A stretch of 64,000 nucleotides of DNA from Escherichia phage arall: the sequence record MN850584.1. The stretch is one strand, 5' to 3'. Made by a program: the position numbers and the translations under genes. The notes beneath the pieces were generated by a model. It was not told the DNA's origin and made no database searches. It was given only the letters and a program-made list of their open reading frames with translations. This document shows, piece after piece, positions 1 through 64,000 of this stretch (positions within the stretch are counted from its first letter, which is position 1; each line of letters starts with the position of its first letter).

Positions 1-161
1 ATAATTATGGTGTAGATTATCTACTTAAAATTTATGAATATTTAACATTCGAAGATTATGTACAAGATCTTCACGTTAAAGATGCGGATATTAAACGTGG
101 TCAACAGAGAACAATAAGAGAACTGGATACGGCTATGAAAAAATTAATTCCAGATTCATAA
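1..161 (+). CDS. 3' end of an upstream gene (partial, enters from window edge); possibly tail assembly chaperone by position
   Basis: Frame 3 is open from the window start to TAA at 159-161 (…RELDTAMKKLIPDS*), directly upstream of the tape-measure gene. Confidence 0.4.
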   Translation, partial: NYGVDYLLKIYEYLTFEDYVQDLHVKDADIKRGQQRTIRELDTAMKKLIPDS

Positions 162-180
162 GTAATACGGAGGATTACCC

Positions 181-2160
181 TTGTTAGAAATTAACACTTC
201 CAAGATTAAGAATACAGTAACGTTTACTGTAGATAAAGACAGTTTAAAAAATACTAAAGACGCAATTAAAAACCTTAAAACTTTTACAGAATCTATTGAA
301 CCATCTTTAAATATGACTAAAATGCGTCGTCAGTTTAAAAGTATGGAAGAGTATGCTAAAAGAATAAGGCAGCAAATGTCAGGTCTTGGCGGCGGTAATC
401 CTCCACCAATCCCACCAACCGGAGGTTCAAGTGGTGGTGGAAAAGGAGGAAGTGGTAGAGGTGGTTCTGGATCTTCTGGAGGACGTAAGACACCGGAGGA
501 AAGAGCCGCAGAAGCCGCCGCTAAACGTGCAGCACTTGCTAATATGAAGCAAGACGATTTTAGTTTTAAAGCTATGCCTTTTACAAAAGCAGACAGCAGA
601 ATTCTAGAAAAATCTAAAAAGATTGTAGAAGAAACTCTTGAACTTTATCGTAAAGGCGTGATTACTAGCCAACAAATGAACAATACTTTGGCTAGACAGT
701 TAGAAGAACTACGCAGATCTCATAGAGAGAAGAATGCACAACTTCTTGATGAAGAGAGAGCTAGACGTAGAATTGCCCGTCTGCAAGAAGCAGAAGATAA
801 AAGAAGACAGCGTATCCGAGAAAGAGAAAGAAAGGATTTCGAACGTCAGCAAAGAAGAGAGAAAGAAGCAAGACAACGAGATAGACAACGTAAACTATCT
901 GGTGTAGGTAATGCTGCTATTGCTCTTAACCCCGCTATGTTTGGTGCTGCTCTTTTAGGTGCTGGTTTATATCAAGGTATAAGCAAAATAGCTGAAAGTA
1001 TCACAACTGCGGCAGAACGTATTAATATGGTTAGTAAAGGTGGTCAGAACGTACAGGTAAACCCTAATGCAATTTTAACAATGCGTACTTGGGGTGAGAT
1101 GAACGGTGTAGACTCTGCCAGCATTATTAAAGCCATTGACAATATTAAAGACGTTCGTGAACGTTTAGGTAATACTGTACTCCACTCTGAATTTGATGAA
1201 AAATCAGGTAAATGGAAAGGTGGAGATAGTGGTATTAATGAAATCATGAACCAATTTGGTTGGTCGAAAGAAGATGTTGCTAAATTCCAGAACAGACCTT
1301 TAGACTTTGTTCAAGCACTTGTTAATGAAGGTCAAAAAAGAGGAATGAACTCCGCGCAAATTGGTCGTTTGATGGAAAACCTTGGTGATGACTTAATGCA
1401 CTACCAACGTATGTTTTTGGATAACGGTAAAGAGTACATGAAAGTCTTGGATATGTTAAAAAATTCAGGGGCAACTCTTAACGATGAAAACATCAAAGCA
1501 GCACAAGATTTTGTTAAGCTAAGAGCACAAATTAGTGCAGCAGGAGAAGGTTTTACCAATAATTTACTTATAGGATTCATGGATGGTTTAAAATCTGCAC
1601 CAGATTTTGCAGAGAATATGAAAACTTTCCAAGAAGCTGCTCGTGGTCTTGGTGAAATGTCTGGTAGTATTGTAAGTAGCCTTGCAAAAATTGCGAAATA
1701 CTTCCTTGATTTTTCAAATAAGGTTGGGCCAAAAAACAATACTAAAGAAGCTGTAAGAGATTATTATAATGGTACGCAGTATGGGTACGATGCACAGGTT
1801 GGTGGTAATCCTTGGGCTTATTGGCCTATTGGAAGAGATCAACATAAACCTGAAAATCAACCTTTAGGTGACTTTGATAGTAGTTTCTTAACTAGTGCCT
1901 TAAACCCAAGTGCTTCTAGTATCGGTTACAATAGACCTGATTTAACAGCATCTATGCTAACACCACGCCAAGGTGTTCCAATACCGTTAAGTCTAGAGAA
2001 TACGGTTGTTATCCCAGACAACGCATTCCAGATTAATGTTATTCCAGATGGTTATGGTTTTAGTAATTACCTAGATGCGACAATGAATACCAGTTTTAGT
2101 AACTTCTCACAAGGTTTAACTCTTCAGTTAAGCAGTGGACAATCTTCTACTGGTGGTTAA
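181..2160 (+). CDS. tail tape measure protein (candidate)
   Basis: 659 aa; TTG start 6 nt after GGAGGA; Gly/Ser/Pro-rich linker (GGGNPPPIPPTGGSSGGGKGGSGRGGSGSSGG); long Arg/Glu/Gln-rich coiled coil; first gene before baseplate-like genes. Confidence 0.5.
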   Translation: MLEINTSKIKNTVTFTVDKDSLKNTKDAIKNLKTFTESIEPSLNMTKMRRQFKSMEEYAKRIRQQMSGLGGGNPPPIPPTGGSSGGGKGGSGRGGSGSSGGRKTPEERAAEAAAKRAALANMKQDDFSFKAMPFTKADSRILEKSKKIVEETLELYRKGVITSQQMNNTLARQLEELRRSHREKNAQLLDEERARRRIARLQEAEDKRRQRIRERERKDFERQQRREKEARQRDRQRKLSGVGNAAIALNPAMFGAALLGAGLYQGISKIAESITTAAERINMVSKGGQNVQVNPNAILTMRTWGEMNGVDSASIIKAIDNIKDVRERLGNTVLHSEFDEKSGKWKGGDSGINEIMNQFGWSKEDVAKFQNRPLDFVQALVNEGQKRGMNSAQIGRLMENLGDDLMHYQRMFLDNGKEYMKVLDMLKNSGATLNDENIKAAQDFVKLRAQISAAGEGFTNNLLIGFMDGLKSAPDFAENMKTFQEAARGLGEMSGSIVSSLAKIAKYFLDFSNKVGPKNNTKEAVRDYYNGTQYGYDAQVGGNPWAYWPIGRDQHKPENQPLGDFDSSFLTSALNPSASSIGYNRPDLTASMLTPRQGVPIPLSLENTVVIPDNAFQINVIPDGYGFSNYLDATMNTSFSNFSQGLTLQLSSGQSSTGG

Positions 2161-2165
2161 TGCAT

Positions 2166-2195
2166 AAAGCCTCGCTTCGGCGGGGCTTTTTATTT
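2166..2195 (+). terminator. rho-independent terminator after tape-measure gene
   Basis: 10-bp stem AAAGCCTCGC/GCGGGGCTTT (one G-U pair), TTCG loop, followed by TTTTATTT. Confidence 0.6.
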
Positions 2196-2198
2196 GTC

Positions 2199-2228
2199 TT
2201 GACAAAGAGTTGTTTTTCGTGATAAAAT
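2199..2228 (+). promoter_or_regulatory. sigma-A/sigma-70-like promoter candidate
   Basis: TTGACA (2199-2204), 17-18 nt spacer, TAAAAT; sits between terminator and the 2276 gene. Confidence 0.4.
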
Positions 2229-2275
2229 GAGTGATAAGGGAGAATGTTTCTTATCACATTAAGAGGTAAAATTAT

Positions 2276-2986
2276 ATGGCAGCAAACACTCCAGAACAAC
2301 ACGTTCAAGCGGTTTATAAAGCGGAACAAGATATAAATTCTACAAAAAACACAAATAACTCTGCCTCTACTGTGAAAGGGGAGAATGGTTTTTGTATTTT
2401 AGCAAGTGTTTACAATAGTGCAAGTGATCAATATATTCAAAACTACCAAGCTATAGTTTTTGATGCTGTTCCAAATATCGGTGTAAAACGTCAAGCAGAT
2501 GTAACTAGTTATCCTGTAGAAAATGGAGCTAATGTATCGGATCACGTTCAAGTTAAGAATAATACTTTCTCTTTATCAGGAATGATTACAGAGACACCTG
2601 TAAGGTTGATGCGAGATATGTTATATAGTGCTGGTGTTAACGGTACTCGTATTAGTCAAGCAATCACTTACTTAGATAAAATATTTGATGAAAGACAGCC
2701 TATCATTTTAATAACAGAACATAAGGTGTATGAGAATGTTATTTTGAAAGGCATATCATATGAATATCAAACAGAATATGCAATGCAATTTGATTTGGAG
2801 TTTGAACAAGTAAGATTAGTTTCTTACGGGGAAACAAATGCTATTGCGCTTAAGACACAACCAAATAAGAATACAGGTGTTAAGAACAAAAAAGGTACTA
2901 GTCCAGATGCTGATCTTGATGCAAGAACAGGGAAAGCAACTGGTACAGAACATCTTAGTGATCATAGTGCAGATGGTAAAAAATAA
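2276..2986 (+). CDS. tail/baseplate structural protein (unknown family)
   Basis: 236 aa ORF, ATG with upstream GAGG; position immediately after tape measure. Confidence 0.45.
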   Translation: MAANTPEQHVQAVYKAEQDINSTKNTNNSASTVKGENGFCILASVYNSASDQYIQNYQAIVFDAVPNIGVKRQADVTSYPVENGANVSDHVQVKNNTFSLSGMITETPVRLMRDMLYSAGVNGTRISQAITYLDKIFDERQPIILITEHKVYENVILKGISYEYQTEYAMQFDLEFEQVRLVSYGETNAIALKTQPNKNTGVKNKKGTSPDADLDARTGKATGTEHLSDHSADGKK

Positions 2987-2997
2987 GGAGAAAATTT

Positions 2998-3417
2998 TTG
3001 GCTATTTCATCTTATTCAAAGATCAGTAGAAGCACATCTAATAGTGGCTACAATGCAGTATTTATTGATCGAACTTTAGGCTACTATTCTTGGTACTTAC
3101 CTACAGAACAGTACCCAGATCAAACATATACAGTAACTCTCGATGGAGTAGATTACGATATACGTTTGAGGTGGAACACAAGAGATCAAGCGTGGCAAAT
3201 GCAATTAGGCTTATCAGGAGATAATCCTAGTGTAACTTTTAAAGTAACCAATGGCTTAGATCTTCTAGAACCCTATAAGTATATAGAATCTGTACCGGAT
3301 GGTCAACTTTATTTGGTAGATACTGTTAAAATAAACGGTAGACCTAATTACTATGACACAGGTGTAGATAAAAGATTTGCTTTGGTTTATATCGACGCTC
3401 TTCCATATCAAGCATGA
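2998..3417 (+). CDS. hypothetical structural protein
   Basis: 139 aa; TTG start 7 nt after AAGGAG; tightly packed in baseplate module. Confidence 0.45.
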   Translation: MAISSYSKISRSTSNSGYNAVFIDRTLGYYSWYLPTEQYPDQTYTVTLDGVDYDIRLRWNTRDQAWQMQLGLSGDNPSVTFKVTNGLDLLEPYKYIESVPDGQLYLVDTVKINGRPNYYDTGVDKRFALVYIDALPYQA

Positions 3418-3432
3418 TAAAAGGAGTTTTAA

Positions 3433-4443
3433 ATGGCAGAAAAAAGAGATTATACAAAAGCTCCTGCACCCAATCTAAACAGAGCATACAAACTGTTAAT
3501 AGGTACAGCTACTAATACTAAAGAAAAAAGGACAAAAAATTCCTCTTTCAAATCTACAGTAGACTTAGATACTAAACTAGGGGATGCTAAAAAATCAACC
3601 CCTAATTTGTATGTTATTACGGAGCACCAAATATCTTTCACAATAAGAAAAGATAATAATAAAGATCCTAATCAAGCTGAGATAACTATTTATAACCTAA
3701 GCGATGATACTGTTAATTATATTAACAAAGGTATTCGTAACAACTTGGCTGTTGCTTTGGCGGTAGGTTATGAAGGTCAAGAGTTAATTATGATCTTTAA
3801 GGGAACGGTGCAATGGGTGAGTGATACTTTTAACAATACAGACAGACGTACAGTGTTACATTGTCTGGATGGTGGTATTAACATCTCCGAAGCAAGGACA
3901 AGCAGAAGTTATCCGAAAGGTACAAAAGTAAGTAAAGTTGTTAAAGATTTAGTTAAAGATTTAGGTACTACAGAAGGTAATATTCACGTAGACACAGAGA
4001 AAACTTTATCATCTGCAACAGCTATGTGTGGTAACACATCACATTACTTAGAAAGTATCTGTAAAGGTATTGATCATAATGTGTCGATACAAGATGGATC
4101 TGTTTACGTGACACCAAGATCACAAATGTCTAGTGCAAGATGCGCATATATTAGTGCAGAAACAGGTTTAATTGGTAGTCCAGAACCTTTCCACAATGAT
4201 ATTAAACCAACACAAAAAGTAACTAAATCTTCTAAGAAAGCTAAAAAGCCTACAGATGGTGTTAAGTTCAGATGTGAAATGAACGGTGCTATCTTACCAG
4301 AAAAAACTGTTTGGCTCAAGAGTCATAACTATGATGGTGGTTTTAAGGTAGTATCTGTTGTTCATACAGGAGATAGGGAAGGTAAAGACTGGACAACTGA
4401 AGTAGAGTCTGTATCTGTATCTGCAATTATTAAGAAGGGCTAG
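3433..4443 (+). CDS. baseplate hub-like protein (XkdQ/gpD-like by position)
   Basis: 336 aa; AAGGAG RBS; position between tape measure and spike-like gene; no motif confirmed. Confidence 0.35.
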   Translation: MAEKRDYTKAPAPNLNRAYKLLIGTATNTKEKRTKNSSFKSTVDLDTKLGDAKKSTPNLYVITEHQISFTIRKDNNKDPNQAEITIYNLSDDTVNYINKGIRNNLAVALAVGYEGQELIMIFKGTVQWVSDTFNNTDRRTVLHCLDGGINISEARTSRSYPKGTKVSKVVKDLVKDLGTTEGNIHVDTEKTLSSATAMCGNTSHYLESICKGIDHNVSIQDGSVYVTPRSQMSSARCAYISAETGLIGSPEPFHNDIKPTQKVTKSSKKAKKPTDGVKFRCEMNGAILPEKTVWLKSHNYDGGFKVVSVVHTGDREGKDWTTEVESVSVSAIIKKG

Positions 4444-4445
4444 AA

Positions 4446-5183
4446 ATGGATGCTTTAAATTTTGTAACAGCAATCCGTGGATTAATCAACGAGCAAGTTG
4501 CGGAAGTACATACATCTTTACCTGTAAGGGTAATTGGTGTAGATTATGGATCTAAGACAGTAACTTTAGAATCTATTGTAAAAAACACCAGATCTACTGA
4601 AGATGAAATAGATTACCCAACATTCCACGATGTTCCTTTTATGGTAAATGGTGGTGGTACAGGTAGAATTTCATTTCCAATTAAAGCAGGAGATATTGGT
4701 GTTGTTGTCTTTTCAGAAAGAGATCCGTCGAATGCTTTCCAGACAGACGGAGATACAGCCAGCAGCGGAACATTAATTCAACCTTGTGGTTTGTATCCAG
4801 CCTGTTTTATTCCTAAGATAGCAACAGCTACAGATTCTTCTGAAGAAGTAGACTCTGAAAAAGTTGTTATCTCAAATAATAAGCAAACTTACGCTTCGTT
4901 TGATCCTAACGGTAATATATCTGTGTACAACACACAAGGTATGAAAATAGATATGACACCAAACAGTATCGTTCTTACTGATGCAGGAGGAGGAAAACTT
5001 ACACTGCAAGGTGGGACTATGACATATAAAGGTGGTACTGTAAATTTAAACGGTTTAACAATCACACCTGACGGTCGTATGAAAGATAGTGGTGGCATTG
5101 GTTTACACACACATACACACCCTGTACGCGGTGTTGAAACTGGTGGTAGCACTGTTACTTCCGACAAACCAAATGGAGGTTAA
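4446..5183 (+). CDS. baseplate spike / gpV-like protein (candidate)
   Basis: 245 aa; N-terminal segment with GD/G-rich strand pattern (GGGTGRISFPIKAGDIGVVVFSERD) resembling the OB-fold of gpV-type spikes; position. Confidence 0.4.
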   Translation: MDALNFVTAIRGLINEQVAEVHTSLPVRVIGVDYGSKTVTLESIVKNTRSTEDEIDYPTFHDVPFMVNGGGTGRISFPIKAGDIGVVVFSERDPSNAFQTDGDTASSGTLIQPCGLYPACFIPKIATATDSSEEVDSEKVVISNNKQTYASFDPNGNISVYNTQGMKIDMTPNSIVLTDAGGGKLTLQGGTMTYKGGTVNLNGLTITPDGRMKDSGGIGLHTHTHPVRGVETGGSTVTSDKPNGG

Positions 5184-5186
5184 CAG

Positions 5187-5822
5187 ATGGGAATACCATT
5201 TGATTTAAAACTTGATGGTTCTAATGATTTAGTGATGGTGGATGGTGATTTAACACTAACCACAACTAAAAGTGAAATTGCAGCACAGACGCTTGGAATA
5301 ACACTTAGAACTTTCCGTGGAGAATGGTTCCTCAATTCTAATTTTGGGGTTCCATATCTGCAAGAGATTATTGGTGTTGCCAAGAAGAAAGAGATTGTTG
5401 ATCGCATTTTCTTATCAACTATCGCAAGTAATGTTTATATAGATAATATTAATTCCTACACATCCTCTTATGATAGAGATGATAGGTATTACTCAATGAA
5501 CGTTACTGTTACAGTTGGTGAACAAGTTGTTAGTGCTCTATTCAGTACACAGCCGTCTGAAGAATATATCTATCCAGAAGCTGGTGACGATAATGCAGCA
5601 ATCACTTGTGAAGCATTTGAAATTGTTGAATCTGCAAATAGACTCTATCGCTTTATTAACATTGTTGGTCTTCCTAAAGATACTTATTCTACTTGGTGGA
5701 ATGAGTGGTCTAACGAGGCATTGATTGAAAAATACCTTGTTAACGAAGCCAATAAAGGTCTTGCAACCAATTACAACTATGCTATAACAGCAACAATGGG
5801 AGCTACAAATAATAATGGCTGA
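5187..5822 (+). CDS. baseplate wedge protein (XkdS/gp25/gpW-like)
   Basis: 211 aa; N-terminus DGDLTLTT…AAQTLGITLRTFRGEWFLNSNFGVPYLQEIIG matches the XkdS/DUF2634-type pattern as I recall it. Confidence 0.4.
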   Translation: MGIPFDLKLDGSNDLVMVDGDLTLTTTKSEIAAQTLGITLRTFRGEWFLNSNFGVPYLQEIIGVAKKKEIVDRIFLSTIASNVYIDNINSYTSSYDRDDRYYSMNVTVTVGEQVVSALFSTQPSEEYIYPEAGDDNAAITCEAFEIVESANRLYRFINIVGLPKDTYSTWWNEWSNEALIEKYLVNEANKGLATNYNYAITATMGATNNNG

Positions 5823-6288
5823 TTTAACTACAATCAAGGTGTCTGATCTACCTGTAACAACATCTGTTTCAGACACAGATTATTTTGTAACAGATCAATC
5901 AGGCATCACTAAGAAAACATCATTACGTGTTCTTCTTGCGGGTGCTGGTGTTACACGAAATCGTCTTTCTGCAAGGGGTACTGTCACAAATACCCTAGCT
6001 TTAGATATTAGCACGGCAGAGTATTTCTCTGCCACTTTATCTAGTCCAACTTGCAGTATTTCATTTAGTAATGTTCCAGTTACAACTAACATTGTTCAAA
6101 ACTTTACGCTATCCCTACGTCAAGGCAGTGGAGCAAATAAAGTAACGTGGCCTCAATCTGTTAAATGGAGTTTTGGTCGCGCTCCTGTTTTGAGTTATAA
6201 ACAGGGAGCTACAGATATTTTTGAATTTGTTAGTTATGATAATGGAGCTACCTGGATAGGTAGTTTAGTGATGGCAGGAGTGATTTAA
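5815..6288 (+). CDS. hypothetical structural protein
   Basis: 157 aa; start overlaps upstream stop; Thr/Ser-rich. Confidence 0.4.
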   Translation: MADLTTIKVSDLPVTTSVSDTDYFVTDQSGITKKTSLRVLLAGAGVTRNRLSARGTVTNTLALDISTAEYFSATLSSPTCSISFSNVPVTTNIVQNFTLSLRQGSGANKVTWPQSVKWSFGRAPVLSYKQGATDIFEFVSYDNGATWIGSLVMAGVI

Positions 6289-9164
6289 TGTCAAGAATTA
6301 AGCACAGAATTGACAATGTTTTTCAACTGATCGATGGACATATTCAGTTCTTAGATCGTAATACAGGTTTAACTGTAGATCCTACAGTGCAACACTATGT
6401 ATTAAACCCACAAAACGTTCTAGCTAATAACAGACACTTTATAAACTGGACTGCTCAAGAAGGGCAACCAAACGGGGATGCTACAACAGAAGGTCAATCC
6501 GTGCTTATTCTTGGTTGCGCTTATGCATACCTAGCTTCCGGCGATACAAAGTATTTAGACTCTGCTAAAAAATATTGGCAAGCCTATATAGATTACTTCT
6601 TTGGTGGTCAACCTATCCCAGATCCGCCAGCAAAGTATCGCCCTAACTGGATTATTAACGGTAAAGAACCACGTCTTGCACATTATCCTCTTACAGATGA
6701 TGGCTACCCTACACACGGAGGTTTTAAGGGTAGCTTAATGACGTGGACTAACGGTAGAACAGTTATTCCTCATGGTGCTCCACATTGGGGAGAATACCTT
6801 GACAAAGCATGGTTTGCTTTTAATGGTAATCTAGGATGGAACTCTGTAAACGCTACAGTATATGCTGTTAATGCAGATGGTACAACAGATTGGTCTAAGA
6901 AGGGAGATCAATGGGATGTTGATTGGATCATTGATCGTCTAGGACGTAAAGTTGATTGGGATGGAAATATCTTAGAAGAAGGTTTTCCAACATCTCAATA
7001 CGGAACAGTTCAACTAAAAAATACTTCTGTAAATGGTACATATAAATTTAACTACGCGACTTGTAACCCTGTTGAACACGGTGGTTATTTAATGGAGCGT
7101 AACACTATGTGGCATAACAGACCAGTTAACGTTCCGGTAGAAATGGGCTTTCAGGATAATGCGTCAGATGCCGAAACTTGGTGGTGTGATGCTAATTACC
7201 TGATGTACCAAATTACAGGGGAAAGAAAATATTGGCTATGCTGGCAGTCTTCACTGTTAGTGTGTCAAGATTATTCAAACATTGATATGTTTGATAAATT
7301 CTTCCGTAAGTCTACATATGCAACTATTCCGTTTACAGATGGCATCTCTTACGATTATTCGTATCCATCTACAGCAATACCTAAATATTCAAGAGATACT
7401 TTAGGTTATATTGTTATTAGACAAGATGTTGCTGCTCAAACAACATTAGAACAGCAATCCATTTGGTTTAAAGTTGATCAGAAATCTAAGTTACGAGTTC
7501 AGTTCCAAGGTGTAGATGATGCAGGACATGGTATTCTTTTCCGTCCAGAATTGGAGCTAAGTAAGACCAAAGATGAAAATAACACAGTAACTTACCGTTG
7601 TGGCTTACCATTAGGTACAGCTAATATGACAAGCATGGATATTCCATTATCCAGCTTTATGAGAAGTACCCCTCCAAATGGTGGAACATATATTATCGCA
7701 GATCCGCGAATTATTGTTGACTGGGGTGACAATACTGTGGTACAATTTAAGTATGTAACAGGTATTGCTGGAACTAATGATGACCAGATTGTTACTGCAT
7801 CAATGGATACGGATGGTGGTGTCACTGTTGGTTTTTGGTTAACTCCTACATCAAAAGCTAATGTTAAGTCTATTACATATAGAACATATGAGGATGACTT
7901 TAACATGACTATCACGGATGCTCAAGGTTGGAGATGGTGGGCTATGCTGACTAAAACGCAAGGAGCATGGAGTACGAAGACTTTATCAGCTTCTGATTTT
8001 CAGTTAAGTGCTTACCAGCCTAATCATCCAGATACAGATCCTAAACCTTCAGCAATAAATCTGACTGCGGTAGATCAGGTAAATTTAGTTCTGGATACGG
8101 CTCCTGTCAATGGTTTAACAGGAACAATAGATTTCTATTGTATTAACGATGTACCTGAAAGATATTCGTCATCTTCTGGTGATGATTATACAATGTACTT
8201 CCGTATTACTGTACAGGCTTCAAGTCCTCATACTGCTAAGTTAGGTGATTGTACTATTATTGACTATAAGTTAAATAGTCTTAATTACACACCAGGAATA
8301 ATTCCATTCTCTAATATCAGTGACCCAAACACTGCATTATACGATGGATGGCGTGGTATTCCATACCCAGGATACCAGTATCCTTCCTTATACTGTTTCG
8401 CAGGTAGGGATATTGATTGGACACGTTTAAACAACAGTATTGATTTCTTGTATGATGCTCAAATGTGGTTTTATAACACGTTTGATCCTGTGATGCCTGG
8501 GCCTATGGCACAAGCATATGTGTGGGATCGTTGGGATGCAAGAAAATACGGTGAACCTAATACGTTTACAATGAAACACTGGAATGAAAAAGCGTGGGAT
8601 GGTTATGAAGCTCGTGCATTCTACTGTGCTTGTCATGCTGTATACGAACTTGTACAAAGAGGAGAAACACCTCCTGAAAAACTAGTAACTGTTTGTAAAA
8701 ATTGGATCAACTACCTTAAATGGTTCCAAGACAATAATGATGGAAGAACACCAACTATCTTTAACCCAGATGGTACAGTTCTTGCGCCTATAGATGACTT
8801 TACTAGTCATATGTCTGCACTGTTTATGGCTGGTTGTTCAATCATGGGCTTGGCAGGTTATGATTCACAAATTCCAAACATTGGTATTGTAGCAGACAGA
8901 TGTTTTGATCTGATTCAGCAAAACTATATTGTGCTCTCCCCTAACCATCCAATGAATGGTTGCTGGAGTGTTGCACCGCGTCCAGATTCAGATAACGGAA
9001 TGTTCTTTGGTTTCCATGCTGGAGAACTATTACGTGGTTTTGGTTTATATGCTTTATATCGTAAACTAAATCCTCAAAACGCCTTACCAATTTTAGACAA
9101 TAGTAACATACCGACACTAACTGTTCTAACTATGAATGATATTAGTGTTGATGTAACCAAATAA
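6288..9164 (+). CDS. large baseplate-associated protein, possible glycosidase-like receptor-binding protein
   Basis: 958 aa; ATGA overlap with upstream gene; N-terminal region (ILGCAYAYLASGDTKYLDSAKKYWQAY) reminiscent of alpha/alpha-toroid glycosidases; Trp/Tyr-rich. Confidence 0.4.
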   Translation: MSRIKHRIDNVFQLIDGHIQFLDRNTGLTVDPTVQHYVLNPQNVLANNRHFINWTAQEGQPNGDATTEGQSVLILGCAYAYLASGDTKYLDSAKKYWQAYIDYFFGGQPIPDPPAKYRPNWIINGKEPRLAHYPLTDDGYPTHGGFKGSLMTWTNGRTVIPHGAPHWGEYLDKAWFAFNGNLGWNSVNATVYAVNADGTTDWSKKGDQWDVDWIIDRLGRKVDWDGNILEEGFPTSQYGTVQLKNTSVNGTYKFNYATCNPVEHGGYLMERNTMWHNRPVNVPVEMGFQDNASDAETWWCDANYLMYQITGERKYWLCWQSSLLVCQDYSNIDMFDKFFRKSTYATIPFTDGISYDYSYPSTAIPKYSRDTLGYIVIRQDVAAQTTLEQQSIWFKVDQKSKLRVQFQGVDDAGHGILFRPELELSKTKDENNTVTYRCGLPLGTANMTSMDIPLSSFMRSTPPNGGTYIIADPRIIVDWGDNTVVQFKYVTGIAGTNDDQIVTASMDTDGGVTVGFWLTPTSKANVKSITYRTYEDDFNMTITDAQGWRWWAMLTKTQGAWSTKTLSASDFQLSAYQPNHPDTDPKPSAINLTAVDQVNLVLDTAPVNGLTGTIDFYCINDVPERYSSSSGDDYTMYFRITVQASSPHTAKLGDCTIIDYKLNSLNYTPGIIPFSNISDPNTALYDGWRGIPYPGYQYPSLYCFAGRDIDWTRLNNSIDFLYDAQMWFYNTFDPVMPGPMAQAYVWDRWDARKYGEPNTFTMKHWNEKAWDGYEARAFYCACHAVYELVQRGETPPEKLVTVCKNWINYLKWFQDNNDGRTPTIFNPDGTVLAPIDDFTSHMSALFMAGCSIMGLAGYDSQIPNIGIVADRCFDLIQQNYIVLSPNHPMNGCWSVAPRPDSDNGMFFGFHAGELLRGFGLYALYRKLNPQNALPILDNSNIPTLTVLTMNDISVDVTK

Positions 9165-9172
9165 GGAAAATA

Positions 9173-11248
9173 ATGAAACAGGCTATTTTTACTGTAACTC
9201 GAAATACGAGAGTAAATGCCAGTTCATTCAGCTATAAGACCGTCGATGGAACGGCGGTCGCTGGTAGAGATTATGTAGCTAAACAGGGAACAGTAACGTT
9301 CCCTTCTGATGCAGATTCTGCTACTGTAGTGGTTGATGTATATGAACGTCCGGCAAACTCTTTAGATCTTTATTTTACTCTTGAGATTACTAGCATAAGT
9401 CAAAATAACATGATGATCAACGAAGAAATTCGTTGTGTTATTACGACTGATCAATCGAATACAACCCCGCTAACTTGGCCTGTTGTGAAGTCTAGAATGT
9501 TTGATCCTAAGTTTTGGACAATAGATTCTCAAGCAACAGAAAGTTGTTCTATTATCTCTAATGGTGATTCTTTCACAGCAAGAATGGTTAATAGGACAGT
9601 GGCTGGTCTTGCTGGGATTATTTGGTCAACTTACGATAAATATGATCACAAAGGATTAGGCTACCAAGAACATTCTGACTTAAGTAAAGAGAAACTTTGG
9701 TTTAAAATGGAACTTAGTCAAGGTGTTCCTGGATTAAAAGAAGAAAAATTAATACCATCCTTAACAGTGACACTGAAGGATGAAACAGTTCATTATGTAT
9801 CTCTAAACTTTTATGCAGAAGAAGTTTCAGAAGATGGTAAGACAGCAACAATCAAACTAGATTTCTCAAATTTAAAATCTGGGCCAGAAAATGATATTGT
9901 TGTTGACACTACACAGATAGATAATATGTTCTTCTCCTTGATCTCCACAAGGTATCAAGAAATTGAAGATATTATTCCTGTAGACAATGTGGATCTTTCC
10001 TTTAAGTTTACCATACTGGAGCCTGATACTGGTTACAGTATGATGAATATGGGTAATTTAAATGTTCCAGCACACACCATAAGAATGTGTACATCTTATG
10101 ATGATATGTATAACCTGACCCCAGAGCGAGTTATTTCTAACACCTACAGATTAGGTTATAGGGATATGATTAACCATTATAATGGTATGTCACACTATTA
10201 TCAGTTTAGTTGGGATGCTGGTTCTAATAAATGGGTTTTGAATAGAACAGAATATTTAAACCCAGCAACAGAAGCATGGTTTGATAATTTCCACGCTAAT
10301 GCAAAAGCTATGGGCTACACAGTAATGAACTCCTTAAGTTTTGAACTTATGAGTACAGTGTGTCCTGTAGAATGGGTTCAACATACTTGGAATGATGATC
10401 TGGCTGCTACAGGTTATGAGCCACCAAGTTATGTTTTATCTCCTTCAATTGATGAAGGGATGAATTATTTACAAGGTGTAATAAATAAGATAGCTTCTAT
10501 ATCCGCTGCCAATGATCTTCCTGTTATTATTCAGGTTGGTGAACCGTGGTGGTGGTATAACACAGCTACCAATCTACCGTGTATTTATGATTATACAACC
10601 AAAGTTGCATTTAATAATGAAACTGGATTATATGCACAAGATGTTGGTACAGTTAAGAATTATAAAACTGGTACACCATATGATGAATATTATGCATTCC
10701 TATCTAAAACATTAGGACTGCGTGTTGCTAAATTTGCAACAGATACTAGATTAGCATATCCTGGGGCTAAAGTTACATTATTACCATTTGTGCCATCCAT
10801 TTTAGGTAACGGTATGATGGAGTTTGTTAACTTCCCTAAAGATTATTATATCCCAGAAAACTTTGACTTTTATTGTTCAGAATGTTATGACTGGTTGTTG
10901 GAAGGTCAGATGGAAAGATCTTTCGACGCTATTAAAATACCTAATGAGCAACTAGGTTTTAGTTATGATAAGATACATTATCTTGCAGGGTTTGTTCCAG
11001 ATGCAACTCTAGCACCATTATATGGCTTTGATCCTGAATCAGACTACAGAACATATTTGTGGAAAATGATTATAGGTAATATTGTATTGAATGACCAGAA
11101 GTTTGTTGGTTTGTATCAATACATATGGGCTTATCCACAAATTATGGCAGATTCATTAACTGTTCTTAATTCAAAATCCCAAGTTTTTTATATGGGTAAC
11201 GTACCTCTGAATGTCTTTTTACAAGATACAGTATATGTTTCTTCTTAA
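9173..11248 (+). CDS. structural protein with N-terminal Calx-beta-like domain
   Basis: 691 aa; FSYKTVDGTAVAGRDYVAKQGTVTFPSDADSATVVVDV matches the Calx-beta signature (DGTA..G.DY … g.v.F). Confidence 0.45.
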   Translation: MKQAIFTVTRNTRVNASSFSYKTVDGTAVAGRDYVAKQGTVTFPSDADSATVVVDVYERPANSLDLYFTLEITSISQNNMMINEEIRCVITTDQSNTTPLTWPVVKSRMFDPKFWTIDSQATESCSIISNGDSFTARMVNRTVAGLAGIIWSTYDKYDHKGLGYQEHSDLSKEKLWFKMELSQGVPGLKEEKLIPSLTVTLKDETVHYVSLNFYAEEVSEDGKTATIKLDFSNLKSGPENDIVVDTTQIDNMFFSLISTRYQEIEDIIPVDNVDLSFKFTILEPDTGYSMMNMGNLNVPAHTIRMCTSYDDMYNLTPERVISNTYRLGYRDMINHYNGMSHYYQFSWDAGSNKWVLNRTEYLNPATEAWFDNFHANAKAMGYTVMNSLSFELMSTVCPVEWVQHTWNDDLAATGYEPPSYVLSPSIDEGMNYLQGVINKIASISAANDLPVIIQVGEPWWWYNTATNLPCIYDYTTKVAFNNETGLYAQDVGTVKNYKTGTPYDEYYAFLSKTLGLRVAKFATDTRLAYPGAKVTLLPFVPSILGNGMMEFVNFPKDYYIPENFDFYCSECYDWLLEGQMERSFDAIKIPNEQLGFSYDKIHYLAGFVPDATLAPLYGFDPESDYRTYLWKMIIGNIVLNDQKFVGLYQYIWAYPQIMADSLTVLNSKSQVFYMGNVPLNVFLQDTVYVSS

Positions 11249-11259
11249 GGATCTCTAGT

Positions 11260-11505
11260 ATGAGAAAATTTTTAATAGGTATGTTTTGTACATATCCTGA
11301 TAATAAAGTCAGTTCTACTAAAGTTTGGAATGCTATTGGTATGATTGTTATGTCCAGTATGTTTATTTATTTGGGAATTGATAAAGAAATTCCTGAATGG
11401 ATGGGCTGGGCTTTTGTTTTTATGATCACACCATCCAGACTAATGAAGAATTTAATAGATTTACGTTGGGGCAGATCACCTGCCCCTGATAAGGAGGATA
11501 ACTAA
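11260..11505 (+). CDS. small membrane protein
   Basis: 81 aa; hydrophobic segment IGMIVMSSMFIYLGI, second WMGWAFVFMITP. Confidence 0.4.
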   Translation: MRKFLIGMFCTYPDNKVSSTKVWNAIGMIVMSSMFIYLGIDKEIPEWMGWAFVFMITPSRLMKNLIDLRWGRSPAPDKEDN

Positions 11506-12992
11506 TGGCAGATTATGGTTTAACAGATGCTGGTTTTGTCATTCCAACGTTTGATGATATTCTAAATAATTATATGACAGCATTGAAAAACACTTTCGGT
11601 GCAGATACAGCTACATCTGAAGATACTGTCTTTGGTCAACTGTTTCGTATTATTGCATATACAGATTACACCCTTTGGGAAGGTATGCAAGGTGTTTACA
11701 ATACCCAAACCTTAGATGGTGCAGAAGGTATTTACCTTGATGAAATTTTCTCTAAAAGGGGTTTTTATCGTAAAGCTGCTTCTGCTGGTAGTGGTTATGC
11801 TTATGTTAAATCTAACAATAAGGCAGCTTGGACTTATGAGCTAAGTACAGATGTTTATTTTAACGCCGATAACGATTTGACATATTATGTCAGTGCACCA
11901 ACAATGTTGAATGCTAAGATTGGAGCATATACCATTTCTAAAGCAAACGCAACAGCTTCTGGTGAAACTTCTATTACTTTCTACATTCAAAGTGCTATTG
12001 ATGGTGGTCTTAACAGTAAAACACTAAGTCCTAGCAATACAAACTTTATTTTAGATCTCACGAATTTCATTAAAGCTAACGTATCAACAACAGATCGTGC
12101 TTTAGTATGGAATGATGCTAGTAATGTTTACATGGGTTATAATCCAGAAGATAATGTTAACCCAATAGGTCTAGTAACACCAGTGAAATTTTATGCATCT
12201 ATTGCAATAGGTACAAAATGGAGTGAAATTCCAGTTACGTGTTCAGACGTTGGTTATAATCCAGTAGGTACAGAAAGTATCACAGGTATTTCTTCAACGT
12301 TTACAGGCTTTTTAGATACAGGTAACTTCTATCCATTCTCTCCAGGTACAGATGTTGAAACAGATGCAGAATTCCGTTCTCGTTTCAATGATAATATGGA
12401 TGAAGCTAATGCTGCTACTCGTGCTGCTATTGTTAAAGCTCTGCTACTGACAGATGGTGTGACAAAGGTTAAGATTTATGATAACCCTACATTACATGAT
12501 CAGGAACATGCTCCAGCTATGACATTCCAGACTATTGTGTATGGTGGTACAGCAGAAGAAGTTGCACAGGTTATTTATAATACTAAGCCTATTAACACCC
12601 TAACCTATGGTACAACAGCAATTACTATCGTAACAGAAGATGGTGGTCAAGAAGTAATTCGTTTTTCTCCTGGTGACAATGCTGAATATTCACTTAAACT
12701 AGTATATCAAACTGGCAATGGTAGTGTGTTAAGTACAACAGAAAGAGAAAATATTGTTTCTGCTCTTTCAAATCTACAGGCTTATTTTGAGTTAGGGTCA
12801 ACAGTAACTAACGATCAGATAAAAGGTGTAATTTATTCTGCACTTGCGTTCGGACGCTTGACTTCTCTCCGTGTTTATGTTAAACTTAATACTGAGGATG
12901 ACAGTAAATATAATGAGGGAGATATCACTCCAGCGTACAATGTTGTACCATCCTTTGACCTTGATAATATTTCCTACGAGTACGGAGTCTAA
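11505..12992 (+). CDS. baseplate J-like wedge protein (by position)
   Basis: 495 aa; ATGA overlap with upstream gene; precedes a gpI/XkdU-like gene and the tail fiber. Confidence 0.35.
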   Translation: MADYGLTDAGFVIPTFDDILNNYMTALKNTFGADTATSEDTVFGQLFRIIAYTDYTLWEGMQGVYNTQTLDGAEGIYLDEIFSKRGFYRKAASAGSGYAYVKSNNKAAWTYELSTDVYFNADNDLTYYVSAPTMLNAKIGAYTISKANATASGETSITFYIQSAIDGGLNSKTLSPSNTNFILDLTNFIKANVSTTDRALVWNDASNVYMGYNPEDNVNPIGLVTPVKFYASIAIGTKWSEIPVTCSDVGYNPVGTESITGISSTFTGFLDTGNFYPFSPGTDVETDAEFRSRFNDNMDEANAATRAAIVKALLLTDGVTKVKIYDNPTLHDQEHAPAMTFQTIVYGGTAEEVAQVIYNTKPINTLTYGTTAITIVTEDGGQEVIRFSPGDNAEYSLKLVYQTGNGSVLSTTERENIVSALSNLQAYFELGSTVTNDQIKGVIYSALAFGRLTSLRVYVKLNTEDDSKYNEGDITPAYNVVPSFDLDNISYEYGV

Positions 12993-12994
12993 AA

Positions 12995-13624
12995 ATGGCA
13001 GTGAGTGTTGACCATGTGACAACGTGGGATAGTATCAATGAAGATGTTAAAGACCTACTGATTGAAGATTTTAAATCTTCTCCGAACATTGTCAAACTAC
13101 TCTATATCATTTCTAGCGAAAAACAAAAGATAGATCAGGCAATGATCTATCTTGCCAAACACCGCTTAATCTCTACTGCGACTGGTAAGTATTTAGATCT
13201 TATTGGTGAAGAGATGGGGATGGAAAGAAATGGTGCTACAGATGAAGAGTATCGTACAATATTAAAAATCAGGGCTTATCGTGTTGCGTCTTCTGGTACG
13301 CGAGATGATATCATTGATATGTTCGCTCGTTTTACAGGAACAGAAAAAGAAACGATTAATACATACGTTGGACTAAATAAAACATTCGACGTATTCTTTT
13401 ATAATTTGTGTCTACAATCCGATCAGGCAGTAGCACAGTTACTTAACGTTTTCCCGATCCTAAGTAGTTATCGCTTAGGTGCGAAAGCGGGTGCAGCCTT
13501 TGGTTTCACTTCCTATTATGCCACAACTCCACCTCATGGTATAGGTGGTTTAGGTTCTCTTTACACAGAGGCTGAAGGAGATGATACAGGGCGAATGACT
13601 ATGCTGATAGCTCAAATAGAATAA
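12995..13624 (+). CDS. baseplate/tail protein (gpI/XkdU-like by position)
   Basis: 209 aa; between J-like gene and tail fiber gene. Confidence 0.35.
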   Translation: MAVSVDHVTTWDSINEDVKDLLIEDFKSSPNIVKLLYIISSEKQKIDQAMIYLAKHRLISTATGKYLDLIGEEMGMERNGATDEEYRTILKIRAYRVASSGTRDDIIDMFARFTGTEKETINTYVGLNKTFDVFFYNLCLQSDQAVAQLLNVFPILSSYRLGAKAGAAFGFTSYYATTPPHGIGGLGSLYTEAEGDDTGRMTMLIAQIE

Positions 13625-13637
13625 GGAGTTACTCTTA

Positions 13638-14618
13638 ATGGCAAAGCCACAATACTACCCTGACTGGGCGACACAAACAGTAACCCTCCCAGGAACGGGA
13701 AACACAAACAAGATTAGACCAAAAGAAACCATCCGTAATGTTGGTATGGACTTTGGTCAGATTATGACTTGTGAAGAAATGAACTGGATCTTAAACAATA
13801 TTGGGTCTTGGATTCGCTATATGCAAGATGAATTCTTCCCAACATTGCCTACTACATATCTTCCTATAGTCGGTACTAAAATTACAATGGCAGGTGATGC
13901 TACAGGTGAAGTTACATGGAATGGTAATGCTGCTGTAACATTATCTATTCAAGTAGTAGATAACAGTCATAATCACTTATCAGCTAACATTACAGACGCA
14001 ACATCGAACCAAGTTGTAGGAAATGTCCTTGTTAAGCGTGATAATGGTGGTGCTATCTATGCAGGTGATATTTACACTTGTGGTACAGGTGCTACAGATC
14101 CTGCAACATTATTTTTTAGAAACTATAATGGACAAACAGTAGGTAATATGTCCTCTGAACCAGGTGCAGGTGGTCAACTCTATATTTATAGAATGAACCC
14201 ATCAACTGGAGGAACATCTTGTGCAGTCCGTTTATATGATGCAGGTTATGTTTTAATAGACAATCCTCGTTCTAATTCTGGTCAAGATACTGGCAATGGT
14301 AATGCTCTTGTAAGATTAGATTATCTTAACTCAAGACTAAACTCATTGCAAAGTACACTGCAAAATAATATTAACAACGTTAATAGCAACTTGCAAGGCC
14401 AAATTAATAACATTAACAATAGAGTTTCTTCTGTTGTGTCTTCTATCCGTCTAGGTACACGTATTAAAGCTGGTGTATCTGAATCTCCTTTCTATGCTGG
14501 TCACGTGATCACAGGTTGGGGTTTTGGTGATAAGAAAGAACTTCGTGGTGCTTGGTATTGGTCAGCCCCGCTACAATATTATATTAATGGTAGCTGGATA
14601 ACAGTAACCAACGTTTAG
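13638..14618 (+). CDS. tail fiber protein
   Basis: 326 aa; AAGGAG RBS; Gly/Thr/Asn-rich; heptad coiled coil LVRLDYLNSRLNSLQSTLQNNINNVNSNLQGQINNINNRV. Confidence 0.5.
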   Translation: MAKPQYYPDWATQTVTLPGTGNTNKIRPKETIRNVGMDFGQIMTCEEMNWILNNIGSWIRYMQDEFFPTLPTTYLPIVGTKITMAGDATGEVTWNGNAAVTLSIQVVDNSHNHLSANITDATSNQVVGNVLVKRDNGGAIYAGDIYTCGTGATDPATLFFRNYNGQTVGNMSSEPGAGGQLYIYRMNPSTGGTSCAVRLYDAGYVLIDNPRSNSGQDTGNGNALVRLDYLNSRLNSLQSTLQNNINNVNSNLQGQINNINNRVSSVVSSIRLGTRIKAGVSESPFYAGHVITGWGFGDKKELRGAWYWSAPLQYYINGSWITVTNV

Positions 14619-14630
14619 TAAGGAGAACAC

Positions 14631-15182
14631 ATGAAAAAAGATGTTATTTACACTGGCTTTGAACTATATCAACCAGAATTGACAGAAGAAAATGTCATCT
14701 ATCTTTCAATAGGTGCTGGTTTTCTTAAAGATAAAGATGGTAATGATTGGTACGAAATTCAGAAATATTTATCCAAAAATTACCCTGATGCCTATTTCTT
14801 AACTCTAGATCACAACAATGTAGTTGTTGCAGCTACGAAAGATGTTTCTACATATTTTCCCGCTGGTCTTACTGTTCTTGTAACATACAATGTTCCAGAT
14901 AAAATAGAAGAAGAAAGCAATCTAGGATCGTGGAAATATGACAATGGTAAGTTTATTTCTCATAATGGGTTTGCAATAGAAGATGCCAACCTTAAAATGG
15001 AAAAAGAATTAACTTGGGCCACAAATCAAATATCTGCAATTCAAGATTTAGAGGAATTACAAGGTTTATCTGAAGAACAAAAAGATTGGTTAGGAAAAGT
15101 TAAACTCTATCGTGCAACATTAATTCAAATTAACGTTGAAGATGCACCTAATATAACTTGGCCTACAAGACCTAAGAAATAG
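14631..15182 (+). CDS. tail fiber assembly/chaperone protein (by position)
   Basis: 183 aa; AAGGAG RBS; directly downstream of fiber gene. Confidence 0.3.
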   Translation: MKKDVIYTGFELYQPELTEENVIYLSIGAGFLKDKDGNDWYEIQKYLSKNYPDAYFLTLDHNNVVVAATKDVSTYFPAGLTVLVTYNVPDKIEEESNLGSWKYDNGKFISHNGFAIEDANLKMEKELTWATNQISAIQDLEELQGLSEEQKDWLGKVKLYRATLIQINVEDAPNITWPTRPKK

Positions 15183-15191
15183 GGGCAATGT

Positions 15192-15533
15192 ATGGAGCTA
15201 ACAGAAGTATGGGATATCGCTAAAGAGGCGATTATCCCTCTTATTGGCGTAATCTGGGTGGTCTTCAAACAGAAGATAGATGATATGGCAAGTGATTTGG
15301 ATAAAATGGAAGACAAATACCGCGAACTAGAAAAGAAGTTGGTGTTTGTTGAATCCACTTATGCTACCAAAGCAGAACTTGCTCAAATGCTTAACCAGAT
15401 CAACTCTACATTAATGGCAAATAATACTGCCTTAGAACAGAAGATTGAAAAAATAATGGATTTAAAAAATGCTCCTGTTCAATTAATGTTAGAGGAGATT
15501 ACAAAGCGCACACAAAGTAAGGACAAAAATTAA
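15192..15533 (+). CDS. membrane-anchored coiled-coil protein (possible lysis-associated XhlA-like or fiber accessory)
   Basis: 113 aa; one TM segment (AIIPLIGVIWVVF) followed by coiled coil. Confidence 0.35.
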   Translation: MELTEVWDIAKEAIIPLIGVIWVVFKQKIDDMASDLDKMEDKYRELEKKLVFVESTYATKAELAQMLNQINSTLMANNTALEQKIEKIMDLKNAPVQLMLEEITKRTQSKDKN

Positions 15534-17947
15534 TGGCGAATTTTCCAACATATCCTGCTACGACACTAGAACAAGGTGTTGATCTGGTTATATTCTCGTC
15601 TAACCAGATGCATGATGTTATTAATGGGGATGCTACAGCAACTGTAGAAACCGAAACAGGTTTAATACCTACACTGCGTAAAGCACTTGTTGATAACTTC
15701 TTCTTTAAGAGTCCTGTTGCTTGGTCAGCAGGATCAACTGAAACTGTATTTAACCAGTTACGTTATTTTGAAAACGGTATCTTGAGTGGGTACTATTATG
15801 CCCCATCTGCCACTACTGCGAACCCTGTACCTATGCAGGGCACACCTGTAGGGGACAGTAACTGGACTCTGTACGCTCTTAAAACTGAACAGTTAGCTTC
15901 AGATGTATATCCTTGGTATTTTAAAGGTGCTACAGGATATGAAACAGAAATCAGTCCTCCTTATATCTTTGATAATGCTATTGTCACCATTAACGGTGTA
16001 ATTCAGATTCAAGGTGAAGCATTTACTATCAAAGATAGTAAAATTATTCTGGCAGAACCATTAGGTTTAGATCCGTCTACTGGTCTACCTAACAAATTGT
16101 TTGCTTTTATTGGTAAAACAACAGCCTCTACTTCTTACGTAGAGAAAAACCTTTTGTCATCTACCACTGGTGCAGCAATGGTTGGTCTTCCATCTGGAGG
16201 CAACCTGTTACAAGCTCAATACTTTGTAACGCCTGAGCAGTTTGGTGCAATTGGTGATGGAGTTACCGATGATACTCAAGCAATTTTAAAAACTATCACT
16301 TTCGCTAACACGAATAACATTCAAGTACGTGCGGATAAGAATTATAGATTCACAAGCTCAATTGCTATGTCTGGTATTCGTTGGTATGGTGGTACATTCA
16401 CTGGTAACGGTGGAACAATGATTTCTACTGTGTCCTGTTGGATGGAAAACGTTCGCTTTGAAAAATGTTATGTTAAGATGTTAGGTGGCGATTGCCGATT
16501 CTATCGTAATATCTTCTCCAACGCAACATCTACAGCAGCATTCTTAATGCAAACAATGACAAGTGAAGGTACGTTGGACTTCAGTTACAACGAAATGTAT
16601 GGTTGTAAATATGCGATCCTACAACAAGGTACTGGAGAAGTAATGACCTATGGGCGTTACTCTAACAACTATATTCACGATATCAAAGGTGATGCTATTG
16701 AACTTAACGTAGTTCAAAAACACTACACTGAAGGTTTGATTATCGAGAATAACCACATTGCTAACGTAGATGCTTCTGGACAAGGGGCAAACTGGGGTAT
16801 TGGTATTGGTGTAGCAGGTAGTGGCCCATATGGTGTTGATGTTCCTGATTCACAATATGTACGTAACTTCAGTATCGTTGGGAATAGGGTTTACAATTGC
16901 CGTCAATGTTTACACGTTGAAATGGGTAAAAACTTCACGATACGTGATAATGAAGTTTATCCTAACACAGCAGTTTCAACAGGTACAGGTTTAACTACTT
17001 GTGGTGTTGCATTATACGGATGCCAAGATTTTGAAGTTGATGGTTTAACTGGTTATCTGCTTAATGATCCGTCTGTTTCAACACGCATGGTCTTTATTGA
17101 TTGGGGTGTTAACAGTGGAAGATATGCGGGGCCACCAATTAACTTTACAATTAAGAATTTGGATATTCCAGAATCTTCAATTGAGATTGCAACATCTGGA
17201 TCAGATGCTTGGGAAAACTCTACAATTGTTAGTAACATCAATTGTAATGTTTTTAAATGGCGTGGGCTACCATCTAGCTCTACTTTTAATAATATTCGTT
17301 GCCGTAGTATTGACTTTATTGGTCAACACGGAAGCGGAGAAGGAAGTGGTGGCGGTTTCTATACTCGCAGCCAATTCACGTATATGAAGTGGGTAGGATG
17401 TACAGCACTTAGCGGAGATGAAACAACAGTTTCTTTTGCTAAAATCTACACTGATCGTTGCGATCAGGTTGGAAATAACTTTGGTGTTCCAACTGCTGTT
17501 GATGGTACAGGTCATCGTGGGCCAGTTTTAACTACTATTTCTGAACAATATTTTACAGCTTATGATGAATTCCCAGGTGGGCGTGAATTCCCTACTGGAA
17601 CAGTTATTCATTGTGCAAGCGGTAAAAAACATGTTGTTACAGTAGGTGGTGCTTTCTTCAGTGCCAACGAGAAAATAAAAGCAACTGTTACAGGTCAAAC
17701 CTATCTACAGTCTAATGCTTTAAACTGGGCTAGTAATGGCTACGCTAAAGCAGCAGGTACTAAGATTGTTATTCCAGGTGCAGGTGCAAATGGCGGCGAT
17801 CTTGTGACAACTATAGCACGTGCTACATACGTGACAAATAGTTTGTACACAATAGATATTGCAGATCCAATTGTAACACCTACAGCAGAGAATACACAAA
17901 TTAAAGCTCTGAATCCTGTTACTTTTGTTACTGTCAACAATGCTTAA
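15533..17947 (+). CDS. tailspike / depolymerase-like protein
   Basis: 804 aa; Gly/Asn-rich turn-rich stretches (NNHIANVDASGQGANWGIGIGVAGSG) suggest a beta-helix; followed by a terminator. Confidence 0.45.
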   Translation: MANFPTYPATTLEQGVDLVIFSSNQMHDVINGDATATVETETGLIPTLRKALVDNFFFKSPVAWSAGSTETVFNQLRYFENGILSGYYYAPSATTANPVPMQGTPVGDSNWTLYALKTEQLASDVYPWYFKGATGYETEISPPYIFDNAIVTINGVIQIQGEAFTIKDSKIILAEPLGLDPSTGLPNKLFAFIGKTTASTSYVEKNLLSSTTGAAMVGLPSGGNLLQAQYFVTPEQFGAIGDGVTDDTQAILKTITFANTNNIQVRADKNYRFTSSIAMSGIRWYGGTFTGNGGTMISTVSCWMENVRFEKCYVKMLGGDCRFYRNIFSNATSTAAFLMQTMTSEGTLDFSYNEMYGCKYAILQQGTGEVMTYGRYSNNYIHDIKGDAIELNVVQKHYTEGLIIENNHIANVDASGQGANWGIGIGVAGSGPYGVDVPDSQYVRNFSIVGNRVYNCRQCLHVEMGKNFTIRDNEVYPNTAVSTGTGLTTCGVALYGCQDFEVDGLTGYLLNDPSVSTRMVFIDWGVNSGRYAGPPINFTIKNLDIPESSIEIATSGSDAWENSTIVSNINCNVFKWRGLPSSSTFNNIRCRSIDFIGQHGSGEGSGGGFYTRSQFTYMKWVGCTALSGDETTVSFAKIYTDRCDQVGNNFGVPTAVDGTGHRGPVLTTISEQYFTAYDEFPGGREFPTGTVIHCASGKKHVVTVGGAFFSANEKIKATVTGQTYLQSNALNWASNGYAKAAGTKIVIPGAGANGGDLVTTIARATYVTNSLYTIDIADPIVTPTAENTQIKALNPVTFVTVNNA

Positions 17948-17951
17948 TTAA

Positions 17952-17975
17952 AAAGGGGCGAAAGCCCCTTTATAA
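17952..17975 (+). terminator. rho-independent terminator
   Basis: AAAGGGGC-GAAA-GCCCCTTT hairpin followed by A/T-rich tract. Confidence 0.6.
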
Positions 17976-17988
17976 AAGGAGTAGTAAA

Positions 17989-19950
17989 GTGATTTTAACA
18001 CGTCCAAATAGTGCCATTGCAGACATGGTAGAGTCTCGCTATAGAAAGCGTAGAAGTTTTGCAAGTGGTTTTACCTTAAGAGATGCTCGTGAAGCATTGC
18101 TCTTTGAAACTGACGGTAACTACTATCAGTGGAAAGGTTCTCTACCTAAAGTTGTACCTGCTAACTCTACTCCTACATCTACTGGAGGGATTTCAGATAC
18201 AGCTTGGAAAAATGTGGGTAATGCAGATGACATTGCTCAAATAGAATCAGAATTAGATGCTATTGAAGCTGAAATTGAAGATCTTAGAGAATCCATCCCA
18301 GAAGCTGGTAAATCAGCTTACCAAATTGCCGTAGACAATGGTTTCCAAGGTACTGAGACACAGTGGTTGGCTTCTTTAAAAGGTGATCCAGGTGCTCCAT
18401 TAAAGCTACTAGGGACGCTATCTAATACCAACCAATTACCTACAACTGGAAACAATGCAGGGGATGCATGGATTGTAGGCGAGAATATGTATGCTTGGGA
18501 TGGTACTGCTTGGAGAAAAGTAAACTCACAGGGGCCAGAAGGTAAATCTGCTTATGAAGTATGGCTTGCAGCAGGAAACGAAGGTACAGAACTAGATTAT
18601 CTTGCCGCAATTAAAGGTGATAAAGGGGAGCCTGGCTCAGAGGGGCCACAAGGTGTGCCAGGTAATAATGCTAATGGTTTTGATTACCAAGGCGCAGCTA
18701 ATTCCGTTTCAGATCTTCCTTCTGCATCTCCTGGAAACACATCTCAAGCATGGAGTATTGGTACATATCTATACGTGTCAAACGGTGTAGAATGGATCAA
18801 TATGGGCGCTATAGTGGGGCCAAAAGGAGATAAAGGCGACAAAGGAGATAAGGGTAACACTGGTGATTCAGCTTATCAAGTCTGGTTAAATGCTGGTAAC
18901 GTTGGTACTATTGACGAATATATTGCCTCTCTGAAAGGAGAAAAAGGTGATAAGGGAGACAAGGGTGATCAAGGTGCACAGGGTATACAAGGCTTGACGG
19001 GGCCAACTGGTGCAGGGTTGACCATTATTGATATTCTGACTAACACTTCTGAACTACCACAAACTGGAGAAGATGGTGATGGTTATCTAATCAATAATGA
19101 ACTTTGGGTCTGGTTGCAAGGAGCCACAGAGTGGACAAATGTTGGTCGTTTAGCTGGTACTCCAATCACTGCAAAAGGACACGTTGTGTCTGCAAGTGCG
19201 CTTCCTCCTACAGCCAATTACGGTGATGCTTATCTGACGGAAGATACAGGTCATCTTTACATTTACACCTATAATGAACTAACTCAAACTGCTGAATATG
19301 TAGATATGGGTAGTTTGAAAGGTGATAAGGGTGAAAAAGGTGACGCTGGTACTAACGGTACAGACGGTGCAACTTGGATTGTTAAAACAACAGATCCAAT
19401 CTCTAGTGATGGTAAACAAGGTGATTATGCCTTTAATATCTCCACTGGCGAGGTGTTCTTAAAAACATCTGCAACTATCTGGATTTCTCAAGGTACACTA
19501 CCTAGTATCACAGATGCACCTAGTGATGGTAAGACTTATGCTCGTAAAGATGGAGCATGGGAAGAACTCACTAATTCTGTAGATGGTCAAGATATAGTTC
19601 CAACAAAAGTAACAACTAATTTTATAGAGGTTACAGCATATACTAACAATTCTGTTACAGGGGACTGGACACCTCCAGGAACACATAACATGAATGTGTT
19701 GAATCTTACTGGTAACTCTACTATAAAAGCATGGCCTGGTGTCGAAGATAGCACAAAACCTAAACCATTCTCTGCAATAGTTTATCTTATCCAAGATGCC
19801 ACTGGAGGTCGTACTGTTACTTTAGATCCATCTTACAAAGTAATTGGTTCCAGTGATATTAATACAAATCCTAACGGAGTAACAATACTACAACTAACAT
19901 ATTGTGGTGTTGGCGATTACGTGGATGCTATTGTTGCTAAACGCACATAA
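17989..19950 (+). CDS. tail fiber protein with collagen-like repeats
   Basis: 653 aa; GTG start after AAGGAG; G-X-Y runs (GPKGDKGDKGDKGNTG, GEKGDKGDKGDQGAQGIQGLTGPTGAG, GDKGEKGDAGTNGTDG) interleaved with three copies of a ~30-aa SAYQ…LKG module. Confidence 0.55.
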   Translation: MILTRPNSAIADMVESRYRKRRSFASGFTLRDAREALLFETDGNYYQWKGSLPKVVPANSTPTSTGGISDTAWKNVGNADDIAQIESELDAIEAEIEDLRESIPEAGKSAYQIAVDNGFQGTETQWLASLKGDPGAPLKLLGTLSNTNQLPTTGNNAGDAWIVGENMYAWDGTAWRKVNSQGPEGKSAYEVWLAAGNEGTELDYLAAIKGDKGEPGSEGPQGVPGNNANGFDYQGAANSVSDLPSASPGNTSQAWSIGTYLYVSNGVEWINMGAIVGPKGDKGDKGDKGNTGDSAYQVWLNAGNVGTIDEYIASLKGEKGDKGDKGDQGAQGIQGLTGPTGAGLTIIDILTNTSELPQTGEDGDGYLINNELWVWLQGATEWTNVGRLAGTPITAKGHVVSASALPPTANYGDAYLTEDTGHLYIYTYNELTQTAEYVDMGSLKGDKGEKGDAGTNGTDGATWIVKTTDPISSDGKQGDYAFNISTGEVFLKTSATIWISQGTLPSITDAPSDGKTYARKDGAWEELTNSVDGQDIVPTKVTTNFIEVTAYTNNSVTGDWTPPGTHNMNVLNLTGNSTIKAWPGVEDSTKPKPFSAIVYLIQDATGGRTVTLDPSYKVIGSSDINTNPNGVTILQLTYCGVGDYVDAIVAKRT

Positions 19951-19952
19951 TC

Positions 19953-19978
19953 AAAGCCCCTTCGGGGGCTTATTATTT
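19953..19978 (+). terminator. rho-independent terminator
   Basis: AAAGCCCC-TTCG-GGGGCTT hairpin followed by ATTATTT. Confidence 0.6.
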
Positions 19979-19989
19979 AAGGAGATTAA

Positions 19990-21876
19990 ATGTATCCTAT
20001 TCCTTTATTTATGTCAACAACATCAGCTTCAGTAGTAACAGCTACATCTATAACTACTTCCTCTATTGGTATTGCAATAGTTGGTGGTAAAAAACAACTG
20101 ACATACACAGTTACACCGGAAGATGGTGCATTATTTGATATAGCTTTTTCATCTTCAGATAATACCAAAATGGTTATAGATAATAGTGGTATGATGGAGT
20201 TTGTTGCCGAAGGTAGTTTTGATGCAATAATGACAGCTAAAAATAATTTAGGTGCTGTCTTAACTGATCAATCTGGTGGTTATGCTTCAGAATTAAGTGT
20301 GTACACTGAAAGTCTATCGGCTATGGATGTAGGCACTACTCAACAGTTGGTTGCTACAATCAGTCCAGAAGGTGCTAAAGACCTTCCAGATATGGTAATT
20401 ACATACACCACAACAGATCCAGAAGTAGCTACTGTAAGCCCTACAGGGTTAATAACTGCTCTTAAAGATGGCGGTTGCCGTATAGGTTGTACTGCAACGT
20501 ATCAAGGAACAGTTGTGGCCTCTGATAGGTCTTATTTAGGTGTTAATGCTATTCCTGTTATTTCTAATGTAACAGCCGTGGCAAACAGTTATGGAGACGT
20601 TCGTGTTGCTTGGGATGTAACTGATTCGCTAGACGGTGATACTTATACTGTAGAAGTATTAGATTTAAGTAATAATAGTGTTCAGTGGACTACAACAACC
20701 ACGAATACTCATGCTTACTTTGATATCTCTGACTCTATTCCTCTTTATGGGTTTGCTCCAACATACCTTAAAATTAGCGTTAAGAGCACCAAAGCAGCAG
20801 CCGTTATCTTTAATAACTCAATAGCTACAGATGATTCGTTCATTAAAGAAGTTATTGTCTTTGCTGGACAAGATAACGTAAATGCACACTTTACAGAACT
20901 ATCTGGTGCAAATAAAGCAGCAATGAGTAGCACAACAGCCCGTAATGCATATGCTACGCAACGTGGTTTAGCAAATGCTGAAGTTCTTCCGTTAAATACA
21001 GCTTCTGGATCATCAGCAGCAGATAAATATGCTGACGATAAAGCTGGAACAGGTACACCAGACAACTACTGGTATGATCTGGATAACACAGCAGATGGGC
21101 CATGCTTAACTAATTTTATCACTAAAGTCACACCTTATGCAAGTAAGGTTAAAGCGATTATTTGGGGACAAGGTGAAAATGATGCTGTATCAGCATCTTC
21201 AACTGTTGCAGGTAGGTACAGTAACACTACACGTTACCATGATGCTACGATAGCCATCTTTGATAAGATGCGTACAATAGTTCCTGCTTCTCAAGCAAAA
21301 ATTGTTTGGCAGATCCTAGGACGTTCTTATTTATATGGTGTAGAAGTTAATGGTGTGGATTGGCAGAAGTACAGAAATGTACAAAGAACCATCTCTACAG
21401 CACGTGATGATGTTATCATTGGTTCTTGGGTAGATGGTGCTGAACGTTACAGTGGTTATGTTTATGAAGAAGGTATTGATGGTCGTATCCATTATATTTC
21501 TTCTGTATACCAAACAGCAGCTACAAAACTTGCTAAATCGGCAGCAGACGGTACAGACTTAACATCAGCGTCACCTGTTTGGGTTGATATGTCTGTTCCA
21601 ACAGGAGGAGCCGCTGTAAGACAAGCTAACCAAGATGCAATTATCTCTTGGGAACCAGCAGGATATACTAAACATTACTTCCGAAATGTAAACGTCCTCA
21701 CAGCAGCAACTCTTACAGAACAAACCCTGGATACTAACACTTACACATTTACTTATGCAGATCAGGTTGAACAATATGGATTTGCAGCAGGTACAACAGC
21801 GTTTGATGTTGCACACTATGATGCTGATAATGACGTGTTATCACCTCTTGTCAGATTTACAGTCAATGTTACATAA
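19990..21876 (+). CDS. receptor-binding/tail protein with putative carbohydrate-esterase (SASA/DUF303-like) domain
   Basis: 628 aa; AAGGAG RBS; N-terminal Thr/Ser-rich Ig-like region; VFAGQDNVNAHF and IIWGQGENDA resemble the GQSN / WxQGE blocks of sialate O-acetylesterase-like domains. Confidence 0.45.
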   Translation: MYPIPLFMSTTSASVVTATSITTSSIGIAIVGGKKQLTYTVTPEDGALFDIAFSSSDNTKMVIDNSGMMEFVAEGSFDAIMTAKNNLGAVLTDQSGGYASELSVYTESLSAMDVGTTQQLVATISPEGAKDLPDMVITYTTTDPEVATVSPTGLITALKDGGCRIGCTATYQGTVVASDRSYLGVNAIPVISNVTAVANSYGDVRVAWDVTDSLDGDTYTVEVLDLSNNSVQWTTTTTNTHAYFDISDSIPLYGFAPTYLKISVKSTKAAAVIFNNSIATDDSFIKEVIVFAGQDNVNAHFTELSGANKAAMSSTTARNAYATQRGLANAEVLPLNTASGSSAADKYADDKAGTGTPDNYWYDLDNTADGPCLTNFITKVTPYASKVKAIIWGQGENDAVSASSTVAGRYSNTTRYHDATIAIFDKMRTIVPASQAKIVWQILGRSYLYGVEVNGVDWQKYRNVQRTISTARDDVIIGSWVDGAERYSGYVYEEGIDGRIHYISSVYQTAATKLAKSAADGTDLTSASPVWVDMSVPTGGAAVRQANQDAIISWEPAGYTKHYFRNVNVLTAATLTEQTLDTNTYTFTYADQVEQYGFAAGTTAFDVAHYDADNDVLSPLVRFTVNVT

Positions 21877-21881
21877 ACAAA

Positions 21882-21909
21882 AAGGAGCCAATAGGCTCCT
21901 TTTCTTTTA
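21882..21909. terminator. bidirectional terminator at convergent gene junction
   Basis: AAAGGAGCC-AATA-GGCTCCTTT hairpin with T-tracts on both sides; + gene ends 21876, - gene ends 21912. Confidence 0.6.
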
Positions 21910-21911
21910 TC

Positions 21912-22343
21912 TTAATCAGTGAAAATTACGCTTACATCTTCTTTAGAGAAGAGTTTATGATCTTCACCTTTTGTCTCAAGAGTTTCATACAGGTTAAGAA
22001 GTTCTGAAACATCTTTCTCTACCAGTTTCTTCAATGTTGCAATTTTCTGTTTGCGACTCTTAATACGTTCAGCTACAACCTTACGCTGGTATCCGGCAGT
22101 ACGATAACCTGAGAAAGTTACACCAGTGAGACTTGCAGTTACAGGATCGTAGTGACGTTCAATCTGAAATTTATTAAAAGGTACAGCGTCATCACGAATA
22201 ATCTTACCGCCATTACTTACTTGACGAAGACCAGTAACTTGTTCCAGTCGTGCCATAGAAATCTTTGGAGACAGACCAGAGTCCAGGTTCATACCGTTGT
22301 TAATCAGTGCTTTCAGGGTGATTTTGCTGTTCAGTGTACTCAT
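21912..22343 (-). CDS. hypothetical protein
   Basis: 143 aa; GGAGG 9 nt upstream of ATG; start lies inside the 3' end of the methyltransferase gene (44-nt overlap). Confidence 0.45.
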   Translation of the reverse strand: MSTLNSKITLKALINNGMNLDSGLSPKISMARLEQVTGLRQVSNGGKIIRDDAVPFNKFQIERHYDPVTASLTGVTFSGYRTAGYQRKVVAERIKSRKQKIATLKKLVEKDVSELLNLYETLETKGEDHKLFSKEDVSVIFTD

Positions 22344-23031
22344 TTAGTCGTTCCTCCGCTTGCTTAAAAATATTTACATCGGCTTCACAGCCTAAGTATT
22401 CTCTACCTGTTAAAAGTGCCGCAACTTGTGTTGTTGCACTTCCAGAGAAGAAGTCTAAGACTACATCTCCTTCGTTGGTGTGTATATTAATAAGGTCACA
22501 AAACAAAGTCAAGTGTTTTTGTGTTGGATGAAAACGATCTGCTCCTTGATAGATAGGATACTCAAACACACCCTTATGGTAGGAAGCATTGAAGGTTGGC
22601 TTCGAACCTTTAACACAAACAATAGCCATCTCTTTAGCGTTACTAAGATAGTTAACACCGCTGTTGATGGGTACAGGGTTTGTTTTAATCCATTCAATAG
22701 TACGGAACATACGAAAACCAAGCGGTTCAAGGATTTCACGTAGCTCCTGGATCTTCCAGATATCATACCAAACTATGCAAGTACCACCTTTTCTAAGCAC
22801 CCTATAGGCTTCTTTGAATACTTCTTTAAAGTAAGGAATATCTACAACATCCCAATCACCAAAGTTGTAAGATACACGGAATCTATCCGTATCTTTTCCA
22901 GTCGGCTCTCCAGATTGAAAATTTGTGTCACGAGAAATAGCATATGGTGGGTCAGTAAGAATCAAATCTACACTATTGCTTTCGAGGGTTTGCAGGTAGT
23001 TTAATGCGGTGTTGTTTACAAATTCGCTCAT
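22300..23031 (-). CDS. DNA methyltransferase (beta-class N6-adenine or N4-cytosine)
   Basis: 243 aa; motif IV LILTDPPYAIS (DPPY) precedes motif I VLDFFSGSATT, the beta-class order. Confidence 0.75.
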   Translation of the reverse strand: MSEFVNNTALNYLQTLESNSVDLILTDPPYAISRDTNFQSGEPTGKDTDRFRVSYNFGDWDVVDIPYFKEVFKEAYRVLRKGGTCIVWYDIWKIQELREILEPLGFRMFRTIEWIKTNPVPINSGVNYLSNAKEMAIVCVKGSKPTFNASYHKGVFEYPIYQGADRFHPTQKHLTLFCDLINIHTNEGDVVLDFFSGSATTQVAALLTGREYLGCEADVNIFKQAEERLNEYTEQQNHPESTD

Positions 23032-23040
23032 TATATCTCC

Positions 23041-23069
23041 TTCAAAGAAAAGGAGCCGTTAGGCTCCTT
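23041..23069 (-). terminator. rho-independent terminator
   Basis: AAGGAGCC-N4-GGCTCCTT hairpin, T-rich on - strand; near-identical to the hairpin at 21882. Confidence 0.55.
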
Positions 23070-23091
23070 ATATTCACACAATATTTAACTA

Positions 23092-24039
23092 TTAGAAACA
23101 GTGCAGGAAGTTTCGACCATACTGCAAACCGATAGGAGCAAATGGGATATCATCATCGAAATCTTGAATAACAGGTTCTGGTTCTTTCGGTGCTGGCTCT
23201 TTCTTCTCTACTTTTTTAGTTTCTTTCTTAACTTCTTGTACTGGGGTAGACATTCCACGGATAGCAGCAGCCACTTTATCAGACAAAGCAAGAACTTCAC
23301 GAGCAGCTTCAATAATCTCTTCTGCCGTTACAGTTTTACCTGTATGATCACGACAAGCGTTAAGAATTGCGTGTCCAACTGAAGCACCAAGATCATAGTC
23401 AGTCACATCAACGCCACGATCTTTAGCAATTTCAGCTTTCAGAGTAACAGTTGCAGATTGTACCACACCAGCCAAGTCGAAAGCATCACCTTTCACACCA
23501 GCACGTAGAAGCTCCAGAGCGCCGTTTACAGCGTGTCCTGTTTCGATCCCTACGGTATCACGTTTTTTGTAGTTAGGCTTGCTACCGTCATTATTAGATG
23601 GCTTATTTCCACCTTTTGAAGAGGATTGTGCTTGCTGAACACCTTCTGTTGAAAGAATAGTGATTTTACCTTTAGAGGAGTTGTAGTATGTTTTGCCATT
23701 CCATTCAGAAGGTTTAACATCCATAGTTAGTTCTACACCTTTTTCGATAGTAACCCACTTATCACCATCTTTAACTTGCAGGTTTTCATGTTCTGGGTGC
23801 AGTTTAACTTCACCTAGGCTAACCCAAACACCTTTATCATCAGCACCAGCACCTTTCTCTTTAATAAGCAGAGATGCTTTGTGAGTTGATTCAATTTTCT
23901 TATCTGGCTGACCTGCAACCTTAATATAAGAGACTTTCATTTCATCAAACTTATCTAGTTTGACATATTCAACAATACCTTCAGCCCAGAATGCTTCTTT
24001 TTTAGTACGACGGTCGATTTCAGAATTAATTACTGGCAT
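23092..24039 (-). CDS. ssDNA-binding-like protein carrying an SSB C-terminal-type acidic motif
   Basis: 315 aa; …QDFDDDIPF matches the bacterial SSB tip (DFDDDIPF) but is followed by 15 more residues (APIGLQYGRNFLHCF); OB-fold not verified. Confidence 0.4.
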   Translation of the reverse strand: MPVINSEIDRRTKKEAFWAEGIVEYVKLDKFDEMKVSYIKVAGQPDKKIESTHKASLLIKEKGAGADDKGVWVSLGEVKLHPEHENLQVKDGDKWVTIEKGVELTMDVKPSEWNGKTYYNSSKGKITILSTEGVQQAQSSSKGGNKPSNNDGSKPNYKKRDTVGIETGHAVNGALELLRAGVKGDAFDLAGVVQSATVTLKAEIAKDRGVDVTDYDLGASVGHAILNACRDHTGKTVTAEEIIEAAREVLALSDKVAAAIRGMSTPVQEVKKETKKVEKKEPAPKEPEPVIQDFDDDIPFAPIGLQYGRNFLHCF

Positions 24040-24055
24040 AAATTCTCCTCTATAA

Positions 24056-24454
24056 TTACATTACTTTAACACAAAACTCTCGTAAAAGAGTAGCGTCAGT
24101 TTCTTCCAACAGGTATTTACCAAGACCAATACCAAATCCTATTTCACCACTTTCAAAATGGAGGATTTGTATCTTTTCTCCACCAAGGTTAATTACTTTT
24201 GCTTTTCCAGGATTATCCAAAACATCTCGTATTGTATCCTGTAGTAACATTAGTTCACGTTTTGTGATAGTGGTTTCAGATATCTCTTTGTCTTCTACCC
24301 GCACTGTTAAACGGTTGTATCCACCAAAGAGACATAGTATTTGAATAAAAAAGGTATTATCTTGAGGTTCAACATCTTTTTTAGTTAGTTCAAGACGATT
24401 AGTTTCTCTACTGTAGAACGTCTCGACTAAGATTTTAGAACGATTGTCTGTCAT
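24056..24454 (-). CDS. hypothetical protein
   Basis: 132 aa ORF with GAGGA RBS. Confidence 0.45.
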   Translation of the reverse strand: MTDNRSKILVETFYSRETNRLELTKKDVEPQDNTFFIQILCLFGGYNRLTVRVEDKEISETTITKRELMLLQDTIRDVLDNPGKAKVINLGGEKIQILHFESGEIGFGIGLGKYLLEETDATLLREFCVKVM

Positions 24455-24509
24455 TCAAGTCCTCATAATAACACATAATTGTAAGGTTTGTCAACACTTA
24501 AATCTTAAA

Positions 24510-25112
24510 TTATTCGTTGTTAAATGAATCCAGTGTACGTACTTCTGGTTCTTTGGGAATGAAAACGTCTTTTACAAAGCGGAACATAGGGAAACGTTCT
24601 GCCATTTTACGGACGTGTGCTTCTTTACCTGTGTATCGGTGATTAATAGTGCAAATATTAGTTTTCAATGCAAATTCAAAATCTGGATGATATACATAAT
24701 TTTGACCATCCCAGTAACACAGGCAAATAGCTACGTCAAAGTTCCATACGATTTCACTGCGTACACCCTCTTCCATGATCATAAAGTTAAACTTAAGATC
24801 TTTATAGTATGCTTCAAATACCCATTTCAAATGTGGTAGTTCGGCATAAGTGTGTTCTGTTTGCTTAGTGAGTTGTTTAACATTACGTGCACCAACACCC
24901 AACATCAAAAACTTCTCTACTAGCACGAGTGTATTATGGTTAGGCATACGCAAGTAAATGTCAATGTCTTGTGCAGGTTTCTCTAATCGCCAATCACGTA
25001 CAGCGCCGCCAGCTACAATTGCAAACGGATCTACCAGTTGGCACATACGTAATACTTCTAAAGCGCGTACTTTTTGATCTTCAATATTCATATTTTCTCC
25101 TATCGTGTCCAC
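24510..25112 (-). CDS. pol-beta superfamily nucleotidyltransferase, CCA-adding/poly(A) polymerase head-domain-like
   Basis: 200 aa; IVAGGAVRDWRLEKPAQDIDIY matches the GGxVRD…DxD motif of the CCA/PAP head domain. Confidence 0.5.
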   Translation of the reverse strand: MDTIGENMNIEDQKVRALEVLRMCQLVDPFAIVAGGAVRDWRLEKPAQDIDIYLRMPNHNTLVLVEKFLMLGVGARNVKQLTKQTEHTYAELPHLKWVFEAYYKDLKFNFMIMEEGVRSEIVWNFDVAICLCYWDGQNYVYHPDFEFALKTNICTINHRYTGKEAHVRKMAERFPMFRFVKDVFIPKEPEVRTLDSFNNE

Positions 25113-25696
25113 TCTTTATGTTGTTCTACATGCTCAAGCATTTCATTATACAGTGCTTTAAGATGTGGAACAACTCTTTCATCTTCAGTTTCAAAGAATT
25201 TTGTAAGCTGCTCTGCCTTAGCTTTCAACCAGCAAAGATGCGCTTCAATTTCAGTATTAAAACGTCCCAGCGTTTTCATGCGATCATCTACTTTTATATT
25301 GGCTTTGTATTTATTACGATCTTTTTCGTAACTACAGCCTACCATAGTTCCATGAGATCTTTTACTTACTCTATAAGCTAAGAACTTATTAAGATCTCCT
25401 GTTACTAAAAGACAGGTATCGGGAGAGTAAACCCTCCCTCCTATAATATCTTTATCAAGTTCTAAGTTTTCCCAGTTTTCCCAAGTTTGCAACCAGGAGT
25501 AGAAATTTGAGAACAGTTTCCATTCTTCACAAACCGTCACCCCCTTATAACAAGGATCACGTTCTTGTTGGCAAGGGGAGTAACACCTCCCCAGCATAGC
25601 CATCCATTTCATATAATGCGGCGTTAGTTTCTTACTACCAGGTAGCGTACTCTCGCCTTGCAAATCATTAATACCTTCACCATATACGGTAAGCAT
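25100..25696 (-). CDS. free-standing homing endonuclease-like protein (AP2 DNA-binding domain type)
   Basis: 198 aa; N-terminal MKWMAMLGRCYSP…YKGVTVCEEWKLFSNFYSW and C-terminal GCSYEKDRNKYKANIKVDDRMKTLGRFNTEIEA (AP2-like) typical of phage HNH/AP2 endonucleases; abuts polymerase gene. Confidence 0.5.
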   Translation of the reverse strand: MLTVYGEGINDLQGESTLPGSKKLTPHYMKWMAMLGRCYSPCQQERDPCYKGVTVCEEWKLFSNFYSWLQTWENWENLELDKDIIGGRVYSPDTCLLVTGDLNKFLAYRVSKRSHGTMVGCSYEKDRNKYKANIKVDDRMKTLGRFNTEIEAHLCWLKAKAEQLTKFFETEDERVVPHLKALYNEMLEHVEQHKEWTR

Positions 25697-25723
25697 AAAA
25701 ACTCCTTTAAAATCAAAGAGATG

Positions 25724-28303
25724 TCAGTGACAACTGGCCCATGAGTTACCAACATCGTAACCAGCAGTGAGAGGTACATTAAGATTGTAATACTCACCAG
25801 CTTTATTAACAGCGATAGATGCTAATTCTCCAGCACGACTGTAGGCTGTAAACCAACCACCTTTCGGAGATTCATGTACGTTAGCCCAAATCTTGCCAGT
25901 ACGTTTCTCTTCCTCTTCTTTCCAGGCATTAACTTTATCCAAACATTCTTTATCAATTTTCTTTTGTTCTTCTGGATCATCAACTTGAGTCCAACCTAAA
26001 GATTCTTTAGAGAACCATTTAAAATGCACCAGATCACGAGTTACTTCAAGCTGTGCTTCATCGTGATATGCAATCATTTGTTGAACGAATGACTTATTTT
26101 TCCAGTCATCAACAAAAAAGTCAACAGCTAATCCTTCTTCTTCGATAAGATCGTCGTAGATAACCATTGCTCTTTTTGCACAAATAACACCACCACTCTG
26201 GAACAGAGAGTTAAGTATTGCGTGTGCAGATCGTGTAGGTACTTTCCTACCATCAATACCCAGAATGTATTTCTTACCTGTTTTAACCCAGAAATCATGC
26301 AGACGTTCTTTAAGAAGTGCAAGAGGTTTTGCAGCTTCCCAGAAAGCATCGTATACAAGCTGTCCTGTATACATATCACTACCAATAGTTTTTGCTACTT
26401 TTGCAGCTTGAGCACCATAAGTAATGCCATACTTAACAGATTTAGCAGGGCTTCGTTCAAACTTGCGACCAATAGTGTCAGAAATACGTCGAGCCATCAT
26501 TGTATGAACATCATTAGGTTTTTCCAACAATAGAGCATTACAATATTCGTGTGGTTCCTGCTCGTACCGCCAACAGTAGTGTGATTCTATTTTTGCCTCA
26601 AGAGAATCAAAGTCATAACCAATTTGGAAGTATTTTGGAACTTCTACACCAAATAAGTTACGCATTTCATATCCGTACAGAGATGTTACACGTGGGATAT
26701 TTGCTACTAACCTATGTTTCATACGAGACGTAGCTGCATCACACGTTGCAGCAGGAGTTGGTATACGACCATCAGCCCTTACTGCCGCCAGATAACCTTT
26801 ATCGTAATCCTCTTCATCTTCTTCCCAATCAGCACCACCACCTAGAATAGAGTTTCTACGATGTTTATACGTAAGATACTGCACAATCTGCGTAGCATAA
26901 GGAAACTTTTCACCCAGTGCTTCCAGGTTAGGACAAATATCTTTCTCTTGCCCTTTTGTAAAGGAAGGGTTAGTAAGCACTTTAACACCACGACCTTTAG
27001 CTTTAGCAATACGATCTCTTAGTTTCCATTCCAAAGTTTCTGGTGTGCACTCCAGATGATCACATCTATCCTGGCAGAAGTTAGATGCTAATGTTTGATC
27101 AACATAGTCACGAATAGCTTTCTCCATTTGTGCTTCATCTTTCTTAATCTTAGTGCCAGATTTAAGAGTGATATCTTTATCTTTATATTCAGATGGACTC
27201 CAACCTAAACCAACTAACCAATTTTTAATATGTGTAGTGTCGTCTAAAGTAGCAGGTACTGTAGGATCACAAATAGGTTCTTCTGCTGGAATAGGGAGTT
27301 TAAACTCTTTACCTAATGCAAATAACCACCAACCATCTTCTTTTTGTACAAGTTCACCAGAATGTTTCTCTGCAAACTTTATCATGTTACTTGAAGGTTC
27401 ACCATTCTTTTTAAACTGTAGTTTAGGTGGAATGAATGATTTCAAATAACCTTTAGTAGCAGGTTTAGGAGGTAGCACAGGTTCTGCCTCTAAACGACAT
27501 GCTTCCATTCGAGCATCCAGATCACGAATATTATCTTCTGCTTGTTTCATATTGAAAGCAAAGCCACGGTGTTCTTGACGTGTAATAATATCAGCTACAC
27601 GTTGTTCTAAGTTAAATGGTTCAGACCACTTATTATAATCACCCCACTCTTCCATCAAATAACGGAACACTGCGGTGTTAGCTTTGTTATCGTAAATACA
27701 GTAATACAGCATATCTGCTGCAAATGTTCTAAATCTTTCAGCTTCAGGAATGTTTTTTCTAAAATCAATTTTAACATCCCCTCCAGCTTTCTTAGATAAC
27801 TCTGCCAGACTATGACCACCGAAGCGATCAGGGTTTAGTGTCTTACTTAAGATCATAGTATCACAAATTTCAATGTTACTATTACCCCAAGTATTGTACT
27901 TGATACTGTAGTTGAGTTTAAAAAATAATTTAATTGCCAGTAAGTCGAAGTTAATGATGTTGTGTCCAACTACTTTGGTAATTTTATAGTTTGAATTACC
28001 TTTAAATTTACCTGTTCCATTTACAAAATCAGGAAAATCTTTAAGAGGGAAATGGGTATATTCTAAATGCTCATATTCCTCCAGTCGGTATTCATACTTT
28101 CCGTCAGTCTCAATATACGGACGACCATCGAAAAGATATTTATCACCATCATGGAAAGCAATAATCTCTCCAGTATCATGACTTTCGCACACAATACAGT
28201 GCATTGCAAAACTATCTTTTAAACGATATGGACTTGCCAAGTAATCTACACTTTCGTCATTAAGCAAGTTGTTACTTTCAATGTCGAAAGTAAAAGCTCC
28301 CAT
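25724..28303 (-). CDS. DNA polymerase, family A, with 3'-5' exonuclease domain
   Basis: 859 aa; Exo I FDIESNN near N-terminus; motif B-like RSPAKSVKYGITYGA; motif C YHDEAQLEV. Confidence 0.8.
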   Translation of the reverse strand: MGAFTFDIESNNLLNDESVDYLASPYRLKDSFAMHCIVCESHDTGEIIAFHDGDKYLFDGRPYIETDGKYEYRLEEYEHLEYTHFPLKDFPDFVNGTGKFKGNSNYKITKVVGHNIINFDLLAIKLFFKLNYSIKYNTWGNSNIEICDTMILSKTLNPDRFGGHSLAELSKKAGGDVKIDFRKNIPEAERFRTFAADMLYYCIYDNKANTAVFRYLMEEWGDYNKWSEPFNLEQRVADIITRQEHRGFAFNMKQAEDNIRDLDARMEACRLEAEPVLPPKPATKGYLKSFIPPKLQFKKNGEPSSNMIKFAEKHSGELVQKEDGWWLFALGKEFKLPIPAEEPICDPTVPATLDDTTHIKNWLVGLGWSPSEYKDKDITLKSGTKIKKDEAQMEKAIRDYVDQTLASNFCQDRCDHLECTPETLEWKLRDRIAKAKGRGVKVLTNPSFTKGQEKDICPNLEALGEKFPYATQIVQYLTYKHRRNSILGGGADWEEDEEDYDKGYLAAVRADGRIPTPAATCDAATSRMKHRLVANIPRVTSLYGYEMRNLFGVEVPKYFQIGYDFDSLEAKIESHYCWRYEQEPHEYCNALLLEKPNDVHTMMARRISDTIGRKFERSPAKSVKYGITYGAQAAKVAKTIGSDMYTGQLVYDAFWEAAKPLALLKERLHDFWVKTGKKYILGIDGRKVPTRSAHAILNSLFQSGGVICAKRAMVIYDDLIEEEGLAVDFFVDDWKNKSFVQQMIAYHDEAQLEVTRDLVHFKWFSKESLGWTQVDDPEEQKKIDKECLDKVNAWKEEEEKRTGKIWANVHESPKGGWFTAYSRAGELASIAVNKAGEYYNLNVPLTAGYDVGNSWASCH

Positions 28304-28361
28304 TCTCCCTCCTTAAAATATTTCTAAAGTCTTAATTTGTTAATACTGTACCATAAATTAA

Positions 28362-28390
28362 TTGTTTTGTAAAGGGGCTTTCGCCCCTTC
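28362..28390 (-). terminator. rho-independent terminator
   Basis: AAGGGGC-GAAA-GCCCCTT hairpin on - strand between 28394 gene and polymerase start. Confidence 0.5.
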
Positions 28391-28393
28391 TTG

Positions 28394-28789
28394 TTATTTA
28401 TTGTCAGCACTTAATTGTACTTTAATAAGGCAATTAGGGACACCATTGGTATTTCTCAAGCCTACACGTTCAATTTTAACAGTGCCTGTCAAACCATTAA
28501 AAGTGGAAACAATGTTATTAATGTTTTCATCCTTACTAGTGATATCAAGAATAACTTTATCACTAACATTTTTCAACATACGATCTACAAGCTCTCCCAC
28601 AAAACCACTGGTAGTTTGAATGAGAAGGTATAGACAACCATCCTCAAACCACAAATGTTCACCATAAGCATAACCGTATGGTTTTAATTCTGATCCGTCT
28701 TGAAATTTAAACTTAGCAATAGTTTTCGTATAATCATACGCTAAAGCAGAAGGGCATACCCCATAGAGGATATTTTCGTTGTCTTTCAT
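28394..28789 (-). CDS. hypothetical protein
   Basis: 132 aa; start moved to internal ATG at 28789 (MKDNENILYG) which has AGGAGAG RBS; the longer ORF would overlap the primase-helicase. Confidence 0.45.
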   Translation of the reverse strand: MKDNENILYGVCPSALAYDYTKTIAKFKFQDGSELKPYGYAYGEHLWFEDGCLYLLIQTTSGFVGELVDRMLKNVSDKVILDITSKDENINNIVSTFNGLTGTVKIERVGLRNTNGVPNCLIKVQLSADNK

Positions 28790-28799
28790 ATTTCTCTCC

Positions 28800-30572
28800 T
28801 TAATAAGAACCATCAGGAATATTCTCTGGGTTACTTGTGTATTGATCGTAATCGTGAAGTGTCGCTGTTTTAATCTCATAGAAGAAACTACCTGCTGCAC
28901 CAGTCTCTGAGAACTCACGGTTCTTTAGAATGTAGCAATATGTGCGGTTACGTTCCATAGGATCTTCAGCTTGTTTATCACGCTCCAGCGCAATTGTGAT
29001 ACCAGCACCTTTAGCAAGGAAGCTACTACCCATTGCATCATCTTCTACAATATGTTCATTACTATTGTTAGAAGACTTTTTAACGTGTGAAATTACAACA
29101 ATGGTAATTGCATACTCTTTCATAATGCGTTTCAGCCACGTCGCAAGTTCCTCTTGTTGTGACACGTCCATACCAGAAAGCAAATCAGAATAAGGGTCGA
29201 TAACAAGAATGGTTACTCCGAAATAAATAATCATTTCCAGAACCTTCTCTTTAATCACATCTACGTTAGCTCCACGATCATCACAAACATAGAAACGTGG
29301 TGTTCCATCTTCTCGTTCGTAAAAATCACGAATCTTTTCTTCATTATCTTTTAAAATCTTTTCCTTCTCTTCTTTTGTTTTACGGTGAAGAGGGATGTGC
29401 AAGAATGAAGACAGTAAGTTACGAGAATACTTCTTATACGTTGCCTCCAAAGATAAAATACCAAGAGTATGTTCTGGGTGTGCAAGAATAATGTGCTTCG
29501 TAATCTCGTTAACCAACAGTGTCTTACCAATACTTGTTTTTGCAAGTATAACAGTAATTTCTTCTTCTACCAAGCCTCCACCTAACATATTAGAAGCAAC
29601 ACGCATGAATGGAGGAAGGGTGATCATTTTAGCTTCCAGGCATTCCAAGGCTGCTTCATACAGTACGTTAGAAGCATAAACACCAGCAGGTGTGTACAGT
29701 TTAGCTTTGAAAAAGCGATCAAGAAAGTGATCAATTTTTCCTTCTACTAATGCCTGGTTAGGATCTTTAACATCAGTTAGTTCCATCACGTAAACTTTAT
29801 TACGTGGTAAGATTTTAACACATTTCTCAACTGCTGCACGTCCAGCTTCATCATTATCCATACATAGAACAATCTTTTTAAATTGATCTAAGAATTTATA
29901 ACGATGTTGAAGCTGCTTATGCAGAGATGTTTCGCCACAAGTACCAGATACTACAGCAGGAACAGGATATTTACCACCCTTGTTATAATCTTTTAGCATC
30001 TGTGTTGCAGCCAGCATATCGTGTTCACCACCAACGATTAGAATAGTACCGCTGTGGTTACGATATTTAAACTCCCCAAAAAGATCACAATCCTTTCCTG
30101 TTTCACCGATAGGATGTGAGAAATCTTTTGGATCGATACGTTGTTTATACCCAGCAATATTGTAATCTTTAGTTGTAGGGTATAGTGTTGAAATTACTTC
30201 GCCAGTAGCTTCATCGTACATATAACGTACACCGAAAGGCTTAGAGATATCTTCACGAATACCGCGATAACCTTTTGGATTAGTTCCAGTGCTGGCTTTT
30301 AGTTTATCATGTACTTCAGGATTAAACTCACTACCCAAGATATCCTCCTCTTCAATTTCTTCGCCGTGTGCATTTAACCATTTTTGATCAGGGATAGTAA
30401 AGCCACAAGAAAAACAATGTGCTCCTCGATGGTCTTCATCGGCATCTAAGCCATATACCATCAAATTGTTTTGTGATCGATCACGCCCTCCTTTCATACA
30501 ACGAGGACACCCAGTATGTCCTTCTTGACTTAGATCAATGTTATACCCATATTTATTTACAACATAAGACAC
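28800..30572 (-). CDS. bifunctional DNA primase-helicase (T7 gp4-like)
   Basis: 590 aa; Zn ribbon CPRC…CFSC; TOPRIM acidic motifs (GGEHD, MDNDEAG); DnaB-type Walker A AKTSIGKT and Walker B VLVIDPYSD. Confidence 0.8.
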   Translation of the reverse strand: MSYVVNKYGYNIDLSQEGHTGCPRCMKGGRDRSQNNLMVYGLDADEDHRGAHCFSCGFTIPDQKWLNAHGEEIEEEDILGSEFNPEVHDKLKASTGTNPKGYRGIREDISKPFGVRYMYDEATGEVISTLYPTTKDYNIAGYKQRIDPKDFSHPIGETGKDCDLFGEFKYRNHSGTILIVGGEHDMLAATQMLKDYNKGGKYPVPAVVSGTCGETSLHKQLQHRYKFLDQFKKIVLCMDNDEAGRAAVEKCVKILPRNKVYVMELTDVKDPNQALVEGKIDHFLDRFFKAKLYTPAGVYASNVLYEAALECLEAKMITLPPFMRVASNMLGGGLVEEEITVILAKTSIGKTLLVNEITKHIILAHPEHTLGILSLEATYKKYSRNLLSSFLHIPLHRKTKEEKEKILKDNEEKIRDFYEREDGTPRFYVCDDRGANVDVIKEKVLEMIIYFGVTILVIDPYSDLLSGMDVSQQEELATWLKRIMKEYAITIVVISHVKKSSNNSNEHIVEDDAMGSSFLAKGAGITIALERDKQAEDPMERNRTYCYILKNREFSETGAAGSFFYEIKTATLHDYDQYTSNPENIPDGSY

Positions 30573-30584
30573 ATGATTCTCCTA

Positions 30585-30854
30585 CTAAAATGATTCGTTT
30601 GTCTCCATAATATATTGCATTTCCAAATCTTCCATATGTTTCTTAAATTGGTAAACAATTTCCGATGGGGAAATATCTATATCAAAAAGTTCTTTTGTAC
30701 CAGAATAAAATCTAATACCATCAACAATAAGACCACCATAATAATCCCAATCACTTTCTCGTGAGAAAGGGTTAGGTTCTTCATAATAGTAATCTACTTC
30801 AACAATAATAGGTTCTTTATTATCTTGTTTATACTCAAAATCAAAAGTGTTCAT
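30585..30854 (-). CDS. hypothetical protein
   Basis: 89 aa acidic ORF; ATGA overlap with downstream gene. Confidence 0.4.
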   Translation of the reverse strand: MNTFDFEYKQDNKEPIIVEVDYYYEEPNPFSRESDWDYYGGLIVDGIRFYSGTKELFDIDISPSEIVYQFKKHMEDLEMQYIMETNESF

Positions 30855-31798
30855 TATAAATCCTCGATAAGCAGTTTGCGGGTTTCATTTAAATCATCAA
30901 TATTGTAGTTATCTCTTACATACTTAGCAAGAGCTAATCCTTTCTCAATACAAACATCAGGAGATTCGATTAAGTATTCTACAATATCTTTCCACTCTTT
31001 AACTGAATCAGCAAAGAAGATTAGATCTTTAAATTCTTCAGTATAGTAGTTCTCTCGTGGCGAACAAACGAGTGGCAAACCTTTAGCACCAGCTTCAAGA
31101 ATTTTTAAATTACTTTTGGCATTATTAAAATGATTATTTACTAATGGAGCTATGGAGATTTGATGACCATCGTATGCTTCCATATAACACTCATAAGGAC
31201 GAATACCTTCATAAACACAATCTGGTTGAATATCTTCTTTAATTTGCAACCATTGAGCACTACTTAACTCTTCGTGATCTCTACGAAATCCACATAAAGT
31301 TAAATCTTTACCAAAATCAGGAAGAATTGCTAAATCATGTTTATGGGTTTCACTTCCCGCCCAAACCAGTGGACTTTTAGAATAACGATCTTTAGTAAGA
31401 ACAAACTGTCCTTCATCAAAAGGTAGTCCGTTAGGCACAATATGTACATTATCATTGTATTGGCTTAATTCAACCTTTAACGCCGGAGTTGTTGTAGTTA
31501 CAAGATCGCTTCTTTCAAGGAACCATTTTAGATCATCTCGGATTTGATTTTCAAATAATCCTTCAAGCATATGCCCTTCAGGAATAATTAAAGAATCATC
31601 CAGATCCATTACCAATTTAAACCCAAGTTGTTTAAGAGCCAGGAAACCTGGCTTTCCACGTGTTGGTACTCCATTGAACACAAAAATATTATGCTTAGGA
31701 TTAATGGTCAGTTTGCGTTTATATGGCAAAATGATTCTATGAAAATCACATACACTATACTTTTCATTTCCGCGTGTGTCAAGAATAATATTAGGCAT
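30854..31798 (-). CDS. glycosyltransferase-like protein (GT-B-like), paralog A
   Basis: 314 aa; C-terminal ISIAPLVNNHFNNAKSNLKILEAGAKGLPLVCSP; paralogous to 31810-32784. Confidence 0.4.
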   Translation of the reverse strand: MPNIILDTRGNEKYSVCDFHRIILPYKRKLTINPKHNIFVFNGVPTRGKPGFLALKQLGFKLVMDLDDSLIIPEGHMLEGLFENQIRDDLKWFLERSDLVTTTTPALKVELSQYNDNVHIVPNGLPFDEGQFVLTKDRYSKSPLVWAGSETHKHDLAILPDFGKDLTLCGFRRDHEELSSAQWLQIKEDIQPDCVYEGIRPYECYMEAYDGHQISIAPLVNNHFNNAKSNLKILEAGAKGLPLVCSPRENYYTEEFKDLIFFADSVKEWKDIVEYLIESPDVCIEKGLALAKYVRDNYNIDDLNETRKLLIEDL

Positions 31799-31809
31799 AT
31801 ATCTCCTTG

Positions 31810-32784
31810 TTAAAGACTTTCAATAACTTGACGACGCAGTTCATTGGCATCTGCAAGATTATAATTAAGACGAACGTGTTCTGCAAGCATCATACCACGA
31901 TCTTCTGTGTATCTAGGGTTCCTCATTAGCTTGACAACTTCATAATGCCAAGATGCTTTAGAGTCTGCATAGATAACAACCTTTGCATCTACCGGATTGA
32001 AGTACGGCAGCACAGGAGAACAGATAATAGGAAGACCCTTTGCACCTGCTTCCAAAATCTTCAAATTGCTTTTACAGTTGTTGAAGTCATTATCTACTAG
32101 GGGAGCAATTGCAATACTGTGACCGTCATACACAGACATATACTCACCTAAATTTTTAATAGCTGGTTTATACTGTGCATTTGGAATTTTACGTTTTATT
32201 TTAACCCACTCCGCAGTAGTTAGATACTGACTATTATTTCCAACAGGTGCAGAAGGATACACTTCATACCCTGCAATTGTCAATAGTGTATCATCAAATG
32301 TATTAGCTACAAGAGATAAATCAGGCTCATGGCTTGCTCCTCCAGCCCAGATAATAGGTGTGTCAGAACTACGGTCTTTTGTCAAAGTAAATTGACCTTC
32401 GTCGTAAGGTAGTGCGTTTCTAATAACGACAACATTACGATTTAAATGACGAATTTTGTAAGCTAGGTATTCTGTTGTTACAGTAACCACATCTGCTAAC
32501 TTAATCATCTCTACAATAGTCTTTGAGTGATTAGTAAATACGCCAGCCATATAATGTTCAGGATTAAGCGAATAAAAATCATCTAAATCAACAATAATCT
32601 TAACACCTTGTGCCTTCAGGCGTTTAACTTCGTCTGATCCACGAGAATACACTCTATTAAAAACTAAAACGTCTTTCTTAGGTTTAAACGTATTTCCAGC
32701 AAATGGCATTACAATACGATGGTAATCACAACCACTGCCTAACTTATTATCACACTTAAGTACAGGAGTATTAGGATTTACCAT
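31810..32784 (-). CDS. glycosyltransferase-like protein (GT-B-like), paralog B
   Basis: 324 aa from internal ATG (MVNPNTPVLK) with GAGGAGG RBS; IAIAPLVDNDFNNCKSNLKILEAGAKGLPIICSP aligns with paralog A. Confidence 0.4.
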   Translation of the reverse strand: MVNPNTPVLKCDNKLGSGCDYHRIVMPFAGNTFKPKKDVLVFNRVYSRGSDEVKRLKAQGVKIIVDLDDFYSLNPEHYMAGVFTNHSKTIVEMIKLADVVTVTTEYLAYKIRHLNRNVVVIRNALPYDEGQFTLTKDRSSDTPIIWAGGASHEPDLSLVANTFDDTLLTIAGYEVYPSAPVGNNSQYLTTAEWVKIKRKIPNAQYKPAIKNLGEYMSVYDGHSIAIAPLVDNDFNNCKSNLKILEAGAKGLPIICSPVLPYFNPVDAKVVIYADSKASWHYEVVKLMRNPRYTEDRGMMLAEHVRLNYNLADANELRRQVIESL

Positions 32785-33457
32785 ATTTTTGAGCCTCCTC
32801 ATAAGAGATAAAAGTTTTACCATTGCGAAGATCCTCCAGTGATTGTTTATATTGTTCCCAGTTTACACCAATCCCCTGTTCTTTCTCTTCTTTTGACAGA
32901 TTCGCAAAAGGTAAAGGATTATCTCCAAACACATCGTCAGGATGGATAAACGCCATAATTCGAATAGGACATGGTACACCGAGAATGCCTCGGTTCAAAC
33001 CTGCCAGTGGAACGCGCTGAATCCACTCTGCATCTTCATATCCATAACCGTGGGTGTATGAGCGGAAATAGCCAGCTTTCTCAATAACTGCACGGGAATA
33101 CATACCAAACTGGCACATACCTAGTTCCCAAATAACCACCTCCCCTTCAATACCTTTTACTTTATCTTTAAAGTATTCAGGCATACCAAAGAAATCCCAA
33201 CCATTTTCCTTTGCCTGTTTTACAAAATATGTTTCCCACCCTGGAACAACAGGATAGCAATCATCATCAAAAATAAACCAGTAGTCATACCCTTCATCAT
33301 AAAACTTTTTCATCAGTTCATTACGGGCATATGCAACACCTTTTCGTTCACGATCATACTGTACAACAAAAGTAGCATTAGGATCAGTCACAAGATAATC
33401 TTTAAGAGGACGCTTACCTACAGTAATAACACCAACACCAATTTTTGTATTTTCCAA
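32771..33457 (-). CDS. glycosyltransferase, GT-A fold (DxD type)
   Basis: 228 aa; WFIFDDDCYP (DxD) and YGYEDAEW acidic motif. Confidence 0.45.
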   Translation of the reverse strand: MENTKIGVGVITVGKRPLKDYLVTDPNATFVVQYDRERKGVAYARNELMKKFYDEGYDYWFIFDDDCYPVVPGWETYFVKQAKENGWDFFGMPEYFKDKVKGIEGEVVIWELGMCQFGMYSRAVIEKAGYFRSYTHGYGYEDAEWIQRVPLAGLNRGILGVPCPIRIMAFIHPDDVFGDNPLPFANLSKEEKEQGIGVNWEQYKQSLEDLRNGKTFISYEEAQKYGKS

Positions 33458-33466
33458 AATAACTCC

Positions 33467-34030
33467 TTAAATAATTTTATTCATGTCTTGACAATGTAAA
33501 AGGTGTGAAACAGCTTTTCTAGGATCATCATTACCTAAACGGTAGGTGTGAAATAAATATAACCCACGTAATAAACCTAGCCTTTTGTTGTTAGCATGTA
33601 ATGCTTTAGAGAAAATTATATCAAACTGTATTGATCTTTCCTCAAAAGGAATTTCATTCCACAGACTCTTACGAAAGAGAAGAAAGAATCCTGCTAAGAT
33701 AGCATCTGTAGGTACTTCCTCTATTGAGTTTCCCCATTCTAGATGTGCTCTTTTTGCAATCTCAATGTGGTGTAATATATTCGGATCTTCACTTCTTTCA
33801 TTATTAAATAATTGATATGTTGATCCCAATCTGTTACAAGATGCACCAAGAACATCAAAATCAGGATTTGAACGGACAATTGATTCCAGCCAAGCAGGTT
33901 GTTCTGGAAGAAGAAACATTGTATCAATGTCTCTTAGGCAAATCCAACTATCTTCTGGTAAGACACTTATTGTGTCATTGATACCTTTTCCAATATCTCC
34001 AGAAAGATAGGGAGTTATGTGAAATATCAT
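33467..34030 (-). CDS. hypothetical protein, possible nucleotide-sugar transferase-like
   Basis: 187 aa; ICLRDIDTMF acidic motif; GGAGGGAG RBS; adjacent to three glycosyltransferase-like genes. Confidence 0.3.
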   Translation of the reverse strand: MIFHITPYLSGDIGKGINDTISVLPEDSWICLRDIDTMFLLPEQPAWLESIVRSNPDFDVLGASCNRLGSTYQLFNNERSEDPNILHHIEIAKRAHLEWGNSIEEVPTDAILAGFFLLFRKSLWNEIPFEERSIQFDIIFSKALHANNKRLGLLRGLYLFHTYRLGNDDPRKAVSHLLHCQDMNKII

Positions 34031-34087
34031 ACTCCCTCCGTATTATTACTTTAGCATTTTTAGACTAAAAAGTCCAAATGGTTTTAC

Positions 34088-34282
34088 CTATTGATTACGT
34101 TTTGCGAGTTCCATTTGGATAGCTAAACTGTGATCTCGTGCTTCCATATACTCTTTATATGTTTCATTAAGATGATCACGACAAACATCACGCAGTTTAA
34201 TCAGTTTATCTGTAGGGATACCACTAAGATCATCCCAAGATTTTACAACTTCACCAGTATCATTGATCCCAATGGTTTTCAT
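34088..34282 (-). CDS. hypothetical protein
   Basis: 64 aa ORF; overlaps the start region of neighbour. Confidence 0.35.
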   Translation of the reverse strand: MKTIGINDTGEVVKSWDDLSGIPTDKLIKLRDVCRDHLNETYKEYMEARDHSLAIQMELAKRNQ

Positions 34283-34490
34283 CTACAACCTCCTTAATTG
34301 CTACAGCACAGTTTTTGCAGATACACTGCCCTTTACCTTTAGAAATCTGGATGTAAGGTTCATTTTCATTTTCGCCCTTACGTGAGTCATATATTACAGT
34401 ATTGAAGCACACAACGCAAATATTTTTTAAGATTGTATACTTATCAACTTTCTTTTTTGTTTTAAAGTTAACTTCAATAACATCAGCCAT
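34260..34490 (-). CDS. small Cys-rich protein (possible zinc ribbon)
   Basis: 76 aa from ATG at 34490 (TGATG overlap with upstream stop); CVVC…CICKNC. Confidence 0.4.
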   Translation of the reverse strand: MADVIEVNFKTKKKVDKYTILKNICVVCFNTVIYDSRKGENENEPYIQISKGKGQCICKNCAVAIKEVVDENHWDQ

Positions 34491-34768
34491 CAGTGTAACA
34501 CTCCCAGTATGTTGTTTTGTGACATAACCATAGAACATTCAACATTATCGTGACTACGTGAAAAACGTTCCCAAACATCTTCATCGACTCGTAAAGCTAT
34601 ACAAGGATAGACGTTATCATTGATCATTTCAATTGAATAAACATCCACATTGTCTTCGTCTTCGATGAACATCATTGCAAACTGTTCTAAATGTTTCCTA
34701 ATGTAATGTACATCCTCTTCTGTAAGACCAATAACAAGATAACTTGCAACGATAACGCCATCTTTCAT
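34490..34768 (-). CDS. hypothetical protein
   Basis: 92 aa ORF, AAGGAGATATAG upstream. Confidence 0.4.
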   Translation of the reverse strand: MKDGVIVASYLVIGLTEEDVHYIRKHLEQFAMMFIEDEDNVDVYSIEMINDNVYPCIALRVDEDVWERFSRSHDNVECSMVMSQNNILGVLH

Positions 34769-34778
34769 CTATATCTCC

Positions 34779-35288
34779 TTAGCGATAGAATTGATGTTCT
34801 TTGTAGCGGTACACTAGAACCATATCTTTTTCCCAGTGTGCTCTTATTGTAGATTTTTTAAAGTATAATGCTCCTTTTGTAATATCTAATGCAATTCGTA
34901 ATTCTGGAAAATGGTTATCGAGATAAAGTAGACGTTCTGCTATAGCTTTAGCGTCTTTCCACTTATCGTGTTCCATAACGTTGAATGTCTTTGTGTAAGA
35001 GAATTGTCCTTTCTGAAACAAAACTTCTTTTATAGTATCAGGGAAATATGAATCTTTAGCCCTATTCAATACTACATTACCAACAGCAGACATACCGCGC
35101 TTTCCTTGATTACGACTTTCTGCATAGATTGCACAAGCTAATAGATTTTCTTTACTATCACGCTTTGTACACTTGTGAACTACTTTAGCAGTTTTTACGT
35201 TTGCAGCTTCGGCTTGCGCCACAACAGGTGTAAATGTAAAAGCAGTTAAGGATAGTAACGCAATTGCGACAAAGGTTTTTATTGACAA
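34779..35288 (-). CDS. secreted cell-wall hydrolase, SleB/Hydrolase_2-like (endolysin candidate)
   Basis: 169 aa; N-terminal Sec signal peptide (MSIKTFVAIALLSLTAFTFTPVVAQA/EA); CAIYAESRNQGKRGMSAVGNVVLNRAKD matches the SleB-type catalytic region; AGGAGG RBS. Confidence 0.55.
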   Translation of the reverse strand: MSIKTFVAIALLSLTAFTFTPVVAQAEAANVKTAKVVHKCTKRDSKENLLACAIYAESRNQGKRGMSAVGNVVLNRAKDSYFPDTIKEVLFQKGQFSYTKTFNVMEHDKWKDAKAIAERLLYLDNHFPELRIALDITKGALYFKKSTIRAHWEKDMVLVYRYKEHQFYR

Positions 35289-35380
35289 ACTTGCCTCCTA
35301 TTTTGTTAAACGAACTTTTATTGTAACACAGAAGAGGCTATTTTGCAAGTGGAGGGGGACTATCCCCCTCTTACACTCTG

Positions 35381-35983
35381 TTAGATATTGTAAACCTTTG
35401 TATGAGTTACTACACCATCTTCTACAAAATCAATACGTTCTTGATCCGTGACTAGTGCAGACAACACTTTAAATTTAATTTTTACACGTTCAAAAGCTGG
35501 TTGACCATCTTTAAGATAATTATGTTCGGTTGTCACTGTCTTGTTTACAAAATCAACTTTTGCTTTACCGTTTTCGCGTAGGTGGAATGTTTTTCCTGCT
35601 TTATACACAATTTCAACATTACCTTCGAGAGTAATTCCTTCAAAAAGTTCACCCTCTTCTTCATTTTCTTCGCTTTTGAACAGACGACGAAACTCTTCCA
35701 TATCAAGATAAACAACATCTTCAGAATAACTATCAGTAAGGTATGTCTTACCATCCATTAACCCGAAATATTGCCAGATCGCAGAATAAACATCACTAGT
35801 TGATCCAAGGGTATCTCTGAGTTTAGTTCCACGGATTACTTCATAAACTTCAAAATTGAAACCAGACTGCAAAGCATCAAACAGCACATCACTAACTTCT
35901 AAAGCATAATCTTCATTGTTGTCAATATCTACAAGAAAATTGCCGCTACGAATAAGTTTTTGACCTTCTAAAGTAATACTCAT
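35381..35983 (-). CDS. hypothetical protein
   Basis: 200 aa; GAGGAGA RBS; first gene of the Ter-type island. Confidence 0.45.
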   Translation of the reverse strand: MSITLEGQKLIRSGNFLVDIDNNEDYALEVSDVLFDALQSGFNFEVYEVIRGTKLRDTLGSTSDVYSAIWQYFGLMDGKTYLTDSYSEDVVYLDMEEFRRLFKSEENEEEGELFEGITLEGNVEIVYKAGKTFHLRENGKAKVDFVNKTVTTEHNYLKDGQPAFERVKIKFKVLSALVTDQERIDFVEDGVVTHTKVYNI

Positions 35984-36035
35984 TGTTTTCTCCTCTTCTA
36001 TTTAAAATATGCGCCCCGAAGGGCACTATGATTTA

Positions 36036-36632
36036 TTACTCGAACCAATCGTCGCCAGCGCCAAACGCTTTAACTACATCATAAATGTCAAGTCCAGCTT
36101 TACCTACACCATATGCTTTCAGTTTCCATTCACTATCTTCCCGCACCAGGGAGGCAACGTGGCAAATGGTATTACCTGCAAGTTCTGGAGCCAAGAAGTC
36201 AAAATCCAGCAGTTCAACGTTACGTTCATCATCGAAGATTTTAAGGAAACCTTCGGTAGCGTGACCAAGGCGTTTCTTACCCGTTTCGTCATCAATAGTA
36301 ATTACGAATGCAATTTCCTGTGCTTCAGCAGAGATATTATCCAGTGTAACATCAATCTGCTCCATTTGTCCTACACCGTCACGAACATCTTCACCTGCAA
36401 AAGTAGAACGTTCAGGGTCAAATTTCTGTGCGTAGCATACCAGGTGGCGAGGAGACAACAGTTCCGGCAGACCAGATGCATTGTGTCGGCAAATCAGAGC
36501 ACTAACATCCAGATCCAGTTTTTCGTTAGATTTCCAAGAGAATTCCAGACGAATGCGTTTCAGTGCTGGTGCAATCTTTTTCAGAGAAACTTTTTCGCTA
36601 GAACCTTTTTTCAGGGAAATTTTCTGAGTCAT
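36036..36632 (-). CDS. terD: TerD-family stress protein
   Basis: 198 aa; ISLKKGSSEKVSLKK, LDLDVSALIC, AGEDVRDGVGQMEQIDVTL, IAFVITIDDE, SEWKLKAYGVG align block by block with YceD/TerD proteins as I recall them. Confidence 0.65.
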   Translation of the reverse strand: MTQKISLKKGSSEKVSLKKIAPALKRIRLEFSWKSNEKLDLDVSALICRHNASGLPELLSPRHLVCYAQKFDPERSTFAGEDVRDGVGQMEQIDVTLDNISAEAQEIAFVITIDDETGKKRLGHATEGFLKIFDDERNVELLDFDFLAPELAGNTICHVASLVREDSEWKLKAYGVGKAGLDIYDVVKAFGAGDDWFE

Positions 36633-36704
36633 AATTTATTATCTCCTTTGTTGTTAATTTACGTTATCTATTTTACTAATCTTTTCTACAAAGTCAAGCG
36701 TTTT

Positions 36705-37499
36705 TTACGCTTTTGCTCCGAATTTTTTAACCCACTCGCCAAACTCTTCGGATAGCAGTTTATCGTAAAGTTCTTCGTCAGACAAGGACAAATCTGCAAT
36801 ACCGATAAAGTCAACGTTATCGTATTCTTTTGCCAAGTCTTTCAGGAATTTAAAGTTTGCATTACCTACACCAACCATAAACCAGTAAACAGGAGTGTTG
36901 CGGTGTTTGTTCAGCAAACTACGTACTGCTGAAGTATCCATGTTCTCCCCGTCAGTTTGGAAGAAAATCATTGCAGGAGTACGATCAACTTGTGCATCAG
37001 TATCTACAACCTGTTCTACAACAGTACGTGTAACTTCTACAAGTTCTTTTTTACCAGTTAGTTTAGCAAGGAAACCCTTAGCCGGAACTTCTTCATACTC
37101 AACGACTTCGCGTGTAATATTTTTCATAGGTACACTACCGAAGTATGTATCATAGATCTCTTGCATTACTGGAGCATAAGCTGTACCACCATTGATGCAA
37201 ACGTTAGACATACAAGAGCCGACATAATCATCATATACATCAGCCGTAGCAGGAGGCAGTTCAAAAGAAGAACTATTGAAAGCCCACATGTCAATCTGTG
37301 CATTATCATCAAACTTCATACCAAACGGCAGCAGCTTACCTACAAAATCACTAACAGTGCCATCACGATACAGCTCACACATACTACCCGAAATATCTAA
37401 GGCGCTACCGACACGAAGAACAACATCGTTAATCTTTTTCTTACGCAGAGATACGGTAAGAGTTTCTTGACGTTTTTTAAGACTGATTTTATTGGACAT
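36705..37499 (-). CDS. vWA-domain protein, TerF/TerY-like
   Basis: 264 aa; TerD-like N-terminal stretch (ISLKKRQETLTVSL) then vWA MIDAS motif DISGSM. Confidence 0.5.
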   Translation of the reverse strand: MSNKISLKKRQETLTVSLRKKKINDVVLRVGSALDISGSMCELYRDGTVSDFVGKLLPFGMKFDDNAQIDMWAFNSSSFELPPATADVYDDYVGSCMSNVCINGGTAYAPVMQEIYDTYFGSVPMKNITREVVEYEEVPAKGFLAKLTGKKELVEVTRTVVEQVVDTDAQVDRTPAMIFFQTDGENMDTSAVRSLLNKHRNTPVYWFMVGVGNANFKFLKDLAKEYDNVDFIGIADLSLSDEELYDKLLSEEFGEWVKKFGAKA

Positions 37500-37500
37500 A

Positions 37501-37770
37501 TTATTTCTCCTTTCTGAGTGTAATGTTAGTAACTTCTAAATCCACTTCTACCATTTCTGTATCATACGAAATACAGCTAAGTTGACCTCTTTGCGAACCG
37601 TTCAGACACATTGCTTGGTTTGTATTAACTTTAATAAACACTAAGTTTCTGAATGTATCTAAACCAGAATCTTGATAGGCAACATAATATACAAATGTAT
37701 CACCTGCGTCAAGTTCTCCAAAACATTTAGGTTCATCTGATTTGTCGTCTTTGATATTAAATTTAAGCAC
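37501..37770 (-). CDS. hypothetical protein
   Basis: 89 aa ORF; stop abuts the vWA gene start. Confidence 0.4.
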   Translation of the reverse strand: MLKFNIKDDKSDEPKCFGELDAGDTFVYYVAYQDSGLDTFRNLVFIKVNTNQAMCLNGSQRGQLSCISYDTEMVEVDLEVTNITLRKEK

Positions 37771-38326
37771 TGTCTTCTCCTTTACCTGCTCTCAAGCCTA
37801 AATAGAAAGCCTCTCTGGTGATCTTTTGCAACTCGTTTAAAGAGATAGTTACAACTAAATCATCTTCAATTTCTAGCTTTGAGTCTTCTTCTGTCTCAAT
37901 GCAAGTATTATGCACTTTGTGGTAAGGATTGTCAACACGTTTAAATTTATTATTTTCAGTGCTGAAGAAGCAATCTGGATCTTCTTCCCCATCACCCCAA
38001 CCCTGGTTAGGATCTTCTTCAGATCTTTCTGTTGGGATCTCGCCTGTAAAGTGCTCTTCTAATACCAGAGCAATCCCATCTCCAAGATCGGAAGAGAACA
38101 TCAAATTACAAACTTCTTCCCAAGGCATAGACCACTTAAATCTTTTACGATTGCCATGTTTATCTTCTTCGTTAGAGAAAACACTACCATAACTATCATA
38201 ATTCCCATACATCTCTTCGACAACCTTACCACCTTTCAAAAGAAATAGGTAGCAAGGAGAGCCATCGAAAGAGGTAGAAAGAGCAGCATTACCAGACTCT
38301 TTGCACAAGAAACTAAAACACCCCAT
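37763..38326 (-). CDS. hypothetical protein
   Basis: 187 aa; acidic C-terminal half; overlaps neighbour by 8 nt. Confidence 0.4.
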   Translation of the reverse strand: MGCFSFLCKESGNAALSTSFDGSPCYLFLLKGGKVVEEMYGNYDSYGSVFSNEEDKHGNRKRFKWSMPWEEVCNLMFSSDLGDGIALVLEEHFTGEIPTERSEEDPNQGWGDGEEDPDCFFSTENNKFKRVDNPYHKVHNTCIETEEDSKLEIEDDLVVTISLNELQKITREAFYLGLRAGKGEDSA

Positions 38327-38526
38327 TATACACCAGCCTTAAGATCAATTAAAGCCAAAGTTGTTTCAGAGTGTGTTTGCTCGTCTACAGGTGCAGTCAT
38401 ATGATAATACAAAAAATCTTCGGCATCATACCAATCTGATTCTTGACCTTGTTTCCAACCATCAATGAAAGCATCTTCCATAATGGTTTGCAATTCTTCA
38501 CGAGTTAAGTGAATATCTTTACTCAT
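38326..38526 (-). CDS. hypothetical protein
   Basis: 66 aa acidic ORF; ATGA overlap. Confidence 0.35.
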   Translation of the reverse strand: MSKDIHLTREELQTIMEDAFIDGWKQGQESDWYDAEDFLYYHMTAPVDEQTHSETTLALIDLKAGV

Positions 38527-38759
38527 TACACATTCTCCTCTTTTACCAATTCCATCGTTGAATTGTCAAAACCATCTTTAGAAGAATAGGTATAGACAGA
38601 ACGTAGTTCTCGCAGGACAGTGAATACATTAGGATCATCTAACCAAGCATCCTGGAGGAGAACATAACGATCTTCATTGTCATACTGAACAGCAATCATA
38701 GAACCAGACAGTTTGTAAATTTTAATATTCATAATATATTTCTCCTTAAAGTAGACCAC
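38526..38759 (-). CDS. hypothetical protein
   Basis: 77 aa ORF; true start may be the internal MNIKIYKL. Confidence 0.35.
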   Translation of the reverse strand: MVYFKEKYIMNIKIYKLSGSMIAVQYDNEDRYVLLQDAWLDDPNVFTVLRELRSVYTYSSKDGFDNSTMELVKEENV

Positions 38760-39849
38760 GTTTAACAGTTTGAATCATACCATCTTCAAGAGATTGCACT
38801 TCTTGAATGTAATCAATACGAGCAGCACGGGCTTCAGTGTTGATTCGGTTAGTTTCTTCCAACATTTTAACTAAGTTTTCTTGATCACGACGCAATGTTT
38901 CAATATCCAATACTTGACGATTAGCAAGTTGTGTAGCTTCAATCTGGTTTTGTGCAGCCAGATCACTACCCATTGCAATAGCAGCATTAAATTCATTCAG
39001 TACGTTGTTCTGTGTATCGGCTGCTTTCTTCTGGCGTAGACTTTCAATATACATAGAAAAGTTTGCAGAGTAAGCAGGAATAACATTATTCACAATATTA
39101 CGGGCTGATCGCATCAAACTTGCAGATACTTTCTGCATACTTTGTACACGTGGCCCCATCTGAACACATAGTAAGCGTAGGGCTTTCAGGTCTGCAATAC
39201 GAATTTCAAGCAGATCCATAGTATCACGAGTACGTTGACGCTCTTCTACCTCATTTTCAGGTAGTGTATTAAGGCGAATTTCTTCTTTTTCATAAGTAGC
39301 TGTTAGAAGCTCTATATCCCTGTTTAAGCTAAGGGCATATTTTGCAATAGCCTCTTCTAAACGTTGCAGATATCGTAAAGAATCTTCTTCTTTTTTCAAG
39401 TCTGTTTGGAGTGTCTTTACCAAACCTTCAATACGGTTATTGATGGTGTCAAATTCTCCAAACAAATCTTCTTTCATACCTAAAACTTTCTTAACTAGTT
39501 TACCTAAACCTTTAGATTGTTTAATAGAGTTAGGATCAAGTTGCTTTGCTTGCTTAATAAGTGCAGTTAAACGTTCACTCATTTCATCTCCCTGAGATGA
39601 ACGCTGGTGTTTAAGCACTTCAGCATTAAGGTTACGAAGAGTAAGTCCTGCATCAGCACCAACCTGTTCAATCTCTTCACGAGACATTGGAGGCAGCATT
39701 TGTACAGGGCGTGCAACAGCAGGGGCATATACAGGGCTTGCATCCATAGCACTTGGAGCAAACAAAGACTTACTTTTTTCTGTTGTTGCCGTGAATACAC
39801 TCATTTCAGACGGTTTGCTTTTTACGGCACTGATAAAAGGACTGGACAT
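38746..39849 (-). CDS. helical protein, TelA-like (toxic anion resistance family) candidate
   Basis: 367 aa; GGAGGA RBS; predicted all-helical with coiled-coil heptads; size and position between TerD and TerC as in yce-type operons; no motif confirmed. Confidence 0.35.
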   Translation of the reverse strand: MSSPFISAVKSKPSEMSVFTATTEKSKSLFAPSAMDASPVYAPAVARPVQMLPPMSREEIEQVGADAGLTLRNLNAEVLKHQRSSQGDEMSERLTALIKQAKQLDPNSIKQSKGLGKLVKKVLGMKEDLFGEFDTINNRIEGLVKTLQTDLKKEEDSLRYLQRLEEAIAKYALSLNRDIELLTATYEKEEIRLNTLPENEVEERQRTRDTMDLLEIRIADLKALRLLCVQMGPRVQSMQKVSASLMRSARNIVNNVIPAYSANFSMYIESLRQKKAADTQNNVLNEFNAAIAMGSDLAAQNQIEATQLANRQVLDIETLRRDQENLVKMLEETNRINTEARAARIDYIQEVQSLEDGMIQTVKRGLL

Positions 39850-39917
39850 TCAATTTCCTCCATATTCTTTAGTAGATGGTGATACCTCTGTACCACCATC
39901 ATAACACAAATTAAGTA

Positions 39918-40769
39918 TTAAACAAACATATCTAAATAATTTGTAGTAATAAATGCTCCATCTGCTTCCAGATTAACATAACCCGTGGTATTAGCAGTTA
40001 AGAAATCCAGATCGAAGGACTCTTTAACACCCCGTACCTCAACACGAGAGATATCGAATACAGGTAGTGTAACAGCCTCTTCGTGCAATACCGTACCTTT
40101 GTAGGTTGCCTTAATGATAAACTTGATATTACCTGTTCCAGCATCATATAAAACACTTTCAAACCCTTTGAGAGTATATTTATCACCAGAAGTGAAGTGC
40201 AAAGTTGCTTTGTTTACAGTACGTTTCTTACGAGGAGTTCCTTTCACACATTTATGATCACTACGTTTTTTGTATTTAGGAATGAATACAAACGATACAC
40301 TCTCAAGAAAGGTATCAACATCAAGGATTTTAATATCCTCTGTTGCAGCAAATTTTGAAGTCGTTGCATCAAAATGCTTTTCCCTGCGATCATACATAAA
40401 GATATCAAACCGATCTTCTAAATCAAACAAATTATGTATTTTAATTTCAGAATGCTTGCGCATTGCAGCAACCTTGAACTCTTCAAAACGTGGGTGTTCT
40501 ACAAGTTCTTCAAGTTTTACACCAAAGATAGTATATTGCTTCGAAGTCTTTTCTGGTGTTGGCATTACAGAAGCATAGTCCCCGATTGCGCTCTTAAAGC
40601 AAAATTGTTCTTGACCTGTATTTTTACCAACGAATTTACAGTATTCGTCATCGTGCATACTTTCCTTGGTAGTACCAACAAACTCAAAACCATCTTTATT
40701 CTTCTCAAGGATTTCTTGATTAAAGATCCAACCTTCCAGGCGATATACTTTACCAACTTCTAGTTTCAT
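39918..40769 (-). CDS. hypothetical protein
   Basis: 283 aa; GGAGAAACAG upstream. Confidence 0.45.
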   Translation of the reverse strand: MKLEVGKVYRLEGWIFNQEILEKNKDGFEFVGTTKESMHDDEYCKFVGKNTGQEQFCFKSAIGDYASVMPTPEKTSKQYTIFGVKLEELVEHPRFEEFKVAAMRKHSEIKIHNLFDLEDRFDIFMYDRREKHFDATTSKFAATEDIKILDVDTFLESVSFVFIPKYKKRSDHKCVKGTPRKKRTVNKATLHFTSGDKYTLKGFESVLYDAGTGNIKFIIKATYKGTVLHEEAVTLPVFDISRVEVRGVKESFDLDFLTANTTGYVNLEADGAFITTNYLDMFV

Positions 40770-40804
40770 CTGTTTCTCCTTCTTATTTAATCTGTATTAA
40801 ATTA

Positions 40805-41395
40805 TTAACGACGACGTGAGCTACTAAAACTACGTTTCGACGAAGAATAACTTTTCGAAGACTTACTATAAGAGCTAATAGGGCTTGAGTAAGACTTACG
40901 AGCAGAGTAATCACTATTCACTTTTGTTGTTGACGGGCGTGAATACGTTTGTACACTTTGCTGCTTAATTGTGTTTTGTTTAGTGGTTGTATATGTATTT
41001 CCTTGTTTATCATAAAAACTATGCTTTTGTGTTGTATATGCTTTACTGTTAGTTGTAGGAGCAGCGTTGTTATTAATAATTGTTGTGCTGCTACCACCAT
41101 CTCTATAACCGCCACCGCCACTATTACCACTCAACATATGACCAAGAAGCATACCTGTAGCAAACTCACCTACACCAGACGAACCACTGCCGCCTCCTTG
41201 CACAACAACTGTTGAAGGTTGTGCAGGTGCTGCTTGAACAACTTGAGGTGCAGGCTGGTTTACATATTGTTCATCTACCATCTGATTTGGTGTTTGTTGG
41301 TAACGTTGATTTTGTACATTTTCAGAATCATCACAACCTACCAGCAATGCACTACCTAAAACAACTGCAACAATAAAAGATTTAATGTTTTTCAT
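40805..41395 (-). CDS. lipoprotein with low-complexity Ser/Tyr/Lys-rich tail
   Basis: 196 aa from ATG at 41395 (GAGAGGG RBS); signal peptide with lipobox LVGC (MKNIKSFIVAVVLGSALLVGC); C-terminus YSSPISSYSKSSKSYSSSKRSFSSSRRR. Confidence 0.55.
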   Translation of the reverse strand: MKNIKSFIVAVVLGSALLVGCDDSENVQNQRYQQTPNQMVDEQYVNQPAPQVVQAAPAQPSTVVVQGGGSGSSGVGEFATGMLLGHMLSGNSGGGGYRDGGSSTTIINNNAAPTTNSKAYTTQKHSFYDKQGNTYTTTKQNTIKQQSVQTYSRPSTTKVNSDYSARKSYSSPISSYSKSSKSYSSSKRSFSSSRRR

Positions 41396-41588
41396 TTGTA
41401 ACCCTCTCATTTAAAGTCTCAACACAATTTTTAAAATCCCTAGAGAAACAATACATCTGTTCTCCGTTCCTGTTGATAGTAATTGTATGGTTATCAATAT
41501 ATGTTGTCAAGATAAAAATCAAACAAAACAACCCTAGAGCAAAACAAATATTTTCAAACAGAATCCAAAGAACACGTAAAACCACCAT
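41382..41588 (-). CDS. small membrane protein (candidate)
   Basis: 68 aa; GAGGTGA RBS; one hydrophobic helix (FALGLFCLIFILTTY); overlaps lipoprotein start by 14 nt. Confidence 0.3.
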   Translation of the reverse strand: MVVLRVLWILFENICFALGLFCLIFILTTYIDNHTITINRNGEQMYCFSRDFKNCVETLNERVTNEKH

Positions 41589-41599
41589 CAGATCACCTC

Positions 41600-41623
41600 A
41601 ACAAAGCCCCCCGAAGGGGCTTA
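41600..41623 (-). terminator. terminator-like hairpin after terC
   Basis: AAGCCCC-TTCGG-GGGGCTT on - strand; weak T-tract. Confidence 0.4.
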
Positions 41624-41628
41624 ATGAA

Positions 41629-42606
41629 TTAAGCAACAGTCTGGTCTTCTTTTTCAGGGAAGATTAAACTTGCAAGAACACCCAGCCCAAGAGTACCTAA
41701 CACAATATACATACTGATCGTCGGGTCAATGTGTGCTGGCAGGAAACTCATTTTTGCGTGCAGAGTTTCTGCAAACGGATGATACATCAGTTTTACACCA
41801 ACAAATACCAGGACTACGATAACTGCTTTCTCCAGATGAACCAAATACTTCAGTGCAACACTAAGAACAAAGAACAGAGCACGTAAACCTAAGATTGCAC
41901 AGAGCATCGAAGAGAACACCAGCAGAGGTTCTTGTGTCACTGCAATTACTGCTGGAACAGAGTCTACTGCAAAGATTACGTCAACCATTTCCATTACAAA
42001 CACACAAACCAGAGCCGGAGTTGCTACACGAACACCATTTTTTATTGTGAAGAACTTCTCACCATTCATCTGATCAGATACAGGGAACAGCTTACGAACA
42101 ATGCGAGTAGCCCAGTGTTTAGAGTAATCAACTTCTGCATCATCATCCCCAGCGAATACCATTTTAGCCGCACAGAAAAGGATGACAGCACCGAAGAAGA
42201 TATTAACATACCAGCCCAAACTCAACAAGTAAGTACCTACTGCTACAAACACACCTCGGAAGACAATCGCACCTGCAATACCCCAAAGTAGAATTTTGTG
42301 CTGCAAGTGTGTGCTTTTAATACCAAAACTTGCGAAGACTGCCACAAATACTACTAAGTTATCTACAGAAAGAGATTTCTCCAACACATACCCACTCAAG
42401 AACAAGCTCGCAAAATCAGCACCGTGTTGGAAGTATACAAAACCATAGTAGGCTAATGATACCCCAATCCAGAAAATTGACCAGCCAATTGCAGATTTAA
42501 ATGAAATTTCTTTGTTTTCTCTGTGTCCAAAGAAGTCAATACAAATCGACAAGACTAAAATACCCACTAAAACAACCACATCAATAATTGGGAAACCCAG
42601 TTGCAT
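41629..42606 (-). CDS. terC: TerC-family integral membrane protein
   Basis: 325 aa; multiple TM helices; hallmark YVLEKSLSVDNLVVFVAVF (E-x-SLSVDN); AGGAGA RBS. Confidence 0.7.
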   Translation of the reverse strand: MQLGFPIIDVVVLVGILVLSICIDFFGHRENKEISFKSAIGWSIFWIGVSLAYYGFVYFQHGADFASLFLSGYVLEKSLSVDNLVVFVAVFASFGIKSTHLQHKILLWGIAGAIVFRGVFVAVGTYLLSLGWYVNIFFGAVILFCAAKMVFAGDDDAEVDYSKHWATRIVRKLFPVSDQMNGEKFFTIKNGVRVATPALVCVFVMEMVDVIFAVDSVPAVIAVTQEPLLVFSSMLCAILGLRALFFVLSVALKYLVHLEKAVIVVLVFVGVKLMYHPFAETLHAKMSFLPAHIDPTISMYIVLGTLGLGVLASLIFPEKEDQTVA

Positions 42607-42683
42607 TCTTTTCTCCTCTTTAATGCGGAGGACAATCCTCCGCTCTATGTCTTATACTATAAACTGTTTTTAAAGAAAGTCAA

Positions 42684-42932
42684 CTAGTTCAGTTCTGTAA
42701 TTTTAAGTTTATCTTCTTTGTTAATGATAGGGAAAGCTACAGCATCACCTACGTCATCAATAAAGCAAATAGCAAGACCACCTTCCACTTTGCTAATCTG
42801 ACCATTAAAGGCGTGATACGGGGCAGGAACTTGATCTCCATCTTCAAGGAGAATAGCCTCGTAAACCTTGCCGATAGTACAATCACGAGTGTTTCTAAAT
42901 TTTTCAAGCACTTCAACATTTACTTTACGCAT
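42684..42932 (-). CDS. hypothetical protein
   Basis: 82 aa ORF with GAGAGGA RBS. Confidence 0.4.
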   Translation of the reverse strand: MRKVNVEVLEKFRNTRDCTIGKVYEAILLEDGDQVPAPYHAFNGQISKVEGGLAICFIDDVGDAVAFPIINKEDKLKITELN

Positions 42933-42946
42933 ATAAAAATCCTCTC

Positions 42947-43153
42947 TTATTTGTTAGATTGAAAGATACCACGGAGTACCGCAAGAATGAACGTCACACA
43001 GACTACACTCCAAAACGTTACAGGAACATGATGCCAGTCTAAGCCGATAATGTCAATCATATAGTTGTATGCTAAAAGCAGTAGCCAACTAGGGATTAAC
43101 ACAATCAAAAACACAACAATAAAACAACCTAATACTGCTAAAACACCTGCCAT
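42947..43153 (-). CDS. small two-TM membrane protein
   Basis: 68 aa; two hydrophobic helices; GGAGAAAG RBS. Confidence 0.4.
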   Translation of the reverse strand: MAGVLAVLGCFIVVFLIVLIPSWLLLLAYNYMIDIIGLDWHHVPVTFWSVVCVTFILAVLRGIFQSNK

Positions 43154-43162
43154 ACTTTCTCC

Positions 43163-43879
43163 TTATTTCAGTTTGTAAACAATTACATTTAAACCTTTGT
43201 TTACTAGAGTTTCTTCGATCATAAGTTTTACAATATTCCAAGAACCTCCAGCCAAACCACAACCAAGCATTGGTAAACCTACAATTTTACCGCCTGAAGA
43301 TACAACATCGTCTCCCATACTATCTAACGCATTGTAGATAGCTTCATAATTCAGGTCACGCTTACCTTCCTCACGACGACTATAACCATATTGTCCATAT
43401 AAATTATAAATTGTCAAATTGTTTTCTGTATACTTAGTAAACGTACCTAATTTTTTATAATCACCACGTTTAGTGGCACAATCTGCTTTAAACGCACCAG
43501 GCCACTTGCTTTTAATTTTTGGTGCAATACCACTACCCATAGTGCAAAAACAGTTACAGCAGTGTGCTATAGCGTCTATATCGCCTCTCTCGGCTGCTGC
43601 TAAAAGATCACCGTATACCTCAATGATACCTGCTAGATAACTTGTTACAATTTCATCTTCCCAGTACATTTGCTCTACACCACCGATCAGTGCAAAGTTT
43701 TGTGTAAGGCGATCATCAATATAGTTAAGACCTGAAACATACACAGCATATTCATCCTGTGCTGTAATACCTTGTACACGAATTCTTAAGACACCATCTT
43801 TATCTGTTGCTACACGCCCAAAATCTTTTTCTGTAATATTGGTGATAGGATCTCCGAAAGTCATTACTTTATTAGACAT
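43163..43879 (-). CDS. macro-domain protein (TARG1/Poa1p/DarG-like) with N-terminal extension
   Basis: 238 aa from ATG at 43879 (longer ORF would overlap upstream gene by 125 nt); AIAHCCNCFCTMGSGIA and VGLPMLGCGLAGGSWNIV parallel the two signature blocks of TARG1-type macro domains. Confidence 0.5.
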   Translation of the reverse strand: MSNKVMTFGDPITNITEKDFGRVATDKDGVLRIRVQGITAQDEYAVYVSGLNYIDDRLTQNFALIGGVEQMYWEDEIVTSYLAGIIEVYGDLLAAAERGDIDAIAHCCNCFCTMGSGIAPKIKSKWPGAFKADCATKRGDYKKLGTFTKYTENNLTIYNLYGQYGYSRREEGKRDLNYEAIYNALDSMGDDVVSSGGKIVGLPMLGCGLAGGSWNIVKLMIEETLVNKGLNVIVYKLK

Positions 43880-44729
43880 AATAATCCCCTTTAACATTAG
43901 ATTTGTTGATAATGTTGCTTTCAAAAAATTGACGTAGGAAATCAAAGTTCTCTTTATATTTTTCAATGTTATTGTAGCCTTCTGCAAGGCAACCAAAGAA
44001 CAGTTGTTCTACATAATACAAAGGAAGCTGTGAAAGTGCAATTTTAAAATCAACTTCGCTTTGACTCATTAGATACTTAATAGGACGAACCAAACATTTA
44101 GCATCAGTTTCTTGCTTAATCATTTTAATAAAAGCTGCCAGGTTATTGATATAGTTGAAGTTAAGTGCAGCTTCGGTATTGGCTTCTGTACCTTCATACT
44201 TTGCAAAGTACAGGAAAAACGTATCGTTTTCAACACCTTCTTTGTCTAAAATTTCAATAAGTTTTTCTTCGTGCGTTCCTGTAATATTAACATCATCAAT
44301 GAAAATCAGAGTTTTATTACCCCAGAAATCACGATTGATAGAGAAAGTGTCACCATCGATCAAAGCCTTACGATCTTCTTTGCTAAGAAATCCATAATCA
44401 TTGATATAGCTCACTTTACGATGAACGATATCCCACTCCACTGCTTTACCTCCTTTGATAGAGATTAGGTAGTTGAGGTGATCTACAAAATGTTCAGATA
44501 ACACTGTAGCTGCATTTTTCACATAGTTATATGGAGATGGAATAACAACAAAACTTTCATTTACCAGTCGTTCTTCATACTTGGAAAAGAAACTTTCAGC
44601 CAGAATGCGTCCCATTCTTTTTGCTGCTTGGTTACTACCAAACTTTAGTTTGGAATAATCTGCAATGTTAAATTTTGCTTCCTTCAGGTTAGTAAAAGTA
44701 TTAGCAAAATGTTGAATTTGATTACGCAT
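43872..44729 (-). CDS. phosphoribosyltransferase-like protein (type I PRT fold candidate)
   Basis: 285 aa; TLIFIDDVNITGTHEE resembles the PRPP-binding loop (hhhhDDhxxTGxT) of PRTases/PRPP synthetases; 8-nt overlap with HAD gene. Confidence 0.35.
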   Translation of the reverse strand: MRNQIQHFANTFTNLKEAKFNIADYSKLKFGSNQAAKRMGRILAESFFSKYEERLVNESFVVIPSPYNYVKNAATVLSEHFVDHLNYLISIKGGKAVEWDIVHRKVSYINDYGFLSKEDRKALIDGDTFSINRDFWGNKTLIFIDDVNITGTHEEKLIEILDKEGVENDTFFLYFAKYEGTEANTEAALNFNYINNLAAFIKMIKQETDAKCLVRPIKYLMSQSEVDFKIALSQLPLYYVEQLFFGCLAEGYNNIEKYKENFDFLRQFFESNIINKSNVKGDYYV

Positions 44730-45378
44730 TAATAAGTTCCTCTTTTTTAAGTTTAGCCAACAAGTCTTCTGGATTAATAATATGACAGAACTTCATCCCT
44801 ATGTCAACAGCTTTTCCATCATAAATCAAACTATCCCCAACGTGTAAAATCTCCTCTGGTGCGAGATCAAACGTTACCATTTCATCAAAAGAGAGTTTAA
44901 AAAACCTAGGATCTGGTTTACACAAGCAAAACTCATCAGAAAAATGCATAAAGTCAAATGGTAATTTTGTCAAGCCAGAATATACAGCTAAGAAACTACC
45001 AGGTACAAAATTGGTATTGCTTTTAATACTCAAAGAATAGGTTGAACTTAGCTCTTCCAACTTCTTGCAAAGTTCAGGGTTTAATATTGGAGGATGTTTT
45101 ATAAACATTGCTAAACAGTCTCTTTTTAACCCATCTACTTTATCAAGATCAATGTTCAAATGAGCAGAAAGTGTTTCCCAAGCATTTCTAGATGTTCCAC
45201 AAATGCCTTTTTCTGCTCTTAAATCCAGGAGAGTTTTTACTTCTTTATATACGGTAGCTGCTTCTACCTCAGAACAAGAGGCATACTCGGCAATAACCTT
45301 GTTGCGTTCTTCTGCATACAAAGGATTAGCAGTAATAAGAGTATTCCATACATCAAAAGAAATATGCTTAACAGTCAT
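44722..45378 (-). CDS. HAD-superfamily hydrolase (phosphatase candidate)
   Basis: 218 aa from ATG at 45378 (GGAGG RBS); motif I-like SFDVWNTLI and motif IV HVGDSLIYDG. Confidence 0.5.
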   Translation of the reverse strand: MTVKHISFDVWNTLITANPLYAEERNKVIAEYASCSEVEAATVYKEVKTLLDLRAEKGICGTSRNAWETLSAHLNIDLDKVDGLKRDCLAMFIKHPPILNPELCKKLEELSSTYSLSIKSNTNFVPGSFLAVYSGLTKLPFDFMHFSDEFCLCKPDPRFFKLSFDEMVTFDLAPEEILHVGDSLIYDGKAVDIGMKFCHIINPEDLLAKLKKEELINA

Positions 45379-45380
45379 TT

Positions 45381-45536
45381 TTAATCCTCCGTCCAAAAGA
45401 ATATCATCTGCTTAATTTTATTGATCTCTTGATGTAGTAACTTTCCAGCATGTGATTGATCTTTAATATTGACAGCAAGAATTTCAAGCTCCGTTAGTTT
45501 TTCTTGGATAGCTTTATATTCATCATCTGTAAGCAT
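45381..45536 (-). CDS. small coiled-coil protein (below ORF-track size cutoff)
   Basis: 51 aa; AAAGGGGA RBS; stop overlaps HAD start (ATGA-type coupling). Confidence 0.3.
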   Translation of the reverse strand: MLTDDEYKAIQEKLTELEILAVNIKDQSHAGKLLHQEINKIKQMIFFWTED

Positions 45537-45547
45537 TTTCTTCCCCT

Positions 45548-45739
45548 TTAGAATGGTAATCTTTGTATGTCACTTATCCCCACACCAAGAAGTCTAGCAA
45601 TATCCTTATCTAAAAGCAACTCTTTTTGTTCTAAAATGTTAATCAGATCTCCTAATACTTCTTTAATGTCACGATCATTTTTAGCAACGTGACCACCTGC
45701 GGTATCAACTTTATCTTTAAAAACAAAATAATGATCCAT
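45548..45739 (-). CDS. hypothetical protein
   Basis: 63 aa from internal ATG (MDHYFVF) with GGAGGG RBS; the longer start lies inside the terminator hairpin. Confidence 0.35.
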   Translation of the reverse strand: MDHYFVFKDKVDTAGGHVAKNDRDIKEVLGDLINILEQKELLLDKDIARLLGVGISDIQRLPF

Positions 45740-45749
45740 AATACCCTCC

Positions 45750-45780
45750 ATATAAATAAAGGAGGCTTTCGCCTCCTTTT
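45750..45780 (-). terminator. rho-independent terminator after AAA ATPase gene
   Basis: AAAGGAGGC-GAAA-GCCTCCTTT hairpin followed by ATTTATAT on - strand. Confidence 0.55.
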
Positions 45781-45785
45781 ATCAC

Positions 45786-46946
45786 TTAGTAAGAACGACC
45801 ACCAAACACATACTCTGTGTAGTTTTTACGTTCTTTGTTTTTAATAACAACTTCAATGTTGTTACCTTTATCATCGGTGAACATAAAGTGATAGCCGTCA
45901 CCACCCATTGTACGAATGTGTTTTTCATCATACGTTAGCAAGATACGGTCTACACCCCAGTAGTAGTCACCTTCTTCATCTTTATCTTCTACGGTAACAA
46001 TCCCTTCCATTTCAGGAAGATGCTCTTCACCTAGTTTATGGTCTACAGCTACAACATAACGATTACCGCTAAACAAACCTTGTGCTGTCATACCGTCAAT
46101 ATCGGTATCTGACGAAACATCTCCTGTACGATCTACACCGTTAACTTTCAGAAGTTTAACCTCTTTTGCAGCATAGCGGTGTTCAGTAATACTGATACCC
46201 ATCAATGCAAGTGCATCAGAGAATTTGTCATTAGGGTAACGGTTAAGTTCTTCTACTAATGACTGAACAATATCAAAGTTCAAATCCACGGAGAGATTAT
46301 AAAGCGTTTCAAAATCTGGTAAGAAGGCTTTGTTCTCCAGATTTTTAGCCAGATAATCATCCATAGTAGCTTTAGGTAGTTTCTTATAGCTAAAACTGTA
46401 GAAAATACGGCTAGGACGATTACGCAAAAATTCTGATACATAACCATCATTTTTAGTCAATACAAACAGTTTGTCGTAGCCACCAACACCATCCAGCAGG
46501 GTAAGCAAACCATCTTGTGCATCTTTTTCAGCATACAGTTTATCAAATTCATCGATCATAATCATCACAGGTTGTGTGATTTTAGACATAAAATTGATAA
46601 AGCCTTCACCATTAAAAGCACTACCGATAGAAATAGTAGGAATACCCATTTCACGAAGAGCAGAAGACAGCATTTTAGCTTGCAAAGTTTTACCGCTACC
46701 TTTCGTACCTTCAAGGAGAACACCTGTGTTTTTACCTTTGCGGCTAAGGAACGTTTTGATAATACGTTCTGATTTATCATCAGTATCACCGTATGTTACT
46801 GAAGGGACTTCCATATCGTTTTTAGGATACAGGAAGAACTCACCACTTTGAGTAACACCTACACCAAAAGTTCCTGCTGGAATTTCTTCAATATCTGTAC
46901 CAGATTTCTGACGCAGAAAGATTTGATTGCCGAATACTGTAAACAT
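45786..46946 (-). CDS. classic-clade AAA ATPase, copy 1
   Basis: 386 aa; Walker A GTKGSGKT, Walker B MIMIDEFDK, sensor-1 TKN, SRH-like EFLRNRPSRIF; paralog of 62965->64000. Confidence 0.6.
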   Translation of the reverse strand: MFTVFGNQIFLRQKSGTDIEEIPAGTFGVGVTQSGEFFLYPKNDMEVPSVTYGDTDDKSERIIKTFLSRKGKNTGVLLEGTKGSGKTLQAKMLSSALREMGIPTISIGSAFNGEGFINFMSKITQPVMIMIDEFDKLYAEKDAQDGLLTLLDGVGGYDKLFVLTKNDGYVSEFLRNRPSRIFYSFSYKKLPKATMDDYLAKNLENKAFLPDFETLYNLSVDLNFDIVQSLVEELNRYPNDKFSDALALMGISITEHRYAAKEVKLLKVNGVDRTGDVSSDTDIDGMTAQGLFSGNRYVVAVDHKLGEEHLPEMEGIVTVEDKDEEGDYYWGVDRILLTYDEKHIRTMGGDGYHFMFTDDKGNNIEVVIKNKERKNYTEYVFGGRSY

Positions 46947-46966
46947 AGTTTTCTCCTCTATTTAAT

Positions 46967-47437
46967 TTAGTCAGATTCCCAAATGTTGTCTTTCTTAACC
47001 CACATTCGTTGATTATCTGAACCTCTATAACGTTTCGTTGTTGGTTGATTCATATCATACTTACCATCTATCACTATGTCAACCAGTTTTTTAATTTTCT
47101 CTGGAATTTCTTCAAAAAGATATCCTGTATATAAGACAATATCTTTTTTGTTTCCAAAACAATCTCTTACCTTCTCAAGAACATACTCTACAGTGTCAAT
47201 GTTCTCTTTGTCAAGAGGTTCACCACCTAAAACTGTTAATCCTTTAATGAAAGGTCGAGATAAATCTTCCAAGATAAGATCTAATGTTTCAGCAGTGAAC
47301 TCTTGTCCGTAGTTATACGACCAGGCTTTCTGGTTAAAGCAGCCACGGCAACCGTGGCTACAACCGCTCACCCACAAAGAGCATCTTACACCGTCACCGT
47401 TGAGCATGTCAACAGGTTCATATCCGGCGTAATTCAA
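46967..47437 (-). CDS. nrdG: anaerobic ribonucleotide reductase activating protein
   Basis: 156 aa; radical-SAM cluster motif CSHGCRGC (CxxxCxxC); overlaps nrdD stop. Confidence 0.75.
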   Translation of the reverse strand: MNYAGYEPVDMLNGDGVRCSLWVSGCSHGCRGCFNQKAWSYNYGQEFTAETLDLILEDLSRPFIKGLTVLGGEPLDKENIDTVEYVLEKVRDCFGNKKDIVLYTGYLFEEIPEKIKKLVDIVIDGKYDMNQPTTKRYRGSDNQRMWVKKDNIWESD

Positions 47438-48375
47438 AAGTGTTTCTCCCTTTCTAGTACCTCTTGCATTTTACCTTTATTATAAGGGCGAGAGTTAGGG
47501 GCAGAAAGGTATCCTGACACTCTTCTGATCACAGATATGGATTCTTCTTCGTGATTACCGCAACTTGGACACTCGAAGCCTTTAGCTGTTGCCTTAAATT
47601 CACCATGAAAACCACATTTGAAACACTGATCTACAGGTTGGTTCACGCCAAAATAAGGGATTTTGTTGTAGGCATAATCTACAAGAGTTTCCAGTGCTTG
47701 CAAGTTATTTTTAAGGTTCGGTGTTTCTACATAACCTATGTTCCCACCATTACTAATTTGTGCAAAACCTTCCTCATAATCCCACTTTTGGAACGGGGTA
47801 GTGTGCATCCATACAGGTTGATGGAAAGAGTTTGTCAAGTAGTCACGATCAATAGAGCCAGGATAGCGATCATTTAACGCTTTGGCAAATTTATAGCACA
47901 AGGATTCTGCTGGTGTTCCATACAAACTAAAAGCTAAACCAGAACGTTCTTTAAATGTGCAACAGATATCCTTCATATATTGAAGGATGTTTTTACCCAT
48001 TGCTTTTGGATTGGTGTTACCTGGGTATAAAATCTCCATAGCTTCTGCTAAACCTACATAACCGATACTAATAGAGGCATAACCACCTTCGAATAGCTTA
48101 CCAATCTCTTCATTAGCTTCTAGTCGAGCTAAAGCCCCTTCCATAAACAATGTAGGGTTTTGAGATGCTTTGGTATGTCTAATACGGTTAACACGTAGCA
48201 TATGTGCCTTATACGCCATCTCCATATGTTGTTCCAACAGTTCAGTAAATAAGATGCCCTTTTCACGGGACTCTGCTGCAATGATAGGTAAGTTTAAAGA
48301 AACTACGCCTAAGTTGAAACGACCATCATATTTTTCACCTTGCTCTGTTGCATAGTATGACAAGAAACTTCTACA
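47434..48375 (-). CDS. nrdD: anaerobic ribonucleoside-triphosphate reductase, exon 2
   Basis: Begins CRSFLSYYATEQGEKYDGRFNLGVVSLNLP; C-terminal glycyl-radical region RRVSGYL and Zn ribbon CFKC…CPSC; the ORF-track start (GTG at 48405) is intron read-through; junction approximate. Confidence 0.7.
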   Translation of the reverse strand, partial: CRSFLSYYATEQGEKYDGRFNLGVVSLNLPIIAAESREKGILFTELLEQHMEMAYKAHMLRVNRIRHTKASQNPTLFMEGALARLEANEEIGKLFEGGYASISIGYVGLAEAMEILYPGNTNPKAMGKNILQYMKDICCTFKERSGLAFSLYGTPAESLCYKFAKALNDRYPGSIDRDYLTNSFHQPVWMHTTPFQKWDYEEGFAQISNGGNIGYVETPNLKNNLQALETLVDYAYNKIPYFGVNQPVDQCFKCGFHGEFKATAKGFECPSCGNHEEESISVIRRVSGYLSAPNSRPYNKGKMQEVLEREKHF

Positions 48376-49144
48376 CATTATGTTCAAAGTGGCTCGCAAG
48401 GCCACTCCCGCACCATTACGTGCTGCTGCATGTCACCATGCAGATCAGACTATATCTTCATGCTTAAAGCATGTCTACCATTTGGGGTGTCATAGGCTTA
48501 CACCCTACGCTGCTACATTCATCACAGCTAGTCGTTAGGCATTTCGTAACAGAACTCATAATCATAATTATTTGGTGCTCCGCGCTTTAAGATTGCAGAT
48601 ATTCTTTTTCTGTCCAACCCTAAAGCGTCAGCACAACATCTCAGACTTTTAAAGTAAAAAACTTCACCAGTAGCCTTATGAGTAGCTTTTACACTGTGAC
48701 ACCTTGTGTAGAAAGCATAACAGTTATTATCGTAACCCTCTTGCGTGTTGTCTGGACAAGATCCCCACTCAAGATTGTATACACTGTTGTCTTTCCTATT
48801 GTCACCTTTATGCTTCACATAAGGTAAATTGTCTGGATTGGGTAAAAACGCTTCAGCTACAAGTCTGTGCACCCGAAAGCAAACAGTTTTCTTGTTTTTA
48901 CGTATTCTGACAAGTTGGTATCCTGTGTTTATTTCTTCCCACGAGCGAAGGATTCTTTCATCCTTATACCTGGTACAATAAACATTTCCAAGCTCGTCAA
49001 TTTCATACCCTTCAAAATCACGAATTTGTTTTCTCATACCAGTACCCCCTTCTTCTGTGTTGGGAGTTCTGTTACGTTTAGCACGGGATTGTCTCGTTGA
49101 GAGTTCCCCCGTTTAGGCAGATTTTACATGAGCAGTTATAGTTT
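48376..49144 (-). mobile_element. group I intron interrupting nrdD
   Basis: 769 nt between …ATGGGT (exon ends in U) and TGT…; ends in G; contains P/Q-like pair (CUAAACGGGGGAAC / AAUCCCGUGC) 5' of the endonuclease ORF and R/S-like elements (CCUAACGACUAGC / GAAGAUAUAGUC) 3' of it. Confidence 0.65.
48528..49037 (-). CDS. intron-encoded HNH homing endonuclease
   Basis: 169 aa; FEGYEIDELGNVYCTRYKD…YQLVRI…VHRLVAEAF…KHKGDNRKDNSVYNLEW typical of HNH_3-type homing endonucleases; stop codon falls inside the R element. Confidence 0.65.
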   Translation of the reverse strand: MRKQIRDFEGYEIDELGNVYCTRYKDERILRSWEEINTGYQLVRIRKNKKTVCFRVHRLVAEAFLPNPDNLPYVKHKGDNRKDNSVYNLEWGSCPDNTQEGYDNNCYAFYTRCHSVKATHKATGEVFYFKSLRCCADALGLDRKRISAILKRGAPNNYDYEFCYEMPND

Positions 49145-50002
49145 ACCCATGCTTGTGACGCGACCATCTGAAGATCCTGTAACTTCTTTGTTTAAAGGTA
49201 CAGAGATAAAATCAGGATAAATGCGTTCAGCACAACACTCCATTGCCAGTTGCTTCAAATCATAGTTTGGATCGCCAGCTTTCATGTTAACACCATCTTC
49301 CAAGAAGAAGATAACTTTAGGAAACACAGGAGTTACCCTATCTTTTCCTAATCCTTGTTTGTGCACCATTAGGTAGTTTTTAGTGATCATTCTACCAAAA
49401 GCAGAGGTATCCAAACCTAAACTAATTGTTATAAAAGGTGACTGACCATTTACACTCATTAGAGTGTTCACCTGGTAGATTAAAGTTTGCATTGCATCAT
49501 AGACCTGTTTATCTACCATACGCATAGCAATATCATAATCGCCAACATCGGCATATATTTTATTAAAACTTGCTTTAACGTATTGACTAAGCCCAGTATC
49601 AACATGTGCACAAGTTTGTCCACCATATTGGCTAGAAGCTACTGCTTGAATAATTTGAGTTAGGACAGTAGTCGCTACACCGATAGATTTTGGTTTTTCA
49701 ATATGTGCATTACCAATACGGAAACCGTTCTCAAGCATATCTTGGTAATTTACCAGGCAACAATTAGTTAAAGGTGAGAGTAAATAATCTAAATCGTGAA
49801 TGTGACCATACCCACTTTTATGCCATTCTGCCAGATCTTCCGGTAAAATATGGGTCATTGCCATGTGCTTGCTTAGGATACCTGCTAGTAAGTCTCGGTG
49901 AGTATTAACAATCATTGCAGGTTTGTTTGCATTTTCACGAGTAAATTCTTCGGATGTTTGTTCGAGGAATCCGATTACATCCTCATATAGTTTTTGGGTC
50001 AT
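49145..50002 (-). CDS. nrdD: anaerobic ribonucleoside-triphosphate reductase, exon 1
   Basis: N-terminal NrdD portion ending …DGRVTSMG; the last two ORF-track codons (KL*) are intron-derived; GGAGG RBS. Confidence 0.7.
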
Positions 50003-50011
50003 TAATCCTCC

Positions 50012-50044
50012 GTGGAAAATAAAAGCCAGCTTAATGCTGGCTTT
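50012..50044 (-). terminator. rho-independent terminator upstream of nrdD
   Basis: AAAGCCAGC-ATTAA-GCTGGCTTT hairpin followed by TATTTTCC on - strand. Confidence 0.55.
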
Positions 50045-50091
50045 AGGGTGGATCTTTATTTTAAATCTTTTTCGTAAGATTGTCCTTGATC

Positions 50092-51042
50092 TTAGTCAAG
50101 GTTTTTGGTAATACGTGTACAACCGTCAGAAGTCAAACCGTCAACTTGAGTTTCCCAAGTGCCATGAATATTTCGGAACAATGTTGTTACACCTTTTGGT
50201 TCATTAATAATGATTGCCATAACAAGTTTAGGATCGATAACAGACATAATCTTTTCCTCAATACCCTCTGTAATAACATTATTGCGCACAATATTAATTG
50301 CATCTTCTTGTACAGTAAGAGCACTTACATTCTTAAGAGTATATACCTGCTGTGTAGTGTAAATGATACGAACATAGCTTACAGAACGAGTAGGCACAGG
50401 TTTACGCGGTCGGCGAAAACGTGGTTTTGGTGAAGATTCAGTCTTACTTTCATTTTTTGAATAATACTCCTCAAACAGTTTAGTAAATGTTTTTACATCA
50501 ACTACAAACCGATCTTTCCTATATGGAGAATTCTTATGTGCACCATTAATACCACTGTTTTCATCGAAGAAAGTAATGTTTTCTTCAGTTGAATACATTA
50601 GATAATGATCTGCATTTTTCCAATGTGGTTGTGGACAACGAGGATTACAAACGGAAAGCAGATAACTAATATCTTCTTCCGTGGCATCAGTATCCAGGAA
50701 ACACGTATTATGCACAGTCAGTTGTACTTTTTCAGCCATATCTTTTTCTTTATCCTCTTTAGCAAGATATTCAGTACGAATAATCTCCAGAAAACCTTCA
50801 GGTGTTACTTCCATAAATTTATATTCAGGATGAAGCTCCATATATTCAAATCCACAACCATCTAATTGCTGTAGGAAGTTAGGGTAGAAGAACAAATCAT
50901 TAACACTGTGAATCAGATCATTGATTTCTGCTTCAGTTGTGTAACCAAAACTCTTGTGAATTGCTTCGTTAAGAATATGCAGGATACCCATCTCTTCTGC
51001 TGCTTTTTTAACTTCCAGTTTATTAGCGTAAAATGCAATCAT
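50092..51042 (-). CDS. hypothetical protein
   Basis: 316 aa; basic Pro-rich linker (PKPRFRRPRKPVPTR) between two domains. Confidence 0.45.
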   Translation of the reverse strand: MIAFYANKLEVKKAAEEMGILHILNEAIHKSFGYTTEAEINDLIHSVNDLFFYPNFLQQLDGCGFEYMELHPEYKFMEVTPEGFLEIIRTEYLAKEDKEKDMAEKVQLTVHNTCFLDTDATEEDISYLLSVCNPRCPQPHWKNADHYLMYSTEENITFFDENSGINGAHKNSPYRKDRFVVDVKTFTKLFEEYYSKNESKTESSPKPRFRRPRKPVPTRSVSYVRIIYTTQQVYTLKNVSALTVQEDAINIVRNNVITEGIEEKIMSVIDPKLVMAIIINEPKGVTTLFRNIHGTWETQVDGLTSDGCTRITKNLD

Positions 51043-51059
51043 TATGTTCTCCTTCTAAA

Positions 51060-51494
51060 TTAGTTTAAAATTTCTTTGGCAATGGTAGAAGCAAGTTTTC
51101 CATCATATTGATTAGGATACTCTGCTTTAAGGTGTTTCATCATATCTGGCATTTTCTTGCCTGTCAAGGCAAATTCTTCAGCAATCGCTCGAAGGTCATC
51201 TTCAGATAGCATTTCTGGTAAATATTTTTCCAGGGTGGTGATATCCCGCATAGCTCGCTCACATTTGCTAATGGAGGCATTAACTTTCTTAAGCGAGTCT
51301 AGTTCCTCTTTAGCGTGTGCAATACCAATCTTAACAATGTTAATCATAATATCATCTTCTGATTTATTCAGATTTGCCTTTTGAGTACGAGCAAGGTCAA
51401 ACTCACCAATAATATTAGTTAACAAAGCAAAAGCACCCTTATCGGTTGTACGTGCTAAGATACGATCTGCTTTCATTTGTGTCACAATAGACAT
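51060..51494 (-). CDS. GatB/YqeY-domain protein
   Basis: 144 aa; C-terminal KYLPEMLSEDDLRAIAEEFA…KKMPDMMKHLKAEYPNQYDGKLASTIAKEIL fits the YqeY pattern. Confidence 0.5.
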   Translation of the reverse strand: MSIVTQMKADRILARTTDKGAFALLTNIIGEFDLARTQKANLNKSEDDIMINIVKIGIAHAKEELDSLKKVNASISKCERAMRDITTLEKYLPEMLSEDDLRAIAEEFALTGKKMPDMMKHLKAEYPNQYDGKLASTIAKEILN

Positions 51495-51506
51495 TCTATT
51501 CTCCTC

Positions 51507-52079
51507 TTATTTGCCAATGCTTTGAATCTTATTTACAACACGGTTTATTGCCAGTGAAGCCCTAGGCTCCGCAATACCTGTTGCATAGATATAAGGATGA
51601 CCTTTTGGAGACTCCCTCATACCGAATGAACCTAATTCTAAACCATATTCATCCTCTACGTCAACCCCAATATTAGTGGGTACTAAATATGTTTTAACTC
51701 CATAATAAGTAGAGAAGAAACAGCGCATAGAGTTAGCATACTCTTCAATTGTAGCATCAGGGTAGAACTCAATCAACTCCAATTTCAAGAAAATATTAAA
51801 ATGGGTATCATCTAAATTTTCTTCTGTACGGTAACATGGCGTTAGTGCCATATACGGATTACCTGCTGCAAATTCAAAACCATCCTTCTCCATTTGCAGG
51901 AAAGATTGTTCTGCACTAGCTACATAGTATTTACCGTTAGGATGCCCTAATGGGCGATCCTCTTTATTTTCTGGTAGTGTGTACGCCAGTATATCAGCAT
52001 CCACGAGATATGGAACTTCTAACATTTGTGCAAATCGACCATAGTACTCAATAGCTTGAGCTATTACTGCAACATTCAT
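51507..52079 (-). CDS. hypothetical protein (enzyme-like, unassigned)
   Basis: 190 aa; no motif recognised. Confidence 0.45.
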   Translation of the reverse strand: MNVAVIAQAIEYYGRFAQMLEVPYLVDADILAYTLPENKEDRPLGHPNGKYYVASAEQSFLQMEKDGFEFAAGNPYMALTPCYRTEENLDDTHFNIFLKLELIEFYPDATIEEYANSMRCFFSTYYGVKTYLVPTNIGVDVEDEYGLELGSFGMRESPKGHPYIYATGIAEPRASLAINRVVNKIQSIGK

Positions 52080-52327
52080 GATCGACCTCCATTGCGGAAT
52101 GCACGTTTAGTAATGTTTGACATAGTGATCAAATCTTGAAGCGTCATATCAGGAAAATGCTGTTCAAGAACACCTTCAACAGCGCCTACAATATCTGATA
52201 ACTCAATAAGTTGCATCAGCTTGCAATCTTGATCAATAGCATCTTGAAGTTCATAAAGCTCTTCTTGAATCTTAGCAACAGAACCATATTCCTCTTTGCT
52301 AATCTCCTTCAAATGATACCCTGCCAC
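52076..52327 (-). CDS. small MazG/HisE-like all-alpha NTP pyrophosphohydrolase (candidate)
   Basis: 83 aa; EELYELQDAI…LIELSDIVGAVE resembles the EExxE…ELxD metal-binding helices. Confidence 0.3.
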   Translation of the reverse strand: MAGYHLKEISKEEYGSVAKIQEELYELQDAIDQDCKLMQLIELSDIVGAVEGVLEQHFPDMTLQDLITMSNITKRAFRNGGRS

Positions 52328-52337
52328 TTTAACCCCC

Positions 52338-55112
52338 TTAGTTTACCAGTTTATTTATATCTGGTAAAAGATTTATTTCACCTAAGAAATCACCTTCACC
52401 TTCCTCTAGCCAACTCTCATATGCTTGTGCATGATTATAGTTACCATCAAAAGAATCTGCAACAAATTTTTCTACAGTTTTTCGAGATGTGCCAGCGCCA
52501 AATACACCAAGTTTAATACCATTGATCGGTAAAGTGGTGCTTGTGGGTACTTTCTCTGTTGCAACACGGTTGATATCTATAATCTCCTGTACGGTTGTAT
52601 TCCATTGTAAGCATTTAACACAACGGGTGTGCGCTACATACAGTAGGTTTCGCTCTGCCTCTTCCAGTCCTACCCATTCACCAGTCTTTTTATCATAGTT
52701 GGAAGGAAAATCATTAGCAACAATAACCTGATCCCACTCCAAACCTTTAGACTTGTGTGCTGTAGTAAGTGTGACTTTTGCTGTAGGAGAATTTCTATGC
52801 GTTCTAAGTGTATGTGCTATAGTGTTTGCCTTACCAGAAACTACGATGTTTAACAAGCGTTTAGCATCTGGATCAGCCTCTGCACACTCAACAAATTCAT
52901 CCCAGTCTGCGTAAGGTAATACAGTTTCATGTTTTACTTTCTCAATATCTCCTCTCCGAAGAGCATTAACACTATCTACCATAGAGATAAAATCCCTGGT
53001 ATCTACGTTAATAATAATTTCTTCCCCATCTGCAATACGATCCATTGCCTCCATAAGCAAGGTTAAATTCTTGCGAAAGATGATAGTGTAAGGTTTTGTA
53101 TAGTCTACAACATCTGATTTGTAGCTACCTACTACAGTATCAAAGCCTTTACCAACCAAAGGGTGACGCAAAGGTTCTTTATCGCTTAAAATCATATTGG
53201 CAATGTTTGCCACTTTGGGGCCAAAACGGAAGCAAGCAGTTAATGGAAGCTCTGCCCCATACTTAGCTGTTTCAATCATCATATTAGAGCTACCTCTAAA
53301 TTGATAAATGCAGTTGTGGCTAAGAATTTCATTGCCAAAGAAGTTAGCAGTATCCTCTACTTCAATATCATAATAGATACCCTCACTATCTACAATGTCC
53401 ACAATCTCTTCTGCCGTTACAGTATCACCATCTTTTACCAACACAGACATGCCTTTAAACAAACCCGCTGCCGGAATTAAGTTATATTTGGCACTGTTCA
53501 CAGAGGACATGCATTCTTTTAAAGATGCAAACGGAACTATTTCAAGGATCTTTTGTGCAAAACTCAATGCTTCACGATAAGAATTGAAATATTTACGTAC
53601 ACGGTAACGACCTTCCAATTTAGCAGCACTTACGCTTACACCTGCTTTAATCAGTGAAGAATAGATCGGCATTTCACTTTCTGTCCACTCAAAACTAACT
53701 TGTGTTCCTTTACAACTTTGTGCTCGCAAAGTCACTGTTAGCATTTTTCTTTCATCTACTGCACAATTGATGCTGTGCCAGTGTGGATAAGCAAAATGAT
53801 AATCTTTATCCTCTAAAAGTTTAAAACCATTTTGTCCGAATTGTTCAAAGATGTTATTGATCCTTTCTTGATTAATGCCGCGTGAACTTGCTTCAAATAC
53901 ACAAGTAGGAATGCCATATTGTAAACTGTATGCCATTTCTTTTTCCATAGCAGCTTCACGGTTTTCAACAATATCCAACACCCATAATTTCTGTGCTTTT
54001 TCAGAACGTGTACGTTGCCCCAGTTTAGAAAAACCTTCTTTATCATCGAATTTGTTAGTGATCCCTACTCGGAAACCTAAATCTTTCCTCCACATTAGGT
54101 ATACCACCATCTGATCATCTTTCAGAACATAGGATGAAGCCCAAATACGATGGTTATGTGTCATATCTAAAGTTTTACCTGTGGCAGTAATAATATTCCT
54201 ACCTTTTGTACGTGTAGATAAAGTCTTATTTGTTACTTTTCTAAATGTAACTTTACCATTAGAGTAAGACTCTACCTTATCACCGATTTGCAGGTCTTTC
54301 ATTGTAACCTGACCATTCTCGGTATTAAGTACCGTGTTTTCCGACACACATTGGAATTCATCGCCCACTACCACAATTTGTTTTGCAGATTTAGCATTTC
54401 GCAGAATAGACAAGAATGCAGGGTTAACATCCTGGAATTCATCACCAAAAATAATATCATAACCAAGATCAGCACCAGACAATTCAAACAATTTTACATA
54501 GGTGTCATGCGTCATCAAAGTATCTGTATTAGGATCAATGCGCTCTCGCCACAATTGTTTTGCATACTTAACTACTTCTGTAATTAGTTTGTGTTCGTTA
54601 ATACCTTTTCTTTTAATATCTGCAAGATGTACACTAGGAAAATGTTTACGGCTGATAAAAGGATCATCCGAAAATTCAAACTTACCTACGGTTTGTTTGA
54701 TCATTAAACCAATCATAGCACGAGTTAACAGTGTTTTCCCTCGTTTATCAATAAGATTATTAATCTTAAATTTCTTTGCTATCTCGCTACCTGTACCTGC
54801 AACGTTAACATACTGTCCTTCTGGTCGTGACAGTTTTGCACGTAAACGATGATCCAGGAATTGATAGCAAATAGAATGCAATGTACGGCATTCTACATTT
54901 AGTGGCATCTTACGTCGTGCTTCTTCTGCCATGCTTTTATTGAAAGCTAAGTAAAGAATGCGATCTTCTGTACTGTTAGCCAGCAAATAAAGTGTTGACG
55001 TTTTGCCTGATCCAGATTTAGCTTGGATAGTTAAAAAGCGATGGTCTGGAAAAGCCTCCTTAATAGCTGTTTGCTCTTCTGTTGGAGTGAAGCTCAACTC
55101 TTTCTTAGCCAT
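52338..55112 (-). CDS. SF1 (UvrD/Rep-like) DNA helicase, intein-containing
   Basis: Start set at MAKKELSF (GAGG RBS); Walker A AKSGSGKT, motif II FGDEFQD, motif III VVVGDEFQ/CIYQFRGSS split by the intein, motif VI-like TAHKSKGLEWDQV. Confidence 0.7.
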   Translation of the reverse strand: MAKKELSFTPTEEQTAIKEAFPDHRFLTIQAKSGSGKTSTLYLLANSTEDRILYLAFNKSMAEEARRKMPLNVECRTLHSICYQFLDHRLRAKLSRPEGQYVNVAGTGSEIAKKFKINNLIDKRGKTLLTRAMIGLMIKQTVGKFEFSDDPFISRKHFPSVHLADIKRKGINEHKLITEVVKYAKQLWRERIDPNTDTLMTHDTYVKLFELSGADLGYDIIFGDEFQDVNPAFLSILRNAKSAKQIVVVGDEFQCVSENTVLNTENGQVTMKDLQIGDKVESYSNGKVTFRKVTNKTLSTRTKGRNIITATGKTLDMTHNHRIWASSYVLKDDQMVVYLMWRKDLGFRVGITNKFDDKEGFSKLGQRTRSEKAQKLWVLDIVENREAAMEKEMAYSLQYGIPTCVFEASSRGINQERINNIFEQFGQNGFKLLEDKDYHFAYPHWHSINCAVDERKMLTVTLRAQSCKGTQVSFEWTESEMPIYSSLIKAGVSVSAAKLEGRYRVRKYFNSYREALSFAQKILEIVPFASLKECMSSVNSAKYNLIPAAGLFKGMSVLVKDGDTVTAEEIVDIVDSEGIYYDIEVEDTANFFGNEILSHNCIYQFRGSSNMMIETAKYGAELPLTACFRFGPKVANIANMILSDKEPLRHPLVGKGFDTVVGSYKSDVVDYTKPYTIIFRKNLTLLMEAMDRIADGEEIIINVDTRDFISMVDSVNALRRGDIEKVKHETVLPYADWDEFVECAEADPDAKRLLNIVVSGKANTIAHTLRTHRNSPTAKVTLTTAHKSKGLEWDQVIVANDFPSNYDKKTGEWVGLEEAERNLLYVAHTRCVKCLQWNTTVQEIIDINRVATEKVPTSTTLPINGIKLGVFGAGTSRKTVEKFVADSFDGNYNHAQAYESWLEEGEGDFLGEINLLPDINKLVN
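53313..54350 (-). mobile_element. intein (346 aa) inserted in helicase motif III
   Basis: N-terminal CVSENTVLNTENG, block B-like MTHNH, C-terminal …EILSHN followed by extein Cys; removing it restores VVVGDEFQ-CIYQFRGSS. Confidence 0.6.
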
Positions 55113-55113
55113 T

Positions 55114-55590
55114 TCAACCTCTCTTAATTTGTTTAACAAGCATAGGAACAAAATCTCGTTTTAAAATTTGTTCAATAATATGATCAGGTAGCTGTTGGAA
55201 ATTATAATTAAAAGCTACTGTCTCACCTTTAGGTGTTTCTACCCGCACATATAACATGTTACGAAGTTTATCCACTTGTGCTGTGTATTCTAAACCATGT
55301 AATTGATGCATTGCAAACATCAAATCATCAGTTTCAGTTTGGAATCTATCATTTGCTTGCATTAAGGACAAGGTAAAAGGTAGATTTTCCCTAAGAGCCA
55401 CCTTCTTAGGAACTAGTGAAGGAAAATACTCACCAATAACTTCCTGTGTAAGCTGGATACACTCTTTTTCAAGTTGGTTTTGTTCCTTAAGTTCACAAAC
55501 ACTTTTTTGTAAAGTGTTAACCTCTTTTTGCAAAGCTGCTAGTTGAGCACTTAACTTTCTTTTTTGATTACGACCAAAACGTTTAGACAT
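55114..55590 (-). CDS. hypothetical protein
   Basis: 158 aa; basic N-terminus with coiled coil. Confidence 0.45.
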   Translation of the reverse strand: MSKRFGRNQKRKLSAQLAALQKEVNTLQKSVCELKEQNQLEKECIQLTQEVIGEYFPSLVPKKVALRENLPFTLSLMQANDRFQTETDDLMFAMHQLHGLEYTAQVDKLRNMLYVRVETPKGETVAFNYNFQQLPDHIIEQILKRDFVPMLVKQIKRG

Positions 55591-55598
55591 ATTTCCCC

Positions 55599-56114
55599 CT
55601 AGTAAAACCCTTTAACAATCTGTATTAACTCGGCACAACGGTTGACCAACTTTTCCTCATACAATACACGTTGTGGCATATGTTGTATAATATACTCCAT
55701 TTGCTCATGCCATGTCCACTTTTCTTTTTTGTCCGGGATAACATCACTAGCACGAGAATTATCTTTTAATGTTTGTATAATCCAATTGCTTGGAAAGTGC
55801 TCTCCACCTTTCTTAAATGGTTTATAGTGGCCTAGAGTGAATTGAGAATCCCCTGTTAGAGCACCCAATTTATTTAGATGGATAATCAAACTACGAAACA
55901 CATAGTATTCATAGATGTTATCCACCGTATAGCAAGCATAATATTTCAAGATGCCCTTATCTCGCGGATACTTACCAACATCCAGATTGCACCAGTTGAC
56001 ATTTTCTGGATCATAGTGGTGTTCCTTAAGCCATATTTCTCTTTCATCAAAGTCTGGATATATTACCGCTCTGCTTACAGAGTCAACAAGTGGAGATTGA
56101 GCATCAAAAAACAT
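55599..56114 (-). CDS. hypothetical protein
   Basis: 171 aa ORF. Confidence 0.45.
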   Translation of the reverse strand: MFFDAQSPLVDSVSRAVIYPDFDEREIWLKEHHYDPENVNWCNLDVGKYPRDKGILKYYACYTVDNIYEYYVFRSLIIHLNKLGALTGDSQFTLGHYKPFKKGGEHFPSNWIIQTLKDNSRASDVIPDKKEKWTWHEQMEYIIQHMPQRVLYEEKLVNRCAELIQIVKGFY

Positions 56115-56135
56115 TATATTTTCCTTATTGGTTTG

Positions 56136-56501
56136 TTAAACGTTTTCTAAATCTTTTAAGGCATTACCCAACGTTAGAACAATAACATCGTTTGCTGCCT
56201 CTTCCCCATTGATATTGGTGAAATTTGGTGTGACAAAAGTAACCATATAAAACTCGTCCACCTGGAAGATAGCAATAACACCATCCATCTTAACATCTTG
56301 ACGAAAGGAAAAACCAAGCATCTTCTCTTGCAAAGGCATATCCCCTTCCTTCATTACTGCCAGGGAGTTTTCAGGAATGTTATATTTATCTGCTCCGATG
56401 TAGATGTACGTAATGTTATCTTTATCGTGATGATACAGGGTTGCTTTTTCCATATCTAAACCTGACAGATCAAATACGTTAATTTCTTGTGTAGTCTTCA
56501 T
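56136..56501 (-). CDS. hypothetical protein
   Basis: 122 aa from ATG at 56501 (MKTTQEINVF) with GGGAGGA RBS. Confidence 0.45.
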   Translation of the reverse strand: MKTTQEINVFDLSGLDMEKATLYHHDKDNITYIYIGADKYNIPENSLAVMKEGDMPLQEKMLGFSFRQDVKMDGVIAIFQVDEFYMVTFVTPNFTNINGEEAANDVIVLTLGNALKDLENV

Positions 56502-56889
56502 AAATATCCTCCCAAATCCAATAATCATCTGTGTAAGTAGGATGCCTTTTATCCCACTCTGTTCTAGCCCAAGCAACCGCTGCTACCAACACATCACCAT
56601 GACAAGGTTGAGGTGCGCAGAAGCAAACTAAGTCTTTCCCTTCTAATTCTAACAAATCCTCAAGAGTGATTTTACCACAACGAATTTGTTCCCACAACCA
56701 CTCTTTATATCTTTGTATAGTTGATCCTCGTGGTTCATCATCCTTTAACTTAAAAGGATTTGCAAACTTTGAGGCTTTTAACCCCATATGAGGCATAGCT
56801 CTGCCAATGTAAACTGCACCTTCAGGTATTACTTTACCTAAGTGGTAAAAATTTAATACTTTCATATTAACCCAAACACATCTGTGCAA
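56479..56889 (-). CDS. hypothetical protein with conserved GNPF-like and Cys/His motifs
   Basis: 136 aa; SKFANPF … LVCFCAPQPCHGDVL; family not confirmed. Confidence 0.4.
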   Translation of the reverse strand: MHRCVWVNMKVLNFYHLGKVIPEGAVYIGRAMPHMGLKASKFANPFKLKDDEPRGSTIQRYKEWLWEQIRCGKITLEDLLELEGKDLVCFCAPQPCHGDVLVAAVAWARTEWDKRHPTYTDDYWIWEDIYEDYTRN

Positions 56890-57217
56890 TCAAGCCCTGT
56901 ATAAATTTATTAGCTTCTTTACTGTCGTAGTCAGTCTCTTCTGGATATCCATCTTCATCGTACACAACTGTACCTTCAATATACCCTGCCTCAATTAAGG
57001 CGCGGATCATATCAAATTGCCAGCATGAGTTACCAAATGGACGTTTACCATTAAAACACTCTTCTTCTCTCCATAACGTAGAGAGTAGTTGTCGGAAATA
57101 TTCCCGTACAGTGACAGTACCAAGATCTGAATCCTCAAACATAACATCCAGGGCATCAGGATTGCTTTTCTCTACATAAGGGATATATTTAACACCGTTA
57201 ATAGTTACATCAAGCAT
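56867..57217 (-). CDS. hypothetical protein
   Basis: 116 aa acidic ORF. Confidence 0.4.
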   Translation of the reverse strand: MLDVTINGVKYIPYVEKSNPDALDVMFEDSDLGTVTVREYFRQLLSTLWREEECFNGKRPFGNSCWQFDMIRALIEAGYIEGTVVYDEDGYPEETDYDSKEANKFIQGLIAQMCLG

Positions 57218-57580
57218 TTATTTCTCCTTATCATCATATTCTAAGAACATATCTGCACGATATGCTTTACGCTCTTCAAACTTAGCAGGATCTACAACAA
57301 TAAGCAATACAAGGTTAATATCTAAATACTTCTTAACAAATAGAAATAAATCTTTTCCACAGTTAAAACCTACACCAGTATAGGCATCCCCATATTGATC
57401 TACTGATTTAATCTTCTTACTAACCGTACACTCTATGCTATTCTTTTCTTCTTGGTATAAGGCTTTCCCACCCCAATATGTAAAGAATTTAGTACCGTCA
57501 GCACCAAGTTTAAAACCCTCTGTTGCATGTCCCGCAAATGAAAGTAAGCATAACCAAGTGATCATCAGGTACTTTAGCAT
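57218..57580 (-). CDS. secreted/periplasmic protein
   Basis: 120 aa from ATG at 57580; signal peptide MLKYLMITWLCLLSFAGHA. Confidence 0.4.
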   Translation of the reverse strand: MLKYLMITWLCLLSFAGHATEGFKLGADGTKFFTYWGGKALYQEEKNSIECTVSKKIKSVDQYGDAYTGVGFNCGKDLFLFVKKYLDINLVLLIVVDPAKFEERKAYRADMFLEYDDKEK

Positions 57581-57581
57581 T

Positions 57582-58064
57582 TTAACCACCCAATTGCAAA
57601 TGTTTAGAAAGAACAATATCCCACTGATCACCACAACCGTTATCTATGCGGAACATAATGTACGTATCATCTTCTTCTACGACATATAATACCTCATAGG
57701 AATTACAACAGCCTTCCCAATTTTTAACAGCTTCTGGTGTATCATGTGTAAAAATTTCATTACCATCATATGACCAAAACAAAGGGGTAAGGTTTTCGAA
57801 GGTCAGTGAAGTAGGGTTTACTTCATCTTTAACTGCTTCCTCATATTCTTTATGCGTTTGTACTGCTTTAGTTAGTGTACTCATGTCTATCTCCTTTTCT
57901 CCTTCTTGACTATGGAGGATAGCAAACTCTCTAAACTCCACTTCACGCCATGTTTTCAGGTAGTGCTTTATAATTTTATCAACATCTGCCTGTTCAACAT
58001 TACTTTTCAAGCAATAGTAATCATGGTCTTCGCCCATTCTACCCCATATGCTATACATTGTCAT
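57582..58064 (-). CDS. hypothetical protein
   Basis: 160 aa acidic ORF. Confidence 0.45.
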   Translation of the reverse strand: MTMYSIWGRMGEDHDYYCLKSNVEQADVDKIIKHYLKTWREVEFREFAILHSQEGEKEIDMSTLTKAVQTHKEYEEAVKDEVNPTSLTFENLTPLFWSYDGNEIFTHDTPEAVKNWEGCCNSYEVLYVVEEDDTYIMFRIDNGCGDQWDIVLSKHLQLGG

Positions 58065-58332
58065 CTGATTGATCCTTTACATTGTTCTTGGCATACACAG
58101 GAATAACATCGTCGTGATCTTTATTACTTTCATCTGTTAAAGCCCAAAACAATTTACCTGCTGGATGTTTAAAGATGTAAGCAATAGGTTCCTCTTCCTG
58201 GGCTTCTTTGCTACGGATACCATCCCGCCAGGCAAGCCAAGTGTAGATCATCACTTCTTGACGTTCTTCTTCGTTAGGCCACATATGTGGTGGAAAGTTT
58301 TTATCAAACCATTGCTTAAATTCTTCAGTCAT
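58051..58332 (-). CDS. hypothetical protein
   Basis: 93 aa; AGGAG RBS. Confidence 0.45.
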   Translation of the reverse strand: MTEEFKQWFDKNFPPHMWPNEEERQEVMIYTWLAWRDGIRSKEAQEEEPIAYIFKHPAGKLFWALTDESNKDHDDVIPVYAKNNVKDQSDDNV

Positions 58333-58342
58333 AGTCTACTCC

Positions 58343-58507
58343 TTAACGTACAAAGTTAACCTCTGCTTCTTTCAGCTTTGACACTTCTACATAACCACCA
58401 TGATCATCTTTAATCCATTCTTTTCCTTTACGGATGATAACAGGATATGTAGAGTGAGTAAGTTTAGGTACAGATCTTTTTGTTTTAGTGATAGAAATGT
58501 TTTGCAT
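58343..58507 (-). CDS. small basic protein (below ORF-track size cutoff)
   Basis: 54 aa (MQNISITKTKRSVPKL…); AAGGAG RBS 7 nt upstream; fills an otherwise 235-nt gap. Confidence 0.35.
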   Translation of the reverse strand: MQNISITKTKRSVPKLTHSTYPVIIRKGKEWIKDDHGGYVEVSKLKEAEVNFVR

Positions 58508-58567
58508 AGTAGTCTCCTTAGTAAATTTTACAAAGAGTCTAGATTATTTAGTAGATAGAGTCAATAA

Positions 58568-58834
58568 CTAATTACTGTTAGATCTGTATTCTGTCTTCCA
58601 TTCACAATGGTAAACTTCAACAGGTTCTAACTTCCAATGTTCAGGAACTAATTCAGGACAATATCTACAAAAGAGAAATAGATAGATAACTAAGACAGGT
58701 ATTAAATAGTAAAATGGTATACGATCATAACCATACTTACGAGATAACATGTAGACGTATAGATAGGGTATAACAATTAATCCTATAACTATAAGTAAGA
58801 AGAGAAGTATAAACCTTAGTGTAGTAACATCCAT
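58568..58834 (-). CDS. small two-TM membrane protein
   Basis: 88 aa; AGGAGA RBS; two hydrophobic helices. Confidence 0.45.
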   Translation of the reverse strand: MDVTTLRFILLFLLIVIGLIVIPYLYVYMLSRKYGYDRIPFYYLIPVLVIYLFLFCRYCPELVPEHWKLEPVEVYHCEWKTEYRSNSN

Positions 58835-58998
58835 AGTATTCTCCTATACAGTAATATACTCTGTTCCTGCCCCTCCATGAGTGACAGGAACAATATCTAT
58901 AGAGAATACTAACTCGCTTCGCTCGTCACCTTTCAGGTTTAGGGTAGCATGTTTTTCTGAAAAAGTCAATACTCTCCACAAAACTTTACAAAATACTT

Positions 58999-59271
58999 TT
59001 ACATAGGTACAACAGAGTCTGTTTTGAAGTCGTACATATGATTTACACCTGTGATTTTTGACATAGAGATTGCACGTTTAGCACCTGCAATTACCTGGTC
59101 TGTCTTCTTAATCTCTTCACGGAACTTACGTACAGTTAAAGAGAAGAAACGATGATCCATCCATTGACGATTCACACGATCACGCTTGAAGTGACGGAAA
59201 TCTTCAATCTGTTTATTGCGCAATCGGCGCAGTACATGCAATAGTTGATAGTAAGGGTGTTTATTTTTCAT
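58999..59271 (-). CDS. hypothetical basic protein
   Basis: 90 aa; Arg/Lys-rich. Confidence 0.4.
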   Translation of the reverse strand: MKNKHPYYQLLHVLRRLRNKQIEDFRHFKRDRVNRQWMDHRFFSLTVRKFREEIKKTDQVIAGAKRAISMSKITGVNHMYDFKTDSVVPM

Positions 59272-59274
59272 AAA

Positions 59275-59703
59275 TTATTCTCCAAATCGAAAATCGTCAA
59301 TATCATCAAACCATACACAATGGCGAGTCCTTTCTTTTTCTGTTGCAGACATTGTTTCAACAGCTTTAGGACTAAGCACAACAGGAATGTAACGAACAGG
59401 TCGTTCATAATAGTAGCCATACTTTTCTGTATTAGCTGCCTCAAAGACTTTACGGCGTTCTTCAAGATCTTCTATGGTGAATCCTACCATATAACCATCA
59501 TGTTTGCTACCCCATCCTTCCTCACTTTCAACAATCGGGATATAAAAGCCGTTACGAGTCCCTGACACTGGTTTTTCTTGAGCCTGAAGGCAAGCCTCCC
59601 ATCCTGCTTTAAAGACGTTATAGAGCGATTTACGCACATTATGAGTGCCGCTTTCGCTTGCTGGATATAGTTCATTAAATTTGTCTTGAATTTGTTGTGT
59701 CAT
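59275..59703 (-). CDS. hypothetical protein
   Basis: 142 aa; GGGGCGAG upstream. Confidence 0.45.
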   Translation of the reverse strand: MTQQIQDKFNELYPASESGTHNVRKSLYNVFKAGWEACLQAQEKPVSGTRNGFYIPIVESEEGWGSKHDGYMVGFTIEDLEERRKVFEAANTEKYGYYYERPVRYIPVVLSPKAVETMSATEKERTRHCVWFDDIDDFRFGE

Positions 59704-59846
59704 ACTCGCCCCTTAGTGATTATTTGACCAGCTAAACAAATAGCTTGTAGTACAATAAAGAAGTAGCCTAATTTTACACTACCCAATACCCAAAATGCAA
59801 TGTTTGCAAACAAACAAAAAGCAATATTAAGTCTAAAGAATAACAT

Positions 59847-60047
59847 TTAATCCCCTTCATATTTAGGTAAAGGCATATATGCCACAATAGGAGGGTAATC
59901 AAAGTGAAAATGATGGTTCACCACAATAATCTTACCAGACATACTTTTATGCACTTCACAATACCCTTTTTCACCATCTTCCATTACCACCACATACTCA
60001 CCTAGTGGGATATCGTATGGATCTTCTACTTTTACCCATTCTGTCAT
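59847..60047 (-). CDS. hypothetical protein
   Basis: 66 aa ORF. Confidence 0.4.
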   Translation of the reverse strand: MTEWVKVEDPYDIPLGEYVVVMEDGEKGYCEVHKSMSGKIIVVNHHFHFDYPPIVAYMPLPKYEGD

Positions 60048-60058
60048 TTTGGAAACAC

Positions 60059-60313
60059 CTATTGTCCATCTTCATGCATTTGTAGTAAAGTTTCACAGAT
60101 TTCATACACATCTTGGTATGTTACAACTGAGAGATCAGAGTCTTGATCTTCGACAAGCATAGCACAAAGAGCTTTAATATCAATACCTTTACAATGTTCC
60201 GTAGCTATACGGTACATTTCACCATCCTCCCAAACAATTGGTTGCGGAAGCAAAACGTCTGTACCATCTTCACAAGTTACAATGTAATCTGCAATATTAT
60301 CACGAATTTTCAT
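60059..60313 (-). CDS. hypothetical protein
   Basis: 84 aa acidic ORF; overlaps neighbour stop. Confidence 0.4.
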   Translation of the reverse strand: MKIRDNIADYIVTCEDGTDVLLPQPIVWEDGEMYRIATEHCKGIDIKALCAMLVEDQDSDLSVVTYQDVYEICETLLQMHEDGQ

Positions 60314-60567
60314 TGTACTACCCCCTTAAATCCAGATGTGCTGCCAGTTTTAACTTTTGCTTTAAGATGTTCCAACTCTACCATAGGTGTTGCTACTTGT
60401 ATAGGATTTTCCTCAACCTTATGAATATAATATTCATAATAAGCATACTTACCAATAGAGTGCAGATACTTAATTGCATGTTCAGGCGAATCTGCTTCGA
60501 CATACCCTAAATCTTTTGTGGTACGACCTTCGCAATCACCTTCGGTAGTTACATGATAAAGTGTCAT
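60310..60567 (-). CDS. hypothetical protein
   Basis: 85 aa; GAGGAGG RBS. Confidence 0.45.
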   Translation of the reverse strand: MTLYHVTTEGDCEGRTTKDLGYVEADSPEHAIKYLHSIGKYAYYEYYIHKVEENPIQVATPMVELEHLKAKVKTGSTSGFKGVVQ

Positions 60568-60716
60568 AAAACCTCCTCATAGTAAGGTAAAGCCTTGATC
60601 AGTTGTTCTGAAGTGCCATTTTGCACCCACGTAACCCCGTTGTCAACAGAAACATACCCTTTTTTGTCAATAAATTTACGCAGACAGCCAGTGAACTTAT
60701 TTTTGTAGATAACCAT
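60564..60716 (-). CDS. small protein (below ORF-track size cutoff)
   Basis: 50 aa (MVIYKNKFTGCLRKF…); AAGGAG RBS; stop overlaps next start (ATGA). Confidence 0.3.
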   Translation of the reverse strand: MVIYKNKFTGCLRKFIDKKGYVSVDNGVTWVQNGTSEQLIKALPYYEEVL

Positions 60717-60728
60717 GTTCACTCCTTG

Positions 60729-61082
60729 TTACATCCACAGATTATGAAAATACTTAGCAAACAAAATGCGACCTTCTAAACGATCTTGCCGCTGTTTTTC
60801 ATTAACCTCTTCTGGTGGAGTTGAGTCCTTAAAAGAAGACTCCATTTTTTCAAGAATTTCTAACCAGTGTTCTGCTGCTCGTTCTTCCATATAAGGTAGA
60901 TAGTCACCTTTAGCGTGTGGGTACATCCGACGAAGTAACCCACTAGGAATTTTAACATTGTTTGTGGCTATCACTTTTGCACGATATGCAGAAAGTGCAT
61001 TGTAGATCAGTTTACTTAGTGTCACATCTAGATCAAGAAGATCACTCTCTTCAAATTGAATTTCATCGTGTACAATTTTCAT
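60729..61082 (-). CDS. hypothetical protein
   Basis: 117 aa; AAGGAGAG RBS. Confidence 0.45.
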   Translation of the reverse strand: MKIVHDEIQFEESDLLDLDVTLSKLIYNALSAYRAKVIATNNVKIPSGLLRRMYPHAKGDYLPYMEERAAEHWLEILEKMESSFKDSTPPEEVNEKQRQDRLEGRILFAKYFHNLWM

Positions 61083-61093
61083 ATCACTCTCCT

Positions 61094-61384
61094 TTATAGT
61101 AAAACACGTTTTGCACTGCTTGGTGCATTGTCGAACATGTTTATCACTTTGTCAAGTTTGTGTATTAACTCGTTCGTAATGTTCCACTCTTTGTATGATC
61201 TCCATTGTTTCTTATTCTCACCTACCTGGTGTAAAACTTTGATGGGTGCATTCAAACGTACATTGCGTTCTTTGTCCTCTTCAAAAGAGGCTAACCATTT
61301 TTCGTTATGCCCATGAACAGCAATAATAATGCCAAAACCATCAAAAGTTTCTGTAATATTCTTAGTTGCTAGTGTGATGTTCAT
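61094..61384 (-). CDS. hypothetical protein (first gene of the - strand block)
   Basis: 96 aa; AAGAGG RBS; upstream is the divergent intergenic region. Confidence 0.45.
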   Translation of the reverse strand: MNITLATKNITETFDGFGIIIAVHGHNEKWLASFEEDKERNVRLNAPIKVLHQVGENKKQWRSYKEWNITNELIHKLDKVINMFDNAPSSAKRVLL

Positions 61385-61442
61385 ATCTAACCTCTTTTGT
61401 TACGATGCACACAGAGTACCAGAAATTAATTTCAGATCAAGT

Positions 61443-61470
61443 ATTGACATACTGTTTTATTGTGCTAATC
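61443..61470 (+). promoter_or_regulatory. sigma-A/sigma-70-like promoter with extended -10
   Basis: TTGACA (61443-61448), 16-nt spacer ending in TGc, TAATCT; 34 nt upstream of the 61504 start. Confidence 0.4.
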
Positions 61471-61503
61471 TTAATGCATACACAAATGAGAGGAGATAAA
61501 CGA

Positions 61504-62055
61504 ATGCAAAACACCAATCTGACTTGGATAGAAGCCAAAGAAGCAATGTTAAAAGGCAAACGCGTTAAACATAAATACTTTTGCGAAGGAGAATGGTTTG
61601 AAATGCGTAACCGATCCCTTGTAGATGAAAAAGGGAATGACATGGAACAATGGTTCAAAAATGAAATTTGGCAGGGGACAGGTTGGTCTATAGTTGAAGA
61701 GCAGCCTAGCCCAAGCGCACTGTTTAGCCCTATTATGTATCGCGTTATCGGTGCTTTAGTTGTTGATCACGGAATTGCAGTGGAAAAAGAATGCTGGGAA
61801 AAGGTATCTTTTTTCAACCTGGCTTCTTATGCAAAAAGCCATATGCACTTGTTTGAAGAAGGGGATGAATTTGTTCTTCGTATGCGATATGGCAAAGAAT
61901 TCAGATTACCACTTGATAATGATGTAGACACTGTTGTAAAATGGTTAGCAGAGCATTACGCTTACGATGCAATTTGTGGTCGCAGCTTCGGCAACGAACG
62001 CTGGGACATGATTTGTGAAAAATATGATTTTGAGCCAGAGTACGGAGTTTTATAA
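61504..62055 (+). CDS. hypothetical protein
   Basis: 183 aa from ATG at 61504 (GAGAGGAG RBS); the longer ORF-track start would precede the promoter. Confidence 0.45.
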   Translation: MQNTNLTWIEAKEAMLKGKRVKHKYFCEGEWFEMRNRSLVDEKGNDMEQWFKNEIWQGTGWSIVEEQPSPSALFSPIMYRVIGALVVDHGIAVEKECWEKVSFFNLASYAKSHMHLFEEGDEFVLRMRYGKEFRLPLDNDVDTVVKWLAEHYAYDAICGRSFGNERWDMICEKYDFEPEYGVL

Positions 62056-62306
62056 TGTTAAGTATCAAACCTAAAATGATAACAGAAGACGAAGCAGACT
62101 TTATTTTCAAATGTGGACGTGTATGGAGAGAATTCACAAAAGGGAATGAAGTGGTTGTTGTTGTCGAACACAAGATATCTATCCAGGATCTGTTTGGACA
62201 ATATGTTGATGTTATTAAATTAGGTATTGACAAGGGTTTAGTTGAGGTGTTAACATTAGATCAAGTTGAAGCAGAGCACCTCGATAAAGTGGTGGTTGAA
62301 TTTTAA
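62055..62306 (+). CDS. hypothetical protein
   Basis: 83 aa acidic ORF; ATGA-type overlap. Confidence 0.4.
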   Translation: MLSIKPKMITEDEADFIFKCGRVWREFTKGNEVVVVVEHKISIQDLFGQYVDVIKLGIDKGLVEVLTLDQVEAEHLDKVVVEF

Positions 62307-62326
62307 AATACAGACGGGAGAAAGGT

Positions 62327-62500
62327 ATGAGTTTCTTTGTTACAGTATTTATGGCTATCTGGATTGTAGTCTCACTCGTTCTTTTCCTGGTGGGTTGTCT
62401 GGAAGAGATTAAGAAAGCGGTTATTTGCGGTTTCTTTGGCTTTATTATCTCTCCTGCCTGGATGTGGTTCTTCATTATGATTGGTTTCCTTAAAAGGTAA
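62327..62500 (+). CDS. small two-TM membrane protein (below ORF-track size cutoff)
   Basis: 57 aa (MSFFVTVFMAIWIVVSLVLFLVGC…); GGGAGAAAGG RBS. Confidence 0.4.
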   Translation: MSFFVTVFMAIWIVVSLVLFLVGCLEEIKKAVICGFFGFIISPAWMWFFIMIGFLKR

Positions 62501-62514
62501 GTGAGGAATAAAGA

Positions 62515-62952
62515 ATGAGTAAAACAAACGCAATCGCAGATAAAGCAACGGATGTACTTCTGAACATGGTTAACGTCACTATTCAAACAATGAGTGATGT
62601 TGTGGAGTTTGGAAAACAACAAATTCCAGAAGTAATCCATCAATTATTAGTGTGGAAAGCAGTATCCGCAGGTTTATGGCAACTTTTTAGTATTTGCTTT
62701 ATGTTTATTACTTTTATTGCTGTGCGGAACCTCGTAAAAGCAATTAAAGATAAAGAATGCCTGTGGTCACGAGATCGCTATGGTGAAGTATCTGCTTTAC
62801 CTATTGTTGGTCTTGTTGTCTGTGCTTTCTTTTTCTTTTTAGGATTTGTTATTTTCTTTTCGAATTTTGATTGGCTAAAAATTATTATTGCACCAAAAGT
62901 GTATCTGATTGAATTTGCTGCTGATTTAATTCGTTCATCTCAACAAAGATAA
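62515..62952 (+). CDS. membrane protein
   Basis: 145 aa; GAGGAA RBS; two long hydrophobic helices. Confidence 0.45.
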   Translation: MSKTNAIADKATDVLLNMVNVTIQTMSDVVEFGKQQIPEVIHQLLVWKAVSAGLWQLFSICFMFITFIAVRNLVKAIKDKECLWSRDRYGEVSALPIVGLVVCAFFFFLGFVIFFSNFDWLKIIIAPKVYLIEFAADLIRSSQQR

Positions 62953-62964
62953 AAGGGGGTTAAA

Positions 62965-64000
62965 ATGAAATACACGATTTATGGTGATATTGTAAGTGTA
63001 AATAAAGATATGGGCGTGGAATCTAACTATCTTCCACCTGGATTCTATACTGTTAGTCGTGATCCCCTTGGCAATTACTTTTTAAGCCGTGGTAATCTAA
63101 CAGGTGTACCGGATGTTCTGTATGGTGAAACAGAAAAACGAGCAAATCACGTTATTCGTACATTCCATCGCCGGAGTGCACAAGGTAAAAATACAGGTTT
63201 GCTCCTGACAGGAACTAAGGGCAGTGGTAAAACTATGTTAGCCAAACTCATTAGTCGTGACCTTGTAGAAGAAGGTATTCCAACTATTATGGTTACTCAA
63301 GCCTACAGTGATGCTAATTTCATTGAACTTATTAGCAAGATCACAGACAAAGCAGTCATTATTTTTGACGAGTTTGATAAAGTATATGAGAAGAAACAAG
63401 ATCAAGAAGCACTTCTCACTTTGTTAGATGGTACTGGCAGTGGTAATAAACTGTTTATTCTGACTAAAAACAGTGGTTTTATCTCTGAATTCTTTTTAAA
63501 TCGTCCTAGTCGTGTGTTTTATAATTTTAATTATGATAAAATCTCACTAGAAACTATGATTGACTATTTAGATAAAAACCTGGATAACAAAGCACACTTT
63601 GATAATTTCCAAAGACTTTGGGATGTAAGTTTAGAGTTGTCCTTTGATGTGATCCAAGGTATAGTAGAAGAACTTAATTTCTATCCTGATTTATCCTTTA
63701 AAGAATGCATCTCTATGATGGGCGTTTCTTTGGGTGGTGGTAATAAATGGGATATCAGCAGCGTTGTTATTAATGGAAAACTTCAGAAAGTTAGCTGGGT
63801 ATCTAGTTGGCATAACTTCACACCTGCAATCTTTTTAGGTGGTTCGTGCACACTAGACGTGTACTTGTCATCTCCAAGTGATGCAGACTCTAAAGAAGCC
63901 CTTGCTAATAGCTCTTACGTGGTTTTTGATGATGAAGGCGATGCTCGAATTCCATTGAATGCGACAAAAATGAAAGCAGATCTTATTACAGGCGGTAAAA
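62965..64000 (+). CDS. classic-clade AAA ATPase, copy 2 (partial, runs off window end)
   Basis: ATG at 62965 after AAGGGGG; Walker A GTKGSGKT, Walker B IIFDEFDK, TKN sensor, FLNRPSRVF; aligns along its length with 45786-46946. Confidence 0.6.
   Translation, partial: MKYTIYGDIVSVNKDMGVESNYLPPGFYTVSRDPLGNYFLSRGNLTGVPDVLYGETEKRANHVIRTFHRRSAQGKNTGLLLTGTKGSGKTMLAKLISRDLVEEGIPTIMVTQAYSDANFIELISKITDKAVIIFDEFDKVYEKKQDQEALLTLLDGTGSGNKLFILTKNSGFISEFFLNRPSRVFYNFNYDKISLETMIDYLDKNLDNKAHFDNFQRLWDVSLELSFDVIQGIVEELNFYPDLSFKECISMMGVSLGGGNKWDISSVVINGKLQKVSWVSSWHNFTPAIFLGGSCTLDVYLSSPSDADSKEALANSSYVVFDDEGDARIPLNATKMKADLITGGK

Follow-up and report, generated by a model that had tools for sequence, protein, structure and literature searches.

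A minimal class II synthetase-like core and a MazG/HisE-like protein are encoded as a conserved gene pair in a phi92-like coliphage and other large phages

A gene for a MazG/HisE-like protein and a gene for a free-standing, synthetase-like protein (mini-synthetase hereafter) constitute a conserved two-gene unit, found adjacent far beyond chance. Our best explanation, to which we assign a probability of about 0.4, is that the pair represents one enzyme system that makes an amino-acid-nucleotide conjugate. Both superfamilies are well known; what appears new is their handling as one near-obligate pair. The window, i.e. the whole stretch of 64,000 nt analysed here, is derived from Escherichia phage arall (MN850584.1), a phi92-like coliphage (98-99% identity).

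Adjacency and coupling of the two genes

The first gene of the pair (52076..52327, minus strand) has a GTG start and encodes an 83 aa homologue of phi92 gp197. The second (51507..52079, minus strand) encodes a 190 aa homologue of gp196. Their junction (52076..52090, minus strand) exhibits a GGAGG Shine-Dalgarno sequence at 52090-52086, inside the 3’ end of the MazG-like gene, followed by a stop/start overlap (ATGA) at 52079-52076. The identical 4 nt overlap is present in 20 other loci. Judged from the nucleotide sequence, genes arranged in this way are typically translationally coupled.

Co-occurrence was evaluated on roughly 180 metagenomic and viral loci. Seeding with the mini-synthetase, the MazG-like gene is adjacent or fused in 80 of 83 viral loci, always on the same strand, and a MazG-like partner is found in 13/15 loci of a genome collection. 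Reciprocally, in 77 of the 80 loci seeded with the MazG-like gene the synthetase is encoded by the same strand at a distance of up to 3 kb. The gene order is found either way round across diverse large phages, and both genes are fused into a single ORF in L062/71/72/75/80, L082 and L087/89/96. No other conserved neighbours of the pair were detected in these loci. The mini-synthetase is carried by 272 cultured phage genomes, among them BASEL coliphages, Acinetobacter T4-like phages, Caulobacter phiCbK-like jumbo phages and Microcystis phage Ma-LMM01. Both families are acidic with a median pI of about 5.1-5.3. Our literature search retrieved no study handling the two genes as one pair, only mentions in genome annotations; in Citromicrobium phage RXM, SerRS and MazG are annotated separately (PMC8953757).

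Predicted features of the two proteins

The protein encoded by 51507-52079 is predicted, from motifs and structure model, to be a minimal class II aminoacyl-tRNA synthetase core that is closest to SerRS. Motif 1 reads ..VPYLV (P23), motif 2 TPCYRxE...FLKLE (R84, F97, K99, E101) and motif 3 GTGIAEPR (T167, R173). Two further strings are SAEQSF (S55, E57) and ELGSFG (E148, S151). Fifteen residues are invariant among 90 unique sequences, and P23, R84, F97/K99/E101 and T167-G-x-A-E-P-R173 are invariant or nearly so. The motifs align to SerRS of E. coli and Aquifex. The conserved residues match T237/E239, R268, F287/K289/E291, E355/S358 and S391/R397 of E. coli SerRS, whereby the alignment covers the N-terminal half and the C-terminal equivalences are set by motif matching.

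A profile of 36 homologues searched against the PDB yields SerRS 2dq3 on top (E=1e-4); the remaining matches are more SerRS, PylRS and a few AspRS/AsnRS. Comparison with E. coli SerRS using hhalign gives 87% probability over motif 1, the TAE loop and motif 2. The AF2 model (pLDDT 95.4) adopts a predicted class II antiparallel beta-sheet fold. Using Foldseek against the PDB it matches the catalytic domains of PylRS and SerRS at E ~1e-9 and TMq 0.69-0.75, PylRS being among the best matches and SerRS sharing the top of the search.

The mini-synthetase thus resembles SerRS in its class II fold and motifs 1-3, with the corresponding strings SAE/TAE, TPCYRxE/TPCFRSE, FLKLE/FDKVE, ELGSxG/EISSCS and GTGxAEPR/GSGLAVGR. 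However, it comprises 190 aa instead of ~430 aa at ~15-18% identity, its motif 2 loop is shorter and it lacks the N-terminal coiled-coil arm which SerRS uses for the variable arm of tRNA-Ser. No tRNA-recognition domain, i.e. neither an anticodon-binding domain nor the coiled-coil arm, is found, as the core fills all 190 aa. In contrast to SerRS, the protein is restricted to phages apart from two bacterial homologues and is nearly always paired with the MazG-like protein.

Seemingly the predicted ATP-, Mg- and amino-acid-binding residues of SerRS are retained. The putative serine-pocket equivalents S55/E57, E101 and T167 are invariant, being aligned to SerRS in the N-terminal half and assigned by motif matching C-terminally. 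They correspond to the T-x-E loop, the Glu of F-x-K-x-E and the Thr/Ser of motif 3, which we take to form the serine pocket in SerRS structures. Based on these residues the activated amino acid would be a small one, most likely serine. The phi92 record already labels gp196 ‘putative seryl-tRNA synthetase’. Such labels, ‘seryl-’ as well as ‘histidyl-tRNA synthetase’, overstate what is known.

Bacterial PylS consists of a catalytic core, PylSc, and a small separate PylSn encoded next to it. The pair resembles this setup in that a catalytic core and a small protein are encoded alongside; however, the small partner is of MazG/HisE type and not a tRNA-binding PylSn, and the core is ~80 aa shorter than PylSc. 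Amino-acid:carrier-protein ligases, AsnA, PoxA/EpmA, HisZ and YadB/GluQRS are likewise free-standing cores without an anticodon-binding domain; instead of charging tRNA 3’ ends, they are redeployed for other acceptors or for regulation. The mini-synthetase is similar to these truncated paralogues and smaller than all of them. To our knowledge none of them pairs with an NTP pyrophosphohydrolase. With 176-200 aa and all three class II motifs, the homologues are about the size of the minimal ‘urzyme’ discussed for the origin of synthetases, and the mini-synthetase may serve as a natural, tractable minimal core.

Motif and model support the protein encoded by 52076-52327 as similar to the all-alpha nucleotide pyrophosphohydrolases of MazG/HisE type; its acidic, putative metal-binding site is complete. 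The motif E22-E23-x-x-E26...(15)...E42-x-x-D45 is invariant or 99% conserved in 87 unique relatives; Y4, H5, I9, K19, T73 and F77 are additional invariants specific to the family. The AF2 model (pLDDT 90) consists of three helices. Its best PDB fold matches are HisE 1yvw and 2a7w (probability 0.97 and 0.95, weak E of 0.5-1.2, TMq 0.56-0.58), followed by the MazG structures 2yxh, 3cra and 1vmg. The BFVD matches are NTP-PPase/MazG-like viral proteins, and the phi92 record carries the label ‘MazG-type fold’. On the other hand, the protein scores 15.0 bits for Pfam PRA-PH, below the cut-off of 21.3, and a profile search of PDB sequences retrieves neither HisE nor MazG. The MazG/HisE-like assignment of the preliminary description is supported by the motif, by the best though weak fold matches and by the BFVD matches, while by sequence it stays below the Pfam threshold.

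The signature EExxE(12-28)ExxD and the preceding lysine are common to the protein and to HisE (phosphoribosyl-ATP pyrophosphatase) and MazG, and a helical bundle is predicted for it as well. It differs from both by three predicted helices in 83 aa, by an extra invariant N-terminal G-Y-H and C-terminal T..F..G.R, by its score below the PRA-PH threshold and by hardly ever occurring apart from the mini-synthetase. In four jumbo-phage loci a cupin-like N-terminal domain is fused to the MazG-like protein; this domain has no match in Pfam or the PDB.

Since the protein is predicted to have three helices only and its Pfam score is sub-threshold, it could be non-catalytic. It would then act as adaptor, as dimerisation or regulatory subunit, or as an acceptor or carrier that is modified by the synthetase-like enzyme. 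Precedents are the carriers of amino-acid:carrier-protein ligases and EF-P for PoxA. The protein is small (83 aa), and truncated SerRS homologues reportedly acylate helical carrier proteins of roughly 80-90 aa (Mocibob et al., in 2010). Nevertheless, we regard such a partner as very improbable. The MazG-type metal/phosphate site, with its five acidic residues and K19, is invariant in the 87 sequences, and the nearest folds are the enzymes HisE and MazG. The identity as acyl carrier in particular was rejected because many members have A or C in place of S44 in ‘ELSD’ (<85% conserved) while the acidic residues stay invariant. Carrier-protein ligase systems rely on an invariant phosphopantetheinylated serine, which the MazG-like partner does not have.

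Gene neighbourhood of the pair

The four-gene stretch sits between nrdD/nrdG and a helicase gene. It is flanked by nrdD exon 1 (49136-50002, Pfam NRDD) on one side and by a UvrD helicase with intein (52338-55151) on the other. All four ORFs were confirmed on the minus strand, exactly at the positions given in the preliminary description. Single-sequence PDB searches with the four proteins give YqeY as the sole real match; matches to FGF, HtpG, glycerophosphate oxidase and RohS were dismissed as chance, RohS being irrelevant. No tRNA gene is located within the window, and Rfam gives no match in it at gathering thresholds.

The YqeY/GatB-tail domain protein (51060..51494, minus strand, 144 aa) is a homologue of phi92 gp195. 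It matches Pfam PF09424 with 30.3 bits (gathering score 27, residues 38-143), YqeY of B. subtilis (1ng6, E=1.1e-4), 8xjg (0.01) and phrog_1460 (1.5e-36), in agreement with the original YqeY assignment. Compared to bacterial YqeY, the phage copy stands alone, and its linkage to the pair is a feature of this lineage only.

The second neighbour (50092..51042, minus strand) encodes a hypothetical protein of 316 aa, homologous to phi92 gp194. A HMMER scan of 1.8 billion representatives retrieved 38 relatives. A C-terminal region of ~110-200 aa, which follows a basic KPRxRKxR linker, is common to 30-odd distant phage proteins, and DUF7244 is found in 5 of 34 scanned relatives. Pfam, NCBIfam and the PDB, including a PDB profile search, show no match. 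A role as enzyme or RNR part was rejected: no RNR domain (NRDD, Ribonuc_red, ATP-cone, glycine radical) is present. Moreover NrdD needs no further part, since its two exons already cover Pfam positions 1-263 and 263-562. The public label ‘ribonucleotide reductase’ for 50092-51042 is unsupported. Together with ‘histidyl tRNA synthetase’ and ‘tRNA amidotransferase’ it belongs to the database names which are misleading and need correction. The ‘two unassigned enzymes’ of the preliminary description thus turn out differently: 51507-52079 is a predicted class II synthetase core, and 50092-51042 gives no sign of an enzyme.

The preliminary description saw in these genes one nucleotide- or translation-related auxiliary module between the RNR genes and the helicase. 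In such a module the MazG/HisE-like protein would sanitise the nucleotide pool independently, and the other three would be loosely related to nucleotides or translation. The location between nrdD/nrdG and the helicase speaks for such a module, and phages commonly encode house-cleaning enzymes of the MazG-like kind (PMC7824862). It is largely contradicted by synteny, though, and we consider it quite improbable. Among the 83 loci around the pair, 2 include YqeY and 3 a member of the 316-aa family; in all remaining lineages that we looked at, neither is encoded near the pair. The order of four genes occurs only in the phi92 and phAPEC8 lineages. A close relative (L103) has the order helicase, YqeY, 316-aa homologue and AAA ATPase, with amino-acid identities to the window of 78% for helicase and YqeY and 73% for the AAA ATPase, but the pair is missing. 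Furthermore a terminator-like hairpin (50022..50044, minus strand; 9 bp stem followed by a T-run, from a consensus scan only) separates the 316-aa gene from nrdD, suggesting that nrdD is not transcribed as one unit with the genes that run from the helicase to the gp194 homologue. We class YqeY and the 316-aa protein as backbone neighbours.

A stand-alone house-cleaning role is not expected for the MazG-like protein either, because 77 of 80 MazG-like loci have the synthetase beside it or fused to it. For the same reason, its near-obligate coupling to a synthetase core, pool sanitation or alarmone hydrolysis alone appears an incomplete reading. What remains reasonable of the original proposal is a nucleotide- or translation-related role, with the unit corrected to the MazG-like gene and 51507-52079.

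Possible functions of the pair

In the conjugate-forming system that we prefer, the synthetase-like subunit would use ATP and activate a small amino acid, likely serine, as aminoacyl-adenylate. The amino acid would then be passed to a nucleotide-type acceptor, chosen without anticodon reading. Within this pathway the MazG-like subunit would cut a nucleoside triphosphate between its alpha and beta phosphates and thereby supply or trim the acceptor nucleotide. Such a system would yield an amino-acid-nucleotide conjugate, for which the genomic context, with tRNA genes near the pair in part of the loci (see below), suggests the translation or tRNA apparatus as target.

Small-molecule chemistry is favoured by the nucleotide-hydrolase-type partner, the acidic pI, the cupin-like fusions and the context of the bacterial homologues. 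The two bacterial mini-synthetase homologues have no MazG partner, and each is encoded beside a sulfotransferase, in one case also near a flavin halogenase; this context comprises two closely related loci with 78% identity. A trio of synthetase-like protein, sulfotransferase and halogenase is also found in the ascamycin cluster (PMC4257720). A metagenome scan for the sulfotransferase-linked bacterial subtype gave three short contigs with no added context.

Both enzymes are predicted from their conserved catalytic residues to act at the alpha-phosphate of ATP or another NTP, which is also consistent with a role in dinucleoside-polyphosphate or alarmone metabolism. The core would make Ap4A-type compounds from aminoacyl-AMP and NTP, and the MazG-like protein would shape or degrade these or (p)ppGpp, thereby reprogramming the host. 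Class II synthetases such as LysU are known to form Ap4A as a by-product, and MazG has historically been tied to (p)ppGpp. However, making and then breaking one compound would be futile, and the genomic context gives no pointer to alarmone pathways. We therefore judge this role improbable.

The tRNA context allows for another function. The core might bind the CCA end of phage or host tRNA with no anticodon check and charge, protect or repair it, while the MazG-like partner would remove a pyrophosphate-type block or handle the nucleotide used. The YqeY protein of the phi92 lineage would be a trans-acting tRNA-binding helper, and the role would be to keep translation going or to counter tRNA-targeting defences. 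By homology, the fold is that of a tRNA-charging enzyme. tRNA genes are found within 6 kb of the pair in 24 of 96 loci. On contigs >200 kb this applies to 9/24 compared to ~1.5 expected under a crude null, an enrichment which may stem from hyperplastic regions of the genomes and from lineages that are not independent. In about ten loci (L027, L029, L041, L043, L044, L057, L060, L083, L032 and L068) the pair lies inside or abuts tRNA arrays. The nucleotidyltransferase RlaP, which repairs RNA 3’ ends (PMC12776372), is encoded within 6 kb of the pair in 12/83 loci, and a class I synthetase gene is located near the pair in L003. YqeY, which adjoins the pair in the window, has domains resembling those of GatB and GlnRS; its function in bacteria is not known (PMC13374519).

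Nevertheless, several features argue against action at tRNA ends. The mini-synthetase is acidic, its motif 2 loop is shortened and a tRNA-binding domain is missing. tRNA regions are hot spots of accessory genes, and none of the window's genes encodes a tRNA. The close relative carries YqeY but lacks the pair, and outside this lineage the pair is found with no YqeY nearby; synteny thus disfavours the idea that the mini-synthetase depends on YqeY as a subunit binding tRNA in trans. Moreover we know of no tRNA-end reaction that requires an NTP alpha-beta pyrophosphohydrolase. On balance we hold action at tRNA ends to be rather unlikely.

A wider proposal embraces the conjugate as well as the RNA ends. 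The pair might represent an undescribed two-component phage enzyme with the smallest natural class II core, which makes an aminoacyl-nucleotide or aminoacylates RNA 3’ ends, in either case with no anticodon being recognised. The product would serve large phages in manipulating host translation or against tRNA- or nucleotide-targeting defences. We put this forward tentatively and count it as more probably wrong than right. If conjugate formation or tRNA-end action proves true, it would extend the auxiliary or counter-defence chemistry of phages by a new type.

The logic of the conjugate reading has known parallels. MazZ feeds PurZ in phages with 2-aminoadenine DNA, and Pur7 works with Pur6 in puromycin biosynthesis. 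In both cases an NTP pyrophosphatase is combined with an ATP-dependent enzyme joining an amino acid and a nucleotide or nucleoside. The ligases are unrelated, however, being PurA-like (PurZ of the phage 2-aminoadenine pathway is described in PMC12884076) and Pur6, and not class II synthetase-like. Unlike in 2-aminoadenine phages, nothing points to modified DNA in phi92-like phages, which are exceptionally restriction-sensitive (PMC8594841). Because of this sensitivity, bulk incorporation of the product into DNA is unlikely, and a DNA hypermodification pathway is disfavoured. Losing DNA incorporation means losing the best-known phage use of such pathways.

Two enzyme folds encoded by adjacent genes

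The 190 aa protein encoded at 51507-52079 (minus strand) had been left unassigned in the preliminary description. It turned out to be a class II aminoacyl-tRNA synthetase catalytic core as judged by motifs 1-3 as well as profile and fold matches, and is termed mini-synthetase here. An alignment of 36 homologues gives motif 1 as GY....VPYLV, motif 2 as TPCYRxE ... FLKLE and motif 3 as GTGLAEPR, together with a SerRS-like loop (SAEQSF) and the element ELGSYG. The best profile match among PDB sequences is SerRS 2dq3 (E=1e-4), the remaining ones being further SerRS, PylRS and a few AspRS/AsnRS. hhalign aligned the protein with E. coli SerRS over residues 186-298 (probability 87%). The AF2 model (pLDDT 95.4) resembles the catalytic domains of PylRS and SerRS (E ~1e-9, TMq 0.69-0.75). 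Invariant in 90 unique family members are S55, E57, Q58, C82, R84, F97, K99, E101, E148, G150, S151, G153, T167, P172 and R173. By motif, the invariant residues correspond to T237/E239, R268, F287/K289/E291, E355/S358 and S391/R397 of E. coli SerRS, which we take to be ATP-, Mg- and serine-binding residues. At 190 aa there is no space for a tRNA-binding domain.

The gene upstream (52076-52327, minus strand) encodes an 83 aa protein. Its MazG/HisE-like nature, already proposed from the sequence, is upheld by an invariant acidic motif, with fold matches pointing the same way. Sequence searches alone are weak: Pfam PRA-PH matches with E=0.034 (15 bits), and nothing relevant turned up among PDB sequences when searched with a profile. 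K19, E22-E23-x-x-E26 and E42-x-x-D45 are invariant in the family, in agreement with EExxE(12-28)ExxD, the metal motif and signature of MazG/HisE enzymes. The AF2 model (pLDDT 90) consists of three helices. Among PDB folds it is closest to HisE 1yvw and 2a7w (probability 0.97 and 0.95, though with weak E-values), then to MazG proteins; in BFVD its own family is followed by viral NTP-PPase, MazG and PRA-PH-like proteins. Further invariant motifs are an N-terminal G-Y-H and a C-terminal T73..F77..G80.R82, which to our knowledge are not general MazG/HisE features.

Conservation of the pair

The mini-synthetase is encoded in 272 cultured phage records (tblastn). Among the carriers are phi92-like and phAPEC8-like coliphages, Erwinia, Pectobacterium and Cronobacter phages, Acinetobacter and Morganella T4-like phages, Caulobacter and Brevundimonas jumbo siphophages, and Microcystis phage Ma-LMM01. 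Vibrio jumbo phage 2.275.O encodes it as well. We fetched 80 viral loci seeded by the synthetase, many from jumbo phages of 200-578 kb, which add up to 83 with three earlier loci (L numbers denote individual loci). In 80/83 a MazG-like gene accompanies the mini-synthetase gene, invariably in the same orientation; it lies immediately upstream (with the 4 nt overlap of the window in 20 loci) or immediately downstream. Three loci seemed to lack the partner, but one of them, L064, does have it (seen as L173). In L062, L071, L072, L075, L080 and L082 the pair is fused: one ORF of 262-266 aa encodes both parts, the synthetase being N-terminal. A collection of 185,579 species genomes yielded only 15 mini-synthetase loci, all on MAG or unplaced contigs; the partner is found in 13 of them, three times as a fusion (L087, L089, L096). 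Reciprocally, a broad alignment of the MazG-like subfamily served as seed for 80 loci, and 77 of these encode a mini-synthetase on the same strand at most 3 kb away. We are highly confident that both proteins act together.

Unbiased clustering of neighbouring ORFs revealed no other widely conserved neighbour, the next commonest being an RlaP nucleotidyltransferase (12/83 loci). In the literature searched we found no treatment of the two proteins as a unit. 'SerRS' and 'MazG' are named separately in genome descriptions (e.g. PMC8953757), and a broad survey of jumbo-phage functions (PMC7824862) does not mention the pair. Two familiar enzyme folds form a widely conserved partnership that, as far as searched, is undescribed.

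Two more genes follow in phage arall. The first (51060-51494, minus strand) encodes a 144 aa protein whose earlier YqeY-like assignment holds: Pfam YqeY matches with 30.3 bits (gathering score 27), B. subtilis YqeY 1ng6 with E=1e-4 and phrog_1460 with 1.5e-36. The second (50092-51042, minus strand) encodes a 316 aa protein without domain assignment, having no matches in Pfam, NCBIfam or PDB. A word-indexed search returned near-identical phi92-like proteins only, an exhaustive HMMER scan 38 proteins. What these have in common is mainly a C-terminal region, with a basic KPRxRKxR linker ahead of it. DUF7244 occurs in 5 of 34 scanned relatives, a solved structure in none of the 34.

The preliminary description had suggested that all four genes form one module, which is not supported. 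Among the 83 loci, YqeY is near the pair in two phi92-like loci only, and the 316 aa family in phi92-like and phAPEC8-like loci only. Moreover the close relative L103 (amino acid identity 78% in helicase and YqeY, 73% in the AAA ATPase) shows the order helicase, two small ORFs, YqeY, 316 aa homologue and AAA ATPase, and lacks both the pair and nrdDG. In another relative, L104, the 316 aa homologue directly follows the helicase. Since the pair is conserved elsewhere without YqeY and the 316 aa protein, and L103 keeps those two without the pair, the cluster is composite: a mobile two-gene unit inserted in a backbone already holding the other two genes.

Putative function

With moderate confidence we expect the synthetase-like subunit to activate an amino acid, probably serine or a similar one, as aminoacyl-adenylate. 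For the following step we tentatively favour, at a probability of roughly 0.4, that the amino acid would be passed to a nucleotide-type acceptor, which the MazG-like subunit would supply or trim. This is suggested by the obligate partner being a putative nucleotide pyrophosphohydrolase and by both families being acidic. It is also in line with a cupin-like domain fused N-terminally to the MazG-like protein in four jumbo-phage loci (L034 5070-6017, L045 5175-6002, L052 4953-5858, L047 6567-7436). This domain of ~190-230 aa (HxW..HDH..H; invariant H..W, H-D-H and distal H) has no sequence matches in Pfam or PDB. Pur7-Pur6 combines an NTP pyrophosphatase with an enzyme joining an amino acid to a nucleotide. 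Together with MazZ-PurZ (PurZ: PMC12884076) it provides a precedent for such a pairing.

Two bacterial MAG contigs (Pirellulaceae, Verrucomicrobiia; L088 1686-3428, L090 2609-6637) point in the same direction. Here a mini-synthetase homologue without MazG-like partner lies ~115-120 nt downstream of a sulfotransferase, followed in L090 by a Trp-halogenase-family gene ~860 nt further along. The ascamycin cluster, which makes aminoacyl-sulfamoyl-adenosine, has the same trio of enzyme types (PMC4257720). As the two homologues are closely related (78% identity), this context counts as one observation and is a lead only.

The main alternative, an action directly on tRNA acceptor ends, seems rather unlikely to us but has its own clues. 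tRNA genes lie within 6 kb of the pair in 24/96 loci, and in ~10 (L027, L029, L041, L043, L044, L057, L060, L083, L032, L068) the pair is inside or against tRNA arrays. On contigs >200 kb tRNAs are nearby in 9/24 loci, whereas a crude one-array null predicts ~1.5; the lineages involved are, however, non-independent. RlaP, near the pair in 12 loci, repairs RNA 3' ends (PMC12776372). YqeY, which adjoins the pair in phage arall, is still uncharacterised in bacteria, with domains akin to those of GatB and GlnRS (PMC13374519). A tRNA with CTA (amber-suppressor) anticodon (L053 10956-11030) and a phage tmRNA (L055 4111-4503) were also seen in neighbourhoods of the pair. DNA modification is disfavoured, as phi92-like phages are 'exceptionally susceptible' to restriction-modification systems (PMC8594841).

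Surroundings in phage arall

All four ORFs match the initially described coordinates exactly; they are encoded on the minus strand and are counterparts of phi92 gp194-gp197. Across 50000-52400 the sequence shares 98-99% identity with Escherichia phage phi92 and ~55 relatives of the genus Justusliebigvirus. 'Campylobacter phages' A145, A150, C3 and A110a (MG065645, MG065639, MG065656, MG065689; ~146 kb) show 98.4% identity to the coliphage region, and their host assignment looks doubtful. Within the pair, stop and start overlap as ATGA, and a GGAGG lies inside the 3' end of the first, MazG-like gene.

The proposed position between RNR genes and helicase is likewise confirmed, with a UvrD helicase upstream (52338-55151, minus strand) and a split nrdD with nrdG downstream. 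The helicase contains an intein (residues ~267-613, Hint and Intein_splicing matches), which is missing from the 578 aa helicase of the phage contig L104. A terminator-like hairpin (50044-50022, minus strand; 9 bp stem with 5 GC pairs, then a T-run) separates the 316 aa gene, the last of the four, from nrdD. The latter (47434-50002, minus strand) consists of two ORFs, 49136-50002 and 47434-48405, the break falling at position 263 of Pfam NRDD. An HNH_3/NUMOD homing-endonuclease-like ORF (48528-49037) lies in the 730 nt between them, as does a group I intron match below threshold (RF00028, 48426-48533; 39.3 bits versus a gathering score of 50). In phi92 the gap is only ~247 nt and lacks such an ORF.

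Several RefSeq/PHROG names within 50092-52079 are misleading. 'Ribonucleotide reductase' is unsupported for the 316 aa protein, which has no RNR domain, NrdD being complete in two exons. 'tRNA amidotransferase' denotes a stand-alone YqeY domain, and 'histidyl tRNA synthetase' the SerRS-like minimal core, named 'putative Seryl-tRNA synthetase' in the phi92 record. Directly past the AAA ATPase, counterparts of phi92 gp178-gp187 would by homology lie at ~38700-45400 (minus strand). In phi92 these are annotated as tellurite-resistance-like proteins (TelA-like and putative membrane-bound tellurium resistance protein), phosphatase, putative phosphoribosyltransferase and hydrolase, a set similar to the 'Ter-associated' nucleoside-like metabolite system (PMC7824862).

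Follow-up and report, generated by a model that had tools for sequence, protein, structure and literature searches.

A class 1 intein in motif III of a phage UvrD-like helicase, with a conserved and putatively GIY-YIG-like central domain

The UvrD-like helicase gene of Escherichia phage arall (MN850584.1), a phi92-like coliphage of the genus Justusliebigvirus, is interrupted by an in-frame 1038-nt insertion located exactly between the Gln and the Ser/Cys of motif III (GDxxQ/[SC]IYxFRG, the slash marking the insertion point). We conclude that the insert is a full-length class 1 mobile intein, and we give a probability of about 0.85 to this explanation as a whole, including splicing, homing and the reading of the central domain proposed below. 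The intein is already known, being annotated in GenBank records of sister phages, and its finding by itself is a rediscovery; the new question is the type of nuclease that it carries. Searching the window, i.e. the whole 64,000-nt stretch of phage DNA analysed here, for a second intein or a further copy of the central domain gave none. The features are as follows:

52338..55112, minus strand: helicase precursor CDS, 924 aa, 104.6 kDa, UvrD/Rep-type SF1
54351..55112, minus strand: N-extein, aa 1-254, ending in ...VVVGDEFQ, the first half of motif III
53313..54350, minus strand: intein, class 1, 346 aa, 39.3 kDa, with Cys1, T64-x-x-H67 (block B), D328 (block F) and H345-N346
54126..54350, minus strand: N-terminal Hint segment with blocks A and B (intein aa 1-75)
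53766..54125, minus strand: N-half of the central domain, intein aa 76-195, predicted beta-beta-alpha-beta-alpha followed by a long helix; putative GIY-YIG-like nuclease core
53481..53765, minus strand: C-half of the central domain, intein aa 196-290, predicted beta-beta-alpha-beta-alpha-beta module
53313..53480, minus strand: C-terminal Hint segment with blocks F and G (intein aa 291-346), ending in ...EILSHN; matched by NCBIfam intein_Cterm and Pfam Intein_splicing
52338..53312, minus strand: C-extein including the stop codon, opening with the +1 Cys (53310..53312) and continuing as IYQFRGSS, which completes motif III
54351..54377, minus strand: upstream flank of ~27 nt, with dense differences from the same-genus empty alleles
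53263..53312, minus strand: downstream flank of ~50 nt, co-varying with the intein (occupied, Cys+1 and GSSNMM[IV]ETA; empty, Ser+1 and GSQNMMKETS)

The 924-aa CDS starts from the same ATG as the annotated orthologous CDS of phage PaulScherrer, the program-made ORF reaching further, to a TTG at 55151. Its product belongs to the UvrD/Rep/PcrA-type SF1 helicases: the Pfam domains UvrD-helicase (PF00580, 45.2 bits for a cut-off of 23), UvrD_C (PF13361, 42 bits for a cut-off of 25.6) and AAA_19 (39.8 bits) all score above their thresholds, PHROG 1967 'DNA helicase' is matched with E = 1.5e-162, and excision of the insert restores motif III, GDxxQ-SIYxFRG. The spliced sequence matches FBH1 (E = 1.7e-31) and, locally, UvrD. 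Neither alignment has a gap across the junction, in agreement with the first-pass annotation, which had proposed that excision rebuilds a motif III of the UvrD type.

Pfam and NCBIfam models for inteins and Hint domains recognise both ends of the insert. NCBIfam intein_Cterm reaches 23.3 bits (cut-off 15.6) and Pfam Hint 29.9 bits (cut-off 29.7) with the insert scanned alone, whereas Pfam Intein_splicing, at 33.7 bits, is just under its gathering score of 35.8 and NCBIfam intein_Nterm, at 20.5 bits, is under its cut-off of 24.5. The predicted structure of the insert is likewise a Hint fold. A word-indexed homologue search gave 2 proteins only, and the family was therefore taken from an alignment query and an exhaustive search of representatives. 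The intein carries the full set of splicing residues, which among 87 members sharing at most 50% identity are conserved at 100% (C1, H67 and N346), 92% (D328) and 91% (H345). The MTHNH motif, at first noted only as block B-like, provides the TxxH of block B (T64-H65-N66-H67), with H67 invariant in the 87 sequences. All 86 full-length relatives start with Cys1; they end in HN (78) or SN (8), and their +1 residue is Ser in 71, Cys in 14 and Thr in 1. Here, the intein ends with H345-N346 followed by Cys. In 83 of the 86, the intein lies at GDxxQ/[SCT]IYxFRG of UvrD/PcrA-like proteins, and an actinobacterial PcrA-like protein (P0010) has one at GDxxQ/SIYxFRG.

Within the same genus, the site is either occupied or empty. 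The same element is found in the same gene and at the same site in PaulScherrer (MZ501100, bas60_0082), JohannJBalmer (MZ501084) and vB_EcoM_ZYD (PQ110661), with 97.7-99.7% amino-acid identity; PaulScherrer and JohannJBalmer belong to the BASEL collection, for which inteins were, according to its paper, identified via comparative annotation. The mat_peptide of the sister records measures 1041 nt (347 codons) against 1038 nt here, and therefore takes in the codon of the +1 Cys, which by convention belongs to the C-extein. These records leave the type of the endonuclease domain unstated. On the other hand, the helicases of EmilieFrey, Paula, alia and 92CQ, 98-99% identical, lack precisely the insert, the gap being of exactly 1038 nt in the EmilieFrey, Paula and alia alleles. 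Empty alleles read GDE[FY]Q-SIYQFRGS at the site. Overall, the intein is present in ~36 of 55 records with exteins at least 95% identical. The catalytic residues, the predicted Hint fold, the empty same-genus alleles and the same-site family together bear out the first-pass proposal of an intein placed exactly in motif III of an SF1 helicase. We give practically no credence to the reading of the 346 residues as an insertion domain that is native to this lineage of helicases and never removed. Such a domain would break a motif that is uninterrupted in FBH1 and UvrD, whereas the insert is precisely missing from nearly identical orthologues, has a predicted Hint fold with all the catalytic residues, and has homologues inserted in unrelated hosts, i.e. 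a family 11 glycosyltransferase (P0011) and adenine methyltransferases.

The sequence around the insertion differs between the two kinds of alleles. The +1 residue is Cys in 4/4 occupied alleles and Ser in 4/4 empty ones. Compared with Paula, 25 of the 38 substitutions fall between -27 and +50 nt, and outside this 77-nt tract the gene of PaulScherrer (occupied) and that of EmilieFrey (empty) share 98-99% identity. Note that the upstream part of the cluster could alternatively consist of changes found only in the empty alleles of Justusliebigvirus, which read VVVVGDEYQ. The empty alleles of other genera read IVVVGDEFQ, the same as the occupied allele, and so does the empty allele of the phi1_175008 or ASO2A type. 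The clustered tract recurs when two 'alia' genomes are compared. These two genomes were considered as the before and after states of a single homing event, which we rejected because they differ by ~2% throughout.

We infer both splicing and DNA cleavage by the intein. In the proposed scheme, the 104.6-kDa precursor would splice itself: Cys1 would attack the N-terminal junction, the side chain of Cys+1 would then receive the N-extein, and cyclisation of Asn346 followed by an S-to-N shift would form the peptide bond. The expected products are a 65.3-kDa helicase with motif III intact (Cys replacing the usual Ser), whose junction peptide would be ...VGDEFQCIYQFR, and a free intein of 39.3 kDa. 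When two phages infect the same cell, the free intein would use its central domain to cut an intein-less helicase allele near the codons of motif III, and repair on the occupied allele would copy the intein together with ~27 nt upstream and ~50 nt downstream.

The putative nuclease role is attributed to the central domain (~215 residues), a member of a large and conserved nuclease-like family of 677 clusters that has not yet been classified. No other part of the intein is as well conserved as this domain, above all its N-half: identity to the KP13-16 intein is 69% in the central domain versus 55% in the N-terminal Hint part, and dN/dS is 0.11-0.23 (0.11 for the N-half against the KP2025 intein). 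Some 11 of its positions show at least 95% conservation across the 87 sequences, and those of the N-half comprise Y84, M86, G92, R94, G96, R113, E117, W123, E138, P148 and P189. The first-pass annotation had seen no obvious LAGLIDADG or HNH motif and had suggested a divergent or decayed endonuclease domain. The former observation holds, no such profile being matched; decay is rejected, given the conservation of the domain, a dN/dS of about 0.1-0.2 and the 677 clusters. The C-half is mosaic relative to the KP2025 intein: it is 75% identical with a dS of 0.96, compared with a dS of ~0.1 in the N-terminal Hint part and central N-half and of 0.40 in the C-terminal Hint part. It may possibly serve as a DNA-recognition module, which we consider its most likely role; a structure search with this half gave no specific fold match.

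Sequence profiles do not place the domain in a known family. No family was matched when the central domain was searched against Pfam, NCBIfam and PDB sequences, and scans against Pfam, NCBIfam and PHROGs gave no nuclease family for the complete intein, for the central domain or either of its halves, for 33 family members or for the family consensus. Their only matches were one marginal GIY-YIG hit, described below, and PHROG 25003 (function unknown). Against PDB sequences, phmmer and profile searches started from the intein and from the central profile returned weak Hint matches or noise only. A very divergent LAGLIDADG or HNH endonuclease, i.e. one of the two usual types in inteins, is very improbable: neither is matched in Pfam or NCBIfam even at E = 10, and the predicted topology is neither alpha-beta-beta-alpha-beta-beta-alpha nor beta-beta-alpha-metal. 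In structural alignments, PI-PfuI, PI-PkoII, PI-SceI and TliVMA cover ~130-155 residues corresponding to the Hint domain only, their endonuclease domains leaving the central region unaligned, and the central domain has no conserved set of His, Asn and Cys as an HNH enzyme would.

The likeliest reading of the N-half, to which we give somewhat better than even odds, is a nuclease core of the GIY-YIG type that has diverged very far. Its predicted topology is beta-beta-alpha-beta-alpha, and Foldseek searches of BFVD gave weak matches repeatedly named GIY-YIG endonucleases. With hhalign, the central profile aligns to the profile of the UvrC N-domain with a score of 18.7 (P = 0.008, at a probability of only 5%), a score reached by 0 of 200 column shuffles. 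This alignment pairs VY with GVY, FRVG with IYVG, and E138 with the catalytic Glu of UvrC, which lies in its LLLEH motif. The 'GIY' element has a counterpart in V83-Y84 of strand 1, where Y84 is 99% conserved and aligned to the UvrC GVY. The 'YIG' element does not: the family reads [FY]93-R94-[VI]95-G96, with an invariant Arg where the second Tyr is expected, the Gly being invariant. GIY-YIG enzymes are further defined by a conserved Arg located centrally and a conserved Glu in the C-terminal part (Dunin-Horkawicz 2006); R113 (97%) lies in predicted helix 1 and E138 (98%) in predicted helix 2, although hhalign does not align R113 to the UvrC Arg. No counterpart of the conserved Asn of GIY-YIG enzymes was identified in the central domain. 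The cuts made by GIY-YIG enzymes lie away from the insertion point and leave 3' overhangs of 2 nt. The Pfam GIY-YIG model matches neither the window sequence nor the family consensus, and 1 of 33 members only marginally (E = 0.063); hhalign gave no alignment of the central profile with the catalytic domain of I-TevI, used as a single sequence.

The domain could instead be a homing nuclease of another fold and a new family, the GIY-YIG signals reflecting convergence on a small beta-beta-alpha-beta-alpha unit. Every one of these signals is below conventional significance, R94 takes the place of the second motif Tyr, and a GIY-YIG core is about half as large as the domain. We regard this reading as a serious contender, though a clearly less probable one than a GIY-YIG-type core.

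The relatives of the intein that stand alone bear on whether the domain is a nuclease at all. In ten short homologues, Cys1 and the terminal Asn are missing, as is the block B His in most of them; all ten keep the central residues, except for E117, missing in 2. At 5 of 5 loci examined (P0002, P0004, P0005, P0006 and P0008), the short relative is a separate gene directly adjoining an uninterrupted UvrD-like helicase gene, and consists of Hint remnants and the central domain, with the splicing residues lost. These remnants are the reason for inferring the direction from intein to free-standing gene. It is on account of such free-standing copies beside an uninterrupted helicase that we argue for a homing nuclease in the central domain. 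A spliced-out intein whose central domain is a structural or DNA-binding passenger, spread by ordinary recombination between co-infecting phages or with the aid of other phage nucleases, is in our view unlikely, as the domain is under strong purifying selection, is better conserved than the rest of the intein, and is kept next to helicase genes by descendants that have lost the splicing residues, just as homing endonuclease genes typically lie beside the genes that they target. Moreover, the residues conserved in it (Y, R, R, E, E) have charged or aromatic side chains, in keeping with an active site. The free-standing relatives beside intact helicase genes would represent natural intermediates in the life cycle of inteins and homing endonucleases.

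We hold at even odds a broader proposal, that the central domain defines an unrecognised family of intein-resident homing endonucleases (at least 677 clusters, mostly at motif III of UvrD-like helicases), derived from GIY-YIG enzymes, members of which have repeatedly left the host gene, lost the splicing residues and become free-standing nuclease genes beside an intact helicase with Ala at +1. Surveys and reviews give LAGLIDADG and HNH as the in-frame endonuclease types of inteins, Vsr-like and endonuclease VII-like domains being rare additions, mostly out-of-frame or antisense; a large family invisible to Pfam would therefore add a homing endonuclease type. GIY-YIG enzymes have been described as absent from inteins (Dunin-Horkawicz 2006; Dassa 2009), a long-quoted exception that would fall if the domain is GIY-YIG-like. 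In the literature searched, we found neither an in-frame GIY-YIG intein nor a described endonuclease of a UvrD intein, although this does not prove that none exists. The system lends itself unusually well to testing, the occupied PaulScherrer and the empty EmilieFrey both being BASEL phages with E. coli K-12 as recorded host.

Among known systems, the closest in host family are the inteins of bacterial UvrD/PcrA helicases, of which the survey of Novikova et al. 2016 (PMC4760082) lists 16. The relatives found here share the insertion point GDxxQ/SIYxFRG, but the present host is a phage helicase and its +1 residue is Cys, Ser being commoner. Unlike in the LAGLIDADG inteins PI-SceI, PI-PfuI, PI-PkoII and TliVMA, the domain inserted here is not of the LAGLIDADG type. 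The predicted core resembles the beta-beta-alpha-beta-alpha core of the GIY-YIG nucleases I-TevI (catalytic domain, 1ln0), UvrC (N-domain, 1ycz), SLX1 and PD-T4-3 (9u75): strand 1 carries a conserved Tyr, strand 2 the segment [FY]-R-[VI]-G, and helices 1 and 2 an Arg and a Glu, respectively; the structural and profile similarities are weak, all of them pointing to that superfamily, and none is significant at the sequence level. Finally, the short relatives resemble yeast HO, a free-standing nuclease considered to descend from an endonuclease associated with an intein (Taylor and Stoddard 2012), as well as the free-standing phage homing endonuclease genes found by their targets, in being separate genes near an intact helicase. 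The HO-like state is seen in relatives from metagenomic contigs only, whereas the element of the window is still a complete in-frame intein; if the broader proposal is true, the passage of family members to free-standing genes would be a phage counterpart of the yeast intein-to-HO transition.

The first-pass annotation described a 937-codon open reading frame carrying a 346-aa insert followed by Cys, and the ORF list and exact mapping give both as written:

52338..55151, minus strand: helicase open reading frame, 937 codons counted from TTG
53313..54350, minus strand: insert, CVSENTVL...EILSHN, 346 aa, next residue Cys

The helicase likely starts at the ATG at 55112, 1 base past the stop codon of the preceding gene; the orthologue in phage PaulScherrer (MZ501100) is annotated from this codon, and the precursor then counts 924 aa. 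Removal of the insert, whose flanks carry the Pfam domains UvrD-helicase, AAA_19 and UvrD_C, joins ...VVVGDEFQ to CIYQFRGSS.... That excision restores helicase motif III was borne out, as the junction is ungapped in the alignment of the spliced protein to FBH1, a UvrD-family helicase of humans (E 1.7e-31), and E. coli UvrD is also matched over motifs II-III.

Comparison with intein models, structure prediction and comparison with intein-free homologues had been proposed as checks, and all three agree with an intein in motif III. Both insert ends match Pfam Intein_splicing, Hint and Hint_2 and NCBIfam intein_Nterm and intein_Cterm, with scores some just below and some above the curated cut-offs, while the middle has no match to the intein/Hint models of either database. 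AlphaFold2, given 12 sequences, modelled the insert with confidence (pLDDT 89, pTM 0.86). Among 87 family members, each taken from a separate 50%-identity cluster, the splicing residues Cys1, block B His67 and Asn346 are conserved in 100%, block F Asp328 in 92% and His345 in 91%, and all 86 relatives have Ser, Cys or Thr as the first C-extein residue (+1). Finally, exactly 1038 nt are absent from the helicase genes of phages EmilieFrey, Paula and alia. The first-pass annotation is thus right on the identity and position of the insert, which carries the residues that define a class 1 intein and is predicted from them to splice: translation would give a precursor with a computed size of 104.6 kDa, and class 1 splicing would release a 578-aa, 65.3-kDa helicase with motif III restored as Q-C-IYQFRG and a 39.3-kDa intein.

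In DNA, the region and its best matches, phi92-like coliphages such as ALITA, Antha, VEcB and phi92, are 97.6-99.4% identical; wherever the taxonomy of these phages was read, it gave genus Justusliebigvirus within subfamily Stephanstirmvirinae. PaulScherrer is annotated with an "intein-containing UvrD / Rep family helicase precursor" in which helicase and intein each have a mat_peptide of their own, MZ501084 and PQ110661 carry the like annotation, the BASEL paper states that it identified inteins via comparative annotation, and a survey places UvrD among intein-bearing bacterial proteins (Novikova et al, 2016; PMC4760082). Because the element is annotated in public records and inteins were already reported in UvrD helicases, the intein is already known and the finding as first stated adds no novelty. 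A 2024 paper states that no inteins were reported in coliphages, and in many sister records the product is still given as "hypothetical protein" or just "DNA helicase". Note that the intein mat_peptide of MZ501100 (locus L001, 2473-3513; 1041 nt, 347 codons) runs one codon past the C-terminal end of the 346-aa intein and takes in the +1 Cys, which should belong to the C-extein. Four "Campylobacter phage" records (MG065639, MG065645, MG065656 and MG065689), with Campylobacter jejuni given as host, match this coliphage region at 99.0% identity and look like mislabelled or contaminant Justusliebigvirus genomes.

We found 55 phage records with at least 95% identity to the spliced helicase by tblastn, ~36 of them with the intein, two matched pieces being read as an occupied allele and one piece as an empty one. 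The empty genes of EmilieFrey, Paula and alia differ from the occupied gene by <1% outside the junction; 25 of the 38 differences from Paula fall in the stretch from -27 to +50 nt around the insertion point, and the alia pair displays the same cluster, with 27 substitutions in 78 nt. Position +1 is Cys in all four occupied alleles compared (window, PaulScherrer, and Klebsiella phages KP2025 and KP13-16), followed in three by GSSNMM[IV]ETA and in the more distant KP13-16 by GSVNAMEKIS, whereas the four empty alleles compared, from three lineages, all have Ser and GSQNMMK[EQ]T[SA]. Therefore, the downstream tract travels with the intein, which is what co-conversion in homing produces. Upstream, the pattern is more ambiguous: the occupied allele has IVVVGDEFQ, the same as empty alleles of other genera, and the VVVVGDEYQ of Justusliebigvirus empty alleles could be ancestral or a resistant target. 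In the mechanism we propose, the intein would, in a mixed infection, cut the empty allele close to the codons of motif III, and repair would copy it with short flanks into that allele.

An exhaustive search with the central 229 residues alone returned 677 representative clusters at E ≤0.001, 67 of them at ≤1e-30. Full-length intein relatives make up 86 of the 154 sequences compared, and 83 of these 86 are inserted at GDxxQ|[SC]IYxFRG of UvrD/PcrA-like proteins; the exceptions (P0007, P0081 and P0086) are inserted in or beside helicase motif II (FIDE|C, MVDE|C). Other host proteins of the same intein family, with its central domain, are a family 11 glycosyltransferase (P0011) and phage adenine methyltransferases; the cases at other sites and in other hosts include matches in Streptococcus and Bacillus phages. 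Giant UvrD-like helicases (P0013-P0019 and P0024; 1820-2536 aa) hold two or three copies at different positions.

The first-pass annotation saw no obvious LAGLIDADG or HNH motif and considered that any endonuclease domain might be divergent or decayed. The former stands, as no LAGLIDADG or HNH model matches the central domain at any threshold, and its ~215 residues have no Pfam, NCBIfam or PDB sequence match, whether the window sequence, 33 members or family consensus sequences are used. Decay is ruled out: Y84, M86, G92, R94, G96, R113, E117, W123, A134, E138, P148 and P189, among others, are 95-100% conserved in the 87 sequences, dN/dS against the KP2025 intein is 0.11 for the central N-terminal half (residues 76-195), and against KP13-16 this half is the best conserved intein segment (69% identity; 55% for the N-terminal Hint part).

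The family of GIY-YIG nucleases is defined by the motifs GIY and YIG together with a central Arg and, towards the C-terminus, a Glu (Dunin-Horkawicz, 2006), and is said to be absent from inteins (Dassa, 2009; Dunin-Horkawicz, 2006). The structure model predicts a first unit of beta(81-88), beta(92-97), alpha(108-116), beta(121-128) and alpha(131-145), after which comes a long helix (161-181). The first unit has the topology of the GIY-YIG core, and conserved residues lie at the motif places: V-Y84 on strand 1, [FY]-R94-[VI]-G96 on strand 2, R113 on helix 1 and E138 on helix 2. A second module, beta-beta-alpha-beta-alpha-beta, is predicted at 205-282. In Foldseek against viral models, other intein hosts ranked highest and were followed by many weakly matching GIY-YIG endonucleases (E 0.01-0.1). 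With hhalign, the 87-sequence profile aligned in the expected register to a 100-sequence UvrC N-domain profile with a score of 18.7 (P 0.008, probability only 5%), which none of 200 column shuffles reached (mean 11.3, sd 2.2). The weak signals from these independent tests all point to GIY-YIG; against it, the Tyr of the second motif is replaced by Arg, the conserved Asn was not found in the central domain, and I-TevI as a single sequence gave no hhalign alignment to the central profile. On balance we lean towards kinship with GIY-YIG, the endonuclease type being neither LAGLIDADG nor HNH and possibly a divergent GIY-YIG.

Against KP2025 (locus L004), intein residues 196-290, the C-terminal half of the central domain (window 53481..53765, minus strand), are 75% identical, with dS 0.96, versus 92-97% and ~0.1 for the N-terminal Hint part and central N-terminal half, and 98% and 0.40 for the C-terminal Hint part; the intein is mosaic, and this suggests that the 196-290 module was exchanged between inteins.

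The anaerobic ribonucleotide reductase gene nrdD is also interrupted in the window (47434..50002, minus strand):

49136..50002, minus strand: nrdD first part, Pfam NRDD positions 1-263
48528..49037, minus strand: ORF between the parts, HNH_3 and I-HmuI NUMOD-like matches
47434..48405, minus strand: nrdD second part, Pfam NRDD positions 263-562 and glycyl-radical domain

Rfam Intron_gpI matches at 48426..48533 (minus strand) with 39.3 bits against a gathering score of 50 (E 2.7e-8, 1-kb search), and nrdD of alia is annotated as uninterrupted (600 aa). The interruption is probably a group I intron that encodes an HNH homing endonuclease, which would put another mobile element 4 kb away from the intein. 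Small genes immediately downstream of the helicase (51060..52079, minus strand) are annotated inconsistently in sister records, a 190-aa product as "putative tRNA synthetase", "seryl-tRNA synthetase" or "histidyl tRNA synthetase" and a 144-aa product as "YqeY-like", "aspartyl/glutamyl-tRNA synthetase" or "tRNA amidotransferase"; ARAGORN found no tRNA genes in the window.

Ten short intein homologues (265-366 aa) lack Cys1, mostly have Gln for the block B His, and end in HS, HD, RN, HE or similar rather than HN. All ten keep Y84, M86, G92, R94, G96, R113, W123, E138 and P148, and eight keep E117. In the five loci examined, one of them on a 163-kb contig, they are separate genes directly adjoining an uninterrupted UvrD-like helicase gene (four just downstream, one just upstream); each retains remnants of Hint and an intact central domain yet lacks the splicing residues:

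L008, 4001-5002: free-standing intein homologue
L010, 4001-4798: free-standing intein homologue
L011, 3340-4392: free-standing intein homologue
L012, 160-1176: free-standing intein homologue
L013, 510-1418: free-standing intein homologue

The three complete neighbouring helicases all read GDxxQ-A-IYxFR, and the Ala at +1 offers no nucleophile to support splicing. At L010, a metagenomic contig, a classical Pfam GIY-YIG gene (6306-7112, minus strand; 268 aa) lies on the other side of the helicase gene, which is therefore placed between two putative homing endonuclease genes.

Descendants of the intein family thus seem to have become free-standing genes beside their presumed target, with only the central conserved residues kept. 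A homing endonuclease gene behaves in this way, and this is the strongest indirect argument for the central domain as the nuclease; overall, we put the probability that it is the homing nuclease, of whatever type, at about 0.75. The endonuclease type and the free-standing derivatives lend the locus moderate interest and make it a ready experimental system. The free-standing relatives bring to mind the yeast HO endonuclease, for which an origin from an intein-associated enzyme has been proposed (Taylor & Stoddard, 2012).
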